Positions 1 to 64,000 of a DNA stretch of 64,000 nucleotides are shown one piece after another. The DNA comes from Mantamonas sphyraenae STR306. Its lineage: Eukaryota; Protista; CRuMs. The notes under the pieces are model-generated. The model searched no databases, had not been told where the DNA came from, and was given only the letters and a program-made list of their open reading frames with translations. A program made the translations under genes and the position numbers. The stretch lies in assembly GCA_026936335.1 (NCBI GenBank), contig JAPMXV010000057.1, positions 299,437-363,436 of the forward strand. Reading direction: 5' to 3'. Each line of letters begins with the position of its first letter. Within the stretch, counting starts at the first letter, position 1.

Positions 1-1056
1 ATGTTGCCTCAGTACGACCGCATCGTTGGTGTCTCACCCACAGGTTGGAACTATGCACGGCTGGGAAAGAACAAAAAGACCGGCTTTGCCGTCCAGGAGG
101 CCGGCAATGTCACTGTGCTCCGCGTGCCCTACAGCGAGCACAGCAGCTACAACGAACTGCAAGAGTGGGTCGACTACCTGCGCCCGAAAAAGATCGTGCC
201 CACTGTGAACTACAGCAAGGAGAAGGAGGTGCAGCGTCAGATTCGGTGCTTTGCAGGGCTCATCGATGACAGCCAGAACACAAGCACCCTCATGCCCTTT
301 CTCAGCCGTGCACGCGGCGGCAAGACCTCCTCCTCGTCCTCCTCGTCCTCCGCATCCGCTTCAGCCTCTTCTTCCTCGTCTGTACCCGTCGCTGCCGCCT
401 CATCGTTCTCGTCCACGGGCTCGGAGGCATCCTTCATGTCCGTCGATGAGAACGCCCAACAGCCTGACGCCAAACCAGAGCCCGAGGTGACTGAGACTGG
501 TGGGACCGAGCGTCAAGTCGAGGAGAATGTCGACATGGGCAGTGTCAATGTCGCAGAACAGCGCAGGCTGCTGAGCATGTACGAATCAAAGGCGCAGGCG
601 AGCACCAAAGTCGACCCCAAACCCAAATCCAACACGAAGCAATCCGACACTCCGGCCGCCTCTGCACACGCATCCATGTTTGCTGCTGCGTTCAAGAAGA
701 AAGAGCAGAGGAAGGATGCCACATTCTCACTGTTGGACGTCAATATTAGCGAGCAGCGCCACTTGCTCCATCTCATGGAGGTCAAGAAACGGGAACGAGA
801 CCGAGCTGCTGCCGCGGCTGCGTCCTCCTCGTCCTCCAACAACCGCACAGCAAATGATGGCGCAAAAACCTCCAAGAATGAGTCGCAGCCAAGCACAAGC
901 GATCAGATGGAGAGTGTGGTGGACACGACTGGTTTGCGCGCCGAGGATGACGAGGACGACTTCCAAGACGACATGGAGGTGGAGAAATCGCCAAAGGAGC
1001 GACAGCCGCGCCGACGCATGCACCCTGCACCTCGGCGACGCACGAGCAAAAGGTAG
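1..1056 (+). CDS. SNM1: SNM1/PSO2-family DNA cross-link repair nuclease, 3' part (beta-CASP/DRMBL end plus disordered tail); 5' truncated by window edge
   Basis: GVSPTGW...VPYSEHSSYNELQEWVDYLRPKKIVPTVN matches the conserved PTGW / PYSEHSS..EL / IPTVN end of the DRMBL domain. Confidence 0.88.
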   Translation: MLPQYDRIVGVSPTGWNYARLGKNKKTGFAVQEAGNVTVLRVPYSEHSSYNELQEWVDYLRPKKIVPTVNYSKEKEVQRQIRCFAGLIDDSQNTSTLMPFLSRARGGKTSSSSSSSSASASASSSSSVPVAAASSFSSTGSEASFMSVDENAQQPDAKPEPEVTETGGTERQVEENVDMGSVNVAEQRRLLSMYESKAQASTKVDPKPKSNTKQSDTPAASAHASMFAAAFKKKEQRKDATFSLLDVNISEQRHLLHLMEVKKRERDRAAAAAASSSSSNNRTANDGAKTSKNESQPSTSDQMESVVDTTGLRAEDDEDDFQDDMEVEKSPKERQPRRRMHPAPRRRTSKR

Positions 1057-1062
1057 AACCAT

Positions 1063-2022
1063 TCATTGTGACGATAGTGACGATACTGGCAACCGCCACA
1101 CGCCGATGCTCTTTGTGCCGCCGTCCGGCAGAAGCTGTTGAGGCTGCGGCCAATTGAATGGACGCACGCGCAGGTTGTAGTTCCATGACTGCACAAATGC
1201 TTCGCCTTCTTGGATGCCAGCAATGGGGTTGTCGCGCTCCTTGTCAAACGTGGACAACAGGGCGTACTTGTATATCTTTGAGGACGCCAGCCTGTTGAGC
1301 ACACTATGCACTGTGCCAATGGGCAAGTGCTGCAGCGCATCACGGCAGAACACCAGGTCTGCCTCTGGCCACTCGCTGTCGGCCTCGGCAAAGTCCAGCT
1401 GCTGGAAACGCCACCTGCTGTGCTTGGCAAATCGTTTGGCGTGCTTCTCCACCAGCATGGGCACCACATCTGTGCCAATATACGCAATGTTCAGCTTGGC
1501 CACCTGCTCATCCTCCAGCACACTCGGCATCCACGTCAGGTCGCCAGCCCCGAGATCTAGAATGGTCCGTGGCTTCAGCTCCACCAGCACCTTGACCAGC
1601 TGCTTACGCAGCACCTCTGTATACTCTAGCGAAGAGCCCACCCCACTCTTGGGAATGCTTTCCTTGGCATAGTTCCATTTGTGCTTCTCGTACACCTCGC
1701 TAAACGTTGCCTGGCGCGCCTTGCTCGCTGCGCTTGGCTCCTTTGTCGTCTGCTCCTCTTTCTCTTTCTCCTTCCCCTCTACCGCCCCATCCCCTCGACC
1801 ATCTGTAGCGTTATCTTGGGTGTGCCCATCGGATTTCTCCTCGTCGGCGTCCCTGTCGTCATCTTGGGACGACGATCCGTCCGCACCAACTGCCCCTTTC
1901 TCTGTGCGCCAACCGGAATCATGCGAGCCACGTCGCGGCTCAATTACGTACATTGTCGCCATTTCAAACAGCAAAATGGCCACGGCAGCCACCAGCACCG
2001 CCACAAGGAGCGCACGTCGCAT
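1063..2022 (-). CDS. Membrane-anchored class I SAM-dependent methyltransferase
   Basis: First ATG is at 2022 and is followed by a hydrophobic anchor (ALLVAVLVAAVAILLF). Motifs SGVGSS, ILDLGAGDLTWM, YIGTDVV and DLVFCRDALQHL are present. Confidence 0.85.
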   Translation of the reverse strand: MRRALLVAVLVAAVAILLFEMATMYVIEPRRGSHDSGWRTEKGAVGADGSSSQDDDRDADEEKSDGHTQDNATDGRGDGAVEGKEKEKEEQTTKEPSAASKARQATFSEVYEKHKWNYAKESIPKSGVGSSLEYTEVLRKQLVKVLVELKPRTILDLGAGDLTWMPSVLEDEQVAKLNIAYIGTDVVPMLVEKHAKRFAKHSRWRFQQLDFAEADSEWPEADLVFCRDALQHLPIGTVHSVLNRLASSKIYKYALLSTFDKERDNPIAGIQEGEAFVQSWNYNLRVRPFNWPQPQQLLPDGGTKSIGVWRLPVSSLSSQ

Positions 2023-2066
2023 GGTTGGCGCGGTTGCCGCAGCGCAGGCTTCTCCCAGCCCTCCTT

Positions 2067-4440
2067 TCACGCCTCAGCCTCCTCTTCCATTGCAGCTAGG
2101 AGCGCCTGACTGTCCTCCAGTCTCTTGGCCTGCCGTTTGATCAGTTGGTTCAGGCGAAGGATGTCCGTGCGCAGGCCGTTGACCTTGTCGTCGTAGAAGG
2201 AGCGCAGGAACGACACTTCGTTGCGCCGAACGGAATGCAGGACCACCATCGCACACAGGAACGCCCAGATGATGGCTGGTGCCGTGACGGCGCGATAGAC
2301 GAGGTCGAGCAGGCCGTTGCGTGCCATGATCGAATCCAGCACCGTGATCAGAATACGGCCTTGAAATAGGCCGCAGTCGACCGTGACCACGTTGAGCACG
2401 TAGTACACCAAGCTCAGCACCAAGGCAAACGTCACCACGTAGAAACGCATAAAGTACGATCCGGTATCCTTGGCTCGCCAGGGTCTCTTCGGCCTGCGGG
2501 AGAAGTTGAGCAGCATAAACTTCTCCCACTTGAAGGTGAGCAGGTGGAGAACAAAAGCAAGCACCATGACGTAGGGGAAGAAAGGAAACGCAACGAGGAG
2601 CAGCGTGTGCGAGTAGATGGCGTCGATGACAGAGCCCGGCACGGAAAACTCGCGTACGCCGTCGTCGTCGATCCCTCGCGCCTGGTTCACGGCTCGCAAT
2701 GCGTACACACTGCCGATGTTGGCCAGTTTCTTCAGAACAAAGTCGGATAGGTAGAGCGAAAACATGTCCAGACCAATCTTGTCAAAGATGCAGCCCTCCA
2801 GTGGCGCCTGTTGCTCGGTGCCGCTGATGTACACCGTGTTCTCCAGCAGCTGGAAGTATCCAAACACAATGATGAGCAGGTTGAGTGCCTTCATGGCATA
2901 GAGCCTGGAAATCTCCATCAGAATGGCAAACGACTGGTTGTCCCACCGCTCCAGCTCGGTCACCTTGTTGATGAGCGGAGGCAGGATGATGTTGATGGCC
3001 GTGACGGCTAGGGGAACGATGAACTGGCTGAACTGGATGCCCACCTGGCCGATGCTGCCCGTCCTCGCTTGGTTGATAATATCCTGCGCACTCAGGTTGA
3101 GGAGGATGATGATGGTCCACGCAGCCACAATGACGACGGTCATCAACAGATTCCCAGCCACTTTGCGGAGCACATAGATGACCCTTTCGCTGCGTGTGCG
3201 GTTCGATCGTGCCTCTTCGTCTCGGACCTCGCTCAGAAACAAGAGCAGCTGGTCGGCAATCAGCTTCTGCTGGTCCTCGATGCGCCGCATGCCGTTGATG
3301 GACCAATCCCAAGCCGAAAGCACGTACTTGGCGATGCGATCGCCCGTGCTCTGCTCCACCAAGTCCGAGTCCTGGTCCGCGCGTTGCGCCTCGGTGATGA
3401 CCTTGCGCGACGTCAGCACCACAAGGAACACCACTGTGCTCAACAGGGTGAGCAAATACATCACCTCGTCTCCCTGGCTCAGCGACGAATACTGCATCCA
3501 TATGGGAAGGAACCCAAGCAGTTCTGTGGCCGGTCCGCCAAACAAAGATCTTGTCACGTGTGCCAGCCACAGAAGACCCACAATGATGGCCACCACAGCT
3601 GTTTGTAGCACCAGCCACTTGAAGAAGCGGAAGTAGACCGCGATGCCCTCGCCAAAGTGGGAACTGATGTGGAACACGTCGGCCGCCAGCGGCTGAAAAC
3701 TGATGTAGAAGCGGTAGATGCGCCGAGATGCAATGCGAAGATTGAGTTTCCACCGTGGCAGGTCTGGGTTGGCATAGTACTCCAGCAGGGCGTCGTCGTC
3801 GTCGTCGTCCAGCAGTGCACCTTTCTGGATCGCTGCCTTCTTTGCCGCCACTCGCTTCTTGCGCGGCCTCTTCTTCTTCCCGCAGTCTTTCCTCCTCCCT
3901 TTCAGTCTGCCCCTTGCCAAACCCGGCCATGATGATTTTCAGCTCGTTCTGCTGGTTCTCCTGAGCCAGCGCATCGTTTTCCTGCGTCAGCCGTTTCACC
4001 TGCCGTGTCTTTTCGCGCAACGTCCCTCTCAACGAGTGGATGCGCTTCTTCTGCGCCTCGATTTTCCGTTTTTGCTGCACCAGTTTGTGTTGCAACCGCG
4101 CTCGCTGCTCGGCGTTGTGTTCGCTGTACTCGGCAAACGCTGCCGGCTCGTCATCACTGTCCTCTGCCTCGTCCCGTTCCTGCGCTATCATCACACCCAT
4201 CCTGCCGTCCGAATCCGACTCATCCCCGTCCGAGTCGTCACCTTTCAGCTCCTCCACCAGCGTCTGTACATCGCTGGCCCTGCTGTGTTCAAAACGCGCG
4301 AGCAGACGATCGACTTTGTCCACCCCTGGCGAGTCAATCAGAGAGTCAAACAGCGTGTCAACCTCGCGATGCAGCCTTTCATCGTCCTGGTGTGCTGTGC
4401 CCTGCCTCTGTGCTCCAGCACCTTCCGTCGAGTCGACCAT
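2067..4440 (-). CDS. TMC: Transmembrane channel-like (TMC) protein; one frameshift near 3861
   Basis: HFGEGIAVYFRFFKWL, VTELERW and EFSVPGSVIDAIYSHTLLLVAFPFFP are TMC motifs. The acidic/coiled-coil N-terminus (ATG 4440) lies in a different frame and joins at EEEEAA/KKRVAAKK. Confidence 0.85.
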
Positions 4441-4672
4441 TCCCGGTAGGTTGAGCCCCGGGTCAGCGTTTGGGCTTTCCCGTCCTGTGTGGACAGGGAT
4501 GCGCGCGCGCGTGTGTTTGTGTGTGTGTGAGCAAGGAATAAGGCGTGCATCCAATCGGTTTCTGGTTTAATGATGTGCAAGAACACTCACCAGCAGGTTT
4601 GCGGTACCGGAGGCTCATGGTTGGCTACCGGGCGCATGCTGAACACGCGACACCCATCCACTGTCCACATGC

Positions 4673-5482
4673 CTATGTTGGTCTTACTGGTGACGGCTGC
4701 ATCGACTCGAGGGTGTTGATGACCATGTAGCGGCTAAGAACGACGTAGAAGCGTCGGAACCACACTAGTTGGCTGCCGTGACACAACATGGCATTGTACG
4801 CACCCATCAGGGTTGGAGTCACCTGCATAGACACTCTGTTCGATGTGGAGCTGACGTAGCGCGACCAGGGCACATCCAGGGCGCCAATGTACTTGCGCAG
4901 CAGATTTGTGCTGACGAGGCGCAGCACTTGGGTTGTTGCAAGGTCGATGGAGCGCGCGTCTATCATGTGTTGAATAGCGAGGTGGCAGGATATGTGGTTG
5001 GCATGGCCTGACACGCCATAGTCGTCAAAAGTGAGGACGAGAGAGAAGTGCTTGTCTCCCATTGCCTCCAGGACGTATTGTTCAATCACGTTTGGGTACC
5101 ACATGCTATCGGGACCATCAAGAAGGCGGGGGTCATCCACACAGGTCACTCGCGTGGCGTCCTCAATGCCCAATGCGGCTGCACTATCCAGCAACTCCTG
5201 GGCACGTTGCTCGCCCAGTCCGTCGTGGTTCCCTCGAGAAAGGCACAGAATGTGGACGTTAGCTTGCTCGCGCTGCACCAGGGACAGCACAGTCGGCCCA
5301 AAAAACATGCATTCATCGTCCGGGTGGGCAATCACAAGCAGCACGTTCCTTTCTTTGTCGTCCTTGTCCAGGAGGCGTTGGTGGCCCGTCATTGCCATGC
5401 CATACAGCAGCACCAAGAGGTTGAACACCACCAGAGATACTTTGAGGATATCCACTACCCATTGGAGCAAGGCGTGGTCCAT
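4673..5482 (-). CDS. PIGL: N-acetylglucosaminyl-phosphatidylinositol de-N-acetylase (PIG-L/GPI12)
   Basis: N-terminal TM segment, then VIAHPDDECMFFGP, TFDDYGVSGHANH and HGSQLVWFRR. Confidence 0.95.
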   Translation of the reverse strand: MDHALLQWVVDILKVSLVVFNLLVLLYGMAMTGHQRLLDKDDKERNVLLVIAHPDDECMFFGPTVLSLVQREQANVHILCLSRGNHDGLGEQRAQELLDSAAALGIEDATRVTCVDDPRLLDGPDSMWYPNVIEQYVLEAMGDKHFSLVLTFDDYGVSGHANHISCHLAIQHMIDARSIDLATTQVLRLVSTNLLRKYIGALDVPWSRYVSSTSNRVSMQVTPTLMGAYNAMLCHGSQLVWFRRFYVVLSRYMVINTLESMQPSPVRPT

Positions 5483-5618
5483 TTTGTTGCTTCTGGGAGG
5501 GCGGTTCCCACACATACGCAAGACCACGCGATGTGGGTGGAGGGTGGCCACACGAGGCTGTGCAAGTGCATTGGATTGTGTGCTGTACATATTGTACCTG
5601 TGTGTTGGGGAGGGGGCG

Positions 5619-7115
5619 CTACCTGGATGCAAGCACGTCCAACATGGACTGGACACGCGTGAGCTTCTCCCTGGGGGCACCGCGTTCCTGACCCTGAACC
5701 CTCTCGTAGTCGTCAATGCATGTCCAGTCGTCATGGGACACAACGGTGTTCCTGGATCTTGCGCACAACCACTGGTCAACCTGTTCTCGAGTCTGCCAAG
5801 GGCTTGTCTCGATCTTGCCAGACTCCAGATCGCCGTGGGCCACATCGTGGAGTAAACATGCGGCTGTTTCGTAGGCATTGTTGAGGGTGCTTGCAATGAC
5901 ACCAGTGGGCCCTGTCTTGAGCCAGCCCGCGACGTAGAGACCAGGTGCACCGTCCACGCGGCCATGGACGTTGGGCATCACCCCTCGAGCAGAGTCGAAT
6001 GGTTGCTTGGAGTCCACTCGGATGGCCTTGTATCCGATGGAGCGGAGGAGCAGACCACATGGCAGTGACTCGACCTCGTCCGTTGGCACAACGGCTCCGC
6101 TGTCGTCCAAACCATTGCGTTGCAAATCGACACTGAGCAATCGGTGATCCGAGTCTGCGTGAAGAGCCACAGGGCTGCTGAAGAAGCGCAACGAGATTGT
6201 GCGTTGCGCTGTGGAAGCGGCCTCGTCCGCATCGTCCTTTTCCTGGGAGCTGATGACTTTGGTCACGAGATCGGACATGCGCCGTCGTGCTCTGTCGCTG
6301 GAGAGCACTGTGGCGTCGAGGTTGGATGTGTGGACGTCTTTGGGACGGTGGACTGTCAGGTTGACGGACGGAAGCCGGTGCAGCTCACGCAGCTCCTTGG
6401 TGGTGAATGAGGCCTGGAGAAGGCCACGACGTCCAACCACGTGGATGCGTTGGATTTGAGAGGCAGCCAAGCGGTCCAGGGCATTCTGAGTGATGTCTGT
6501 TTTGCGCAGCTCGTCGACGGGCTTGGCAAGGATGCGAGCCACGTCCAGGGCCACATTACCGTGGCCAACGACCACCACATCAGAGTGGCTAAACGCCTCG
6601 TCACGGTCAAAGAAGCTGTTGGCTTGGTAGTCTGGGTGGCCATTGTACCAGCCCACAAAGTCGCGAGCACTCTGTACGCCGCGAGTGGTGCTCTCCCCTT
6701 CCAGACCCAGCTGCTTGTCCATATCACAGCCATATGCCATGATGACTGCGTCGTAGTAGGCACGCAAGGCGGCTAGAGGGACGTCGCCGAGCATGTCACC
6801 GACGGTGACGTGGCCAAAATACTCGACCTGCGGCGAGGCGAGCACTTCCTCGAATTTGTTCTCCACGCTCTTCACCTCTGGATGGTCGGGGGCAACACCT
6901 GACCGCACCAATCCGTGCGGATTGGGCAGTCGTTCAAACACGTGTATGCGAGACCCAGTTGGACCGTGTTTGAGCAGGTAGTCCACGGCGTAGCAGCCCG
7001 CTGGTCCCGCCCCCACCACAGCTACCTGCACAGGCTTTTCCATCTTTATCGATGACGCAGCGGGTGCACTAGCCGCCCACACTGCGTTGGCAGAGCCTCG
7101 AGATCGAGCAAACAT
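5619..7115 (-). CDS. FDXR: Mitochondrial NADPH:adrenodoxin oxidoreductase
   Basis: VVGAGPAG, GLVRSGVAPDHPEVK, FVGWYNGHP, GHGNVALDVARIL and GWLKTGPTGVI, with a presequence-like N-terminus (MFARSRGS). Confidence 0.95.
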   Translation of the reverse strand: MFARSRGSANAVWAASAPAASSIKMEKPVQVAVVGAGPAGCYAVDYLLKHGPTGSRIHVFERLPNPHGLVRSGVAPDHPEVKSVENKFEEVLASPQVEYFGHVTVGDMLGDVPLAALRAYYDAVIMAYGCDMDKQLGLEGESTTRGVQSARDFVGWYNGHPDYQANSFFDRDEAFSHSDVVVVGHGNVALDVARILAKPVDELRKTDITQNALDRLAASQIQRIHVVGRRGLLQASFTTKELRELHRLPSVNLTVHRPKDVHTSNLDATVLSSDRARRRMSDLVTKVISSQEKDDADEAASTAQRTISLRFFSSPVALHADSDHRLLSVDLQRNGLDDSGAVVPTDEVESLPCGLLLRSIGYKAIRVDSKQPFDSARGVMPNVHGRVDGAPGLYVAGWLKTGPTGVIASTLNNAYETAACLLHDVAHGDLESGKIETSPWQTREQVDQWLCARSRNTVVSHDDWTCIDDYERVQGQERGAPREKLTRVQSMLDVLASR

Positions 7116-7270
7116 CAGCAATGGTTGGCGGAATTGACGCGGGGAAATTCTGCAGAACGTGGAGTGTGCGTGCGCAAGCAACACAATGATGCACACAAAG
7201 CTTTACATCATGTACAATAGAACTCGTCGTCGGAACGAAAGGATGGCACACGATGCGTTTATGAAACTCT

Positions 7271-9119
7271 TTACATCATGTAGAACTCGTCGTCGGAGCT
7301 GTCCGAGCTGAACAGATCGTCGTCGGAGCTGCCAACACCAGCGGGGGCGGCGCCACCGCGCAGGTTGCCGATCAGACCACGCACGCCACCGATCAGGCCA
7401 CGGGCGTCGCCAAACAGGCTGCGGCCCTGGTTGAACAGGTCGCGGGCAGCCGGGAACGAGTTGCGGATGCGCTCAAACAGGTTGCCGCCGCTGCTGCGGA
7501 AGTTGCGGATGAGGTTGCCCACACCCGAGAACAGACCGCGGCCACGGTTGAACAGGTCGCGACCCTGGCCGATGAGGCCGGTCACACCGTTGACAATGTT
7601 GCCCAGACGGCCGCTGCCGACAAAGCTGATAGCCTTGCGGAAGAAACCACCGATGCGGCGCAGGAAGCGGAACTGATCAAAGTCAGACACCTCCTCGTCG
7701 TCGGAGCTCGACTCGGAGTCGAACAGGTCGTCGTCGGAGCTGCCGACACCCTCGGGGGCGGGGGCGGCGCCACCACGGAAGTTGCCGATCAGACCACGCA
7801 CGCCACCGATCAGGCCACGGGCGTCACCAAACAGGCTGCGGCCCTGGTTGAACAGGTCACGGGCAGCCGGGAACGAGTTGCGGATGCGCTCAAACAGGTT
7901 GCCGCCGCTGCTGCGGAAGTTGCGGATGAGGTTGCCCACACCCGAGAACAGACCACGGCCACGGTTGAACAGGTCGCGACCCTGGCCGATGAGGCCGGTC
8001 ACACCGTTGACAATGTTGCCCAGACGGCCGCTGCTCACGAAGCCAACAGCCTTGCGCACGAAACCACCGATGCGGCGGAAAAATCCACGGCGACGGCGTC
8101 GGCGACGGCCAAAGTCAAAGTCCTCGAGCTCCTCCTCGCTGGAGCTGTCGTCGGAGCTGCCAACACCAGTGGTGATCAGCTGGCGAGCCAGGTTGCGGAT
8201 GCCACCTGCGCTGGACACCACGCCGGTGATGCGCTGCAGCAGCGAGCCGTCGCCGTTGCGGATGGCGTTCACCAGGTTGCGGCCGTTCTGGACCATACCG
8301 ATGATGCGCGAAGCCAGGCCAGCACCGGGCAGAGCCAGGTTCGAGGCAACCTGCAGGGCGATGCGGAAGTACGGGCTGGAAGTGATGCGCTGCACGTACG
8401 GAGCCACCTTCTGGTAGATCTTGCCCACAGTGCCAGCGGCCTTCTTCACGAAGCCACCCACCTTCTTGGCGACCCTGCGGCGACGGCGGCGTCGGCGACG
8501 GCCAAAGTGCGACACCCTCGGGGGCGGCGCCACCACGGAAGTTGCCGATCAGAACGCCACCCACGGCGACGGCGTCGGCGACGGGCGCCAAAGTCAAAGT
8601 CCTCGCGAGCTCCGGTCGTTGACTCGCTGCTCACGAAGCCAACAGCCTGGAGCTGCTCTCCTCGAGCTCCTCCTCCGGCTCTCCTCCTCCTCCGGGCTCA
8701 TGATCTCCTCCTCGAACTGCAATGCGTGCGTGCGAGCGTGCGTGTGAGTGTGAGTGTGAGCGTATTTTTTCGTGTGCGATTTTTTTGCGTGGCTCGCCTC
8801 GTTGCACGATCGTCGGCCCTTTCCCATCGAAGCGTCGGCCATCTGTGGCCAAACAATACCCAGCTCCCTTCCAAACATGAATGTGCACTACTGCACTTTA
8901 CTGCGCTGCCCATGCGACTGGTCACTGGCGCGCAGCAGCCGGTTGTGTGCGTGCGGGAGGGAGAAAAAACGAAAAAGCGCACAGAAAACGCGAAAAACAC
9001 ACCTCGCTGGCACTGGCATCAGTGCTCATCTCGCTCTCGGAGTTGTCGCTGTAGTCGCTGCTTGCGATAGCAAACACGCTCAGCGCAAGCAGGACCAGCA
9101 GAAACAGGCTTCTCTGCAT
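7271..9119 (-). CDS. Secreted multi-module cationic amphipathic polyprotein (putative membrane-lytic/antimicrobial peptide precursor); 2 exons, start of exon 2 scrambled in the assembly
   Basis: Exon 1 is 9119-9003 (MQRSLFLLVLLALSVFAIA signal peptide plus acidic propiece). The intron is 9002-8717 (GTGTGT...TTGCAG). Exon 2 starts FEEEIMSPEEEE. An intact frame from ~8510 to 7271 holds three Gly/Arg-rich modules separated by Ser/Asp/Glu spacers. Codon use is strongly biased (TTC/CGC/GGC). Confidence 0.7.
7315..8080. repeat. Near-identical tandem duplication, period 417 nt (139 aa), encoding modules 2 and 3 of the polyprotein
   Basis: gttgccgatcagaccacgcacgccaccgatcagg occurs at 7364 and 7781, and identity continues for about 300 nt with few substitutions. 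Confidence 0.95.
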
Positions 9120-9316
9120 GTTGGGGGGGTTGTTGGTTGGTTTTTGTGGCCGACACCGCGCAGCTCCATCCAGCCACTTCCCTGCTTCCCTGCTGGCATT
9201 CGAAAGCGTGCGTGCACCAGTACCACCCCCACGCCTCAGTTTCCCCGGCGTAGTCTCGCCTGCCCATCGCCTGCTGCCCGTCCGCACACCCACCCAAACT
9301 TCGCCCTTTTCCCATC

Positions 9317-9799
9317 ATGTCCAAGTCATCCCTTTGGCATCGTGCCCGTGCGGCCAAGAACGAGCTGCAGGCGTTCTACGCCGACCATCAGGTGCTGCTC
9401 ACCGTGTCGGGTACCCTGCTTTCGGGCACCGCCGCGTGGGCAGGTTTTGCCTACCGCCAAGCATCCACCGAACGCATTCAGAAGCAATTGGACGACATTC
9501 GAACCCGTCTCGACACCAAACCGGGCGACAGTGAGCACAACAGTCTGATGCAAGCCCTTCATTTCGATCGTTTCGTCGTCCCCGGAGCCATTCTGACGAT
9601 TTTCCTCACCTACGGCGTCGGCTTCCGTCACGGAAAAGCCTACGAACGCCGCAAGATGGCCAAAACCGCGTCCGAGGCTCTCGGCAAGAAGCTATCCGGT
9701 GCTGAAACCATCGCTGTGCATCCCAATCCGCCAAAAATCGGCATCGTGCAGCGCCTGCAAGCCAAGCGCAGCAAGCCTTCCGCCAAGTCCCCGAACTGA
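9317..9799 (+). CDS. Hypothetical small basic membrane protein (2 predicted hydrophobic segments)
   Basis: ATG-initiated 160-aa ORF that fills the gap between neighbouring genes. Hydrophobic stretches are VLLTVSGTLLSGTAAWAGF and FVVPGAILTIFLTYGVGF. Confidence 0.65.
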   Translation: MSKSSLWHRARAAKNELQAFYADHQVLLTVSGTLLSGTAAWAGFAYRQASTERIQKQLDDIRTRLDTKPGDSEHNSLMQALHFDRFVVPGAILTIFLTYGVGFRHGKAYERRKMAKTASEALGKKLSGAETIAVHPNPPKIGIVQRLQAKRSKPSAKSPN

Positions 9800-9813
9800 G
9801 CAGGTACAGCCAG

Positions 9814-12006
9814 CTAGTCGATCACTTCGACATGCGGCAGCTCTTCTTGCAGCACAATCTGCGTCGCATGGCTGCCGCGGATGAGCACACGCTGCAGAAA
9901 CGGCAGTGTCTCCAGCGCATGTGCGCACGCATTGCTCACCTCGGTGTTGTCCAGTGCGAGCGTCTCCAGCGCTTCCAGTGCTTGCAGATGATCCACACCG
10001 GAGTCACTCACATGTGTCCGCGACAGCCTCAGCTCGCTCAGGTGCGCCAGCCCACTCAGCTTTGCCAGTCCGTCATCGCTGATTGCCGTCCCTTCCAGGT
10101 CCAGCAACTCCAGCCGTTCCATGGAACCCACCACCGCCAAGCTTGCGTCGCTGATTCCTGTTTTCGCCAACGACAGCTGGCGCAGCATCGTCAGGTCGCC
10201 CAACTGTGTGATCCCTGCATCCGTCACGCGCACGAATCCTGTCAGATCGAGCTCGTCCAAGCACAACAAAGCGTTGAGGTGCCCCACACCCACGTCGTCG
10301 ATCTCCAGTCGACCAGGCAGCGTGATCGACATCAGAGTCTCTGCAAATGCCGCACAAAACCGCACCGCGCTGTTGTCGCACCGCGTATCGCGCAGGTTCA
10401 AGCTCACCAGAGGCAGCTTGCGCAGGTGGATCAGCCCTGCACTGGCCACACCACTCCCCGAGATGTCCAGGTAGCTCAGCTGCGCGCAGTTGCTCAGCAG
10501 TTGCAGATGTTTGCTTGCCAGGAAGCTGCACCCGGCCAGGCGCAGCTCTTCGATGTCTCGCAGTTCCGGCAGAAACTCAAATGTGCTCAGCGAGCACCTG
10601 GACACATCCAAACTCACCAACGTGGGCAAACACGCGAGCATCGCCACCCCTTCGTCGGTGATGCCTTTGTTGCCTGCCAAGCTCAGCATGCTGAGGTTTT
10701 CCATGTCACGGATGTGTTTGCACGCAGTGTTGGTGATGTGCACATTGCTCAGGTCCAAGAACGACAGCGAATGAAGCCCTGCCAGGTGTGCCACTCCCGT
10801 GTCTGTGATCGAGCTGCAGTTTGCCACGCTGATCCCGTTAAGATGGATATGATGTGCAATGGCCGCCAGAAACTCGTTGGCCACGGTCATGCACCCACTC
10901 ACATTCAGTTCGTTGAGTCCGCTGGTGCGAAACAGCTTCACCGTCGCCTTTGTCAACTTGCCCGCCGCCAGCAGCCGTTCCACGAGCAACCGCGCCACAT
11001 CGTCGTTGAGCCCATTCAATGTCGTCACTTTGTCGATGTGTGACACGAACCAGCGCATGCAAAGCTCTTGCAGCGGCAGCACCAGCGCACTTTCCCCCGG
11101 TGCCTTGCCCTTGCCCTTGCTCTGCTTTGAACTCTGCTTTTCGTTTTGCATGCGGTCAAGCACGTGGCTGGGAATGCGGTCCCCTCCATCGCCAGCATCC
11201 AATCCTTGGTCCACGACCTCCACGGCGTGGATCACTCCCTCGCCAGAGTGTGCCTGTTCCTGCGCGGCACCGTTCTCGCGGAGCACCAGCGTGGCGCTCG
11301 GCACCAGTCCTGCCTGCTGCAATGAAGTCACCCCCAAAACTGCAGGTGCAAACTCTTGCCTCGGGAACGGGGTCATGAACCCGCACGTGGCCTCTGCGCT
11401 CGCGTCCACTTCCCCAGAAGCAACCAGCGCGCTCAACACTGTTGCCAGGTTGTCATCGGCTTCAAAGGTGCCTTTGAAAGTGCCTCCCGACGGCAATCGC
11501 ACCATCAACGCACAGCTTGTCTCCGCCTGCTCCCGTGCTCTCTCGACAGCCGTGGACTGCGTGGTTGATGTTGTGGTTGTTTGCTCCCCTGCACTGCTGG
11601 CGCTTTGTCCCTCCTCCACCCGAGTCCTCTTCAGTTCGGCTCTGTCTTTCCGTGCCTGCTTGTCCGCTTCGATCTCTCGCTTGATCCTCAGCCGGTCTTG
11701 GGCGTCTGCGCGTTTGCGCTCGGCGATCTCCAGCGCCCGCTTTTCCCGCTTCACCCGCTCCTTCTCCTCACGCTCTTTGCGCTTCTCCTCCTGCTTTCGT
11801 GCCCACTCTTCGTCGTGCAGACCGACCAGCGATTTGTCGCCCGTGACCCCGCTCACATTCTGCACCTGACCGTGCAGATAGTCGATCGCTCCCAGAATCC
11901 CGCTGGCTGACCGTATGCTGTATCGAGCAGCCTCGTTTGCCCGATCAAAATCGTACCCAAGATCCAACAACTTGGTCAGGATGGAATCAAGGTCAAGCTC
12001 GCTCAT
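9814..12006 (-). CDS. UBA - coiled coil - UBX - LRR protein (p97/Cdc48 adaptor-like)
   Basis: UBA-like LTKLLDLGYDFDRANEA; UBX VRLPSG...F...TPFPRQEF...LQQAGLVPSATLVL; then about 14 FBXL/AMN1-type LRRs. Confidence 0.85.
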   Translation of the reverse strand: MSELDLDSILTKLLDLGYDFDRANEAARYSIRSASGILGAIDYLHGQVQNVSGVTGDKSLVGLHDEEWARKQEEKRKEREEKERVKREKRALEIAERKRADAQDRLRIKREIEADKQARKDRAELKRTRVEEGQSASSAGEQTTTTSTTQSTAVERAREQAETSCALMVRLPSGGTFKGTFEADDNLATVLSALVASGEVDASAEATCGFMTPFPRQEFAPAVLGVTSLQQAGLVPSATLVLRENGAAQEQAHSGEGVIHAVEVVDQGLDAGDGGDRIPSHVLDRMQNEKQSSKQSKGKGKAPGESALVLPLQELCMRWFVSHIDKVTTLNGLNDDVARLLVERLLAAGKLTKATVKLFRTSGLNELNVSGCMTVANEFLAAIAHHIHLNGISVANCSSITDTGVAHLAGLHSLSFLDLSNVHITNTACKHIRDMENLSMLSLAGNKGITDEGVAMLACLPTLVSLDVSRCSLSTFEFLPELRDIEELRLAGCSFLASKHLQLLSNCAQLSYLDISGSGVASAGLIHLRKLPLVSLNLRDTRCDNSAVRFCAAFAETLMSITLPGRLEIDDVGVGHLNALLCLDELDLTGFVRVTDAGITQLGDLTMLRQLSLAKTGISDASLAVVGSMERLELLDLEGTAISDDGLAKLSGLAHLSELRLSRTHVSDSGVDHLQALEALETLALDNTEVSNACAHALETLPFLQRVLIRGSHATQIVLQEELPHVEVID

Positions 12007-15000
12007 TTTCTTGCGTAAAATCGCGCGCAATCGTCCCCAACCACTCACCCATCATCCCCTCGCTCAACATACGCTCGCGCGCATATGCCAACCATTGGTT
12101 GCTCTCGCGGAAGCGCATTTTCACCTCTTGCATCATCGTGACGAGCTCCAGCGACACCGAGTGGAACACGTCTGCGTCCGGCGGGGACTCTTTGCCAAAC
12201 CCGCTCACCCGAGCCACTATGTGCTCGCGTGACACAAAGTCCACGTTGATTTCCTTGTCAGCACCTTGACGGATGAACATGTCCACAATGTTTGCAGCCA
12301 GCTTGACACATGCTTGCAATTGCTCGTCTCGTTCGGCGCCGGGCTCCAACGCCTCCACTTCTTTCACGGCCTCCCGGTACTGCTGCATCATCAGGTAACC
12401 CAACAGATTCTCTTCACTGTACTCCATGCGGCAATGCTCCTCAAAGAAGCTGCTGTACAGCCTGTTGTTCAGCATGTCCACAAACGATTCGTGCTCGAGT
12501 TGCGCGCTTGCGGCCCGCTGCTCCTGCGCCCACTGCATCGCCCAAATGCACAGAGGGCGCATGTACGCGATGGATCGGTAGTTGCCGTTGGTATCCCACG
12601 CCTCTGGGGTTTGAAACCAGTAACCCAGGCGCCTGTATACGCTGTCAACAAGTCCGCCCGACGTTTGCCACGCTTCACTCCACAGGCCCTCCTGCATCAT
12701 GCACGCCGCCACGCCGTACGTTGTGCCTGTCCACACCTCGCACGACTGCAACGACGTCATGTCCACCTTTCCGTTTGGACGCATGCCGTTGACGGCGCCC
12801 ATGCAGCCGTTTTCAAAGCCCATCACGTTGTTTGCAAACACCATCTCCAATGCACGCACGGCGCGGTCACGCGGCACGATGCTCGGCAGGCCACACGCAC
12901 CGGCGTACCACTGTCCTGCCAGCTGGTCTGCCATGATGCTGTTATGGTGAGCCTGTTCGCTGCTGTCGTACAAGTAGTAGTGACCGTTCCACAGCGCGGA
13001 TTCGTACCGAGCCGACGCCGACGAAAACACTCCCGCCCAGAACGTCGCGTCCTTCTTTTTGCCCAGTCTCTTGCTTATCCACTCCACAGCTCGAATCGCT
13101 GCCAGCCAAAGACCACCGCTGTAGGCACTGGGTCCCTCCACCGTCCAAGCGTCGTACGTCTGATCAGGGAATCCATCGTTCTCGATCATGCCATCGTTGT
13201 CTCTGTCAAATTGCAGCATATACTTCATCACCTCGCGGATGACGTCCCACATTTCCTGCAGGAACAACAGGTCATTTGTCGCCACGTAGTCGCGAAACAC
13301 CTGCAGCACAAACTTGCAGTTCAGATCCTTCCAGTGGTTCACGTTGTGGATGTTGTAGATGTTGACACTCTGCCACGGGTGTTCGCTCGGTCCGCCCAGA
13401 TCATGTGGGACAGCGCCACGCAGCTTGCGTTCTCCTTCCTCACCGTCGCCCAAGAACTTGCGCCACTCGCTGTCTTCCATCAGCGTTGCCACAGCCACGG
13501 CTCGCTGCAGATTCAGCTCCAGTTTCGGCCACAGCATCAGCAAAGCGTAGCTTGCGTAGAAATGCACGTCGTACGTATTGTACATCAGATATTCCAATCC
13601 TTCCAGGTACACGAATTGCCCCACATCGGTCTCGTCCTCATCCGCACCACTGCTCCCCACACGCGACGTTCCACGACCGCCTCGTGTGCCCAGATCACTC
13701 TGCATCTGCGACTGTGCGTCCCCATGTGCCTTGGCGCCGCTGTGCTTTCCTTGTTGCTCTTCCTCCTCGTCCAGTTCAAACACGTGCACTTCGTCGTCCT
13801 CCTGATCTTCCTCGATTTCCCTCCCCTGTTGCTCCGGCTCCTCCGGCTCCTCCTGTTCCTCTTGTTCCTCTTGTTCCTGCTCCTCTTCGGTTTGCAAGAG
13901 GCTCTCTTCACCATGGCGTTCGTCCCATGCATCTGCATCTCTTTGTCGGCTGTACACAGTGTGTGGGTTAAGGTCCAGGACGTGTGCATGCTCGAGCTCC
14001 ACCTGATCCTCGTTGATCCGCTTCAGTTGGAACTTGCGCTCCTGGTCCGTCTCGTTGTCGTACATGACACACGCGTACAGCTTGCCGACGTCAAGATCAG
14101 CCAAAGAGAAGATCACCTTGCCTGCTTTGGCCTCCTCGTCATTCTGATCCTCATCCACACTCATGCAACTCACCATGATGCCCAACTCGGCCACTTTTCG
14201 AGCATCTGTCAAATAACCCATCACAATGATGACGTTTTCTGTGTGTTGCTTCATGGCATGGGTCATGCGCGTGACTCCCTGCATGCCGTGCTTGCTCATT
14301 TCGTCAAACCAGACGTCCAGTACTTTTCGTCTCGCCTCTTCGTCCACAGCGTGCGCTCTCACCGCATCTTCCACCACAGAAGAGTCTGTCCACACAGCAC
14401 CGCCTGCAGTCAGGTAGTACAGCTCGTTGAAGAGCGCCATGTAGTACCAGTCTGGCGCTCCGGGCGTTCGAGCCACCAGACCGCTCTGCCAGCGTGCAAT
14501 GGTGGTCCTCCACTCGTCGTAGCTGCGCAACGCATCCACGGCAATGTCGTATGCAGCCGTTCCCTCGCGGCCGTAGAACTGCGTGTAGCGCCGGAAGCAC
14601 GCGTTGTCGCCGTGTCCGAAACGCACAAGCGGCATGTCCCACGACAGCGCAAACACGATCTTTCGTTTGCTGTTTGGTGCCATGCGTACCTTGACTGCCA
14701 CCGCACCTCCCAAGGTTTCGTTTGCGTCTGCCACACTCAGCTTGCTGTCATCCTTGGCCTCCCACTTGCTCGTAGAGCGAGGCAAGCCCGACGCGGACGA
14801 GGAGGAGGAGGATGCCGCATCTGCTGTGGATGACGAAGAAGACAACGTGCTGTTGCTTGTCCCTGTGTTCTGACGGCCTATTTTGCGGCCGCCTCCGATT
14901 TTAGGCCTGACAACCGCCTTGTCGCCCGATCCGACGTATTCGTAGGGCAGGACGCCGTCGTCACGAAATGGGTTCCACACATTGGCCCCATTGCCGTTTG

Positions 15001-16441
15001 CGTTGAACCCCGTGGTGTAGGAGATGGTGACGTCGTCGCGCTTCTGTGTGAGGAGGCAGTAGGTCAGCGGATCCTCGTAGTCCGGGGTGTCTGCAAGGCC
15101 GGATGGGTATGTGTAGTTGTGACGCAGCTCGAGGCCGACGTAGGAGCCCTGTTCGTGTGTGCCTGTGCCTGTGCGGCCGTTGGAGCCGAGGGCGTCGGCG
15201 TCGCTAAGGACACGTGGTCGCTTGCGTGCACGCGAGTCGCTGCCATGGACAAGGTGGTTGGAGTGACCTCCAGAAGCGTCTGCTTCTGCGTTGCCTGTGC
15301 CGTTGAGCATGCTAAACATGAGCGAGATGTCATAGGTTTCCTCCTGGCTGGTGTTTTCCAGGGTCCATTCAAAGACCACGACGGGATAGCTGCTCTCGCG
15401 GTAGTTGTGAGGAATAACGGGGGAAATCTGTTCGCAGGTCATGTGCACATCAAACGGGGTCGCACCCGAGGGAGCTGGGTTGCGGAAGGTGGTCCAGGAG
15501 CGTGGGAACAAGGCGTGGTATTCCGCCTCCTCGCAGTCCAGCTCCCAGTTCCATGCGCTGAGGGCGTTGCTCTGTCGGAAAAAGCGCCGTTTCTTGTCCG
15601 TGGCCTGGCTGTGCTGGCAGGTGGACAGAACTTGAGCTGTTTTGCGGCCGGCGACAAAGGGGCGGAGATCAGCCACGTTGCGCTCTTCTGCCGCCGAGCT
15701 GGACGAGGAGCGCATGCCAGAGTCCGCCTGCTGCTGGGCAGCCTGTGTGTGTGAGGTTGTGTAGACGCCTTTGTGGGTGGAGGAGGTCGACGCTTCCGGG
15801 GCACTTGCGCTGCGGGGCTGGCCACTGGGTTGTGAAAAGCTGGCGTGGCGCTTGAGATTGTTCTGCTTGCGTTCAGTGGCCTGGTGGCGCTCGGCTGCAC
15901 CCGGACGCACTGCCTGGATGAAAGCAGAGAACTGGTTTGCATACACGGGCGTGTCCTGGCACTTGCGTGTGTCCAGCTGGAAGCGGCGAAACTCGCCGCG
16001 ATAGCCTCGTGTGATGGACCCGCCACCCAGGCCACCCAAGGGCACGCCCTGATGGGCTGAAACGTTGAACGAGGAGAACGGATCCATATAAGGCTCACGT
16101 CCTTCGTTCTGGGTGCGCTTGACAAACTGTGCCATACGCATGCCCAGGCCAATGTACTGCATGCCCTCCACGACCCCCACGGAGAACTCTTTGACCTGTC
16201 GTGACAGCTCATCGTACAGAGAGCGCCTCCACGCATACGCTGGGATGCCCAATGCCTCCATGTGTGCCTTTCGCGCCTCCTCCTGCGTCTGTGGTTCCGT
16301 GTTGGGCGGCGACGTGGCGGACTCGGCAAACTCGGCAGCCGCTGCAAACTCGGCAGCCTCGGCAGCCTCCTCCTGCAGTTCTTGGTCATCCACAGGCTCG
16401 TCCGCGCGTTCTACGGCCTCATTGTCAGCTTGCAATGACAT
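11993..16441 (-). CDS. GBA2: Non-lysosomal glucosylceramidase (GH116) with C-terminal RGS domain
   Basis: GVPLGGLGGGSITRG, YHALFPRSWT, ALFNELYY, YLEGLEYLMYNTYDVHFYAS, WKDLNCKF, GFPDQTYDAW, EVWTGTTY and YMRPLCIWAMQ. The tail has EYSEENL and EINVD, which are RGS motifs. Confidence 0.93.
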   Translation of the reverse strand: MSLQADNEAVERADEPVDDQELQEEAAEAAEFAAAAEFAESATSPPNTEPQTQEEARKAHMEALGIPAYAWRRSLYDELSRQVKEFSVGVVEGMQYIGLGMRMAQFVKRTQNEGREPYMDPFSSFNVSAHQGVPLGGLGGGSITRGYRGEFRRFQLDTRKCQDTPVYANQFSAFIQAVRPGAAERHQATERKQNNLKRHASFSQPSGQPRSASAPEASTSSTHKGVYTTSHTQAAQQQADSGMRSSSSSAAEERNVADLRPFVAGRKTAQVLSTCQHSQATDKKRRFFRQSNALSAWNWELDCEEAEYHALFPRSWTTFRNPAPSGATPFDVHMTCEQISPVIPHNYRESSYPVVVFEWTLENTSQEETYDISLMFSMLNGTGNAEADASGGHSNHLVHGSDSRARKRPRVLSDADALGSNGRTGTGTHEQGSYVGLELRHNYTYPSGLADTPDYEDPLTYCLLTQKRDDVTISYTTGFNANGNGANVWNPFRDDGVLPYEYVGSGDKAVVRPKIGGGRKIGRQNTGTSNSTLSSSSSTADAASSSSSSASGLPRSTSKWEAKDDSKLSVADANETLGGAVAVKVRMAPNSKRKIVFALSWDMPLVRFGHGDNACFRRYTQFYGREGTAAYDIAVDALRSYDEWRTTIARWQSGLVARTPGAPDWYYMALFNELYYLTAGGAVWTDSSVVEDAVRAHAVDEEARRKVLDVWFDEMSKHGMQGVTRMTHAMKQHTENVIIVMGYLTDARKVAELGIMVSCMSVDEDQNDEEAKAGKVIFSLADLDVGKLYACVMYDNETDQERKFQLKRINEDQVELEHAHVLDLNPHTVYSRQRDADAWDERHGEESLLQTEEEQEQEEQEEQEEPEEPEQQGREIEEDQEDDEVHVFELDEEEEQQGKHSGAKAHGDAQSQMQSDLGTRGGRGTSRVGSSGADEDETDVGQFVYLEGLEYLMYNTYDVHFYASYALLMLWPKLELNLQRAVAVATLMEDSEWRKFLGDGEEGERKLRGAVPHDLGGPSEHPWQSVNIYNIHNVNHWKDLNCKFVLQVFRDYVATNDLLFLQEMWDVIREVMKYMLQFDRDNDGMIENDGFPDQTYDAWTVEGPSAYSGGLWLAAIRAVEWISKRLGKKKDATFWAGVFSSASARYESALWNGHYYLYDSSEQAHHNSIMADQLAGQWYAGACGLPSIVPRDRAVRALEMVFANNVMGFENGCMGAVNGMRPNGKVDMTSLQSCEVWTGTTYGVAACMMQEGLWSEAWQTSGGLVDSVYRRLGYWFQTPEAWDTNGNYRSIAYMRPLCIWAMQWAQEQRAASAQLEHESFVDMLNNRLYSSFFEEHCRMEYSEENLLGYLMMQQYREAVKEVEALEPGAERDEQLQACVKLAANIVDMFIRQGADKEINVDFVSREHIVARVSGFGKESPPDADVFHSVSLELVTMMQEVKMRFRESNQWLAYARERMLSEGMMGEWLGTIARDFTQENERA

Positions 16442-16571
16442 GTCTGTGTGCGCAAGAACGTGTTGTGGCGAGCGGGAAAGCGAATTTTTGTTGCGTTCGC
16501 GTCGCGCAGTGGATGGATGGATGGACACGTGACACGTTGCAAAGGAAGGAACCGTCCAATCTCTTTCCCGT

Positions 16572-18425
16572 CTATTGGTTGCTGGCACAGGAGGGCAGGT
16601 GTTTGCAATAGAGGCCAAAGCGCTTGGTGCGAGTGTACTGCTCAAGGCAGTGCCAGCAAAACTCGTGTTTGCACTGGAGACAGGTCATGTGGATGCACCC
16701 TTCGTTGCGTTCGATATGTGCACTGCAGCCTGGGCAGGCTTTGGTGGTGGCCGCGAGCAGCTCGTCGGTCTTGTCCAGGCCCTCGTCGAGGGCGCGGCGT
16801 TCTTGTGCTGCCTCGTCGCATGTGAGGCCCGGGTGCCACAGTTCGTGGCAGGTGGCACATGCAGACTGCCCACAAGAGGGACACTGCACATAGGTGACGC
16901 CCTCGTCGATGAAGAAGCCCGAGTTGCAGTGCTTGTTGGGACAGTAGACCAGGCCCTGGCCACCGAGGCTTTTGTGAAGGGCAATGGAGGAGTACTGGTC
17001 GTAGAGCTTGGAGGGAACCAACGCACGGACTTCTTGCTCCTGCAGCATAGTCCCACAGGCCATCTGCTGACAGGGAATGTCCGGAGAGTCTGCTACGCGT
17101 CCTCGGATGTGCTCGGTCCAGCAGGAGCGGCAGAAGGAGTGGCCACAGGAGATAGTGTACATGTCATAAGCTGGGACGTCATCGAGACATACCTGGCACT
17201 CATGCTCCTCATCGCCCAGGAGCAGGTTGTTTGCTTCGTCGTCAATCATCTGCAGGACCATGCCCCGTCCGTCGGGGTGGATGTACTGCAGCCAGCCTGC
17301 GACATCGTTTTCCTCAATGGATTGAACCTGTGCCCAACCTGCGAGCAGCTGGCGCACACAGACGAGGGAGTTTGGCTCCAGGATGCGGACCAGGTTGGCG
17401 TCGACATGCGATGGACGATCAAATAGGGACACGACGTCGTCAGAGGCACCATCAGAAGGCTGTACAACGGAAGCAGTGCCTGACTGCTCGTCGATGGCGA
17501 GCGGTGAGTGGAGGACGGCTTGTGAGACAAGAACCCAGCCTCGTTGCGTCAGTGCCCAGTGTTCGTCAGCAAAGGTCTCGAGGACGGGTTCGAGGCAGGC
17601 AGCAGGCAGTTTTGTAGACGTGGCATCCGTATTTGTGGTCGGATAGACGGGGGTGGGCCCCAGGACCCACCGCGGATGCGGTGGGACGGTGGCGTGGTGG
17701 AGCTGGAAGAAGCGTAGTTCGTTGGTTCCCTGGACGTCACGTTCAAGGGCCCAATGCTCGTGGAGCTGCTCATTGACGAGCTGCTGGATTTTGAGCCAGT
17801 TCCCACAGCGGCCGAGGACCACGACCCAGTCTTGGGCCGGGGTCAGGCGGCCGACGATGCGACTGAGGCGAGTCGGGTGGAGGCGGACGCGATGTTGCTT
17901 GCTGTTCTTGAGCTGGGCCACACAGTGCAGCTGTTCGGTTTCGAGGGGAAGGATAAAGACGTCGCCTGAGCTGCTGCGAGCCTTGACCCAGCCCCACACG
18001 GGTTTGCCGTCTGTGCGCTGGCCGCTGTCCATTTGCAACCAGTCGCCCTTGTAGCCCGTGACGAGAATGTTGCGGAGTTTGGTGAGGCGGAACATGATTT
18101 GTGCATCGACGCTGGGCGCGGTGCGCACGCGGTGCTTGTCTGTCTGGATTGAGGCAAAGAATGGAAAGGTGAGCTTGTCGAGGGCGCCCTTGTGGATCAA
18201 CGTGGCCGGCGCCTCGTCGCTAATGGCCTGCTCAGCGTCCAGCTCGTCGTCGTCACTGTCATTGAGAGGTAGCGAAGGGGTGGATGGCAGGGGGTGGCGT
18301 TTGGAGGAGGATGAAGACGACGAGGACGCCGAAGAAGACGACGAATTGGAGGACGTCGAGGAGGAGCCGGATGGGTTGAGACGGCGTTGAAAGGATCGGA
18401 ATATGGAGTTGCTGCGCTGGGACAT
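16572..18425 (-). CDS. RBR (RING1-IBR-RING2) E3 ubiquitin ligase with N-terminal SH3b-like repeats
   Basis: RING1 CQVC..CGHSFCRSC, IBR YCPNKHC..CPSC..CATC..H, RING2 CPGC..IERNEGCIHMTC..CKHEFCWHC. Confidence 0.92.
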   Translation of the reverse strand: MSQRSNSIFRSFQRRLNPSGSSSTSSNSSSSSASSSSSSSSKRHPLPSTPSLPLNDSDDDELDAEQAISDEAPATLIHKGALDKLTFPFFASIQTDKHRVRTAPSVDAQIMFRLTKLRNILVTGYKGDWLQMDSGQRTDGKPVWGWVKARSSSGDVFILPLETEQLHCVAQLKNSKQHRVRLHPTRLSRIVGRLTPAQDWVVVLGRCGNWLKIQQLVNEQLHEHWALERDVQGTNELRFFQLHHATVPPHPRWVLGPTPVYPTTNTDATSTKLPAACLEPVLETFADEHWALTQRGWVLVSQAVLHSPLAIDEQSGTASVVQPSDGASDDVVSLFDRPSHVDANLVRILEPNSLVCVRQLLAGWAQVQSIEENDVAGWLQYIHPDGRGMVLQMIDDEANNLLLGDEEHECQVCLDDVPAYDMYTISCGHSFCRSCWTEHIRGRVADSPDIPCQQMACGTMLQEQEVRALVPSKLYDQYSSIALHKSLGGQGLVYCPNKHCNSGFFIDEGVTYVQCPSCGQSACATCHELWHPGLTCDEAAQERRALDEGLDKTDELLAATTKACPGCSAHIERNEGCIHMTCLQCKHEFCWHCLEQYTRTKRFGLYCKHLPSCASNQ

Positions 18426-18496
18426 GTGGGCGGGTGAGAGTGCAGAGGAGGTGCCAATGCCTTGTGTGGAATTGCGCTGGGGGCGACAACGGGAGC

Positions 18497-20437
18497 ATGT
18501 TCACGCGCGGTCTGCGGCACGGACACAACGCATTCCGCGTCGCAATACGACAGAGTGGGGCTGTAGGCGTGCGTGAAGGACGCATGCAGTGTGGGATGGT
18601 GGTGCGCAGGATGACGAGTGCGAGCAAAGCCGGAAACAAGGAAGCGGGTCCAGCTCGGCGACTTTTCTTGGCGGGCGCCAGCGTTGGAGTGGGCGGGTGC
18701 ATGTGGGCGTTGGGGGATTCCACGCACCATGGCCAGGACTTGGTGGCGGCACCAGGGCTGGGCAGTTCGCTTCGGTCCAAGATGGAATCGTTCGAGGCCG
18801 GGATTGGCCAGCGGAGCAGTGCATTGGGCCAGCTGGCTTCCAGTGGCTACCGCTTTGCACGAGCGACGTATACGGCAGCTTGCATCATGATGGACTATAA
18901 ATGGACACTGTATGGCCTCGGAGAGACGCCGGAAGAGATGGATGCGTTCTGGAAGGCTGCAGCAGGCTGCCACAAACGGAGCGCCGAACGCCTCTATCAG
19001 CTGTGTTTGGATCTTGGAGGAACCTACACAAAGGCAGGACAACACATAGCATCCATGGGGCACGCTCTGCCTCCAGTGTACATCCAGGTGATGCGGCAGC
19101 TGCAGGATCGAGCGGAGCAACACGACTTTGACTCTGTGGTGACGCTATTTGCCAACGAGTTTGGCGTGCACCCGGACGAGCTCTTTGCCGATTTTTCCAG
19201 GGAACCGATCGCCAGCGCGAGCCTGGCGCAGGTGCACACGGCACGCGTGCGAAAGACGGGGCAGAAGGTGGCGGTCAAGGTGCAACATCCGTTTCTGAAG
19301 GAGCGGGTCTCGGCGGACATGTGGACGATTGGCGCGTTGCTGGACGCCATGATGTGGGTGTTTCCCATGTTCAACTTTGGCTGGGTGGTCCCGGAGTTTG
19401 AGGCGAATTTGCGAGCCGAATTGGATTTCCGCATCGAAGCGAGCAACTCGGAACGTGTGGGGCTGTCGATGCAGCGCTCGAAGCGTTATTCTGTGCCGTC
19501 GGTGCTGCACGAGTATAGCAGCGACAAGGTCCTGACGATGGAGTTTGTGAATGGATGCCGCATCGACGACTTGGACGGCCTTCGGGCACGCGGAATCGAC
19601 TCGCGGCTGGTGGCTATGTCCATGATGCAGCTGTTTGCGAAGCAAATCTTTGTGCACGGATTCATTCATTGCGATCCGCATCCTGGCAACGTGCTCATAC
19701 GCATTCCTGGCGAACAGGAAGGAGAGGTGAAACCCGAGGACAACCCTCAGGGCGATTTCGAACTGGTTCTGCTGGACCACGGCCTGTACAAAGAGTTGGA
19801 CGATGCCACAAGGCTTGCGTACTGCAGGTTGTGGAAGAGTGTGGTGTACCTGGACAATGAGCAGATGGAGGCACAGTGCAAGGCGCTGGGTGTGGAGGAA
19901 TGGCGGCTGTTTTCTGTGATGCTGGTGCTGCCAACGATCCAGACGTCGAATATGACCAAGTCTGTCAAGTTGCCAATGAGCTCGACGGAGCTGCGGTCGA
20001 TGGGCAAGGGAGATTGGGTGGAGCTGACGGCGAAGATCAGCGAAATTCTGGCGGCGTTGCCAGAGCAGGTGAAGCTTTTGATGAAGGTGAACAATCTGCT
20101 GCGTGGCTTGAACAGGGACCTGGCAGACAATCGCATCGATCTTTTCCATCTGATGTGCCGCTATTCCATCTGGGGCGAGTACTGCCGGCGAGATTCGGAT
20201 GGGAGGAAGCCTGGGATTGTGCTGCGGCTGCGGATGAAGGGCGAAATGTGGGGACTGATGTCGCACATCTCGTGGATGGCATGGAAGTTTGCGTTTTGGC
20301 GTTGGGTGCTGGCGGTGTGGGGGTGGTGGAACGGGGAGGAGGTGACGATGCAGATGCTGCTGGGCACGGAGTGGGACTGGAGCAGGTTTGACAGGCGGAC
20401 AAAAAGGCAACGAGAGGCTGCGTTGGGCGCGGGCTGA
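18497..20437 (+). CDS. ABC1/UbiB-family atypical kinase (ADCK1/ADCK5-like), probably mitochondrial
   Basis: GGTYTKAGQ, PIASASLAQVH, VAVKVQHP, ELDFRIE, HCDPHPGN and LLDHGL. Confidence 0.92.
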   Translation: MFTRGLRHGHNAFRVAIRQSGAVGVREGRMQCGMVVRRMTSASKAGNKEAGPARRLFLAGASVGVGGCMWALGDSTHHGQDLVAAPGLGSSLRSKMESFEAGIGQRSSALGQLASSGYRFARATYTAACIMMDYKWTLYGLGETPEEMDAFWKAAAGCHKRSAERLYQLCLDLGGTYTKAGQHIASMGHALPPVYIQVMRQLQDRAEQHDFDSVVTLFANEFGVHPDELFADFSREPIASASLAQVHTARVRKTGQKVAVKVQHPFLKERVSADMWTIGALLDAMMWVFPMFNFGWVVPEFEANLRAELDFRIEASNSERVGLSMQRSKRYSVPSVLHEYSSDKVLTMEFVNGCRIDDLDGLRARGIDSRLVAMSMMQLFAKQIFVHGFIHCDPHPGNVLIRIPGEQEGEVKPEDNPQGDFELVLLDHGLYKELDDATRLAYCRLWKSVVYLDNEQMEAQCKALGVEEWRLFSVMLVLPTIQTSNMTKSVKLPMSSTELRSMGKGDWVELTAKISEILAALPEQVKLLMKVNNLLRGLNRDLADNRIDLFHLMCRYSIWGEYCRRDSDGRKPGIVLRLRMKGEMWGLMSHISWMAWKFAFWRWVLAVWGWWNGEEVTMQMLLGTEWDWSRFDRRTKRQREAALGAG

Positions 20438-20615
20438 TTGTGGAAAATGCGAGTGTGGGAGATCAGCGCGCCGGCGGAAGCAAGTCGGAATTCGCTCGGG
20501 CCTAGCCCACAAAAACAAAGCAGATCCCCAACACGTGTCTCCCTTTTTCGTGTCGAACCACACAGTGTGTGCCCGCCCCGGTCTTTGAGCATTAGAGAAA
20601 AGGAGAATCAGCATC

Positions 20616-23262
20616 ATGTCTGCGTGCAACGTCTGCGGATGCGACGACTACAGCGAGAACGTGTGGAAGCCTGGCAAATGCACAAACTGCTTCCACGACC
20701 ACAATGAAGAGCCCAAGGCAGCGGAACCCGAAGTGGAGGCCGAGGCCGAGGTGACAACGTCGTCGACGGCAAACGAGAGCGCTGAGCGTTCGCACAGCCG
20801 ACCTCAATCGTACAGCAGGCCGCCGTTTCGGCCGCCGCCTGCCCCGGAGGCCGGAAGCGAAGAATCAACGGACGACACAGGCGACGACAACGCGTGGGCT
20901 GAGGGTGACGAGGTGCCAGAAGTGCCGAAGCGCCCACCCGGACGGCCACGCGTGCCGCCGCCGCGCAGTCCCGGAGGAGCCCAAGAGGGCGAGGACGAGG
21001 ACAGTGACGGGTCCGGAGGACCACCTCCCATTCCGCGCAAGCCTAGTGTGTTGCGCAAGCAAATTGCAGCGTCGTCGTCTCCGGAGGAGCAAGGGAAACG
21101 TCCGCCAGCGAAGCAACCGCCGCCTCGGCCGCCACGGCAGCCATCGGTAGGTTTTCTGTGAGGAAAAAGGGGGAGAGGCGCGGTGCAGCGCGCAGGGTGC
21201 ACAGGGGATTGGAAGTCCATCGAGCATGGCCACGTGAACATGTGTCATGCAGTGGATGCGAGAGTGTGCTGCGGGGGTTGAGCCGTGTTGCGTTTGGCCA
21301 GCGAAGGAGAGCACTTTTTTCGCAGGTCGGGAGGGCTGGATTTTGGCATCTTCTCTCACACCCACAGAGCACACACACACACACACACACACAGACGACG
21401 TCGGGCCAGGGGAACGGAAACACAAATGAGATGGGGGAGGGAGATGAAGACGAGATGCAGAGCTCAAGCACAAGCACAACGAGCACGAGCAGCAGCAGCA
21501 GCGCAAGCAGCAGCAGCACGGGTGAAGAAGCCGGGAGCAGCAGCGGCGGAGGGGAGGCCCCCATCTGGGACACGGTGATCCCCATGGACTTTGAGGTGTT
21601 TGACAAGAAGCGAGACAAGATTGGATACGAGCTGTTGACAACGGAGCAGTCGTATGTGCGCTCGCTGAACGTGATGGTGGCGGTAAGTTCCCCTGCTGAA
21701 AAGTGGGCGGTGGAAAGCGCCTGACCCCAGCGGAAGAAACAACAGCAAGCATGCAGCTGACACACACACAAACTACGCAACACGCACACTTGTTCTCATT
21801 TTGCGCACGCCCCGCTTATGACGTGCACACAGGGCTTCCTGACGCCGCTGATGGAACGTCTGAACGGCAAAAAGGTGATAACCCAGGAGCAGATTGACAC
21901 CATTTTCGGCAACACGACGGCGTTGCTGAGCGTAAACGAGCTGTTGCTCAAGGGCCTGGTGGAACGCTTCGAGGAATGGTCCAACGAGCAGTGTTTGGGT
22001 GACGTGGTGTTGGAAATGGTAGGTTGCGTGCAAAAGAAGAACAGGGCGGCGCACACAACGCACAACGGAGCTTGCAACTCACACACGGCCATGCGCACAC
22101 AGACACCTTTCCTGAAGATGTACAAGATGTATGCAAACGGCCACGACGCAGCACGCGCCATGGTGGACAAGCTGGAGTCGTCCAACAGCGCATTCCGGAA
22201 CTTTCTGGCAGAGTGCGCAACTGATCCGCAGTTTCGGGGCCTGGACCTGCGTTCGTATCTAATTATGCCGATCCAGCGCGTGCCGCGGTACGTGATGCTG
22301 CTGCAGGACTATCTGAAGAACACAGAGGAAGATCACCCGGACTATGCGGATCTGAGCAGGGCACTGGAGGAGATGCGCGACGTGGCGACGTCGATCAACG
22401 AGAGTATCCGGCAGCGCGAAAACAGGGACAAGATCATCGAGATCCAGAACCGATGCATGGGTAACGTGACACTGGTGCAGCCCAGTCGCGTATTTATCAA
22501 AGAGGGCGACATGCTCAAGCTGTCGCGCAAGAAGAACCAGGTGCGGCGGTTCATCCTGTTCAACGATATGCTCATCTACGGCGACGTGGTCAGCGGCGAC
22601 AAAATCAACATTTCCAAGGAGCTCAAGACGATGAAGATGAACATTCAGAACGTGGAGGACAACGACGTGGTGCAAAACTCGTTCAACATCCTGGCCGACC
22701 AAAAGTCCTTTGGCGTGATGTGCGAGTCTCCGTCGGAAAAGGCAGAGTGGCTGAATGCGTTTGAACAGGCTGTGGGCCAGCAAAAGAAGCTGCGACAGAC
22801 CATGGCTCTGGACAGCGGCCTGGGGTTGGATGAGGACGTCGCGGCGCCCGTGTGGGTGCAAGACAACCAGGTCAAGGTTTGCCAAGCGTGCAACACCACC
22901 AAGTTTACGCTAGTCAAGCGAAGGCATCATTGCCGCAACGTAAGTATTCGTGGGAAGTGTGTGTGAGTGTGTGTGTGCGTGTACCTGTTGGCTGACACGA
23001 GACGACGTCGATGCACATTGCACGTACGGCGGATTATGGTGCCATCTCACAGTGTGGAAAGGTTGTATGTGATCCGTGCAGCAAGAACAGGCAAGTGTTG
23101 CCTCATCAGGAGGGCCCGCAGCGCGTTTGCGACGGTTGCTTTTACCTGATCACCAGTGCCAAGTACTCGCAACAGCGTAAGCAGGAGACAGCCGCTTCGG
23201 GAAACAGCATCCAAGTATTGGAGGACAGTGAGGAGGAGGAAGACATTGACTTTGCCCCGTGA
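20616..23262 (+). CDS. FGD-like Rho GEF (DH-PH-FYVE), 5 exons
   Basis: Exons 20616-21146, 21395-21682, 21833-22018, 22103-22939 and 23053-23262, all GT-AG and frame-consistent. DH: ELLTTEQSYVRSL and LIMPIQRVPRY. FYVE: WVQD..C..C..RRHHCRNCG. Confidence 0.92.
21370..21393. repeat. (CA)n microsatellite at intron 3' end
   Basis: About 12 CA units directly before the acceptor CAG at 21392-21394. Confidence 0.9.
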
Positions 23263-23306
23263 GGGGGTCAAAATACATTTTTGCAGCTGTGCAGCTCGAT
23301 CCGCGT

Positions 23307-24773
23307 TCATTGCTCCACGGCAAAGATGTCGGTCATCTCAAAGTGATTAAAGGTGCGCGCGTACGCATCGATGCTGCCAGCGGCGTTGGGGGAGCCTGCG
23401 TTGGCGACGTAGATGTCGAGGGCAGGTTTGGCAAGGTCGTAGATGACTGCCTGTGTGTTGCCTGTCTTGACAACGCTGGTGAGGTAGATTGTGTTGTCGA
23501 CCGTAAAGTTGCGTGCAGCGGCGAGATTCTGCAGGACCTGTGCCTGGCAGTTCATGTGGACACCAAAGTAGGCGACGTCCTTGATCTCCTTGGGGTGCTC
23601 GCTGTTGGTGGGCTCGTTGTTCCAGGCATAGGTCTTGAGGCTCTCGAAGCAGTAGTCGTAGGCGTTGAAGTTGTTGCTCTTGCCATCGCCGACGCCAAGG
23701 TGGATGGCGCATGTGCGGTGGGCGGCGCTCATGCGGTTGGTGGCGTCTGCGACGCTGTTGTCGTACTCCAGAATGTCGCGGAGAACAAAGTAGAAGGGCA
23801 TACCGAGACGGCTGGTGGTGCCCAGATGGTTATCGGCAAACTTTTCGCTGATGGCAAGGCGAGAGGAGCTGACGCCCGAGATGGCACCGAGGAAGCCGCA
23901 CCAGCCGATGTTGGCGAAAGTGTGGCCACCGTCGGCGGTGCTGTTGTCTGCGTGATAGACGGTGATTGCGTTGCAGGAGGTGAGGGGCGACTTGTTGTCC
24001 CAGTCGAGCGCACGGAGCTGGAGGAGGGAACCGTCGGGGGTTGCGGTGGAGCCAAACAGGGAGCAGCCGGCCTTGATGAGCTCGGGCAGCATGTGCAGGT
24101 TGAGGACGTCCTCGTAGTTGAGGCCACTTCCGTCGGCGAGTCCCTGCATTTCTTCAAAGAAGCGCACGGGGGTGTACTTGCGAGTAAACTCGGCAGTCCA
24201 CTTGAGGGCCTCGGTGATGCCCACCTCGGCGACCCAGTTGCGGACGGGCTCGGGCAGTTCTTGATGTACTGCTCCAGCTCCTGCTCCACATGCTTGAGCA
24301 TGCCCGGGATGACGTACTGCAGCTTGTCTGCCAGCAGCTGGCCCTGGGCGAGGCCGCGCTCAAACGGCCTGCCGAGTCGAATGGAGGACATGAATGGGTG
24401 TGCAAGAGTTGGCAAAGCGCACGCATGCATGAAGATGACACGTTGTCAGCGATCACACCGCGTATACAAGGCAGGACAACTGGGACAAACCAAAAAAAAG
24501 GGCGAGATGCGTGCGTGTATGAAAGGTTGGCAGGACAGCAACTCACGTGCCCCACAGGTGTGTGACGTAAACAATGTCGTCGGCAATACCGGCCTTGTAC
24601 AGCTTGCCGTTGGTGACGGTCTTGACAAGCTGCATGTCCTTGGTGATGGCGGTGCCGGTGTAGATGGGCAGGTTGTTGGGCGTTCCCGAGCAGCCCGAGG
24701 GCTCCTGGGCACACACGACGACCACGCAGAGAGCGATGGCCAAGGTAATGTAGGTGGACACACGAGCAGTCAT
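23307..24773 (-). CDS. Secreted/lysosomal Ntn-hydrolase (acid ceramidase/peptidase C45-like); 2 exons, frameshift near 24257
   Basis: Signal peptide in exon 1 (24773-24547). Intron 24546-24369 (GTGAGT..GGCAG). Motifs FFEEMQGLADGSG, AG|CS (nucleophile Cys) and LQLRALDW. Confidence 0.8.
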
Positions 24774-24862
24774 GGAAAGAATGTGCGTGGGATTTTGTTG
24801 GAAAGGGAGGCGGAACGGCGCTGCGCGCGGAGGAGCGAGACCGGCCGTGATGGCCAGATCGG

Positions 24863-26473
24863 TCATTGACCACGAATGCCCACCACAGTGATCTCACTGA
24901 GCCAGACACCAAACACGACCAGCAAAATGCCCATGGCTGTGCCGGAAATCGAGAGAAGGGGTTGGTAGATGAGCTCCTGCCAAAGAAGCATGGCTGTGCC
25001 GACGCCAAAGAGGACCCAGAGCTGAGAGTAAAGGCCGAGATGGTCCTTCTTGCCAAAGGAGCGGACCATACGCTGTACAACGAGAGAGTGGAGGAGGACA
25101 AAGACGGCGAGGGCGCCGACGATGACATAAGTGTGCCAGTAGACAAATTGGTTGCGCGTGATGCGCTGGAAAAAGGAGAAGCTCAGCAGTCCTGCACATG
25201 CCTTTCCAGCAGAGAGTGCAAGGGCGCCGAGGAGAGCGCCCAGAGAACTGGCCAAGCCGATGTACACGCGTTTGCGAGCCTTGCGGCGTGCACGTCGTTC
25301 CTGCTTCGCCTTGCGTGGGTTGGGTCGCACCACCCGCAGATGCTGGTGCTCCCTCTCGTCGTCGCTTGTCTCTGCGTCTGCGTCGGCTCCGTCGTCGCTG
25401 CGTGCGCCAAAGCCAAATGTCGACCACAAGGACGTGAGTGCCCCGGGGCTTTGAGCCTCGTTGTCGTCGTCTACCTCTGCTGCAACGGGTAACTTGTTCT
25501 TACTGCTGGACCTGCGAGAGGACCCAGCTGTGTCATCGTTGTCGTCGTCATCAAAGAGCGAACGCGGAGAGTGAGCACGTCGATTTCCTTCAAGCGAAAA
25601 GTCGAGGCCGGCTGCGCCCGAGCTGCCACTCCTAGGAGTGCCCTTGGCCTTGGAAGCCTTGCGCTTGCGGCTAAAGCTGCTGGAGGAGGAGGACGGGGCG
25701 CTGGAGCTGCCTTTGCGAGGTGTGGAGGAGGGAGGGAGGCTGTCGTAGCGATTGCCGGCGGCCCGGCTGCCATACAGGTAGTCCATGACAAATACGGCGG
25801 CGGTGAGGACGACCATGTAGCATCCAATACCCAGGAGGGTCCAGTAGATGTAGGGTTGCTCCACGACGTCGTAGATGGCAAATATGTCGAGGAGGTCGGT
25901 TTCCTGGGTGGCAAAGGTGAGGCACAGGGCGTTGCCGATGACGATTGCAAGTACGCCGCTTGTTTGGCGCCGTGTAATGGACTGGTGCATCAAAAGACGC
26001 ATGGCAATAAGTTGGAGTACAGCCACCATGGTGGCTAAGAGAGAGAACGGGCCGCGACGCAGCACCGGGCAGTGCACATGCGAGTACACGGGCAAGGGTG
26101 TGTGAGAGGAGCAAACGTACCAACAAGGCGAGGGAAGAGGAGTGGGGGGGAGTGGGGGGGGCGGGGTGGGGGGCAGCAGAGAAATGGACGATGGAGGGAG
26201 AAGGGGTCACGTACACAGAACGACAAATAGGATCTGCGGGAGGAGCAGTAGGGATACAGCATCAAGGAGATTGCCAACATAGACCATGCCGAGGCCGGCC
26301 CACCAGAGGGGCTGCTTGATGAAAGGAATCATGGTAAGGGAGTGGACGTTTGAGGCACTAAAGGAAAACTGCTGCAAGGAGACGCCAAACTGGGTGAGAA
26401 TGATGGCAACCCCTTTTACAGCCGCCCCGTAGTAGGAATAGGTGGGCGGCTCTGCAAACTCCTGTGCAAGCAT
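24863..26473 (-). CDS. NIPA-family magnesium transporter-like protein, 2 exons
   Basis: FGVSLQQ...KQPLWWAGLGMVYVGN resembles the NIPA N-terminus. Exons are 26473-26215 and 26034-24863 (GTACGT..CTTAG). About 9 TM segments with a long internal loop. Confidence 0.75.
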
Positions 26474-26579
26474 GGGCAGCAGGAATGGGTTGGAAGCGGA
26501 GGGGCTGGGCAAAGACAACGTTGCGGACCTGTGCTGTGCGCCGAGTCGAGCATCGAAAACCAACTCCGACAAGCAAAAC

Positions 26580-27153
26580 ATGAGCAACACACAGGAATCG
26601 ACGCAGGAGCAGGAGGTGAAGGTGTGCACGGGCGACGAGGTGGAGCACGGCTCTCTGGACGGCCCGCGCCAGGTGAAAATCGAACCGGGCAAGCTGTTCA
26701 AGGTGTGCACGTGCGGCCTGAGCGAAGACTTTCCGCGCGTAAGTTTATCCTTGATGACGTGGCGCCCATGTATGGCCGAGTGTAGACGAGGAGAGAGGGT
26801 GGTGAAAGTGGAGCAGATGGGAGCTGGGCGGGTGGGCGAGCGGGAGGGAAAAAGTGGCCGCGGCGGTAACGGACAATCGGGTCGCTAACATGGACCTGGA
26901 ACACACTGCGAATGGGCGATGGGTTGCCTGACGTGCGATGCAATTGGCCACGCGCCGTTCTCGGCTATGTGCGATATGATGCGGGCAGTGTGACAGCTCG
27001 CACAACAAGATTGAGGGCAAGCCGTACAAGTCGTACAAGCTGAAGAACGAGACGGAGGAGACGCAGGAGTACTGGATCTGCACGTGCGGCTACTCCAGCA
27101 AGCGCCGAGCTGGCGACACCTGGGAGTGCGATGGCAGCCACAACGTGGTGTAG
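26580..27153 (+). CDS. Two-domain CDGSH iron-sulfur protein (CISD3-like), 2 exons; not resolved in the ORF track
   Basis: Exons 26580-26738 and 26989-27153 give ...CTCGLSEDFPR|CDSSH... and WICTCGYSSKRRAGDTWECDGSH. Confidence 0.9.
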
Positions 27154-27495
27154 GTTGTGTTGTGGACTGGCAACATGGGGTGCGTCGCCGCTGCTGTGTG
27201 TTGCGTCACTGACACTCTCGTGGGGGGTGGGGGGATCTCACAGGAAGAAGCAAAGGAACACCAAGCCCGAGTCGGTGTTGCTCGTGACTGCACTGAGCAT
27301 GCTGGCCGTTGTGGGACTGGGTCTGTTCAAGAGCGGCAACAGCGAGAAGAACTGAAGCAGAAAGCAAAGAATGCAACAGATGTGCTCCTTGTTTGGTTGC
27401 CCTCCACTCCACTCCGTTCTTGTGCCCTTTGTTTCTCCGTTGCAACTTTGTGTCGGGGCACGCAGTGCGCAGAGGAAAGAAAAGAAACGCTGGCC

Positions 27496-30400
27496 ATGTC
27501 TGACGACGATTCGGTGCTGCTGCACGCCTTTGTGGGCTTGCTGACAGAGCACATTCCGTTGTATGCATCGATGGCAACGAGTGTGGGCACAGCGGCGGCC
27601 GAGTCCAATTTTCTGCACTGCCTCTTTGCGCTGGAGCACAGTCGGGCGGCAAGCAGCAATCTCGACGCCACTGCAGCGTCGACCCGTGCGCTCTTTCAGA
27701 CGACAGATGGCATCTTGCATGGGATGGATGCGTCGCAACAATTGAAGTTCTTACAGGATGTGGAGCGTTTGGCAACACAGGAGCAGTTTGGCACGTATGT
27801 GGAGGCGTTGAAGGAAACGGTGGAGGCGCGTCAACCGCAACGCATCGACGACCCGCTGTACAACCCGGACCGTGTGGAGGAATTGTTGCGCGAGCGCATG
27901 GGTGACAGTGAAGTAGACGTGGCGGTGCACAAGGCGAGCGAGAAAGGCCAAAGAAAGGACGAGCATGGCAGCGGGGACGAGACAAGTCGAGCGCGCGCGC
28001 CGGATTTTGCGCAGCACGGCCAGTTGACAACGCAGCTGCAGGCTGTGTTTGACACGTTTCGCATGATGGAACACAAAACCATGCGGCCAGAGGAGCTGCA
28101 GCAACAGCTGGTCTTGACGCAGAACAAGGTGAGCGGGCTGGAGGCTTTGCACGGAGTCACGGTGGCCTTGCCCGTGGTGCTGCGCAGACTGGACGCAAGC
28201 GTGGGCGACCTGCCGGCTGTGTATCTGCTGCACACAGGTGTCAAGTTGCTCGCAGACAGGCTGCTGCTGCAGGGACATGGTCCACGCGCGCGGGAGGCGT
28301 ACGATGCGTTTCGCGAGCGTGTCAGCACACAGGCACACAAGAGCAACACTGGGTATGATCCGATGCTCCTACTTGAAGAGGTTGTCAAATTGTCCCACGT
28401 GCAGCTGGAGAAGCCGTACGCAGCCCCCACACATGTGTACGCGGCGTGGCGCGAGTACAGCACGGTGTTGGCATCGCACGACGCGTTGCATGACCTTCAC
28501 CGCAGCCGTCTGGACACCATGTTGCCGTCGCTGCTGCCGTTCTGGATGAACTACAGACAGAGCTTGAGTGCGTTGCGCACAAATGTTGCCGAGCGGCTGG
28601 GGCAGGACACGAGCAACTTGGCCAAGGACGTGCATACATGGATGTTGCAACTGCTGGCCACGCTGGTGGCTGACGCAGAGTTGGTGTTGGGCCCTCCGCC
28701 GTGTGCGTTTTCCCTGCTCGCGTTTGGCGACCTCAGCCGAGGGTTTGTCACTCCATACTCCGCGGTACAGCTTGCGGTGCTGGTGGATCAGCGCCACGAG
28801 TACTTTGACGCCCTGGTACGCTTGCTGCACTTTAAATTTCTGTGTTTCGACGAGACGCACGAGAGCAGGCCGGGACTAAGACTGCACTTTACCCACAACC
28901 CGGTGACCATGCCCGCGCTGCTGGACACGCCGGAAGGCATGGCGTCGTACTTTTATGGAGACGGGGCGCTGAAGCTGATCAAGTCGGCGATGAGCGGGCG
29001 CAGGGCGAACAAGGGCGAGAGATCAGGCACAGCACGGGGGCTGGTGTCTGACACACCACGACTTGACCAAGTGCGCGGCACACGGTGGCACTTTGGCGAT
29101 TCGCAGTTCCACTTTGACACGTTTGCCAACATGTACTCGTCACGTAGCATGGCGCAGTATTCGACCTCTGAAGTGGTGGAGGACCTGAGTGCCACTTTGG
29201 ACAACCTCCTGGGCGAATCCAAGGCCATGGGCCGGATCCAGGCACCGGCGGGAGAAGAGATCCATGCAAACACGTTTGCCACGGTGGCCCTGTCTCTGTT
29301 GGACGCGGTCGTCATGTACAGTCACAGTGTGTCCACGTCGTCGTCGTCATCATCATCGGCGCCGGCAGCAGAGGGAGCAGAGGGGGCAGACGCTGCGGGC
29401 GGTCTTTTTGCGCAGCTGCACGCACACATTCACACGCATCTGGTTGCGCAAGACGTGGTGCGTCAGATGCCGCTGCACCAGTCCCTGGCGCTGGAGTGCT
29501 TCTCATCACTGGTGCAGGAGTATGAATCGGTGCGGCACAGCAGCGTGGGCGCGCGACTCAATCTTTGGCAAGAGTGCATCGAGCCCGTGCACAGACTCCT
29601 GGTGGCCATGTTGCTCTATTTCAACATGCCTCTGGGCAGCGTGGGACACAATTTCAATGCTTTGTGCAAGCGAGCCATCCTGGATTGGTCGTTTGGGGAC
29701 ATGGCTATGCAGCTCGCAGGCCGGTTGCACGTACTGCGCCTCTCGGCCTCCATCCAGGCGGGTGTGGCGTGTGACGACATGCAACTGAAAGACGAGAGCT
29801 CATCGTCGTCGTCGTCGTCGTCGTCATCGTCGTCGTCCATGTGGCTGAAGGACATGCAGGGCACGACAGACACGTCGACGCACGTGCGGCATCGAGTGAC
29901 CAGCGGACAGCGCAAGGTCGTGCTGGCATGGTACTGGTCTGTGTTGCGTGCCATGTTCAATGGCTGTGTGCGAGAGTTGGAGTCGTTCAAAGAGTATGCG
30001 CGGCTGCAAAACGCGCTGCCAGACACAGAGAGCAAGCTGACGTCGGATACGAGTCACCTGTTTGACTGGAGGGCGTACCACCCCATCGACGAGGACTTTT
30101 TGCACAACTTGGTGTATCGGCAGGCGTCGAGTGCGTTCAAGTACAGCAACAGTGTGCAGCTTCTGGAATCGATCGAAGGGGTGTTGTACTGCCTCAGCCT
30201 CAAGGCCGACCACTCGTACCGCGCAGTAGTGGCGAACCATCGCGCATACTACGTACAACTGCCTGACCAGTTCCGCAAGGTGTACCTGAGCAAGATGGAG
30301 GAGATTGAACACGAAGACGTGATGACGCTGATGCGCGAGAATCTGGCCAGCCACCCGGATCCAGGAGGAGAACGTGCGGATGCCCAAGAGCGACAAAGAG

Positions 30401-33400
30401 TGTGGTCCGATACGCTTCAGTCGCTGCATCAGGCAGATACAGGCGGTATGGATGCGATGACGGTGTTTGTGGACTCGACCAGTTTGGGAGCCCTGCGGCT
30501 GTCGGTGGATTTTGTGCAATGTCTGCTGGACCACGGCGTGCTGGAGAGCACAGGACTGATGTCCACAGCTGTGGAGAGGTTGGCACATACGTCGTCACAG
30601 GGCGCACACGTGAATCACCTTGTGTACGGAGGCCAGTGTCTGATGCTGCTGGCGGATCCGGAGCTTCCTGCAAGCGAGCACGCATACGCTCGCTTGCATC
30701 ACTACATCGTGGGTGAACCGTGCACACAGTCAGACCTCTCTCGCTGGCAATGCGGGCGCCACAGGTACACGGTGCTTGTGGCGCACAGGGAAGGAGGCAT
30801 CTCGCTGGCGACTCACCTTCAACTGCATCCGAACGACATGCTCGAGGATGTACACAGCAAGCACTTTTCGCAGCAGGTACTCATGGCCCTGCTGTGTACG
30901 CCAGAGTACGACGGACCACACAACTTTTTCATGCAAAAGGTCCCTGGCTATCCGAACCCTCTGGAGAAGGCGCGCACGCTGCACAAGATCGAGTATGCAC
31001 GATGCATGCTGCCGGACATGGATCCGCGTGATGGAAAGGCACCCATCTTTCAGCGGAACTTTTTGTTTTGCATGGACGCTATGCTGGGCAAGGTGGACCA
31101 GGAGGTGGTGCAAGATTTCCTTGTGCTACATCCGGTGCAGGTGCTGCGGAACTGGCTCCACGATGTGGTGGACCACACCATGCACTACACACAAGTGGGT
31201 GCGGATGAACGTGCGGTGCACCTGCAAGGTGTCCAGCTTGTGTATCACCGCATTGCGCAGCTGCAAGATCTGCTGCACGACAACCCGCAGCGAACACTCG
31301 TCGATCTGCTCGTCTCCATGCATCCAGAGACCGGTGTTTACTATCGCCGCCTGCTGAATTTCCACAAGACACCCACCGCTCGGTACAAGCAGGTCATCCA
31401 GGCGTTTGCGAGTCCACGAGGCTTGGACGACACCTCGGCGGCATCCTCGTCGTCATCGTCGTCGACTGCCCTGCTGTCGCCCACGTTTTGCAGGCACCAA
31501 TACCACACGGACGCAAAGGCCGCACTGGCCAACTTGACGTCGATCAGCTCGGACGACAACACGATCATGGAAGCGCGCAAGGCACTTTTGCAGGGAAAGG
31601 GCACGCGTTTCATCCACCTGCCGGACAACCATTGTCGGGAAAGAGTGATCGATTCGATCGACTTTGATACGCTGGCGTCGTACGACAACTTGAGCAAGGG
31701 CAGCCATGAAGAGGGAGGAGGCGACGCCGCGCAAGAGAGCAAGACGAAGCACGCGTTGCAGCAGTCCATCTTGCACACGGTGATTGTGTCCAAGATGACG
31801 TTTGAGAATCTGTTTGTGCGCAACAGCTCTGCGCTGACCGACTCGGTGCTTCTGTCGATCCTGCTGAACTGTGACACAATTGCATACAACGCGTTGACAC
31901 GCATGGACCTGTCTGGAAGTACGCGCATCACAGACACAAGCGTAACACACATCTCGAAGCATTGCCGTGCGTTGGAAGAACTGGTTCTGTGCCGTGTGCA
32001 CACGCTGGTGCACTTGTGTGCGCCGTCGCAACTCGCTGGAGCGGTGTCGCTTACCATGCCGCGTCTGCGGCACCTGGACGTCAGCCAGTGTTCGCAACTC
32101 GTTTCGTTCCATATGGAGTGTCCGTTTATGGAGACACTGGTGGCCACGCAGTGCGAGCGGCTACAACAGCCCGTGGTGAGTACGCAGCACGTGATGGAAG
32201 CCGATTTCACAGGCGCGGTGCAGCTGAGCGATGCAGCCATGGCCGAGTACATTGCAAGGGCTCCGAACACGCGTTCGCTGATTCTCAGCGGCTGCTCCGA
32301 GGTGACGCAACGCAGCTACCGCGAGCGATGTCCTGCGTTGTGCGCATTTGTTGTGCCCGACTCGCCTGCCCTGTTCCGCGCGGTGGAAGATTGCCTGTTC
32401 CATCACGACATTACCAAGCTGGCGATCAACGGGGTCAACTTGGCAGATACCGCAGGGTTGGCTGTGTGCCATGCGTTTGAGCGCAACCGAGAAGTCGACG
32501 AGCTTTCACTGCGCTCGGACCTGCTGGGGGACAAAGTGGCCCATACGTTGGCAGCAGCCATCCGGTACCGTCGCGTGAACTATGCCAAGCACTTGACGGC
32601 TTTGGACGTGAGCTACAACGCGCTGACGGCGCAAGGCTTGAACGAGCTCATGGAAGCGTGCACGTCGATGACGGGCTTCCACTCGCTGATGGTGCGTGAC
32701 AACAAGGTAAACGCAGACAGCTTGGGTGTGCTGGCGTCGATGCTTGCACAGACGGCGTCGTTGACGCGCGTGGACCTGAGCCACAACCGATTGGGACGCA
32801 AGAGTGCATTCGACCTGGAGCGGCTGCTGGAAGGGGACAACAACTTGACATGGCTGGATTTGAGCCACAATGACGTGGGATTGGCCGGTGCCAAGGCCAT
32901 CTGTGCGGCACTGCAGAACAACCGCAAGCTGCAGTCGCTGCACCTGGACACAAACGACATGGGCGCAGAGGCCGGGATGCACCTCGGGCGACTGCTGGAC
33001 AAGAACGAGACGCTGACGGAACTGACAGTGGCATCCAACAGGTTGGGAGACACGGGGGTGGCCGATCTGTGCAAGGGGGTGCACGGAAGCATGACCCTGG
33101 TCAACCTGGATCTAAGCAGCAACGATTTGACGGAAGACGGGTCGGTGCACTTGATGCACGCAGTGCGGCACAACACAAGCTTGCAGGAGCTGAATGTGGG
33201 CTGGAACGGGCTCAGTGCACGCACAAACGAAGAGGTGTACCGGCATGTGTCGTTCAACGTGCGCATCCACAAGCTTTTGGCAGCAGATGAGAAGCTGACA
33301 GACGTGGACATGCAGGAATGGGGGATCGACGATCACTATTGCGGCGTCCTTGCGCGCGTGTTGCCGGCAAGTCCGCATGTGCGCTCGCTGAACCTGTCGC

Positions 33401-36400
33401 ACAACAACATTACGCACAAGGGTGCCATGAACATGGTGGAGGCAGTGCAGCGCACAACATGGCTGGAATCGCTGGATCTGTCGCACAACTACATTGGCAA
33501 CGAAGCGGTGTTTGCATTTACAGAAGTGCTGCGGCTCAACCGGCGCCTGAAGTACCTTAACGTCGACCATCAGCTGTGGGCAAAGCCGACGGTGTTGGTA
33601 AGCAGTGAACTGGGCCAAGACACCACACGTTCGTTGGCGGACGAGACACACGGCAGCACAACGTCGAGCTTTGCCATGGTGAGCGCGTTCCTGGACGAGG
33701 ACAACGAGGTGGCGGGCACGGTGACGGCGCGCAGAGTGAGTGGTGAGCAGGCGGGTGATGACGAGTTGACAGGACAACCTCCGGTGACTGTGGAAAGCAT
33801 CTACGAGGCGATCCGAGAGGCAGCGAGTGGGGAGCAGGCTGGCGAGGCGTTTGTGCTGAAATTGGACAAGAGGCGCATGGACCTGTTTGCCATCGAGTAC
33901 CTGTGCACGGAGATCCTGACACAGTCGGCATGTCCGTTGACCGGGCTGAGCATGCGCCACAATGGGATTGGACATGCGGGTGGTTTGGCGATTGCCGGGG
34001 CGATGGCAAGCAACCAATCGCTGCGGAAGCTGCAACTGGGTTGGAACCACTTTGACGACACGATTGCAGATGAAATGGGCCGTGCGTTGGGTGAGTGTCA
34101 CGTGCTGGAAGAGGTGGAATTGACGTGCACGAATCTGATGAGTGCGGGTGTACAGGCGCTGATGCGCGGCATGGAGAGGAACAAGAGTGTGCGCACCCTG
34201 CATCTGGGCCAAAATTCCATCGGTGCCGAGGCAGGACCGGCCATTGGACGGATGCTGCAGGAGAACGACACGCTGAGGCACTTGACGCTGCAAGGAAACG
34301 AGCTTGGTGACGAGGGGGTGGACGTGATTGCAGATGCGCTGCGGGTGAACGAAACGCTGGGACTGCTGGATTTGGGTGGGAACGGGGTGGGAGACGCCGG
34401 GGCGCAGGCGATGGCGAGCCACCTGCGTGAGAACGCAGTGCTTCACACGCTCCTGTTGGACGACAACGACATAGGCGACAAAGGCGCGCGTGAGCTGTTT
34501 TACACGCTGGAGGGCTGCACCAACATGCAAGAGCTGTCGATCAACACAAACCGCGTGAACAACGGCGAGATTGCACAAGACATCCGCGCGTTTTGCAAGA
34601 TGCACACGTTTCTGATGAGGCTGGAGGCTCAGGAGGAAGGGCTTCACGCGTTGCATCTGACCAACTACGCACTGGGAGACGTGGGCTGCACACAGGTGGC
34701 GAACGCGCTGCGTCGCAACAAACACCTGCGCAGCTTGGAACTGAACATCAACCAGATCGGAGAGGAGGGGGCGCTGCACCTTGCGCATGCATTGGAATTC
34801 AACAACACCCTCACGAGTCTGGATGTGAGCGACAACCTGCTGGAGGACAGTGGAGTGAGCCACCTGGCGGATGCACTGAAACGCAATGAGGCACTTACTG
34901 CGCTGAACCTGACGTTGAACAGCTTTGGGGTGGACGGAGTGGTTGCCATGGCATCTGCGCTGAGACATAACAGCGCGTTGCAGGTGCTGGAGCTGAGCCA
35001 CAATTTCGTGGGGCCTGTGGGATGCGACCAACTGTACAAAAGCATGTGCGCAAACGAGACGCTGACGGAGCTTGGGTTGGCCAATGCACACGTGGGCGAC
35101 GATGGCTTGGCACTGCTGGTGCGCATGTTGCCTGCAAACGGGACGTTGGTGTCACTGGATTTGAGCGGGAACCAACTTACGAGCGAAGGGAGCGAGGATC
35201 TGGCGCAAGGCATCCTGCACTGCAAGGGACTGATGCGGCTGCTGTTGGGCAAGAACTCGCTGATGGACAGCGGAGCAGGGCGTGTGTTTCGTGCGCTGCG
35301 GTTCAACACGACGCTGACGTCGCTGGATCTGGCGCACAACGTGATTGGTACGGAGGCGCTGCACGAGTTTGAGGCGACGCTGGAGTCGAACACGACGCTG
35401 GTAAGCCTGGGTCTGGAAGGAAACCAGGTGGACATGTCGCTGCAAGCGACGCTGATGGACAGGCTGGAACTCAACCGCAGCGTGACGCGTCTCATTGTGA
35501 ACGACACGGAGCTGCGTGAGCTGACAATCGACCTTTATCTGCACGGGGTCGGGGCCAAGATGCTCGCAGAGGGGCTGTACGATAACCAGGCGTTGCGATC
35601 GCTACGACTGGAAGGCAATTCGATGGACGCGGACGACTTGATGCTCGTGTGTGTGAGTCTACAAGACAACCAGACATTGGAGCGGCTGGAGGTGCTGAAG
35701 AACCCGTTGGGAGGAAGTGGCGGAGAGCACATGGGCCAGCTGCTGAGCCATTTGGCATGTGGGGTGCGGCACGTGAGCCTGATCGAGTGCGAATTGGGCG
35801 ACGCAGGAGTGGCAGCAATTGGCGAGGCGCTGGGCACAAACCAATCGCTGGGTGAGCTGGTGCTGTGTGGCAACGGGTTTGGAGTGACGGGCAGCGAAAT
35901 GATGGGTTGGGGATTGGAACGCAACGTCGGGCTGCAATCGCTGAACGTGAGCCAGAACCCACTGGGAGGGGCAGGGGTGGATGCATTGGCTGAGGCGCTT
36001 GCAGGAAACGACACGCTGACAAAGCTGGACATCAGCTACTGCCACCTGGATGTGTTTGCAGGGCGGTCGGTTGCAAACTTGTTGCGGCACGGTTCGCTGG
36101 AATGGCTGGAGCTGAGATGGAACAAGTTGGGGGACCACGGAGTGGAATTGGTGGCGGGTGGCCTTGTAGAAAACCGACGTCTGAGCTACCTGGGGTTGAA
36201 CTCGTGTGGGTTTGGGCCGGACGGGTGCACAGTGCTCGCGCGGTGCCTGAAGGAGAACCACGGGTTGGAGGAGCTGGATGTGAGCAAAAACGAAATTGGA
36301 TCGCGAGGAATGGGCTACCTGGGCATGGCGCTTCGGGACAACGTTTGTCTGCGCGCACTGAACGTAAACTGGTGCGCACTGGGCGACCAGGGGGCGATGC

Positions 36401-36612
36401 AGATGGCCAAGCTGCTGAAATGCAATGGAGGGTTGGAGAGCGTGCGCATGGAGTGGAACGACATCGGGGATGTGGGTGGCGAGGCGTTGATCCGGATGAT
36501 CAAGAGCAATCAGACCGTGCGTGAGCTGGCCGTGTTGATTGGCAACCGGATGGGAAACGAGGTGCACGGCGAGTTGCGGCGCATTGCAGAGGCACGAGCG
36601 GGTTTGGCATGA
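27496..36612 (+). CDS. Giant (~3040 aa) protein: DUF294/GlnD-like nucleotidyltransferase fold + PI3/4-kinase-like domain + very long LRR array
   Basis: LGPPPCAFSLLAFGDLSRGFVTPYS at ~28690. DPELPASEHA..FSQQVLMALLCTPE..NFLFCMDAM at ~30650-31090. FBXL-type LRRs, then dozens of 28-aa RI-type LRRs (LxxLxLxxNxIGxxG) from ~31800 to the end. Confidence 0.8.
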   Translation: MSDDDSVLLHAFVGLLTEHIPLYASMATSVGTAAAESNFLHCLFALEHSRAASSNLDATAASTRALFQTTDGILHGMDASQQLKFLQDVERLATQEQFGTYVEALKETVEARQPQRIDDPLYNPDRVEELLRERMGDSEVDVAVHKASEKGQRKDEHGSGDETSRARAPDFAQHGQLTTQLQAVFDTFRMMEHKTMRPEELQQQLVLTQNKVSGLEALHGVTVALPVVLRRLDASVGDLPAVYLLHTGVKLLADRLLLQGHGPRAREAYDAFRERVSTQAHKSNTGYDPMLLLEEVVKLSHVQLEKPYAAPTHVYAAWREYSTVLASHDALHDLHRSRLDTMLPSLLPFWMNYRQSLSALRTNVAERLGQDTSNLAKDVHTWMLQLLATLVADAELVLGPPPCAFSLLAFGDLSRGFVTPYSAVQLAVLVDQRHEYFDALVRLLHFKFLCFDETHESRPGLRLHFTHNPVTMPALLDTPEGMASYFYGDGALKLIKSAMSGRRANKGERSGTARGLVSDTPRLDQVRGTRWHFGDSQFHFDTFANMYSSRSMAQYSTSEVVEDLSATLDNLLGESKAMGRIQAPAGEEIHANTFATVALSLLDAVVMYSHSVSTSSSSSSSAPAAEGAEGADAAGGLFAQLHAHIHTHLVAQDVVRQMPLHQSLALECFSSLVQEYESVRHSSVGARLNLWQECIEPVHRLLVAMLLYFNMPLGSVGHNFNALCKRAILDWSFGDMAMQLAGRLHVLRLSASIQAGVACDDMQLKDESSSSSSSSSSSSSSMWLKDMQGTTDTSTHVRHRVTSGQRKVVLAWYWSVLRAMFNGCVRELESFKEYARLQNALPDTESKLTSDTSHLFDWRAYHPIDEDFLHNLVYRQASSAFKYSNSVQLLESIEGVLYCLSLKADHSYRAVVANHRAYYVQLPDQFRKVYLSKMEEIEHEDVMTLMRENLASHPDPGGERADAQERQRVWSDTLQSLHQADTGGMDAMTVFVDSTSLGALRLSVDFVQCLLDHGVLESTGLMSTAVERLAHTSSQGAHVNHLVYGGQCLMLLADPELPASEHAYARLHHYIVGEPCTQSDLSRWQCGRHRYTVLVAHREGGISLATHLQLHPNDMLEDVHSKHFSQQVLMALLCTPEYDGPHNFFMQKVPGYPNPLEKARTLHKIEYARCMLPDMDPRDGKAPIFQRNFLFCMDAMLGKVDQEVVQDFLVLHPVQVLRNWLHDVVDHTMHYTQVGADERAVHLQGVQLVYHRIAQLQDLLHDNPQRTLVDLLVSMHPETGVYYRRLLNFHKTPTARYKQVIQAFASPRGLDDTSAASSSSSSSTALLSPTFCRHQYHTDAKAALANLTSISSDDNTIMEARKALLQGKGTRFIHLPDNHCRERVIDSIDFDTLASYDNLSKGSHEEGGGDAAQESKTKHALQQSILHTVIVSKMTFENLFVRNSSALTDSVLLSILLNCDTIAYNALTRMDLSGSTRITDTSVTHISKHCRALEELVLCRVHTLVHLCAPSQLAGAVSLTMPRLRHLDVSQCSQLVSFHMECPFMETLVATQCERLQQPVVSTQHVMEADFTGAVQLSDAAMAEYIARAPNTRSLILSGCSEVTQRSYRERCPALCAFVVPDSPALFRAVEDCLFHHDITKLAINGVNLADTAGLAVCHAFERNREVDELSLRSDLLGDKVAHTLAAAIRYRRVNYAKHLTALDVSYNALTAQGLNELMEACTSMTGFHSLMVRDNKVNADSLGVLASMLAQTASLTRVDLSHNRLGRKSAFDLERLLEGDNNLTWLDLSHNDVGLAGAKAICAALQNNRKLQSLHLDTNDMGAEAGMHLGRLLDKNETLTELTVASNRLGDTGVADLCKGVHGSMTLVNLDLSSNDLTEDGSVHLMHAVRHNTSLQELNVGWNGLSARTNEEVYRHVSFNVRIHKLLAADEKLTDVDMQEWGIDDHYCGVLARVLPASPHVRSLNLSHNNITHKGAMNMVEAVQRTTWLESLDLSHNYIGNEAVFAFTEVLRLNRRLKYLNVDHQLWAKPTVLVSSELGQDTTRSLADETHGSTTSSFAMVSAFLDEDNEVAGTVTARRVSGEQAGDDELTGQPPVTVESIYEAIREAASGEQAGEAFVLKLDKRRMDLFAIEYLCTEILTQSACPLTGLSMRHNGIGHAGGLAIAGAMASNQSLRKLQLGWNHFDDTIADEMGRALGECHVLEEVELTCTNLMSAGVQALMRGMERNKSVRTLHLGQNSIGAEAGPAIGRMLQENDTLRHLTLQGNELGDEGVDVIADALRVNETLGLLDLGGNGVGDAGAQAMASHLRENAVLHTLLLDDNDIGDKGARELFYTLEGCTNMQELSINTNRVNNGEIAQDIRAFCKMHTFLMRLEAQEEGLHALHLTNYALGDVGCTQVANALRRNKHLRSLELNINQIGEEGALHLAHALEFNNTLTSLDVSDNLLEDSGVSHLADALKRNEALTALNLTLNSFGVDGVVAMASALRHNSALQVLELSHNFVGPVGCDQLYKSMCANETLTELGLANAHVGDDGLALLVRMLPANGTLVSLDLSGNQLTSEGSEDLAQGILHCKGLMRLLLGKNSLMDSGAGRVFRALRFNTTLTSLDLAHNVIGTEALHEFEATLESNTTLVSLGLEGNQVDMSLQATLMDRLELNRSVTRLIVNDTELRELTIDLYLHGVGAKMLAEGLYDNQALRSLRLEGNSMDADDLMLVCVSLQDNQTLERLEVLKNPLGGSGGEHMGQLLSHLACGVRHVSLIECELGDAGVAAIGEALGTNQSLGELVLCGNGFGVTGSEMMGWGLERNVGLQSLNVSQNPLGGAGVDALAEALAGNDTLTKLDISYCHLDVFAGRSVANLLRHGSLEWLELRWNKLGDHGVELVAGGLVENRRLSYLGLNSCGFGPDGCTVLARCLKENHGLEELDVSKNEIGSRGMGYLGMALRDNVCLRALNVNWCALGDQGAMQMAKLLKCNGGLESVRMEWNDIGDVGGEALIRMIKSNQTVRELAVLIGNRMGNEVHGELRRIAEARAGLA

Positions 36613-36639
36613 ATGAAATGAAGTGCTTCCATTGGAGCG

Positions 36640-39600
36640 TTATCCGTGCAAACGGCGTGTGTCGACGTCCAGAGTGGTGTGCTGCTGTTGGAGCTGCACG
36701 AGCTCGTCTGTGTCCATGCTGTCAGAGCAAAGGCGTCGGAGGCCAGGAAAGGTGTGCTTGACCGTGTCAAAGATGCTGGACGTGGGCAACAAGGGGCAAT
36801 CGAGGACGTTGAGACATTGGAGGGCATCGGAGGGAGCGAGTCCTTGAAGGTCCTCCAGGTTGTGACTGCTTTGGAGATCGAGCTCGACAAGGGTGGGGAG
36901 GACGGCGTTGATGGAGAGGAGGTGGGCAGCGGTGATCCAGGGGCAGCGGCGGATGCGAAGGGTGCTCAGGGAGGTGAATGGGAGGAGGAGAGTTTCGAGG
37001 TGCTGAGGACTGGCTTCCGGGACGGCGTCGAGGTGAATTTCGCGGATGGCTTGGGGTGCGTCGAAGCGAGCAAAGTCTTGGGCGTAGTCGCAGGGCCATG
37101 CAATGAGGCAGATGGAGGTGAGGAGGGTGGAGTGGGTGGCTGCGTGTGCGAGGGAGATGTTGGCGTCTCCTTGGCCGAGCTTTTCGTTATCGCTTCCGCG
37201 TGGCAGGGCCACGGTAAGGTGTCTGAGGTTGGGGAAAGCAGTGGGCAGGATATCGATCATTTCCTGCTGCATGGATTGCACCTGCACGAGCTGCAGTGAG
37301 GTCAGGGTGGGCTCGCACGCGTTGGCGAGGAGCTTGAGGCCGTCTGCGGTGACGCCGGAGCAGTTTGTGAGCTTGAGGGAAGTCAAACTGGTGAGGTGTT
37401 CACCAAGAACCTTCCAATCGCCCTCTTGGATGTCAGTGAAGCCGGCGAGCTCGAGTTGGCGGAGCTGGTGGCAGTTTGTGCCCAGACCCTGGAAACCAGG
37501 CAGACCGAGCTCGCTCTGACTGGCTTCAGATGACGATGAGGATGAGGAGGAGGAGGAGGATGAGGAGGAAGAGGAGACGCTGTTTGTGCGTTTGCGGTCA
37601 ACGGCGTCTGGAGCACAGTAGACGAGGCGTGTGAGCGAGGCAGCATGTTGAGCAATGATGGCGGCCATGCGTTTGGTGGACATGGAGGCGCAATTGACAA
37701 ACTCGAGGGAGTCGATGTTGTTGCAGCGCTGGAGGAGGTCGTCGAGGGAACGCTCGTTGATGAGGGGGCAATTGTGGAGATGGAGGGAGCGGAGGGCAGA
37801 GTAGCGATAGGCGATGGACAGGACGCCCGAGTTGCCGAGGTTGGTACAGTCTTGCATCCAGAGGTGCTGAACAGAGACAGCCTCGCTGCCAAGAAGGACT
37901 TCAAGGTGGCCGTCGACAATACGTGGCCCTCGCACGCGGAGGGACTCGACGTTGGTGGCGACGGAGGAGAGGGAAAGGATCATGCGGTGGCTGAGGTCGT
38001 GGGTGTGCACGCTGAGGTCGAGATGTTTCCACACGTTTGCGTCGTTGAGGACGTGCTTCCAGCGCGAGCAGACACGGCGGCATTTGAAACGATCGGGAAG
38101 GGAAAGGTGTGAAAAGATGCGGCGGAGGGTGGACTTGTCGAGGTCTTGCATGGTGGTGCGGTGAATCATGGAGCGGTCCTGGTCGATGCGCTGCTCGAGA
38201 GCAAAGCGCTGCTGGCGTTGAGCGACGCTGCGCCAGGACTGTAGCTGGTGGACCTCTGTCACGGTGCGGAGGAGAGCAGCGGGCTTTCGGGGATCCTCTT
38301 TGGTGGCGTACATCCATCCGTGGAGGTGTTGGTCGCGGCAAAGGTCGTCGAGCTGGGTGGAGGCAAAGGCGTGCGTGGGAACGTCGGCCTTGTTGGCGAC
38401 CGCAAAAACGTAGACAGAGTCGAGGCTCCAGGAGTCGATTTCGGTCTTGCAGGAGGCAGCTTGGTGGAGGGTGGAGGGCTGGTCGAGGGCAAGAAGCAGG
38501 AGGACGACGTCGGGAGGCGGGGTACCGATGGGCATGCGGTCTGCGAAGGATGAGGAGGCAGTCTTGAAGGTGCGCTTGTTGGTGGTCATGAGATGCATGG
38601 CGACGGAGTAGCGTGTGCCGTTGGTCCAGGTGACGGCGCGGGCGTAGGTGTCGCCGACGAGGAGGAACTCGGTGCCCTTGGAAAAGGTCTGCTGGGCGAG
38701 CGCGGCCATGAGGGTGTACTTGCCCGTGTTGGCAGGCCCCATGATGAGCATGTTCATGTCCATTTCGTCGACCATAGAGACAGTGTCGGTGAGATAGATC
38801 TGGCCGTACATGGCGATACGTTGCGGGAGAATGGAGCGCATGGCGTCTGTGATGGCCATGGCCTCGCTGTCGACAAGGTGGTTCGAGCGCAGGTCCAGGA
38901 CCTCAATTCGAGTGTCTGGGTTGTTGCAGAGGGCGGCCACGAGGATGTGTGCTGAACGGTGGTCAAAGGCGTTGCCTTGGAGGTGGAGGCGCTGCAGGGT
39001 GGCGTTGCGGGAAAGGGCGTCTGCGAGAGCGGTGGCACCCTCTGTGCCAAAGGAGTTGTTGCGGAGAAAGAGGTGGCGGAGGCTTGTGTTGTCCTTGAGC
39101 ATGGCGCTGATGCGCTGGGCGGTCTGCGGGCCGAGACCGTTTGCAGAGAGGTCGAGAGAGGTGATGTGTGTGTTGTCGTGGAGCATGCCAGCAATAATGC
39201 AGGCGGCGTCGTCGCCGAGGCGGAGGGAGCCTGCAGACATAAAGGGGGCGGGGGCTTGGGAGTGGCCGTCATTGTCGTCATCGTGTTGGTCGTCGTGGTC
39301 GTCGTGGCGCTGGGCAACGGGGCTCAGCCAGTGCATGAGGCGAGCGTGTTTGCGGACAAAGGCCTGGACGTCGTAGCGAGAAATCCAAGGGTGCTGTTGG
39401 ATGTCCGAGTGGCGGACGACGTCGTGGCAGCCGTCGAGGAGGAGGACGGCAAACTGGGCGTCCATCTGGGCAAATCGTTGGAGGCGAGGGCTGGTGAGCT
39501 GTGGGCAGTTTGACAAGTCGACGGTCATGGCTTGGTTCTGGCTGAAGGCGAGAGGTTTGACGAGGGATTCGCAGTTGGAGAGGTCAAGGAAAGAGAGCTG

Positions 39601-41805
39601 TGGGGCGTCGATGCTGACCGTGGTAAGGTTTTCGCAGCGAGAGAGGTCGAGGACGGAGAGGCTGGGAAAATCGAGGTAGCCGATGTCCATGAGTGGAGAG
39701 ACAAGGGAGATGCCTGGGCAGGAGGAGAGGTTGAGGCGTTCGAGGAGTGGGCAATTTGTACAGATCCAGCGGACGGAGGCGTCTGTGATCTGTGGGCATG
39801 CCTCGAGGTCGAGGTAGACAATGGAGGGGGAGGACTGAAGGACGCTTTGGAGGCGAGAGTCTGAGAGTGTGGAGCAGTGCGGTGCGCGGAGGGTGGCGAG
39901 GGAGCGGGAGTAGAGCATGTCGATGACATCGTCCTGGAGGGCGGAGTCTGCAAAGAAGCGGGACTGGGAGAGGATGTGGTTTGCAACAAACTCGACGTGG
40001 TAGTCGATTTCCAGTTCGCCGAGGCGGCGGACAGCGCGGTCAAGGATGATACGGTCGTCTGGGCGTTGGTCAAGGTCGATGGAATCGATGGAGGAGACGA
40101 GCTCGTGGACGGCAATGTACTCGTGGCCAGCTTGCTCGAGGGTGACGCGGAGAAAGTCAAAGTTTGTGGCGTGGGCGTCGAGGATCTGGTCGCGGGAGCT
40201 GTTTGGATAGACGGCGGCGACGATGGCGTCAAAGTCGAGGCGAGTGTGAAGGAGGTAGTGCTGGATGTCGGAGTTTTGTGTGATGGGAGCATCGGGGAGG
40301 ATCTTAAAGTCCTGCTCGGCGGACGGGTGGAGCTTGAGGTGTGTTGGGGCAAAGGCTTGGCGCCATTGGATGAGCGGGTTGATGTTTGGGCGGAGGTATT
40401 GGGCGTAGAAGGAGCCGAGGAAGGGCTCGACGTTTTTGAGAACGTCGAGGTGTGTGATCTGTGGGGAGTCGTCGCCGAGGGTTTGGAAGAGGTGCTTGAG
40501 GCGGGTGAGGCGAATGTAGAGATCCTGGATGGAGCCGCGCGGGAGAAGAAGGGAGGCGAGGGTGGACTCTTCGCGGGGCCTGCTGATGCCGAGGAAGGAG
40601 GTGAAGGAGGAGGCGAGGTTGGAGGCGTTGTACATGTTTGTGAGGTGGTCTGGAGTGGCGACGTTGTTGAGGCGCTGGTTGTACATCTGGAGGGCGTCGA
40701 GCCATTGGGAGAGAGGTTTGGCAATGTCCATGTCTTGGACGGCGCGGACGAGGGATGGGTGGATGGGGTGGAGCATGTCTGGGAGGCAGAAGAGCGCGTT
40801 CTTGACCTGCGGGAGGAGCTTGGATCCGCTGCGTGTGAAGGGGGCGACAAAGATGCGATCTGCGTCGACGAGGCAGAGAGAGTAGGGCTGAGGATCGTTT
40901 TCAGAGGCTGGGCTGTGGACAAGGACGAAATCGTCTGTTTTGGCGCTCTCTGGGTGGAGGAGGAGGGTGAGGAGGAACATGTTTGAGAAGGAGAGCGGGT
41001 TGATGGAGGAGGATGAGGTCGGGGAGAGAGGAGGAGGAGAGGAGGAAGAGGAAGAAGAGGAAGAAGAGGAGGAGGGCGAGGCGTCTGTGGCGGGGGGGCT
41101 GAGGTAGGGGTGTTGGGGAGGAAGGGAAAAGAGAAAGTGGGTGAGGTCCGGGCCGTGGATGGCCGGCGTGACGTGGACGGGTACGCGTTCACCGTCGGCG
41201 AGGGAAAGGATCCAGAGGTCGGCCTCGGGGACGAGAGAAGGGGAGGCGTTGGGGAAGAGGAGGTGGGCGAGCGAGTGTGCGGCTTGGTGGAGAGCAGGAA
41301 ACTCGGGCCAGAACTTGAGAAAGAGGGTGAGGTCGTACTGCATAAGGTGGACAGGGACGACCATATGGCGGCCGAGAGTGATACGATAGGGGTCTACGGA
41401 CGGGGAAGGGTTGTCTGAGGAGGATGAAGAGGTCTTGACGGTGTCGAGGAGGGAGGAAAAGGCGTTGCCGACGCCGGTGCCGATGGCGCGGAAGTTGAGC
41501 AGGGAGGAGTCTTGGGCGTCTGCATCGGCGGCAGCCTTGGGTACTTGAGAGCGGGAGACAAAGTGGTAGCCGTCGCTGCGTTGGCGGAGGGCGCCAAAGT
41601 GGACGAGTTGGGCGAGAATGTCTGCGTGGAGGGCGCGCTGGGTGCTGGGTGTGGAGGAGGAGAAGAAGGAGGAGATGGAAGAGGAGGAGGAGGAGGAGGA
41701 GGATTCGATGTCGCCATCGAGGAGAAGGGAGGTGACGAGGAGAGGGGAGGCGGTGTCGTCGGTGGCGAGAGGGAGGAGACGCTTGAGGTTTGCGGAGGAG
41801 TGCAT
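36640..41805 (-). CDS. Multidomain protein: PI3/4-kinase-like + LRR + Ras-like GTPase + F-box + LRR
   Basis: LFLKFWPEFPAL..FSNMFLLTLLLHPE..LVDAD..KNALFCLPDM. P-loop GPANTGK and G4 NKAD. F-box LDKSTLRRIFSHLSLPDRFKCRRVCSRW. Confidence 0.82.
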   Translation of the reverse strand: MHSSANLKRLLPLATDDTASPLLVTSLLLDGDIESSSSSSSSSISSFFSSSTPSTQRALHADILAQLVHFGALRQRSDGYHFVSRSQVPKAAADADAQDSSLLNFRAIGTGVGNAFSSLLDTVKTSSSSSDNPSPSVDPYRITLGRHMVVPVHLMQYDLTLFLKFWPEFPALHQAAHSLAHLLFPNASPSLVPEADLWILSLADGERVPVHVTPAIHGPDLTHFLFSLPPQHPYLSPPATDASPSSSSSSSSSSSSPPPLSPTSSSSINPLSFSNMFLLTLLLHPESAKTDDFVLVHSPASENDPQPYSLCLVDADRIFVAPFTRSGSKLLPQVKNALFCLPDMLHPIHPSLVRAVQDMDIAKPLSQWLDALQMYNQRLNNVATPDHLTNMYNASNLASSFTSFLGISRPREESTLASLLLPRGSIQDLYIRLTRLKHLFQTLGDDSPQITHLDVLKNVEPFLGSFYAQYLRPNINPLIQWRQAFAPTHLKLHPSAEQDFKILPDAPITQNSDIQHYLLHTRLDFDAIVAAVYPNSSRDQILDAHATNFDFLRVTLEQAGHEYIAVHELVSSIDSIDLDQRPDDRIILDRAVRRLGELEIDYHVEFVANHILSQSRFFADSALQDDVIDMLYSRSLATLRAPHCSTLSDSRLQSVLQSSPSIVYLDLEACPQITDASVRWICTNCPLLERLNLSSCPGISLVSPLMDIGYLDFPSLSVLDLSRCENLTTVSIDAPQLSFLDLSNCESLVKPLAFSQNQAMTVDLSNCPQLTSPRLQRFAQMDAQFAVLLLDGCHDVVRHSDIQQHPWISRYDVQAFVRKHARLMHWLSPVAQRHDDHDDQHDDDNDGHSQAPAPFMSAGSLRLGDDAACIIAGMLHDNTHITSLDLSANGLGPQTAQRISAMLKDNTSLRHLFLRNNSFGTEGATALADALSRNATLQRLHLQGNAFDHRSAHILVAALCNNPDTRIEVLDLRSNHLVDSEAMAITDAMRSILPQRIAMYGQIYLTDTVSMVDEMDMNMLIMGPANTGKYTLMAALAQQTFSKGTEFLLVGDTYARAVTWTNGTRYSVAMHLMTTNKRTFKTASSSFADRMPIGTPPPDVVLLLLALDQPSTLHQAASCKTEIDSWSLDSVYVFAVANKADVPTHAFASTQLDDLCRDQHLHGWMYATKEDPRKPAALLRTVTEVHQLQSWRSVAQRQQRFALEQRIDQDRSMIHRTTMQDLDKSTLRRIFSHLSLPDRFKCRRVCSRWKHVLNDANVWKHLDLSVHTHDLSHRMILSLSSVATNVESLRVRGPRIVDGHLEVLLGSEAVSVQHLWMQDCTNLGNSGVLSIAYRYSALRSLHLHNCPLINERSLDDLLQRCNNIDSLEFVNCASMSTKRMAAIIAQHAASLTRLVYCAPDAVDRKRTNSVSSSSSSSSSSSSSSSSEASQSELGLPGFQGLGTNCHQLRQLELAGFTDIQEGDWKVLGEHLTSLTSLKLTNCSGVTADGLKLLANACEPTLTSLQLVQVQSMQQEMIDILPTAFPNLRHLTVALPRGSDNEKLGQGDANISLAHAATHSTLLTSICLIAWPCDYAQDFARFDAPQAIREIHLDAVPEASPQHLETLLLPFTSLSTLRIRRCPWITAAHLLSINAVLPTLVELDLQSSHNLEDLQGLAPSDALQCLNVLDCPLLPTSSIFDTVKHTFPGLRRLCSDSMDTDELVQLQQQHTTLDVDTRRLHG

Positions 41806-41862
41806 GGGGTTGTGGTTGGCGGTGGGTGCGCCAAGGGAATTGAAGTTGTGCGTGAGACAAGA

Positions 41863-42636
41863 ATGAGTCGTGGGGAAGAAGAGAAAGTGGATGTGAGTGA
41901 GTCGGTTGTGGAGGAGGAGGGCGTGGAGAGGTCAACGGAAGGGGCGGAGGGCGGACACACGGAGGACGTGCTGGAACTGGAGATGCCGCCGGCAGACTTT
42001 ATGCGGGACTTTGTGGTGCCAGACTTGGCACCGGCGTCGCCAAAGACAAAGCAGCGGATCCTGAGGCAAGCGAGGCAGCCGTCGCCGCTGTCGTTTGCGT
42101 CGTCGCGAAAGGAGCTGGAGTCACACACGGTGGGGGCGAGCGCGGAGAGCAAGGAGGGGGAGCTGATGGAAGCGTGTAGGAAGAACGATGTGGAACGTGT
42201 GGGGGTGCTGTTGAAGGAGGACGGGGTGGATATGGAGCACAACGACCTGCACGGGATCACGCCGCTGATGGCGGCAGCGGAGGCCGGGGCGGAGGAGGTG
42301 GTGCAGCTGTTGCTGGACATGGATGCAGACACGGAGCATGTGAACGACATGGGAGAGTCTGCGCTGTTTTATGCGGCACGTACGGGGAGGGTGGCGGTGG
42401 CGCGGCAGTTGCTGAAGGCACGAGCGGATGTGAACCACGAGGACCAGGCTGGAGGGACGTCGCTCATGCAAGCGGTGTTGAGGAATGATTTGGAAATGGT
42501 GGAGTTGTTGATTGAGCACTGTGCCAAGGTGAACCACCCGGATCATTCAGGTCGTACAGCGGCGTCTCTGGCGAGCGAGAATGGATTGCGGTTGTTGAGT
42601 GGATTGTTGACGACGTATAATACGTTGTACGCGTGA
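41863..42636 (+). CDS. Ankyrin-repeat protein
   Basis: About five ANK repeats (GITPLMAAA, GESALFYAA, GGTSLMQAV, GRTAASLA). First ATG downstream of the divergent neighbour is at 41863. Confidence 0.9.
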   Translation: MSRGEEEKVDVSESVVEEEGVERSTEGAEGGHTEDVLELEMPPADFMRDFVVPDLAPASPKTKQRILRQARQPSPLSFASSRKELESHTVGASAESKEGELMEACRKNDVERVGVLLKEDGVDMEHNDLHGITPLMAAAEAGAEEVVQLLLDMDADTEHVNDMGESALFYAARTGRVAVARQLLKARADVNHEDQAGGTSLMQAVLRNDLEMVELLIEHCAKVNHPDHSGRTAASLASENGLRLLSGLLTTYNTLYA

Positions 42637-42658
42637 AAGAGGGTGGGAGGGAGGGGGT

Positions 42659-43303
42659 TCAGAGATTGTAGCGGCCCTTGATCTTTCTGTACTTGGCAAA
42701 CTTGATGATCTCCATGAGTTGGTCGGTGATGTACTGTGGTTTTGTGGTGATGGGTGGTGTGGTGGTGGGTGAGGATGGGTGAGGGGTGTGTGGTGGTGGG
42801 TGGTGTGGTGAGGGGTGTGTGGTGAGGGGTGGTGTGGTGAGGGTGTGTAGGGTGGTGGTGTGTGGTGTGTCTTGGTGTTGGCGAAGATTCTCGAGGACGC
42901 GAGGTGGTGCGGGAAGGCGGGGGCGAGACTGGTCAAGTTAAGGGGCAACGTACTTCTGTCTTTTCGTAGGCGGCATCGAGCTTGGCCTGGTCGGTCTCGT
43001 CAGCCATGGCGAAAAACTGTGGTTTTGCTTTGCGGCGGATGACCTCGACGCCGCCTTCGGGCCAGTCGCGCCCAACAAAGATGAGCTGCGAAGGAGGAGA
43101 GAGGGAGAACAAGAGGGACACAAAGAGAGGTGAGGGTTAGCGAGGAAGGGAGGGTGTGTGCGGGGAAGGGGGGCTTAAAAGGCGGCGACGGAGGAATGGG
43201 TGGCGACGGAGGGATGGGTGGATGGGTTGCGACGTACGTGTTTGTACAAGTGCTTGGCCCTCCTGGAGTTGCGCAGCATGCGTGCCGCGTCGCCAGAGGA
43301 CAT
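42659..43303 (-). CDS. LYRM5: LYR-motif protein 5 / ETF regulatory factor 1, 3 exons; not resolved in the ORF track
   Basis: Exons 43303-43238, 43085-42954 and 42733-42659 give LYKH|LIFVGRDWPEG...F...|YITDQLMEIIKFAKYRKIKGRY, matching LYKxLLYLGRDYP..KYRAMKxRY. Confidence 0.85.
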
Positions 43304-43371
43304 TGGAGGTGGTTGGGAAGGATTTGGGGAATTTGTTGGCACTGCTGGCGCGTGTGGGGCGACAAGGCCAG

Positions 43372-44139
43372 TCACTCGGTCTTGTCAGCCTTTGCCTTGG
43401 CGGCTGATCGCTCGTTCCACTTGCCGTAGCCCTCCACGGCCTCCATGGCGTACTTGACGCCGTTCCAAAAGTGCAGGCCAATGCACAGAGCAGAAAAGTA
43501 GCGCGGGATGTCGGGGCTCAGCTTGCCTTCGATGTAGTGGGCCCACATTGTGAACAGGCTGATGCTCATGAGGGGCGCGCGCAGGTACCACTGGATTTTG
43601 GCGTTGAGGCGCTTCTCGGTGAGCTTATCCATCAGACCTTGTTTGACAAGGACCAGCATGAGGTAGTCGATGCCTCCAGGCAAGCCTGAGAGGGCAAACG
43701 AACCAAGATTGGTCATTGCACCCGCCCCCTGCTTGTAGGGGATAGCTAGGCCACAAAGGACAAGGACAAAGACGACATGGTGAAAGATCTCGTCGGCGCG
43801 GAGTTTAAAAAAGACCGTGTGATAGATGTGGATGGCGGTGATGGCCGAGATCGGAATGATCGAATGAACGGGACCATTGTAGGCGTTTTGGGGATCCGAG
43901 AACAGTCTGGAGACGTCGCCCCATGAAGTGACGACGACAACGATGTTGGCCAAGAGATGCAAAGCGAAGTAGCGAGCACCGGGCTTCAACAAGGGGCGAA
44001 CCAGGGCAAAGTCGACAAGGAAGAGCAGCCCCAACCCGGCACCAATGAACACAAGGTCCTCGTTGTAGCCGTCGAGAGGGCCTCCGGGGCGAAAGAGAGG
44101 CGAAACGGGAGGCGGGGCAAAGAACGAGAGCAGTTCCAT
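43372..44139 (-). CDS. TLC (TRAM/LAG1/CLN8) domain membrane protein
   Basis: RYFALH, HIYH, EIFHH and SGLPGGIDYLML, with multiple TM segments. Confidence 0.75.
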   Translation of the reverse strand: MELLSFFAPPPVSPLFRPGGPLDGYNEDLVFIGAGLGLLFLVDFALVRPLLKPGARYFALHLLANIVVVVTSWGDVSRLFSDPQNAYNGPVHSIIPISAITAIHIYHTVFFKLRADEIFHHVVFVLVLCGLAIPYKQGAGAMTNLGSFALSGLPGGIDYLMLVLVKQGLMDKLTEKRLNAKIQWYLRAPLMSISLFTMWAHYIEGKLSPDIPRYFSALCIGLHFWNGVKYAMEAVEGYGKWNERSAAKAKADKTE

Positions 44140-44183
44140 TGTTGGGGGTTTTCGATGCGTCGATGCGCGCGCGCGGCACCTGC

Positions 44184-47100
44184 TCACTGGACAATCACCT
44201 CGACAAACACACCGACGGCGACAGAAAACACGAGACCGACAAGGGCACGTGTAAACGGGCGCGTGAGCTCAAAGCCGAGGAGGTGGAACTTGCGGTCGCA
44301 CTTTTCGATGACGGTGATGAGTTTCTGGAGCATTCGCTCGCAGCTCTCAAAGTTGTTCTTGACAGCGAGGCTGGTGACGTTGTCGAGATTCATCTGGTAG
44401 TTGAGGCGCCACTGGTATTTGGCAAGAGCCTGGATGTGGATGTCGTTGAGGTCGTTGATGTGGATGCCGAGGGTCATGATCTGGGCGACGTAGACGCCGA
44501 CGGTGACGACCTCAAAAATGGCGAGGAGGATGTGTGCGTTGAACTGAACGTTGGGCTGAAAGAGAGAGAGGAAAATGACAAAGAGGCTGATGCCCTCGGC
44601 GAGGAGAACAAAGCCGACAAAGAGCTCCATCCAGCGGAAGCGCCAGAGCTCGGTCCACTGAAAGTAGATGCGCATCTTGCTCCAGGCGACGATGTTTGCG
44701 CGTTGCTTCAGGTCGAGGAAGGGCAACTTCATCTTTTGAGAGCGGCGCTTGCTGTGGAGGGTGGTAAAGGTGTCCATGCGCATGTAGTAGCGCCAAAAGT
44801 TAAAGACGGTGCAGGCGAGGAGGTAAAAGACGAGGTAGCTAAAGACAAAGTTGGGGATGGGCATGACGACGGTGGCGAGGGTGTTGTAGAGGGAGGTTGT
44901 GATGAACATGGGCTTTGCGGTGACGAGGCGAAAGAGGTGAGGGATGAGAACGCGGATGACGGAGACGAGGAGGACGATGGTGAGGGCCTTGTTCCAGTGG
45001 CGATCGGTGCGCAGCTGGTAGGCTTCCTCGACGCGGTTGCGGATGCGGCTCATGATCATGCCGGCAGTCCAGGTGCCGCTGATCTGTTCGGCCTCTTCGG
45101 GCTCGAGCTTGACGTGGACGTCCTGCGGGCGGACGGTGATGGGCAAGGGATAGGCCTCTGTGAGCTGCTTCTTTGTTTTGAGCTCGTCAAACACAGTCTT
45201 GTCGTCGCCGAGGTCGTTGGAAAAGATGTTTGAAAAGATGAGGGCGATGTTGATGGAGATGAAGATGTGGAGGTAGAGGGGCGAGACGATTTCAAAGAAG
45301 CCGATGTTGCGGTCAAACGCGCCGGGCTGCCAGTAGGGAACAAAGGGCATGGCGATGAGGAGGATGTAGGCCGGGGCGATGAGGAGGAGCCAGACGAGGC
45401 CAGTGCCAAAGGTAATGCGCTTGTAGTTAACAAAGGAGGTCCAGCGCGTGGGGAGGAGCCAGACGAGGAAGTAGCTGATGGCTTTGAGCTCGGGAAGGTA
45501 GAGGACAAACCAGATGGTGATTGGGAGGAAGAGCATGGTGAAGAAAAAGGCGAAGAAGTTGTGCCAAAAGGGCCGCAGGAGATCCTTGAGGGTTTCGCTC
45601 TTGAGGTTGCGGAGGGCAAGGTAGGTGTTGCCCTTGCGAAAGACATCCTGTCCGTCGCGGCCGCCCTTGCGCATGGCGCGCTTGTAGTCCTTTGCAGTGA
45701 CGTCGTCGCCATTCTTGAAGGACTCGAGGAGAAGTGCCTCTGCGTCGGTGATGGTCTTTGCCATGGCATGCTTTTGGGCGTCGTGTGGGGTGTTGCGGTG
45801 CGTTTGTGAGTGGCTGAGGTTTGAGACGCGGTCGCGGCTGAGGGTGCGGCGTGTGCCGAGGGTGCTCTGGGCACGTGTCTGGGGCATGGCGTGCATTTCG
45901 GAGTTTTGTCGATTGATGTTTGCCATGGAGCGCCAATGCTGGCCGGCGGCCATGGTGGAGTAGAGGGGCTGGGGTTGGTGGTGTTGCGGGGCGGCCTGCT
46001 GCTGTTGGTCCTGGACTGTAGCCGCCCACTCGGCACGGTCAGCGCGTGTGATGGTGCGTCCGATATTTGGGTGTGCGGGAGGTGGGCCTGTGGCGGGCTG
46101 GCTTGTGCCGGCAGCGGCGACGGCGTGTGTGGCAGCAGCGGCGCGTGCGCGCATGGTGTGGACGAGCTGTGCGAGTTCGTCCATGCCGATGACGACGGAG
46201 GAGTTGTTGTTGACAGAGGCACTGCCCGTGCGTGTGAGTCGAGCGACTTCTTGCTGGAGGAGCTGTTTGTCGATGGGCTGCTGGCTGGCGAAGGATTCGC
46301 GAGCGTTGGCTTGGCGGACGAGGGAGTTGCGTCTGTTCTGCATGGCAGCGAGGGAGCCACGGCCCATGCCACGTGTGGGCAGGGCGGGATCAGAGTGCTG
46401 AGCATGCATGGCGGGCTGGTGTTCGTGCTGTTGCATCTGGGAAAGGAAGGCGTCGTCGACGACGACGTCTGTGTCGGCCTGGGTTGCGTTTGTGACTGCT
46501 GCCTGGTCTTGCAGGCCCTTGGGGATGTGGTTGGCGGGTCGTTTGATCAGAAAGCCGCCGTCCTCGTCGGAGGAGTCGTCCGAGTCTGAGGAGGTGGGTT
46601 GTTGTTCGGCTGCTTCTTGTTGTTGTTGTTGTTGGAGGAGGAGGCCCTTGGGAACGTGGTTTGCCGGGCGGCGTACGAGGAAGCCTCCGTCATCGTCACT
46701 GTCGTCGTCGGAAGAAGAAGAGATGTGGGGAACGGCGGGAGCGGTGGCGTCGAGGGTGGGCTCGCTTGCAAGGGGATCCGAGTCCGGGAGGGGCGGTGGG
46801 GCGTTGGAGACAACGTGTGTGGATGGCTGTTGCTGCTGTTGCTGTTGTTGCTGTTGTTGCTGTAGGAGGAGGCCTTTGGGCACGTGGTTGGCCGGGCGGC
46901 GGACAAGAAAGCCGCCGTCTTCGTCGGATTCTTCGTCGGAGTCTTCGTCGTCGTTGTCCGAGACATCGTTTGCGGAGGACGGGTGGGAAGAAGGAGGCGG
47001 GGAGGCGGCTGGGTCGACGGCGTCGTTGTCAGAGTCGGCGTTGTCAAACTGGGACATGTCGATTTGAAAGTCGTCGACGCGCTGTTGGGAAGTTGCAGGC

Positions 47101-47699
47101 GCATGGGTCGGGGAGTGGTCATGCTGGCGGAGGACAGCGAGATCGACGGCTTCCATGGAAATGGGCTCGTCGTTGTCGTCATCGTCGATCGAGTCGGGCA
47201 TGGGGGAGGTGAGTTGGGTTGTGTGGTGGCGCAGGGCGAGGGGACCGGCACCGGTGGCCGTGTTGGGCGCGTTTGCTCGGTTGGCGGCCGGGTGTGTGCG
47301 CTGCGGGGGCAGGGTGATCTGGAAATCGTCGTCGTCGTCGTCGTCGTCTTCGGTGGACTGTGTGCGGAGTCCGCCTTGTTTACGTCTGCTAAAGGTGCCG
47401 GTAAAGACATTGCGGCGGAAGGAACTGAATCGGCCAGCCTTTTGGGCGTCGTCGTCGTCGGCAGAGGGCTGCGATGAGGGGTTTTTGTTCTTCTTGCGAC
47501 CGCCGAGGACAACAGTACCGTCGTTGAGGGTGACCTCGTTGTCCATGCGGTGCTTGCGGATCTGGGCGTCGTAGAGCTGCTGGGCGTTTTCCGGGTCGTC
47601 ACCCTGGGCCATGGCGGCAGATAAGGCGGCAGCCTCGGCCTTTGTGATGCGCCTGTCGAGTTGCTGCTTCTTGTCGGAGCCGGAGGGAGTGGAGCTCAT
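44184..47699 (-). CDS. PHTF-like / 7TM ion-channel superfamily membrane protein with long disordered N-terminus
   Basis: The C-terminal ~450 aa is multi-TM. SKRRSQKMKLPFLDLKQRANIVAWSKMRIYF and FHLLGFELT resemble recalled PHTF motifs (RRARKSEVPHFRL..NIKMWLSLRSY; PFKISG). Confidence 0.65.
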   Translation of the reverse strand: MSSTPSGSDKKQQLDRRITKAEAAALSAAMAQGDDPENAQQLYDAQIRKHRMDNEVTLNDGTVVLGGRKKNKNPSSQPSADDDDAQKAGRFSSFRRNVFTGTFSRRKQGGLRTQSTEDDDDDDDDFQITLPPQRTHPAANRANAPNTATGAGPLALRHHTTQLTSPMPDSIDDDDNDEPISMEAVDLAVLRQHDHSPTHAPATSQQRVDDFQIDMSQFDNADSDNDAVDPAASPPPSSHPSSANDVSDNDDEDSDEESDEDGGFLVRRPANHVPKGLLLQQQQQQQQQQQQPSTHVVSNAPPPLPDSDPLASEPTLDATAPAVPHISSSSDDDSDDDGGFLVRRPANHVPKGLLLQQQQQQEAAEQQPTSSDSDDSSDEDGGFLIKRPANHIPKGLQDQAAVTNATQADTDVVVDDAFLSQMQQHEHQPAMHAQHSDPALPTRGMGRGSLAAMQNRRNSLVRQANARESFASQQPIDKQLLQQEVARLTRTGSASVNNNSSVVIGMDELAQLVHTMRARAAAATHAVAAAGTSQPATGPPPAHPNIGRTITRADRAEWAATVQDQQQQAAPQHHQPQPLYSTMAAGQHWRSMANINRQNSEMHAMPQTRAQSTLGTRRTLSRDRVSNLSHSQTHRNTPHDAQKHAMAKTITDAEALLLESFKNGDDVTAKDYKRAMRKGGRDGQDVFRKGNTYLALRNLKSETLKDLLRPFWHNFFAFFFTMLFLPITIWFVLYLPELKAISYFLVWLLPTRWTSFVNYKRITFGTGLVWLLLIAPAYILLIAMPFVPYWQPGAFDRNIGFFEIVSPLYLHIFISINIALIFSNIFSNDLGDDKTVFDELKTKKQLTEAYPLPITVRPQDVHVKLEPEEAEQISGTWTAGMIMSRIRNRVEEAYQLRTDRHWNKALTIVLLVSVIRVLIPHLFRLVTAKPMFITTSLYNTLATVVMPIPNFVFSYLVFYLLACTVFNFWRYYMRMDTFTTLHSKRRSQKMKLPFLDLKQRANIVAWSKMRIYFQWTELWRFRWMELFVGFVLLAEGISLFVIFLSLFQPNVQFNAHILLAIFEVVTVGVYVAQIMTLGIHINDLNDIHIQALAKYQWRLNYQMNLDNVTSLAVKNNFESCERMLQKLITVIEKCDRKFHLLGFELTRPFTRALVGLVFSVAVGVFVEVIVQ

Positions 47700-47738
47700 G
47701 GGCCGTTGGGTGCAGAGGCGCGGGCGGAGGCAGGAACG

Positions 47739-48953
47739 ATGAGCATCAACAACAGCGACGCACGGGGAGAAAAGGGGAGCAAGGCGGCGCTGTTGGGTGG
47801 GCGTGCAGCAGAAAGCGGGTATCAGGACATGAGTGCGCACCTGTTTCGGGATGCCGAGGACGAGAAGCGGTACAACGGGCGGGACTGGACGGCGATTGGG
47901 TTGTCTGCAGGCTACCTGTTGGTGTCGACGATAACGCCGCTGTTCAACAAGTACGTGTTTGCAGACAGCAACTTTCCGTATCCGCTGACGGTGACGTTTG
48001 TGCAGGTGATGGTGTCTGCGCTGGTGCTGATGGGGGTGTCTGTGGGGCGGCATGTGGCGTGCGGAAAATCCACGCGCACATTGTTTGACCAGGAGTCGTG
48101 TGTGTTTGACAGCATGCTGCAGTTCAAGGTGGCGCAGCTGTGGTTTGTGGCGCTACTGTTTGCAGGGAACATCGGAATGACGAATGTGGGCCTGCATTTG
48201 GTGAACGCAAACGTGCACATTCTGATTCGTGCGGGAGATGTGGTGTGGATCGTGCTGTTTGCGTACCTGATCCGGCACGAGGTGCCGTCGTGGCAGACGC
48301 TGGTGTGTTGCGGAGGTCTTGTGGGAGGGACGGTGATGGTGGGGCTGAATCTGGCGCGTGGCGGCGCGCAGGACAGCGGACTGGCGCTTGTGATCAATGT
48401 GGCGTCGGGGCTCGTGGCAGGGTTGCAGCTGGGCGTGCTTCGGCACCAAGTGCGCAAGGTGCAAGAAGAGGTGCCGAGCATGACGGTGTTGGAGATCGCG
48501 TGCTTCAAACTGTTCCTGGCAGGGCTTGTGCTGCTGCCGGTGGCACTGGTCGTGGAACCGGGGGCGTTTGTGGTGCTGATGCAGTGCTCGGCGCGCGTGT
48601 GTGCACTGGTTGTGTTTGGCATTGCAATGACGCTGACTTATCAGAGCATCAATGTGGGCCTGGCGTCGTACACGCGTGTACTGAGCGTGGCGCTTCTGAA
48701 CCAAAGCAAGGTGCTTCCACAGGTGCTTCTGGCGATCCTGCTGTTCCACAAGTTTGAGGTGACGGCATTGCACATTGCAGGTGCGCTGCTGATCATTGTG
48801 AGCAGCGTGGCATACGGAGTTGTGCGCTACCTCGGGTTGCACAAGAGCGAGCTGGATGACGAGGAAGTGCGCGACGACTCGTTTCTGTGGAGTTCGACGG
48901 TGTTGACGTTTCCTCGACTGGGAGGCCGTAGCGTGAGTGTGAGCGAGGGGTAG
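47739..48953 (+). CDS. SLC35/TPT-family nucleotide-sugar transporter
   Basis: LFNKYVFADSNFPYPLTVTFVQ, NIGMTNVGL and about 10 TM segments. Confidence 0.88.
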   Translation: MSINNSDARGEKGSKAALLGGRAAESGYQDMSAHLFRDAEDEKRYNGRDWTAIGLSAGYLLVSTITPLFNKYVFADSNFPYPLTVTFVQVMVSALVLMGVSVGRHVACGKSTRTLFDQESCVFDSMLQFKVAQLWFVALLFAGNIGMTNVGLHLVNANVHILIRAGDVVWIVLFAYLIRHEVPSWQTLVCCGGLVGGTVMVGLNLARGGAQDSGLALVINVASGLVAGLQLGVLRHQVRKVQEEVPSMTVLEIACFKLFLAGLVLLPVALVVEPGAFVVLMQCSARVCALVVFGIAMTLTYQSINVGLASYTRVLSVALLNQSKVLPQVLLAILLFHKFEVTALHIAGALLIIVSSVAYGVVRYLGLHKSELDDEEVRDDSFLWSSTVLTFPRLGGRSVSVSEG

Positions 48954-49042
48954 CGTGCAGTAAACAATTGAAAGTGGATGGGATGCGGGCGCGAGGCCAC
49001 CTTTTCTGGCGCTGGGAGTGGGGTTGAGGCAGGGGAAGAGAG

Positions 49043-51992
49043 ATGCGGTGGATCGAGTGCTTGCAAGGGACATTCTTTGTGTTGTTGGTGGCCAACCTGG
49101 TTGTGATTGCGGTTGTGCCGTGGCCGGCGCCCGGACGCAGCCACCATCAAGAAGAAAGAGAAGGGAAGATGAGCAGCATTACGGAATCATCTGACTCTAG
49201 CAACTCGGGCCGCTTTGTGCTGCCCACGAATGTGAAGCCGTCGCACTATGACCTGACACTGAACGTGGACCTGGAGACGTTCAAGTGCCCCGGGTCTGTG
49301 TCTGTGGCAGTGGAGGTTGTGGAGGACACACACCTGGTGCTGCTGAACGCCAAAGAGCTGACGGTGTCTGCGGCAGCGTTTGTGGCAGATGGCGAGAGCG
49401 AGGCGGTGCAGGCAAGCAGCGTGGATCTGCTGCCCAAGGACGAGCGGCTGCAGCTGACGTTTGACGAGAAGCTGAAGGCCGGCACAAACGGTGTGCTGAC
49501 GATCCAGTTTGAGGCGACGCTGAACGACCAGCTGGCAGGCTTCTACAGGTCTTCGTTCGAGCGTGACGGCAAGCAGCGGTGAGTTTTTTCGCGGGGGCGG
49601 GGGTTACACGGTTTTTCCGGAATCCCTCTCTCTCGGGATTCCGGCTTGGGTCGGGAAGCGTGCATGCGGGAGCGAGAGACGGGCGGGAGGTGGCGAGGGA
49701 GCGGGGGCTGGCAACAGCGACTGACAGTGGGTGTGTGGTGTTTGCAGATGGATGGCGACGACGCAGTTTGAGCCTGCGGACGCACGACGTGCTTTCCCGT
49801 GCTGGGACGAGCCGGCTGTGAAGGCGACGTTCAGCGTGACGCTGGTGGTGCCTGAGGACCGGGTGGCGGTGTCGAACATGCCTGTGGTGGAGGAGGTGGC
49901 AAACGAGAAGGACAAGACACGCACGGTGACGTTTGAAAAGACGCCGATCATGTCGACGTACCTGCTGGCGTTTGTGGTGGGCGACTTTGAGTACGTGGAG
50001 GCGACGACGGAGAAGGGAGTGGTGTGTCGCGTGTACACGCCAGAGGGCAAGAAGGCACAGGGCACGTTTGCGCTGGACGTGTGCACCAAGACTCTGGACT
50101 TTTTCAGCGAGTACTTTGACATTGCGTACCCGCTGCCCAAGATGGACATGCTGGCGATCCCGGACTTTGCGGCAGGAGCCATGGAGAACTGGGGCTGCGT
50201 GACGTACCGCACGACGGCGCTGCTGGTGGACGCGGCGTCAAGCAGCGCGGCACAGAAGCAGCGTGTGGCTTACGTGGTGGGCCATGAGCTGGCGCACCAG
50301 TGGTTTGGGAACCTGGTGACGATGGAGTGGTGGACGCACTTGTGGCTGAACGAGGGATTTGCGACGTGGGTGGGCACGCTTGCGGTGGACAACGTGTACC
50401 CGGATTACGAGATCTGGAAGCAGTTTGTGCATCACGACGTGGGCTCGGGCCTGAAACTGGACGGCCTGCTGTCGTCGCACGCAATCGAGGTGGACGTGAA
50501 CTACGCGCACGAGATTGACGAGATCTTTGACGCCATCTCGTACGAAAAGGGGGCGTCTGTGATCCGCATGCTGGTGTACTACATTGGAGAGGAGTCGTTC
50601 AAGACGGGCATTCGCAACTACCTGAAAAAGTTTGCGTACGGGAACGCAGAGACGGGAGACCTGTGGGCGGCGCTGGAGGAGGCGAGCGGCAAGCCTGTGG
50701 GAGAGGTGATGGAGACGTGGACGCGCCAGATGGGCTACCCTGTGCTTAGCGCATCGCTGAGTGGAGTGCAGCCTCCTGAGGATGACAAGGTGTGCGTGGA
50801 CCTGAAGCAGGAGCGGTTTGTGGCGTCGGGTGCAGGAGATCTGACCGAGGAGCTTGCACAGCGCTGGAAGATCCCTGTGGGCTTTGTGGGCACGGATGAG
50901 ATCACCCTGTTGCAGGAGGAGAGCAAGACGATGGTGCTGACAGGACAGGGGGACAACGGATGGGTCAAGGCGAACCCGAAGCGCAGCGGGTTCTTCCGCA
51001 CGCTGTACTCGGAGGGCCTGCTGAACCGACTGATTCCAAACGTGCAGTCGCTGGACGTGGAGGACCGTGTGGAGCTTGCAGCGGACGTGGAGGCGCTTGC
51101 GCAGGGCGGTTACCTGAGCACGACGAGCGGACTGGAGCTGCTGCTGGACGGGTTCCGGGGAGAGACGGAGTACACGGTGTGGGCAGGCATCAGCTCGTCG
51201 CTGGGGTCGATCCGTTCTGCGTGGAGCAACGAGGGAGAGGACTACGACGCGCTGGTGGCCCTGATGGGAGGCGTGTACAAGAGTGTCTTCCCGTCGCTGG
51301 GCTGGGAGGCAAGTGACACGGACAACCACTCGACGGCGCTGCTGCGTTCGCTGGTGCTGCACGGCCTGGTGGTGGCAAAGGACGAAGAGATCATCGAGCA
51401 GGCAAAGAAGCGATTCGCAGAGTTTGTGGCGACGGAGGACGAGGAAGCACGCAACGCGGTGCTGCCTGCAGACCTGCGCGGCGCTGTGTACACGGCGGTG
51501 GTTGCCAACGGAGGCGAGGAGGCATACAACCAGATGCTGAGCCTGTACCAGAACACGGACTCGCAAGAGGAGAAGATCCGCTGCCTGCGGGGTCTGTGCT
51601 CGGCAAAGGAGGAGTCCCTGATCCAGAGGACGCTGGATTGGTCGCTGTCGGAGGAAGTGCGTTCGCAGGACACGATCTACGTGACAGCAAGCCTGGGGAG
51701 CAACCGGGCGGCGAAGGAGGCCAACTGGCAGTTCCTGCAGGACAAGTGGAGTGTGTACCAGGAGCGATACGGCACGGGCGCGTTTATGCTGGGCAACTTT
51801 GTGAAGTACAGCGTGACGGGCTTTGTGGGCGAGGAGAAGCTGAAGGAGATCAAGGCGTTCTTTGAAGACAAGGATCTGAGCGGCATCCAGCGTGCGCTGA
51901 ACCAGGCGTTGGAAGTGGTGGAGGTGAACACAAAGTGGGTGGAACGCGAACGCGAGAGCGTGAAGGAGTGGCTGGCGAGCAAGAAGGAATGA
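49043..51992 (+). CDS. NPEPPS: M1 aminopeptidase (puromycin-sensitive aminopeptidase/Ape2-like), 2 exons
   Basis: Intron 49579-49747 (GTGAGT..CTGAC..TTGCAG). TQFEPADARRAFPCWDEP, GAMENWG, HELAH..NE and ISYEKG. Alternative ATG at 49169. Confidence 0.93.
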
Positions 51993-51996
51993 TGGG

Positions 51997-52849
51997 TCAG
52001 GAAGGGGTCGTTTGTTGGAGGGAAATGGAGACAAAGTTGTGCTCGATGTGTTCGATGGGGGTGATGAGGGAGGGGGGAGGAGTTGGAGTTGGAGGAGGAG
52101 GAGGAGGAGGAGGAGGATGATGATGAGGTGTCTTGGATCCAGTCGAAGGAGTCGTATAGATGTTCCGAAACGTGTGCGAGGAGGACAAAGGTGCCGTGGA
52201 AGTTTCCGTCCTGGCCGCGAGGCAGGGGAGAGGAGGAGGATTCGAGAGAGTTGATGGAGTTGACGAGGGAGATGAGTTTGTCCTTGAGGTCGTCCATGTG
52301 GGAGAGGAGGTCGTCGTGGTCAAGGCCTAGCTTTTCGTGGAGGGCGGTGGACGTGGTGGACGTGGTGGAGGAGGAGGTGGTGGTGGTGGTTCTGGATGTG
52401 GTGCTGGAGGAGGAGGAGGAGGAGGAGGAGGTGACGGTGGACTTCCAAAAGTCGTGGAAGCCGTCGAGGAGGTCGAGGGTGAAGGCGTAGTTCTCGAGAT
52501 CAAGGCCTTGCTCGTCTTTGATGTGGAGAGAGAGTTTGTGGAGCTGTCTGTTCTCGAGCCATGCCTGTGCATCTTGCATGGCGTTGTGGATGTACTCGTT
52601 GAGGGTTGGATGGCGTGATGCGTGGGTGATGACGCGGCCAAAGAGTTGGCGTTTTTCAAAGAGCGCTGGGGAGAAGGGGTGTCAGTGCGGGTGGGGTCGG
52701 GGTGTCGGCGGAAGTCGGGGACAAGAGAGTGCGGGTCGGACGGTGGGTGAACAATGCGACGTACAGGCCGGGTAGACTTCGCGAATGTACAGGATTTGGT
52801 GGACACAAGCCTCGATTAGGTGGCAGAGGGCCTCTTCGGGGCTGGTCAT
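51997..52849 (-). CDS. REV7: HORMA protein REV7/MAD2L2, 2 exons; probable frameshift near 52073
   Basis: IEACVHQILYIREVYPA|SLFEKRQLFG..SRHPTLNEYI. Intron 52764-52666. A REV7-like C-terminal strand (SLITPIEHI..ISLQQ) lies in a shifted frame. Confidence 0.82.
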
Positions 52850-52969
52850 GGTGGGAAGAGGTGGTAAAGAGGGAGGAGGGAGGGAGGAGGAGGGAGGAGG
52901 AAATGGGGCGGGTCGGGGATGGGGAGTGCGGCGGCACAGGCAAAACAAAAGGGACCTGGGTTGTTCAAG

Positions 52970-55900
52970 ATGTCGCTGTTTGACCTGAATGACGCGTACG
53001 ACGTGGACGTGGACCAGTTTGTGATTGAGGACGACGGGTTCCTGGGTGGAGACGAGTTTGGGCAGGTGGACACGTACGTGGATGTGGACGACGACGGGCG
53101 GTTTGCAGAGCCAAACCAGATCTTGCCGAGGCGAGACGAGCACGCGTTGTTTGGAGTGTACCCCATGCAGTTGCCGGGGTTCAACGGATGCGCCTACATG
53201 GCCATTAGCGACGACACGATTGTTTACGCGCACCCGAACAAGCCGCTGATCACGTATGTGCGCTTGTCGAACGTGGACATGCCAAAGGGTAAGTGTAGTT
53301 TGGCCATTCCCTCTCGCCGGGAGGCAGGGCCAGGGGACTGGATGGACGTGCGGGGACGAGGGCCAGAGGGCGTGCACGTGGGCTGGAGAGAGTGACGAAT
53401 GGGGGGAGGGAGGGAGGGAGTCGGGAGGGTGTGGCTTGAAGCATGTGGTGCTGACAAAGAGCGGCGCGGGGACGGCCGTCGTGCGCGCAGACGTGGTGGT
53501 GACAAAGTCGCAGGACACGGTGGAGCGGCTGTTTGTGGATCCATCCGCATGCCACTGCTTGGTGTCGATGACGTCGGGCGAACTATACTACGTAAACTGG
53601 AAGGCAAAGAAGCCCGTGGCCAAGAGCGTGTCGCCAAAGCAAAAGATGCCCGTGTACGCGGTGGCGTGGAGCGTGGAGCAGCCGACGAGCAGCGTGACGG
53701 GAGAGATCCTGCTGGGTACGGATGGCCACGTGTACGAAACGGTGATCAACGACCACCACAAAGTCAGCTATCTCAAGTCTGTGTTTACGGTGGAGGGCAA
53801 CGCCCCGGTGACGGGACTGCATCTTGAGCGGTACCCAGAGGGCCACATGGACGACGACGAAGTGGTGGACGAACGGGTGCTGGTGATGGCAGCGACGCCC
53901 ACTCGGCTGTACGACTTTGTGGGTGTGCCGGATGCACGCGGAGGGCACGGAGGCGCAGTGTACGCGAGTGTGTTTTCGTCGGCCACACAGTCGTTCCAGG
54001 ACATGCCGTCTGCAGACAAGCCGCACAGCGTGCTGCGGACATTCAGCAAGTGGGGCTCTGTGAGCGAATCGTTCTGCTGGACGAACGCGTTTGGCGTGTT
54101 TCACGGTTCGCTGACGTTTGACGAGAGCGACCGGGCGGTGACGGACACGGACATGGTGCCGTTCCCAAAGGTGAACAAGGTGGAAACGCCGGCAAGCGAC
54201 ATCTTGCTGACGCAGTTCCACTTTTTCATGCTGTACGACGAGCGGATTGTGGCTGTGTGCCACCTGAACAAAAAGGTGGTGCACAGCGTGCCGCTTCCGC
54301 GGCAGATGGCCGGATGGCGCAAGGGGCTTGCGCTGGACCCGGTGACCAAGATGTTGTGGATGTACTCGGACACGGGCATTTTCGAGGTTGTGGTGAGCGA
54401 GGAGGACCGGGACATGTGGCAGCTGTTTCTGGAGAACGAAGAATTCGAAAAGGCGTATCGTCAGTGCACGGAAAAGTGGCAGCGCGAAAAGGTGCTTGTG
54501 GCCAAGGCAGAGTGGCACTTTGGGCGTGAGGAGTACACGGACGCGGCACGGACGTACAGCAAGTGCGAGGAGGTGACGTTTGAGAGCGTGGTGCTGAAGT
54601 TTGTGGAGGCGGGCGAGTACGCGTCGCTGAAGCTGTACCTGGACGCCAAACTGGCGGGCCTGGAGGAGGAGCACCTGACGCAGAAGCTTGCGCTGTGCAC
54701 GTGGCTGTGCGAGTACTTTTTGAACGCGCTGAACGTGGCAGCGTTTGCGAACGAGGAGGGCCGTGAGTCTGCGGCGTACACGAGCCTTCAGGAGGCGTTC
54801 CGTGCGTTTCTGGAGAAGCACCACAAGAGCTTGGACCCGCGCACGACGGTGCACCTGTTCAAGTCGTTTGGGGCAACGGAGGAGCTGCTGAACTACAACA
54901 TGTTGGTGGAGAACTACGGGCAGGTGATGGCGCACCACATCCAGGCGGGAGACCACCTTGCAGCGCTGCGAGTTTTGCGACGGCAGGTGCGGAAGGAGGT
55001 GGAGGCGGGCCTGCGTCCGCCGGACCTGTTTTACCGGTTTGCGGCAGTGTTTGTGAGCACGGTGCCGTTCCAAACGGTGGAGCTGTGGAAGCGGTGCACG
55101 TTTCTGGACGCACGCAAGCTGCTGCCTGCGCTGATGAAGTACGACGTGGGGGCCAATCCGGACGGGGTGGAGGAGAACATGGCGATCGAGTACCTGCAAG
55201 ACGTGGTGCGTCGCAACGAGGACCCGCTGGTACACAACTTTCTGATTATGCTGTACGCACAGCAGAAGGACGACCTGATGCTGTTGAACTTTATCGACAC
55301 AGAGGCGCACGACCAGTGCTTCGACCCTCAGTTTGCTTTGCGCGTGTGCTACGAGAACAACAAGCTCGAGGCGTGCGTGTACATCTATCGGCGCATGCAG
55401 CTGTACGAAGAGGCGGTGGATCTGGCGTTGACGGTGGGGCTGGAGCTGGCCAAGATGTGTGCAGAGTATCCGCCGTTTGAGGACGACCAGAAGAAGCTGT
55501 GGCTGAAGATTGCGCGGCATGTGATTGAAGAGCAGGGAGATATTGCGGGGGCAATTGAGATTGTGTCGCAAAAGAGCTTCCTGGACATTGAGGACATCCT
55601 GCCGTTCTTCCCAGACACGGTGCTGATCGACGACTTTCAGGAGCAGATCTGCGAGAGCTTGAACTCGTACAACAGCAACATCGACGTGCTGAAGCAGGAC
55701 ATGAAGGAGTCGACAGCATCGAGCGAGGAGATTCGCAAGGATATCAAGCGGCTGAGGCTGAAAAGTGGAACGGTGGTGGAAAACCAGCGGTGCGAGCTGT
55801 GCGGGCAGGCGGTGTTGACGCGCAAGTTTTACCTGTTTCCGTGCCAGCATGTGTTTCACACGGACTGCATGTCGCGGGAGATGGTAAAACACATGTCGAG

Positions 55901-56207
55901 ACACCAGCGGGGGCGTCTGGACGGAATGTTGCGCCAGTGCGCGCAGCAGGAGGAAACACTTGGGCTGCTGGCAAAGAACAGCGAGGGAGCGCGTATGGCG
56001 CAGCGGGAAAAGGATAGGCTGCAGGGGGAAATCGACGAGATAGTGGCGTCGTCGTGCTTGTACTGCGGCGAGGTGATGCTGTCGAGCATCGACGAGCCGT
56101 TCATCGGGCTGGACGAGTACGAGGAGGAAGCCAAGTGGACGGTGGATTGGAGGGATTTCCGCTTTGAGAGCAATGCGTTGTGGGGCGAAACGACGGCATA
56201 TGAGTGA
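52970..56207 (+). CDS. VPS18: Vacuolar protein sorting 18 (PEP3), 2 exons
   Basis: Intron 53289-53490. LFVDPS..H, ATPTRLY, LTQFH, EDRDMW, KKLWLKIARH, IEDILPFFPD and a C-terminal RING (FPCQHVFH..C..CLYCG). Confidence 0.95.
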
Positions 56208-56231
56208 ACGAAGGAATGCAGACGGGTTTGT

Positions 56232-57751
56232 TCATGTCCAGGTGGGAAGCCAGCGCATGGCGGCATGGCGCTCCGGGGTGATGGAAAGGCCGTAGGTCCA
56301 CGGGGCAAAGTAGACAAAGGTGGCGCCGATAGCCAAGATGAGGGTCAGGGTGACGGCAATGCGCAGCCAGGCTCGTTCGGTGCCACGGATGAGCCAGTCG
56401 TACATGAGTCCCGTGATGAGCATGGCGTGGTAGAGGGCGAGGGCGTAGTGGTAGTTCCAGGCGGGTCGTTCGACAAGGACAAAGGGGAGAAAGTTGAAGA
56501 GGAAGCCCGCGAAAAACAGGTAGCCGTGGCGAGAGAGTGGAGTGTCTGTGGGAGGGAGGCAGGGGTGGTTAGTGTGTGGCGGAGACGGGAACGGGCAGAG
56601 GGCAGGGTACACTGACCAGAGGCGGGCTTGGCAAAGGGCATCTGTTGGAGGAGAAAGAGAAAGGGCCAGAGGACAAGGCAGGCTGTGGTGAGCCACCAGA
56701 CGACAGGGTTGCCGAGGAGGTAGATGTGGCGCTGCTCTTCCCACTTGGTCCACATGGAAAGACCCTTGAGAACAAAGGGCCAAGTGTAGTACTTGGAGGC
56801 CCACGGGTGCTCGATGCGGATGCCGGCACTGGCAGCAAACATGGTCTGGTGCAACTCTACCATCTTGGCAAAAAGGGACATGGAGCCCGCGGGCTGCTGG
56901 CCTGGTTGGTCGACGAGGGTGTCGCGGAAGTCATCGGTCATAAAGGCGTCACCGGAGCCGTGGTACGGGAGGAGGTGGAAGTGGAGGTACCAGGAGGCGA
57001 CATAGATGAGGGCGGCGACGCCGAGAGAGAGGAGAGCGCGGTAAAGCATGTCGAGGAGGACGCGGGCGGAGGAGCGGCGCTTGCCAGGGTCGGTGGCAAT
57101 GAAGAGGCCGTGGAGAAAGTCGATGCCGACGACAGCGACGGTGGCAGCAGCCGTCCACTTGACGCTGACGCAGGCGCCGAGGGCGACGCCGGTGGCGAGG
57201 AGAGATGCAAACCAGGAGGAGGTAAAAGGACGGGTGGTGTGGTTGAGGATGAGGGAAAACATGATGGCGGCCGAAGTGAATGTGTAGAGAAAGGCGTCTG
57301 TGACGATGATGCGGCCCTGGCCGACAAAGAGGTTGTCAAAGAGAACGAGGGCAGCGGTGAAGATGCTGGCCTCGTTGGTCATGTGCATGGCACGTGCAGA
57401 GATGTAGGCGACGGGCACCTGGAGGGCAGAGGCAGCAGCCGGGAGAGAGCGGAGTTTGACGTACATGTCGTCGGGGTAGGCGTTGGAGATTGTGGTGAAG
57501 TTGTAATTGGCGGTGTAGCCGACGGAATGGCCGAGGGCAGAGAGCATGAGCTTGCCCAGGGGAGGGTGGATGTCAAAGAAGTGGACGCCCGAGAGGTAGC
57601 CGTTTGTGAAGCCGCCAAAGTGGACTTCGTCAAAGACGACTTCGTTGGGATGGTCGAGCTTGTAGAAGCGTGTGGCGAGCGCAGCTGTGGTGAGGACAAT
57701 GAGCCAGATACCAGCGTTGCGGAATGGAGAAGAGGTGGAAGGCGGCGCCAT
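56232..57751 (-). CDS. PMT: Protein O-mannosyltransferase (GT39), lacking the MIR domain, 2 exons
   Basis: VVFDEVHFGGF, FFDIHPPLGKL, SVKW, HPWASKYYTWP, YLLGNP and YHYALAL. Intron 56616-56546 (GTCAGT..CTAAC..CACAG). Confidence 0.92.
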
Positions 57752-57805
57752 GGTGGAGGGTTGGGGTGTGCGGAATGGCGCGGGCGCGGGCAAAGCAAAA
57801 GGGGG

Positions 57806-58336
57806 ATGCGCGTGGTCGTGGCAATTGGAGACGAGGTGGGCGCGGAGAAAGAGGAATGGAAGCCAGCTAGCGAGGGAATGCGCAGGCGGAGCAGCTACAG
57901 CTTTGAAGTGGAAGAGGAGGCGGCAGCGTGGTGTGAGAAGGAGCGGGAGGTGTTGGCGGAGCAGGAACGCGCGCGGGAGAGCGGGATGGCACGGTTCAGG
58001 GAGCTGGTGAGGGAGAGGGAGGCAGTGGAGGAAGAGGGTGTGGAGGAGGATGAGTTTGAGGAGGAGGGACAGCGTGTGGAGGAGCTGAAACGGCGGGTGC
58101 CCGCGCGTCCGGTGCCGGCGAGACCTGAGGAGGATGGAGGGGATGGAGGGGATGGGGAGGGTGATGCGTTGTTGGCGTGGGCGTATGCTCAGGTGGATGG
58201 GGAGGAAAGGGCAAGGGAGGTGGTGGGGAAAGTGCGGGTGTTGATGGAAATGGGAATCGGCCGGGAGGCGGCGAAAGAGGCGCTGCAGAACGGCGGGTGG
58301 GATTTGGAGAGGGCGATTGCACGGTGCGTCGGGTGA
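57806..58336 (+). CDS. Small UBA-domain protein, possibly UBAP1-like (UMA + UBA; ESCRT-I)
   Basis: C-terminal UBA LMEMGIGREAAKEALQNGGWDLERAI. N-terminal VAIGD...YSFEVE resembles the UMA YDFSLE motif. Confidence 0.65.
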   Translation: MRVVVAIGDEVGAEKEEWKPASEGMRRRSSYSFEVEEEAAAWCEKEREVLAEQERARESGMARFRELVREREAVEEEGVEEDEFEEEGQRVEELKRRVPARPVPARPEEDGGDGGDGEGDALLAWAYAQVDGEERAREVVGKVRVLMEMGIGREAAKEALQNGGWDLERAIARCVG

Positions 58337-58651
58337 AGGGGGAGCGGGGGAGAGGGGTTGGGGGGGAAGGGAGGGGCGGGGGGGGGGAAGGGAGAGGGGG
58401 AAGAGGGAGAAGGGGAAGAGGGTGGGAAGGCGAGGGAGGAGAGAGGGTGGGAAGGTTGGGTGACACTGTCGGATGAGATGATGGTGCTGGTGGAGGCAGG
58501 GGCAGACTTGAACGCGTGGTTGCGTGAGGAAAAACGAGGCGCTGGGTGGGCCAGGTTTTGCAAGGGTAGGAGAGGGAGAGGGAGGAGCTGTGGAGGCAGA
58601 GGGAAGAAGGGAGGAGCTGACATGGAATGAATGATGCGTGCAAGCCACAGG

Positions 58652-59884
58652 ATGACCACTGAGGGCTCAGAGAAGGATCTGTGGCGGTTCCTTCTCGAGA
58701 AGAAGGACCATGAGTCGATTGAGCGCTTGATGAAAGCACAGGGAGTGGTATGGTAGAGAGGAGCTGGGATGGTGACGGTGTTGATGTTTTCATACTGACG
58801 CGGGTGGCAGAGCTTGAACTTGCTCAACGCTGGAATCGGTGCTGAAGCGGCGGTGGAGCTCGCCAGATGCCTCAAATGGAACTCAAACGTGACGAATCTG
58901 ACCCTTTCGGGAAACAACATTGGATATGCAGGCGTGGTTGCGCTGTCAAAGGCATTGGAGACAAACACGTCGCTTCGGTGGTTGTCGATTGATCGAAACG
59001 AACTGGGGGCCGCCGCGATTGAAGCGGTAGCACATGCGTTGGGGAGGAACGACACGTTGTGGATATTGGATGTCAGCGAGTGCAAAGTGGGGGACACAGG
59101 GGCGGTGGCGCTAGGGAGAGCGCTGGGAGCGAATCGTTCGCTGACTCACCTGTGGCTGAAGGGGAACGACGTCGGCCCGGCAGGCGCGGAGGAGCTGGCA
59201 ATGGGTTTGGAGGTGAACCAATCATTGAAGGAACTACGTTTGAGCGAGAACGCGATCGGGGACGTCGGGGCGGAGTGGTTTGCAAGGGCGCTGAAAGCGA
59301 ACAGAACGCTGCAGAAATTGAACGTGGAACTGAACCAGATTCGGACACGTGGAGGTGTCGCTTTGGAGGAAGCAATGCAAGAGAACAAATCATGCTGGGA
59401 GCTCGTGGGGTTAAGCGGCGGCATGTTGGAGGCAGAACTGGAACGGAACCGGGAGGCCGCGGAGGCGTTTGTTGACGCCGCGGAAAAAGGGAACGTGTGG
59501 ATGATGGAAAAGATGAGGAACTGGGGTGTTCCTGTGGACGCAGCACCAGGATTTTGTGGACGGAATGCGCTGGAGGCGGCAATGGAAAATGACAGGGACG
59601 ACATTGTGGAGTTGCTGAGGGTTTGGCAAGCAACACCTCGAGCTCAGACGGAGACGAGAGTCAGGAGGAAGAGTTGGAGAAAGGGCCTGCATTGGATTGG
59701 GGGCAGTGGAGAATTGGATAGGGCGATGGAGGTGGCGTTGGTGATGAACGGGGAGGAGAGGGAGGCAATGTTTGAGTGTGGAGGGATGGAGGAGTATGTG
59801 GAGGAGAGAGGGTGGGAAGGGTGGGTGACACTGCCGGATGAGGTGATGGAGAGGGTGATTGGGTGGGTGGGGAAGGGTTGGTGA
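58652..59884 (+). CDS. Subtelomeric RI-type LRR + ankyrin + C-terminal F-box-like protein, 2 exons
   Basis: Exon 58652-58747 (in-frame ATG also at 58631). Intron 58748-58810 (GTATGG..TACTGAC..GCAG). About 7 LRRs of 28 aa, ANK GRNALEAA..DIVELL, and terminal TLPDEVMERVIGWV. Confidence 0.75.
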
Positions 59885-59913
59885 GTTGGAAGGTGTGGGA
59901 ATGAAGGGCTGGT

Positions 59914-62895
59914 TCATTCGAGGCGCTGGCGTTTTGAGGAGGAGAATGTGGAAGAGGAGGGGTCTTTGCGCTTGGGGAGGGTGAAGGAAGAGATGGGGTA
60001 GGCGTTGACGAGTGCGACAGTGGTGGGGCGGGTGGTGATGTGGGGTGTGATGCGGTCGATGAGGGTGTGGAGGAGGGTGTGCAGTGTGGCGTCGCTGGGT
60101 TCGGGGTTGTCGAGCCAGGTGATCTTGAGGGAGAGGGACGTGACGCCGCGGGTGAGGGTTTTGCTGATAGCAGGTTGAACCTGCTTGTAGGCGAGGTGTG
60201 GCCTGAGGAGGCGAACAAAGAAGGCCAGGTCGACAGGCGGCACGCCCACGTTGCCCAGCGCCAGGATGATGTGACGCAGCAGGGGCATCAGGCTGCCGGT
60301 GTTGATCAGCTCACGCAGTGCCTGGTGTTCGTGTGAATGCTGATGGCGAGGGTGCTTGGCTGCGCGTGCCTTCATGTGTGCCAGCAGCGTCTGGAACTCC
60401 CGAGCCGTGCAGCTGGCACGCTCGTCGCTGGGACTGTGCTTTGCCCAGCCACTGCGCACAGACTCAGGATGCCACTTGTCCACCGTGTTGGTGGTGAGGT
60501 GGTGGTCGTAGTCGTATTGTGTCCAGTGTGGGTCGCTGTCGTTGTCAGCAGGGCGTCGTGCTTTCTGCAGCCACAGCTGGGTCTGCTTGTGCTCCTCCCA
60601 GGTGGTGGGATGGGGAGTGTTGCCAAAAGTGTCCATCTCTGCCATGAGCAGGTGGAGGAGGGCGTAGTTGGGGTCGCCGTGGTCGTGTGGTTCCTCCAGC
60701 CAGCACACCTTCAACCCAGCCTTTGTCACACCCATGGCCAGACCAGCGTGGGGGATGGCTTTTCTGCACGTCTGTTGATCCATGTCACGGCCAAGAAGGG
60801 TGAGGAAGAAGGCCATGTCGCCCTGGGAGAGGGGAATGTTGCCCAGAGCGAGCTGAATCTGTCGGACCAGCGTCAGCAGGGTGCCATGGCAGACCAGAAC
60901 ACGCGCTTGCAGGGCCATGAGGTCGGAGATGTCGTCGATGGGATACTCGTTGGCCAGAGTGTGCATGTGGTTCAGCAGTGCCGTGTGCTCCTTCTTGTTG
61001 CTGTGGCTGCGCTCGCTCTTGCGCCAGTACGTCCAGCCACTGCGCACAACGCCATCTGGCAGTCCATCCTCCACGGCCACCACTTCCTCCTCTGTTGGCT
61101 CGGGAAGAACAAGATTGGGGATGTCGAGTGCGTTGACGAGTGGATAGGTGGTGGGGCGGGTGGCGATGTGGGGTGTGATGCTGTCGATGAGGGTGTGCAG
61201 GAGGGTGTGCAGTGTGGCGTCGCTGGGTTGGGGGTTGTCGAGCCAGGCGATCTTGAGGGAGAGGGAGGTGACGCCGCGGGTGAGGGTGTGGCTGATGGCA
61301 TTCACGACCTGCTGGTAGGTGAGATGCGGTCTGAGGAGGCGGACAAAGAAGGCCAGGTCGACAGGCGGCACGCCCACGTTGCCCAGCGCCAGGATGATGT
61401 GTCGCAACAGGGACCTCATGTCGCCGTTGTTGATCAGCTCACGCAGTGCCTGGAGCTCGTGTGCCTGCTCATGGCGAGGATGCTTGGCTGCGCGTGCCTT
61501 CATGTGTGCCAGCAGCGACTGAAACTCCCGCGCCGTGCAGCTGCCACGCTCGTCTTTGGGATTGTGCGTTGCCCAGCCACTGCGCACAGACTCAGGATGC
61601 CACTTGTCAACCTTGGTGGTGGTGAGGTGGTGGTCGTAGTCGCACTGTGTCCAGTGTGGGTCGCTGTTGTTGTCAGCAGGGCGTCGTGCTTCCTGCAGCC
61701 ACAGCTGGGTCTGCTTGTGCTCCTTCCAGGTGTTGGGATGGGGCCTGTTGCCGAGAGTCTCCATCTCTGCCATGAGCAGGTGGAGAAGGGCGTAGTTGGG
61801 GTCGCCGTAGTCGTGTGGCTCCTCCAGCCAGCACACCTTCAACCCAGCCTCTGTCACACCCATGGCCAGACCAGCGTGGTCAATGGCAAGGTTGCACGCC
61901 TGTTGATCCGTGTCACGGCCGAGAAGGGAGAGGCAGAAGGCCATGTCGCCCTGGGAGAGGGGAATGTTGCCCACAGCGAGCTGAATCTGTCGGATCAGCA
62001 TGTTCAGGGTGCCATGGCAGACCACAACACGCGCCTGCAGGGTCATCAGGTCGGGGATGTCGTCGATGGGATGCTCGATGGCCAGGGTGTGCATGTTCTT
62101 CAGCAGTGCCGTGTGCTCCTTCTTGTTGCTGTGGCTGCGCTCGTCACTGTACCCCAATGTCCACCCTTTGCGCACAACGCCATCTGGCAACTTGTTCTTC
62201 TTGTTGACGCCTGGTTTCTTCCTTGCACCGTTGTTTCCGTTCTTGGCCCTCCTTGCGCGTGTGCTCGACGTTCCTGTCTCTGTGCCACTGCCAGCCGTCA
62301 CCCTGATCCTGCGCTGTCCACTGCCTTTCTTCTGTTGGGGAGCAGTAAGACGACTGTTTTGGCCTCTGCGTCGTCGTCTGTGCCCTCTACTTGTGCGTTT
62401 TGGCTGCCATTCGTCCGTGTACTCCTGTTCCATGTCGTCTGCGTCGTCGTGGCTGTCGTCTTGCGGCATGTACTCCTCATCCATGGCATCACCAGTGTCT
62501 GCAAAGCTGAGTGCGCCCTGAGTGTCCAACTCGTCGTCCACGTGTTGCCGGGTTGCGTCGGTTGCCTCGCCGTCTTCTTCGTACGCCTCCATCCATGAGC
62601 TGGTCGTCATCCACTCTGAGTTGCTGGAGGTCGAACGTGGCTCACGGTGGCCAAAGTTCAGAAATATCAGGTCCTCCACGTCACCGATGTCTTGTGTGTG
62701 TGTGTCCTGGTCTGCGTCGTCGTCGTCGCTGTCTCCAGTCTGCTGTGTGGCCTGGTGAGTGGAGGACGACGATGTGGTGGTGGATGTGGTCCGTGTGATG
62801 CCGACAAAGGCAGGGCTGATGTGTTTTGGGACGCGGTTGTGGTTTGTGGTGCGTTGAGCAGGCGGAGGGTGAAACGGAGGCTGAGCGAAGTGCAT
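59914..62895 (-). CDS. Telomere-proximal orphan protein with two 376-aa tandem units
   Basis: 993-aa ATG-initiated ORF with an acidic then basic (NLS-like) N-terminus. The frame is preserved across both repeat copies. Confidence 0.7.
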   Translation of the reverse strand: MHFAQPPFHPPPAQRTTNHNRVPKHISPAFVGITRTTSTTTSSSSTHQATQQTGDSDDDDADQDTHTQDIGDVEDLIFLNFGHREPRSTSSNSEWMTTSSWMEAYEEDGEATDATRQHVDDELDTQGALSFADTGDAMDEEYMPQDDSHDDADDMEQEYTDEWQPKRTSRGHRRRRRGQNSRLTAPQQKKGSGQRRIRVTAGSGTETGTSSTRARRAKNGNNGARKKPGVNKKNKLPDGVVRKGWTLGYSDERSHSNKKEHTALLKNMHTLAIEHPIDDIPDLMTLQARVVVCHGTLNMLIRQIQLAVGNIPLSQGDMAFCLSLLGRDTDQQACNLAIDHAGLAMGVTEAGLKVCWLEEPHDYGDPNYALLHLLMAEMETLGNRPHPNTWKEHKQTQLWLQEARRPADNNSDPHWTQCDYDHHLTTTKVDKWHPESVRSGWATHNPKDERGSCTAREFQSLLAHMKARAAKHPRHEQAHELQALRELINNGDMRSLLRHIILALGNVGVPPVDLAFFVRLLRPHLTYQQVVNAISHTLTRGVTSLSLKIAWLDNPQPSDATLHTLLHTLIDSITPHIATRPTTYPLVNALDIPNLVLPEPTEEEVVAVEDGLPDGVVRSGWTYWRKSERSHSNKKEHTALLNHMHTLANEYPIDDISDLMALQARVLVCHGTLLTLVRQIQLALGNIPLSQGDMAFFLTLLGRDMDQQTCRKAIPHAGLAMGVTKAGLKVCWLEEPHDHGDPNYALLHLLMAEMDTFGNTPHPTTWEEHKQTQLWLQKARRPADNDSDPHWTQYDYDHHLTTNTVDKWHPESVRSGWAKHSPSDERASCTAREFQTLLAHMKARAAKHPRHQHSHEHQALRELINTGSLMPLLRHIILALGNVGVPPVDLAFFVRLLRPHLAYKQVQPAISKTLTRGVTSLSLKITWLDNPEPSDATLHTLLHTLIDRITPHITTRPTTVALVNAYPISSFTLPKRKDPSSSTFSSSKRQRLE
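59990..62190. repeat. Tandem duplication, period 1128 nt
   Basis: gccatctggca at 61051 and 62179; gcgttgacgagt at 60002 and 61130. Confidence 0.95.
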
Positions 62896-63764
62896 CTGGG
62901 CGGTTTGTCGCGGCTGAGGAGGCGGCGGAGGAGGGTAGGCGTAGTATGGGTGGCTGTGATGAGCATATGCGTGGTGCTACTGCGGGTGGGTGTTGACAGG
63001 GACCCAGATGATGGGTGGCTGTGGGTGCTGGAACGGGTTTTGTACGCCAGAGACGGGCAGCATGTTCGGAAATGGCTGGGCAGCCATGGGAGGGACCATG
63101 TACCCGTAGCTGTGGGGAGACGGGGAGGGGCAGGGTGGGTTGGAAACGGTGAGCGGAAGGCGGAACGGACGCCGTCACAGCAGAAGCGGGGGTGAAGGGA
63201 GGCTTGAACGAGCAAAGAGGGAAAAAACGGAGGAGATTGGCAGACGGGAAAACTGGCAACGGGGAGGGCAGTGACAGGGGAGAGGGGATCGGAGAAGAAC
63301 GAAGAAGGCAGCGACGGTGGTGATGGGGAAGTAGAGAAGCAGGGGAGGAGTGCAGGGAAGCGACGGAGGCATGGAGGAGGCAAGGAAGCGGGAGAAGCGG
63401 GCAGTCAGAATGCGGAGTGGAAGGCAGAAAGCACGCTGGGTAGGTGTTGGGTGTGTGTTGTTGCTTGGGAGTGCTTGAGTAGTCTTTGTCCATGGTGGCG
63501 GTGGTGGTGCTGGAGTGTATGTGGATTGTGTTGGACTGGTGGAGGGTGTTGTGGGTGTTGGTGAAATTTTGGTTGAAGGCGGATGGGCAGTGCTAACTGG
63601 GCGGCGTTGCGCGACGACGATCACTCACCAGCAACATTTCCACTCCCACCCATTGCCCACTACCCCATGTCATCATCCAACTCAGCCACCCCGCCAGCAA
63701 ACACGAGCACAACTCACTTGACCTAGACCGGACTCATATTATCAACAATCGAACATCCCACCAA

Positions 63765-63967
63765 TTAGGGTTAGGGTTAGGATTAGGATTAGGGTTAGGG
63801 TTAGGGTTAGGGTTAGGGTTAGGGTTAGGGTTAGGGTTAGGGTTAGGGTTAGGGTTAGGGTAGGGGTTAGGGTTAGGGTTAGGTTAGGGTTAGGGTTAGG
63901 GTTAGGGTTAGGGTTAGGGTTAGGGTTAGGGTTAGGGTTAGGGTTAGGGTTAGGGTTAGGGTTAGGG

Positions 63968-64000
<33 letters not shown>
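63765..64000 (+). repeat. Telomeric repeat (TTAGGG)n, chromosome end
   Basis: About 39 units with the G-strand running toward the end. Variants include TTAGGA x2 proximally, TAGGGG, TTAGG and TTTAGGG. Confidence 0.99.

Follow-up and report, generated by a model that had tools for sequence, protein, structure and literature searches.

Clustered genes of Mantamonas sphyraenae predicted to encode secreted polyproteins of cationic amphipathic helices, with a putative cathepsin-read junction

The window analysed here, a stretch of 64,000 nucleotides from the Mantamonas sphyraenae genome, carries a gene that belongs to a cluster of three paralogs, each predicted to encode a secretory prepro-polyprotein with a signal peptide. 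Judged from its sequence, the product is probably a secreted precursor that is cut into long cationic, membrane-binding helices, and the family is real, restricted to the genus and apparently undescribed. The best reading is a granule or phagolysosome precursor of candidate helices that attack prey membranes (probability roughly 0.5), and bacterial killing by the modules is a plausible prediction.

M. sphyraenae is a marine gliding flagellate of the CRuMs group, and its congeners are bacterivores (PMC10492846). The genome was assembled with FALCON from PacBio RS II reads and polished with Racon and Pilon, giving 25.06 Mb in 78 contigs at 59% GC; the same study lists four read runs for the strain, one of which is RNA (PMC10492846). 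Neighbours of the gene in the window are ordinary eukaryotic genes, encoding an FAD/NAD(P) oxidoreductase, PIG-L, a UBX-LRR protein and a GBA2-RGS protein. The UBX-LRR gene (9814-12006, minus strand) has a long LRR region fused to a UBX domain, and the GBA2-RGS gene (11993-16441, minus strand) joins a GBA2 (GH116) glucosylceramidase to a C-terminal RGS domain in a single open frame, its last 14 nt shared with the beginning of the UBX-LRR gene. The parts of the polyprotein gene are the following.

9003..9119, minus strand: exon 1, 39 codons, with a signal peptide (about residues 1-19, judged by sequence) and an acidic Ser/Asp/Glu propiece
8717..9002, minus strand: phase-0 GT-AG intron of 286 nt, with GT at 9002 and AG ending at 8717, spanned by DNA contigs
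8678..8716, minus strand: start of exon 2 (acidic head), identical to paralog A, with a 41-nt exact match that includes the AG
8478..8677, minus strand: stretch read as a mis-assembled patchwork of module and spacer fragments, about one collapsed module, with frameshifts and most of the apparent Arg9 (8500-8474)
8168..8473, minus strand: module 1, 103 aa, a divergent type found only in this copy, with unique contigs in the DNA runs and in run X3
8108..8167, minus strand: acidic spacer 1, net charge -8, ending in the junction ELE-DF-DF-G (from sequence and charge count)
8087..8107, minus strand: Arg7, optional across the family on comparison among paralog modules
7751..8086, minus strand: module 2, 112 aa, 21% Gly, 17 K+R, heptad-amphipathic helices (from sequence and structure model)
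7670..7750, minus strand: acidic spacer 2, net charge -11, ending in EVS-DF-DQ-F, without poly-Arg (from sequence and charge count)
7340..7669, minus strand: module 3, 110 aa, 96% identical to module 2 in DNA on sequence comparison
7271..7339, minus strand: acidic C-terminal tail, net charge -7, and TAA stop, common to all three paralogs

In the 3' flank, at 7197-7234, there is a short imperfect repeat of the last codons of the gene (84% match) that has no counterpart in the paralogs and represents either a local duplication or an assembly slip.

The preliminary description of this region stands in part. The proposed exon 1 with a signal-like N-terminus and an acidic piece was borne out at 9119-9003 in phase 0, with the splice sites where they had been placed; the spacer ends given as DFDF and DFDQF were seen as DFDFG and DFDQF, and the balance of about 17 basic to 4 acidic residues in module 2 was counted as 17 K+R against 4-5 D+E. 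At least three Cys-free modules of about 115 aa had been proposed, and three are present, all Cys-free, at 103, 112 and 110 aa. Runs of 9 and 7 Arg had been placed ahead of modules 1 and 2; Arg7 was retained, and Arg9 has no read support. The claim that exon 1 splices into the modules of the window failed on the sequence as assembled, where the frame from 8716 meets a stop at 8596-8594 before the modules. Among the contigs listed, no RNA contig crossed the window splice, and in the RNA-like run X3 the depth is zero in the two bins that lie wholly within the intron. The splice was accepted because two intact paralogs share exon 1 and an open phase-0 frame. Cryptic in-frame splices near the broken stretch are possible on paper and are unused by the paralogs. 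Homology searches used the exons singly, the joined spliced model serving for the frame check only.

The intact paralogs A and B lie in tandem 5-9 kb to the left of the window (about C57:292386-294564 and 290355-292110). Both contain exon 1 as in the window copy, which differs from that of paralog A by 5 nt, together with phase-0 introns of 343 and 319 nt and an exon 2 with an open frame and 4 and 3 modules, respectively. The nine canonical modules are 0-7 nt apart over 249 nt, indicating concerted evolution or recent duplication. An orthologue in M. plastica has its own predicted signal peptide and a module identity of about 40%. Three internal Asp residues of the module at 7751-8086 (two in D-L-F and one in D-A-R) are kept in M. 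plastica despite this identity, and they may form salt bridges or mark secondary cut sites, which would yield pieces of about 38 aa.

Bases 8677-8484 of the window copy are collinear pieces of 11-44 nt from the first module and second head of paralog A, with large deletions between them. In runs X1, X2 and X4 the depth is zero at 8517-8617, a hole in contig depth that by itself proves nothing. Contigs of X1, X2 and X3 connect 8477 to a head of the 8067-8114 type, and a contig linking the exon-2 start to an in-frame spacer has a depth of 118.9 in X1 against about 55 for single-copy sequence, i.e., about twofold. These observations are most simply read as a repeat that collapsed in the consensus of noisy long reads; therefore, the 9-Arg head is probably artefactual, and the gene has at least three modules and probably at least four. 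It is unlikely that the window copy is instead a real pseudogene or broken allele, leaving paralogs A and B as the only functional copies. Such a reading would agree with the broken frame of the assembly and with the exon-1 signal of X3, which comes mostly from the variants of paralogs A and B, but it is opposed by the normal head joined to 8477 in three runs, by the twofold depth in X1, by unique module-1 contigs at about 8 times the neighbour depth in X3, and by the origin of the assembly in noisy PacBio RS II reads.

Codon bias is far stronger than in the neighbouring genes (for example, 24 AAC and 0 AAT). In X3, contig depth reaches about 800 for the unique module-1 sequence and 15,206 and 11,763 for exon 1 of paralogs A and B, against 86-122 for the neighbours, figures that give a rough indication only, as the run is labelled 'DNA?' and contig depth tracks expression poorly. 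X3 was taken as RNA because its depth falls to zero in the intron bins, is close to zero in intergenic sequence and ranges over several orders of magnitude, and because the study lists one RNA run among four. Codon bias and RNA-like depth together indicate that expression is high, which backs the earlier suggestion of a highly expressed precursor.

The modules are 103-112 aa long overall, Cys-free and heptad-amphipathic, with net charges of +13 to +19. A canonical module has 110-112 aa, 21% Gly, 17-18 K+R against 4-5 D+E and an x-R-x-L-F/I heptad. Hydrophobic residues recur with a period of 3.46 residues, and the amphipathicity of 0.306 lies at the top of the null range (shuffle mean 0.181, maximum 0.318). 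The hydrophobic moment is 0.4-0.6 over most of the module chain, and the N-terminal 18-mers of the modules have H of about 0.5, a hydrophobic moment of 0.57-0.65 and a charge of +4 to +5. The structure model consists of a disordered spacer and helices at residues 22-41, 46-83 and 88-128, with no tertiary fold (pLDDT 56, pTM 0.20). As modelled, the modules appear to be cationic, Cys-free, amphipathic helices of the kind that defines linear alpha-helical AMPs.

The spacers carry net charges of -6 to -14, cancelling about half of the module charge, so that the net charge is +21 for the modules and spacers of the window, +27 for exon 2 of paralog A and -4 for paralog B. Thus, the alternation of acidic spacers and cationic amphipathic modules in the preliminary description is confirmed by composition, charge counts and hydrophobic period, and its separation of the gene from saposin-type protist lytic peptides agrees with the complete lack of Cys in the modules. 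The term 'self-neutralised' does not suit the window copy or paralog A; paralog B alone is near neutral.

The constant feature of the family is the junction [VIL]-x-(D/E/N-x)n-aromatic pair-Arg, in which [VIL]-x is followed by 1-4 D/E/N-x dipeptides, an aromatic pair (WG, FF, WF, FW or FI) and Arg. Poly-Arg is absent before five of the nine canonical modules (window module 3, paralog A module 4 and all those of paralog B) and from the M. plastica modules, and no module has a basic site at its C-terminus. A profile search of the genome with the junction found additional sites, and together with genes from other searches of the genome the motif is present in at least 15 further genes, including two lipases. 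At charge switches defined by charge alone, the motif was present at 22 of 34 against 4.5 expected after shuffling, and at 7 of 11 held-out loci, unused in defining the motif, against 1.8 expected; because the sites are paralogous and the held-out hits came from a related profile containing part of the motif, the p-values overstate independence. Of 21 junctions, 20 have a [VIL]xD anchor no more than 8 residues away (7 expected), and even spacing was seen in 16/16 (50% expected). In the D-x register there are no genuine premature Arg/Lys stops (a flag at L067 is an artefact), against six in the other register, and at 20 of 26 sites the first Arg or Lys beyond the acidic run falls at the start of a dipeptide; an 11-of-11 count from the same analysis was discarded, as the search pattern forces it.

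According to previous studies, cathepsin C favours substrates with an acidic N-terminus and halts at Arg, Lys or Pro (PMC2063978), and papain-like endopeptidases prefer a hydrophobic P2 residue (PMC9712828); the cathepsin specificities are those of mammalian enzymes. The pattern of a cathepsin C-type propeptide, in-register acidic dipeptides ending at Arg or Lys, appears at the paralogous, non-independent sites of the family, and we infer that the junction suits an initial cut of the cathepsin-L type and subsequent trimming by cathepsin C. Two genes for cathepsin C and 22 matches to C1A proteases were found in the genome, and both cathepsin types are plausibly encoded. The genome also encodes a membrane-anchored kexin-type convertase, which could trim poly-Arg where present; this kexin/furin-type gene (L040:94-2394, plus strand) has a transmembrane segment and a cytosolic SH3 domain. 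A legumain-type cut after D/N was considered less likely, as the only C13 gene found is GPI8-like and an after-Asp register leads to premature stops under the cathepsin C rule. The C13 search, a lower bound, gave a single match, which we take to be the GPI8 transamidase, and legumain may be absent from the genome. No Asp/Glu-specific S46 dipeptidyl peptidase was found in the genome. Phosphorylation of spacer serines is unsupported, since there was no Fam20C match in the genome in a search whose control was uninformative.

The two lipases with the acidic/cationic cassette are class-3 enzymes (L017:2999-4252, minus strand, C57, ~136.7 kb; L064:1204-2154, minus strand, C32). Compared with a fungal lipase, the cassette adds about 76 residues in the loop just before the catalytic Asp, and a cut there would yield a lipase bearing a new cationic amphipathic arm, which suggests that the cassette docks on anionic membranes. 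A family of large proteins with open frames of 1,100-2,500 aa (L024, L025, L028, L029, L066 and L069) is laid out as the cassette, a long 11-mer cationic helix and a shared beta-rich domain of about 290 aa. This domain has long strands in its model (pLDDT 82); its structural matches are generic (best Z 9.8), so a pore-forming role is not claimed, and the feature-level look-alikes of these proteins are unnamed bacterial proteins. Locus L015 (C32:347500-356500) holds two long helical genes with the cassette, in inverted orientation and almost identical over their N-terminal halves; the copy on the minus strand has a frame break in the assembly. In L014:2759-4324 (plus strand), the cassette and module-1-like helices precede, in one protein, a Cys-rich domain of about 160 aa at the C-terminus, for which there was no Pfam match and no homologue.

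Module 1 is related to helices at the N-terminus of longer M. sphyraenae proteins encoded on contigs C5, C32, C42 and C51, with an SPxF..PG motif, and the heptads at the C-terminus of the C51 protein are similar to modules 2 and 3 (E 4e-9). Beyond Mantamonas, no relatives were found in a search of 5.8 billion proteins with paralog A exon 2, alignment A2 and the C42 relative, by HMMER over 1.84 billion representatives, or in scans of metagenome and viral contigs, all within the limits set by length and word filters; ESM Atlas, whose recognition was low, also gave none outside the genus. The modules had no matches in Pfam, NCBIfam, PDB sequence or Foldseek searches, no homologue of known function was found, and no publication describing the family was found in the literature searched. 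Two candidates were set aside: HMMER match P0002 is an unrelated simple repeat, and a phage tail tape-measure identity (phrog_58, E 4e-7) was judged compositional.

To our knowledge, it is poorly known how free-living flagellates kill and dissolve bacteria, and the described protist lytic proteins are mostly Cys-rich saposins of amoebae. Attack on prey membranes or solubilisation of their lipids is the best reading of the gene because the cassette occurs in lipases, the junction resembles a cathepsin-type signal and the host is bacterivorous. In the proposed mechanism, the acidic segments would hold the cationic helices in solution and partly shield them while in the ER and Golgi. Once the precursor is in an acidic compartment related to lysosomes, either a phagolysosome or a granule, an endopeptidase of the papain family would cut between x and D in [VIL]-x-D, and cathepsin C would then strip the D/E/N-x dipeptides and the aromatic pair up to Arg, poly-Arg acting as a stop signal that is retained on the product. 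The freed, Arg-capped helices would lie on the anionic membranes of prey bacteria, permeabilising or solubilising them, and lipases with the same cassette would act alongside. Several points count against prey attack: the modules are 3-5 times longer than typical helical AMPs, differences of only 0-7 nt among modules fit a bulk material no less than a weapon, helices once freed might be broken down by lysosomal proteases, and there is no homologue with known function.

The main alternative, tentative and less probable, is a processed structural cargo, in which the helices polymerise into an extrusome core, a surface coat or a gliding or adhesive trail. Very high apparent expression with near-identical tandem modules suits bulk material, and long heptad helices, the gliding of Mantamonas on surfaces and the presence of the cassette at the head of giant Arg-rich and beta-rich proteins are all consistent with it. 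There are precedents in the cathepsin-processed extrusome cargo of Tetrahymena mucocysts (PMC4142616) and in Ustilago Rep1, an amphipathic polyprotein with a surface role (PMC3133707). However, the Mantamonas genome paper makes no mention of extrusomes (PMC10492846), the cassette inside lipases points to membrane docking, and no sequence link to Grl or Rep1 was found.

The preliminary description had proposed basic convertase processing of the magainin and dermaseptin type, and this did not hold up. It is improbable that kexin or furin cuts after poly-Arg and internal RR/RK to release short antimicrobial peptides: the encoded convertase, a valid furin site (RRRR before G) in four of nine canonical modules and the AMP-like module N-termini would allow it, but poly-Arg is missing from the five modules named above, from M. 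plastica and from many cassette-bearing genes, modules are never closed by a basic site, and the conserved element is the acidic dipeptide run. Of similarly low probability is an uncleaved polyampholyte in which blocks of opposite charge would pair, inside one chain or across chains, to form a coacervate, serve as a store or package lipids or polyanions, with the junction as a structural cap or sorting signal, since the strict dipeptide parity is hard to explain without an exopeptidase and in lipases the cassette also functions when inserted within a loop, although paralog B is charge-balanced, an acidic tail follows the last module and cleavage is proposed from sequence.

If the prey-attack reading is extended to the other cassette-bearing genes, a granule or phagolysosome arsenal of more than 15 genes may exist, comprising Cys-free lytic helices, helix-armed lipases and large beta-rich proteins under one cathepsin-read acid-to-base switch, a proposal that we consider speculative. 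Such an arsenal would parallel neutrophil granules by convergence, in a lineage that branches near the base of Amorphea, and its helices would define a new class of linear, membrane-lytic proteins among free-living protists. If the cargo is structural, the proteins would be molecular markers of the Mantamonas extrusome, coat or gliding trail. An abundant, genus-restricted family with exact predicted cleavage points makes both the processing route and the activity directly testable, and the junction motif, marking a whole cargo class, offers a handle on an uncharacterised secretory compartment of CRuMs.

Compared with known systems, the order of signal peptide, acidic spacer and cationic amphipathic helix is that of frog skin prepropeptides (dermaseptin, phylloseptin and multi-copy magainin), as are the tandem copies and the AMP-like N-terminal 18-mers. 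Frog spacers end in KR/RR and yield peptides of 11-28 aa, often amidated (PMC6920962), whereas in Mantamonas the basic sites are optional, the predicted products are about 110 aa and there is no sequence homology. Among the defining features of dermaseptin and magainin precursors, a signal (judged by sequence) and an acidic spacer were found, and KR/RR before each peptide, a product of 11-35 aa with a C-terminal processing or amidation site, and homology in Pfam, NCBIfam or PDB were not.

Naegleriapore, Dictyostelium Apl and prosaposin are multi-module precursors cut to membrane-active units (PMC5890168), and SAPLIP polyproteins share with the Mantamonas gene this layout in a protist phagotroph. 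However, SAPLIPs need six Cys and a compact fold of 4-5 helices, whereas the Mantamonas modules have no Cys and extended predicted helices with the low pTM given above. Removal of N-terminal acidic dipeptides is known from granule proteins activated by cathepsin C, such as granzymes and neutrophil serine proteases (PMC2063978), and cnidarian neuropeptide precursors are cut at acidic residues, with non-basic N-terminal processing sites (PMC9545775). Unlike in these, the putative Mantamonas code is longer (anchor, 1-4 dipeptides, aromatic pair and Arg) and occurs on non-enzymatic helices as well as in lipases. Ustilago maydis Rep1, cut by Kex2 into amyloid peptides of 34-53 aa (PMC3133707), and Tetrahymena Grl are abundant secreted proproteins processed to self-assembling pieces, as the Mantamonas proteins may be; no homology to either was found. 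The likeness to phage tail tape-measure proteins lies in Gly-rich amphipathic helical repeats and a weak profile match, whereas the Mantamonas gene is eukaryotic and intron-containing, its product is predicted to be secreted, and no viral relatives were found. As read from its sequence, the gene has the layout of frog prepropeptides and naegleriapore precursors and is a member of neither group, joining a known precursor logic to what appears to be a new maturation signal.

Follow-up and report, generated by a model that had tools for sequence, protein, structure and literature searches.

Two convergent giant genes of Mantamonas sphyraenae encode putative pseudokinase-LRR proteins of a family found in protist-associated bacteria

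The window analysed here is a 64,000-nucleotide stretch of contig JAPMXV010000057.1 of Mantamonas sphyraenae STR306. Two very large genes lie tail to tail within it. Gene A (27496..36612, forward strand) is a single open reading frame encoding 3038 amino acids from an ATG at 27496; its open frame reaches upstream without interruption to 27157 (27157..36612, +). Gene B (36640..41805, reverse strand) is a single uninterrupted open reading frame for a protein of 1721 amino acids. The stop codons of the two convergent genes are separated by a spacer of 27 bp (36613..36639, no strand). The junction is covered without a break by contigs of 3-8 kb from three separate DNA samples. The spacer contains a duplication of the sequence atga, one copy of which is missing in two of the three samples; this 4-bp indel leaves the stop codon of A unaffected.

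In a BLASTP comparison, A and B align colinearly in a single block of 749 columns (E 1e-23). The block spans a motif-bearing domain, the helical stretch that follows it, cysteine-containing FBXL-type leucine-rich repeats (LRRs) and the beginning of the RI-type LRRs; with the motif-bearing domain taken by itself, E is 1e-5. All motifs quoted in the original prediction were found, in identical order in the two proteins, and its view of A and B as diverged paralogues with a common module is borne out by this colinear alignment of some 750 amino acids. Judged by their sequences, the two are old and deeply diverged paralogues.

The motif-bearing domain escapes curated collections. The kinase-like domain of A and B is missed by all Pfam and NCBIfam models. 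The Pfam PI3/PI4-kinase model (PF00454) had no match in either protein, and hence none above the gathering score; in two of 50 family members it gave matches with E 0.055. Neither single domains nor a 50-sequence profile, used as queries against the sequences of PDB chains, found anything relevant, and a literature search with motif strings and keywords found no description of the domain. A language-model look-up returned bacterial hypothetical proteins, with PI3_PI4_kinase, LepB_N, Sca4 and HipA-like as the nearest named clusters. Word search revealed a giant bacterial protein, P0001, in which two Ras domains and a Lipase_3 domain are followed by the same kinase-like domain and LRRs, and which carries the motifs KEFPELPG, VEDAKPDN and IDND. 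An exhaustive profile search then gave 1310 cluster representatives with E<=1e-3, including 238 with E<=1e-30, drawn from a protein library that carries no taxonomy, so that some of them may be eukaryotic. Nearly all of the matched proteins are 1000-4200 amino acids long, with the kinase-like domain in mid-protein.

When aligned, 46 foreign members of the family show the consensus GRH.V, LY.K..PELPG.E.AV, NPEDGKPDNYI, IDNDHAFVP, QVK.ILYCLD.M, WL, LY.K..RLQ and TH..LL...P.LG..Y. When these 46 sequences, and no others, were made into a profile, it matched A (4.5e-37), B (4.4e-52) and two other genes of the genome (3.3e-32 and 3.3e-54). On the strength of these profile matches, A and B are members of a PELPG/PEDGKPDN/IDND kinase-like plus LRR family. 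The motif set PExPG/PEDGKPDN/IDND of the original prediction equals the consensus of this large family of protist-associated intracellular bacteria.

The kinase-like domain occupies amino acids 1028-1303 of A (30577..31404, +), where it is degenerate, and amino acids 143-487 of B (40345..41379, −), where it carries a poly-Ser insert. AlphaFold models were obtained with the family alignment for amino acids 1021-1310 of A (pLDDT 87.8, pTM 0.88) and 135-490 of B (pLDDT 83.8, pTM 0.84); the two share largely the same alignment and so represent the fold of the family and not two independent results. When a predicted model was submitted to Foldseek, type II PI 4-kinase alpha was ranked first with a probability of 1.0, and the nearest shapes in the ESM Atlas were plant PI4K-gamma proteins (TM 0.52-0.55). 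The models and the Foldseek ranking thus support the predicted kinase fold, more precisely a bilobal fold of the PI3/PI4-kinase superfamily closest to type II PI4K. The helical stretch after the motifs is modelled with high confidence inside the C-lobe and therefore belongs to the kinase-like domain; the helical linker of the original prediction is present and shared, but it is a part of that domain.

The domain shares its fold with the type II phosphatidylinositol 4-kinases (PI4KII-alpha/beta; plant PI4K-gamma; PF00454), but there is no match at the sequence level, the domain of the family is fused to LRRs, and A and B lack catalytic residues that the family conserves. Likeness to the Legionella lipid-kinase effectors MavQ and LepB is much weaker than to PI4KII; these belong to a different family and lack the LRR module, and LepB_N (PF18640) was matched by one of 50 family members (E 0.052).

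The consensus order of the module in 29 full-length members is kinase-like domain, helical end, FBXL-type LRRs and RI-type LRRs, and the same order is met in A and B. Pfam detected LRR_6 in 14 of the 29, ankyrin repeats in 10 and Sel1 in four, while DUF294, OTU, Ras, Lipase_3 and Tox-ODYAM1 were each found in one or two. Many members carry a second, more divergent kinase-like domain. Outside this genome, all members that are named or were checked for context are bacterial and protist-associated. The family is present in Neochlamydia sp. AcF65 and AcF84 and in Ca. Jidaibacter acanthamoeba, and a scan of genome contigs with an alignment of 10 closer sequences as query found matches in Ca. Paracaedibacter symbiosus, Paracaedibacteraceae, Holosporales, Dependentiae, Chlamydiae and Gammaproteobacteria MAGs. 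A scan of viral contigs revealed no relatives and no giant-virus copy. Bacterial genomes with the family often contain 3-7 loci each, and on all five contigs examined the family genes have bacterial or IS-element neighbours. Clusters of family members are seen in bacterial genomes, too. With its multiple copies and its fusions to ankyrin, Sel1, OTU, lipase, DUF294 and Ras domains, the architecture of the family in bacteria is like that of secreted effectors. The type II PI4K-like plus LRR family defined here is large (1310 cluster representatives) and has no curated model; it has the appearance of a major class of effectors in protist-associated bacteria (Chlamydiae, Rickettsiales/Holosporales, Dependentiae, Gammaproteobacteria).

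Upstream of its kinase-like domain, A contains the remnant of a DUF294-type nucleotidyltransferase (NTase; amino acids 335-485, 28498..28950, +). This segment is undetected by Pfam, and its homology is visible only via DUF294-bearing homologues; BLASTP matches to P0065 (E 3e-12) and P0056 (E 8e-7) make it demonstrably homologous to the NTase of bacterial members. The motif GSLSR..YSDLE of the homologues reads GDLSR..YSAVQ in A, with loss of the catalytic acidic residues, so that A has neither the Pfam match nor the catalytic GS..D.[DE] motif by which a DUF294 NTase is recognized. In addition to the NTase segment, A is colinear over 817 columns (E 1e-48) with P0056, a protein composed of DUF294, DUF294_C, the kinase-like domain and LRRs. 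The cysteine-containing FBXL-type LRRs of A (amino acids ~1430-1620, 31783..32355, +) were delimited by colinear alignment with P0056 and with the FBXL-like LRRs that Pfam detects in B. The RI-type LRRs (amino acids ~1640-3010, 32413..36525, +) form about five blocks with a 28-amino-acid period, in which at least 29 repeats fit a strict pattern. LRRs are the only feature of A found by Pfam (LRR_6, 240.8 bits).

B aligns over 640 columns (E 2e-29) with P0042, which is composed of DUF294, the kinase-like domain, LRRs and Ras and is flanked by IS elements. This alignment, together with Pfam matches to PF23622 and LRR_4, locates FBXL-type LRRs at amino acids ~625-800 of B (39406..39933, −). A short block of RI-type LRRs follows (amino acids ~860-990, 38836..39228, −), as revealed by Pfam LRR_6 and by BLASTP to the RI repeats of A. 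Next is a divergent P-loop, Ras-like region (amino acids ~1015-1190, 38236..38763, −) with a Pfam Ras match below the cut-off (E 0.002; 18.2 bits against 21.6) and the motifs GPANTGKY, DTYA and NKAD, of which G1 and G3 are non-canonical. Ras-like small GTPases are recognized by G1 GxxxxGK[ST], G3 DxxG, G4 NKxD and a Pfam Ras match above the cut-off, and B falls outside this definition. Since BLAST of the region against the Ras domains of family members gave no match, its designation as a GTPase is tentative. An F-box at amino acids 1221-1264 (38014..38145, −) scores above the Pfam cut-offs of both F-box-like PF12937 (34.6 bits, cut-off 24.3) and F-box PF00646 (31.6 bits, cut-off 20.5). It is followed by C-terminal FBXL-type LRRs (amino acids ~1290-1700, 36706..37938, −) identified by PF24758, PF25019 and a pattern count, and B thus has the make-up of an F-box protein.

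The only parallel to this F-box within the family is a weak, sub-threshold F-box-like match in P0005 (22.1 bits against a cut-off of 24.3). NTase and Ras domains, on the other hand, both occur in bacterial members, for example in P0065 with the order DUF294, kinase-like, LRR and Ras; going by these occurrences, they are part of the usual repertoire of the family and not integrated decoys. Of the add-on domains originally assigned to the pair, the NTase homology of A, in a degenerate state, and the F-box of B hold, but the GTPase of B stays below threshold.

The genome (25.06 Mb, 78 contigs) contains only four genes of the family. Besides A and B, these are the paralogues C (1850 amino acids, contig C33) and D (1245 amino acids, contig C51), each a singleton unlinked to A/B and each with the same module. 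Comparison of the N-terminal regions of A and C revealed no similarity. The module score between A and B is 73 bits, which places each at about the 65th-69th rank for the other among about 150 family proteins in BLAST. Both score 138-153 bits to P0056; bacterial homologues are closer to them than they are to each other. In an unrooted tree the four sequences of this genome lie on long branches (1.7-2.5, compared to a median of 0.68), and the groupings B+C (SH-aLRT 92) and A+D (84) are long-branch joins. Neither a single clade of all four copies (p-AU 0.42) nor a clade of A+B (p-AU 0.25) was rejected in AU tests. Since the tests allow A and B to be sisters, it is possible that a gene was duplicated locally and that the two copies later became functionally coupled. 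Their adjacency may be left over from an old duplication, or from the joint arrival of the two genes.

Positions conserved among the 46 foreign homologues were then followed through A, B, C and D. The beta-3 Lys (46/46) is replaced with Leu in A and is kept in B, C and D. The alpha-C Glu (44/46) is present in A and C, and is His in B and Asn in D. The catalytic-loop Asp (46/46) is Tyr in A, Ser in B and Asp in C and D; the loop Lys (42/46) is Gly in A and Lys in the other three; the loop Asn (45/46) is Asp in B and Asn in A, C and D. The D-N-D motif (46/46, 46/46 and 44/46 at its successive positions) reads EYA in A, DAD in B, DNE in C and DLE in D. As a whole, the catalytic loop of A reads EYDGPHN, compared to EDGKPDN in the family. 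The residue set of an active kinase (beta-3 Lys, loop Asp/Lys/Asn, DND) is incomplete in both A and B, which agrees with the earlier claim of altered catalytic positions in the two genes. By these substitutions A is almost certainly a pseudokinase and B probably one; the kinase-like domain of paralogue C looks intact. B, and perhaps A, could still be active as an atypical kinase whose catalysis relies on non-canonical residues, given that B retains the beta-3 Lys, the loop Lys and both Asp of DND in a confidently predicted fold. We consider this rather unlikely, however, in view of the replacement in both proteins of two residues without exception in the homologues, the loop Asp and the Asn of DND (Ala in B, Tyr in A), of the additional loss of the beta-3 Lys from A, and of the long branches.

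The origin of the four copies that we favour, with some reservation, is an old transfer from protist-associated bacteria, after which the transferred genes would have taken on host composition. The bacterial character of the rest of the family might suggest contaminating bacterial DNA or an assembly artefact, but this is very unlikely, to the point of being negligible: the same contig carries, within the 64-kb window, eukaryotic genes for GH116/GBA2, Vps18, protein O-mannosyltransferase (PMT), M1 aminopeptidase, an RBR ligase and an FGD-like RhoGEF-PH-FYVE protein; GC3 (0.74 in A, 0.78 in B) and codon usage match those of these neighbours; poly-Ser tracts of the A/B locus resemble those in C and D; and the junction is intact in all three samples. 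The reverse direction of transfer deserves more attention. The module could have been invented by protists and then captured and expanded by intracellular bacteria, with A-D being native genes. The nearest fold, type II PI4K, is not known outside eukaryotes; the composition of A-D is host-like; and, as noted above, a single clade of all four copies is compatible with the data. LRR, F-box, Ras and PI4KII are all typical of eukaryotes. In symbiont effectors, the two LRR types (RI and FBXL), F-box, Ras and ankyrin count as classic eukaryote-like domains (PMC4209131). Against a eukaryotic origin, no close eukaryotic relative was found among the best matches of the exhaustive search or in word searches of 5.8 billion proteins, although word searches (with the B domain, B 130-640 and D 195-1000) gave one weak match each or none and are too insensitive for such divergent proteins, so that their blanks carry little weight. 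All five contexts checked are bacterial, and giant-virus copies were absent from the viral contig scan. DUF294, a mainly bacterial NTase family, belongs to the shared architecture that A retains. We regard a eukaryotic origin as the minority view, albeit one to be taken seriously, because the protein library lacks taxonomy, the tree is unrooted and the parts of the module are mostly eukaryote-typical.

A different matter is whether A and B function as a pair. They had been likened to paired NLRs with integrated domains, i.e. to sensor and helper immune receptors in which the dead NTase, the GTPase and the F-box serve as integrated baits for effectors of symbionts or pathogens. Like the paired plant NLRs RGA4/RGA5 and RRS1/RPS4, A and B are neighbouring paralogues that have diverged and carry further domains besides their LRRs: they lie 27 bp apart, both combine large LRR arrays with degenerate enzyme domains, and, the family being otherwise effector-like in intracellular bacteria, a dead copy in a host could in principle be a mimic or decoy. 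However, Pfam scans of A and B, whole and in pieces, detected no NB-ARC, NACHT or other STAND NTPase; the genes are arranged tail to tail, not head to head, and as convergent genes share no promoter; paralogues C and D are unlinked; the two proteins are deeply diverged; and the extra domains are family-typical, with NTase and Ras in bacterial members and thus not host-specific integrations. Attractive as it was, the paired NLR-like reading is unsupported and is corrected here; we consider it improbable.

The account that we prefer, as the likelier one though far from secure, is that A and B are diverged members of a four-gene family of bacterial descent which now act as non-catalytic scaffolds, and that their adjacency is a relic and does not reflect an obligate sensor/helper pair. 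A, whose NTase and kinase domains both lack conserved catalytic residues, would be a non-catalytic binding scaffold, possibly one in which two dead enzyme folds are joined to a huge RI-type LRR array that serves as a binding platform. B, in which the kinase and the GTPase-like region miss several conserved catalytic residues, would likewise be a non-catalytic scaffold, and is predicted to act as an F-box/LRR substrate receptor of an SCF ubiquitin ligase. Its kinase-like fold may have been kept as a ligand-binding, membrane-binding or regulatory module, and its P-loop part may serve binding or regulation. A more speculative scenario, to which we give little credence, is that dead copies of symbiont effectors were domesticated and, possibly as the A/B pair, serve as mimics or decoys, in competition with the bacterial originals or for their detection, with B passing the result on to SCF ubiquitination. 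If true, a protist would possess an immune module that is derived from effectors and is not of the NLR kind. The four copies in this eukaryotic genome, with C seemingly intact at one end and A inactivated at multiple positions at the other, provide a natural series for the role of the kinase-like fold, the movement of effector-type genes between bacteria and hosts, and the reuse of pseudoenzymes.

Two further groups of proteins invite comparison. ROCO proteins, including LRRK2, are likewise giant and combine LRRs, a Ras-like GTPase and a kinase, and all three kinds of parts are found in B, P0065 and P0042. In contrast to ROCO proteins, no COR domain was detected, the kinase is PI4K-like and not TKL and is located N-terminal of the LRRs, and the GTPase of B is sub-threshold by Pfam Ras. 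The second group are the expanded F-box/LRR/TPR/DUF294 effector families NEX1, NEX2 and PEX of Parachlamydiaceae, which undergo multi-copy birth-and-death evolution (Domman et al. 2014, PMC4209131) and for which no kinase-like domain is mentioned in that work. They occur in the same organisms (Neochlamydia) and are likewise multi-copy, and F-box, RI-type LRR and DUF294 serve as building blocks in both. The NEX1, NEX2 and PEX families are bacterial, whereas here four copies reside in a eukaryotic chromosome.

The two remaining members of the four-gene family, paralogues C and D, are unlinked, lying on separate contigs of the same genome, C33 and C51. Paralogue C (1850 aa; plus strand of locus L008 on C33, positions 3374-8926) retains the full catalytic motif set, as LDGKPDN and IDNE. 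The minimal architecture is that of paralogue D (1245 aa; minus strand of locus L009 on C51, positions 5662-9399), which carries motifs PEDDKAEN and IDLE. Immediately upstream of paralogue C, on the plus strand at L008 802-3396, is a gene for an 864-aa protein made up of many parallel beta-helix-like repeats (H..IWV.., NRIHHS..), which, judged by eye, resemble CASH/FBXO11-type repeats.

In the alignment of 29 bacterial homologues, the main kinase-like domain is in many members preceded, on its N-terminal side, by another that is more divergent, the two often being separated by ankyrin repeats. The bacterial protein P0001 (2254 aa; positions 3001-9765 of metagenome contig L001) has a large-effector architecture: besides the kinase-like domain and LRRs it contains Lipase_3, a pair of Ras-like GTPase domains and the motif GDGDCFFHA, which is OTU-like.

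Since only 27 bp separate the stop codons of the convergent genes A and B, the 3′ ends of their transcripts presumably overlap. This spacer contains a 4-bp 'atga' indel (window positions 36609-36612), seen in two of three DNA samples.

Pfam analysis of the neighbouring genes revealed, both on the minus strand, a GH116/GBA2-type glucosylceramidase with a C-terminal RGS domain at 11996-16645 (DUF608, 518.9 bits; Glyco_hydr_116N, 269.8 bits; RGS, 37 bits), which is an unusual fusion, and a protein with a UBX domain and LRRs at 9817-12048. Plus-strand GC skew is positive (0.1-0.5) from 14000 to 64000, i.e. over ~50 kb, independently of gene orientation, and negative upstream of ~14 kb.
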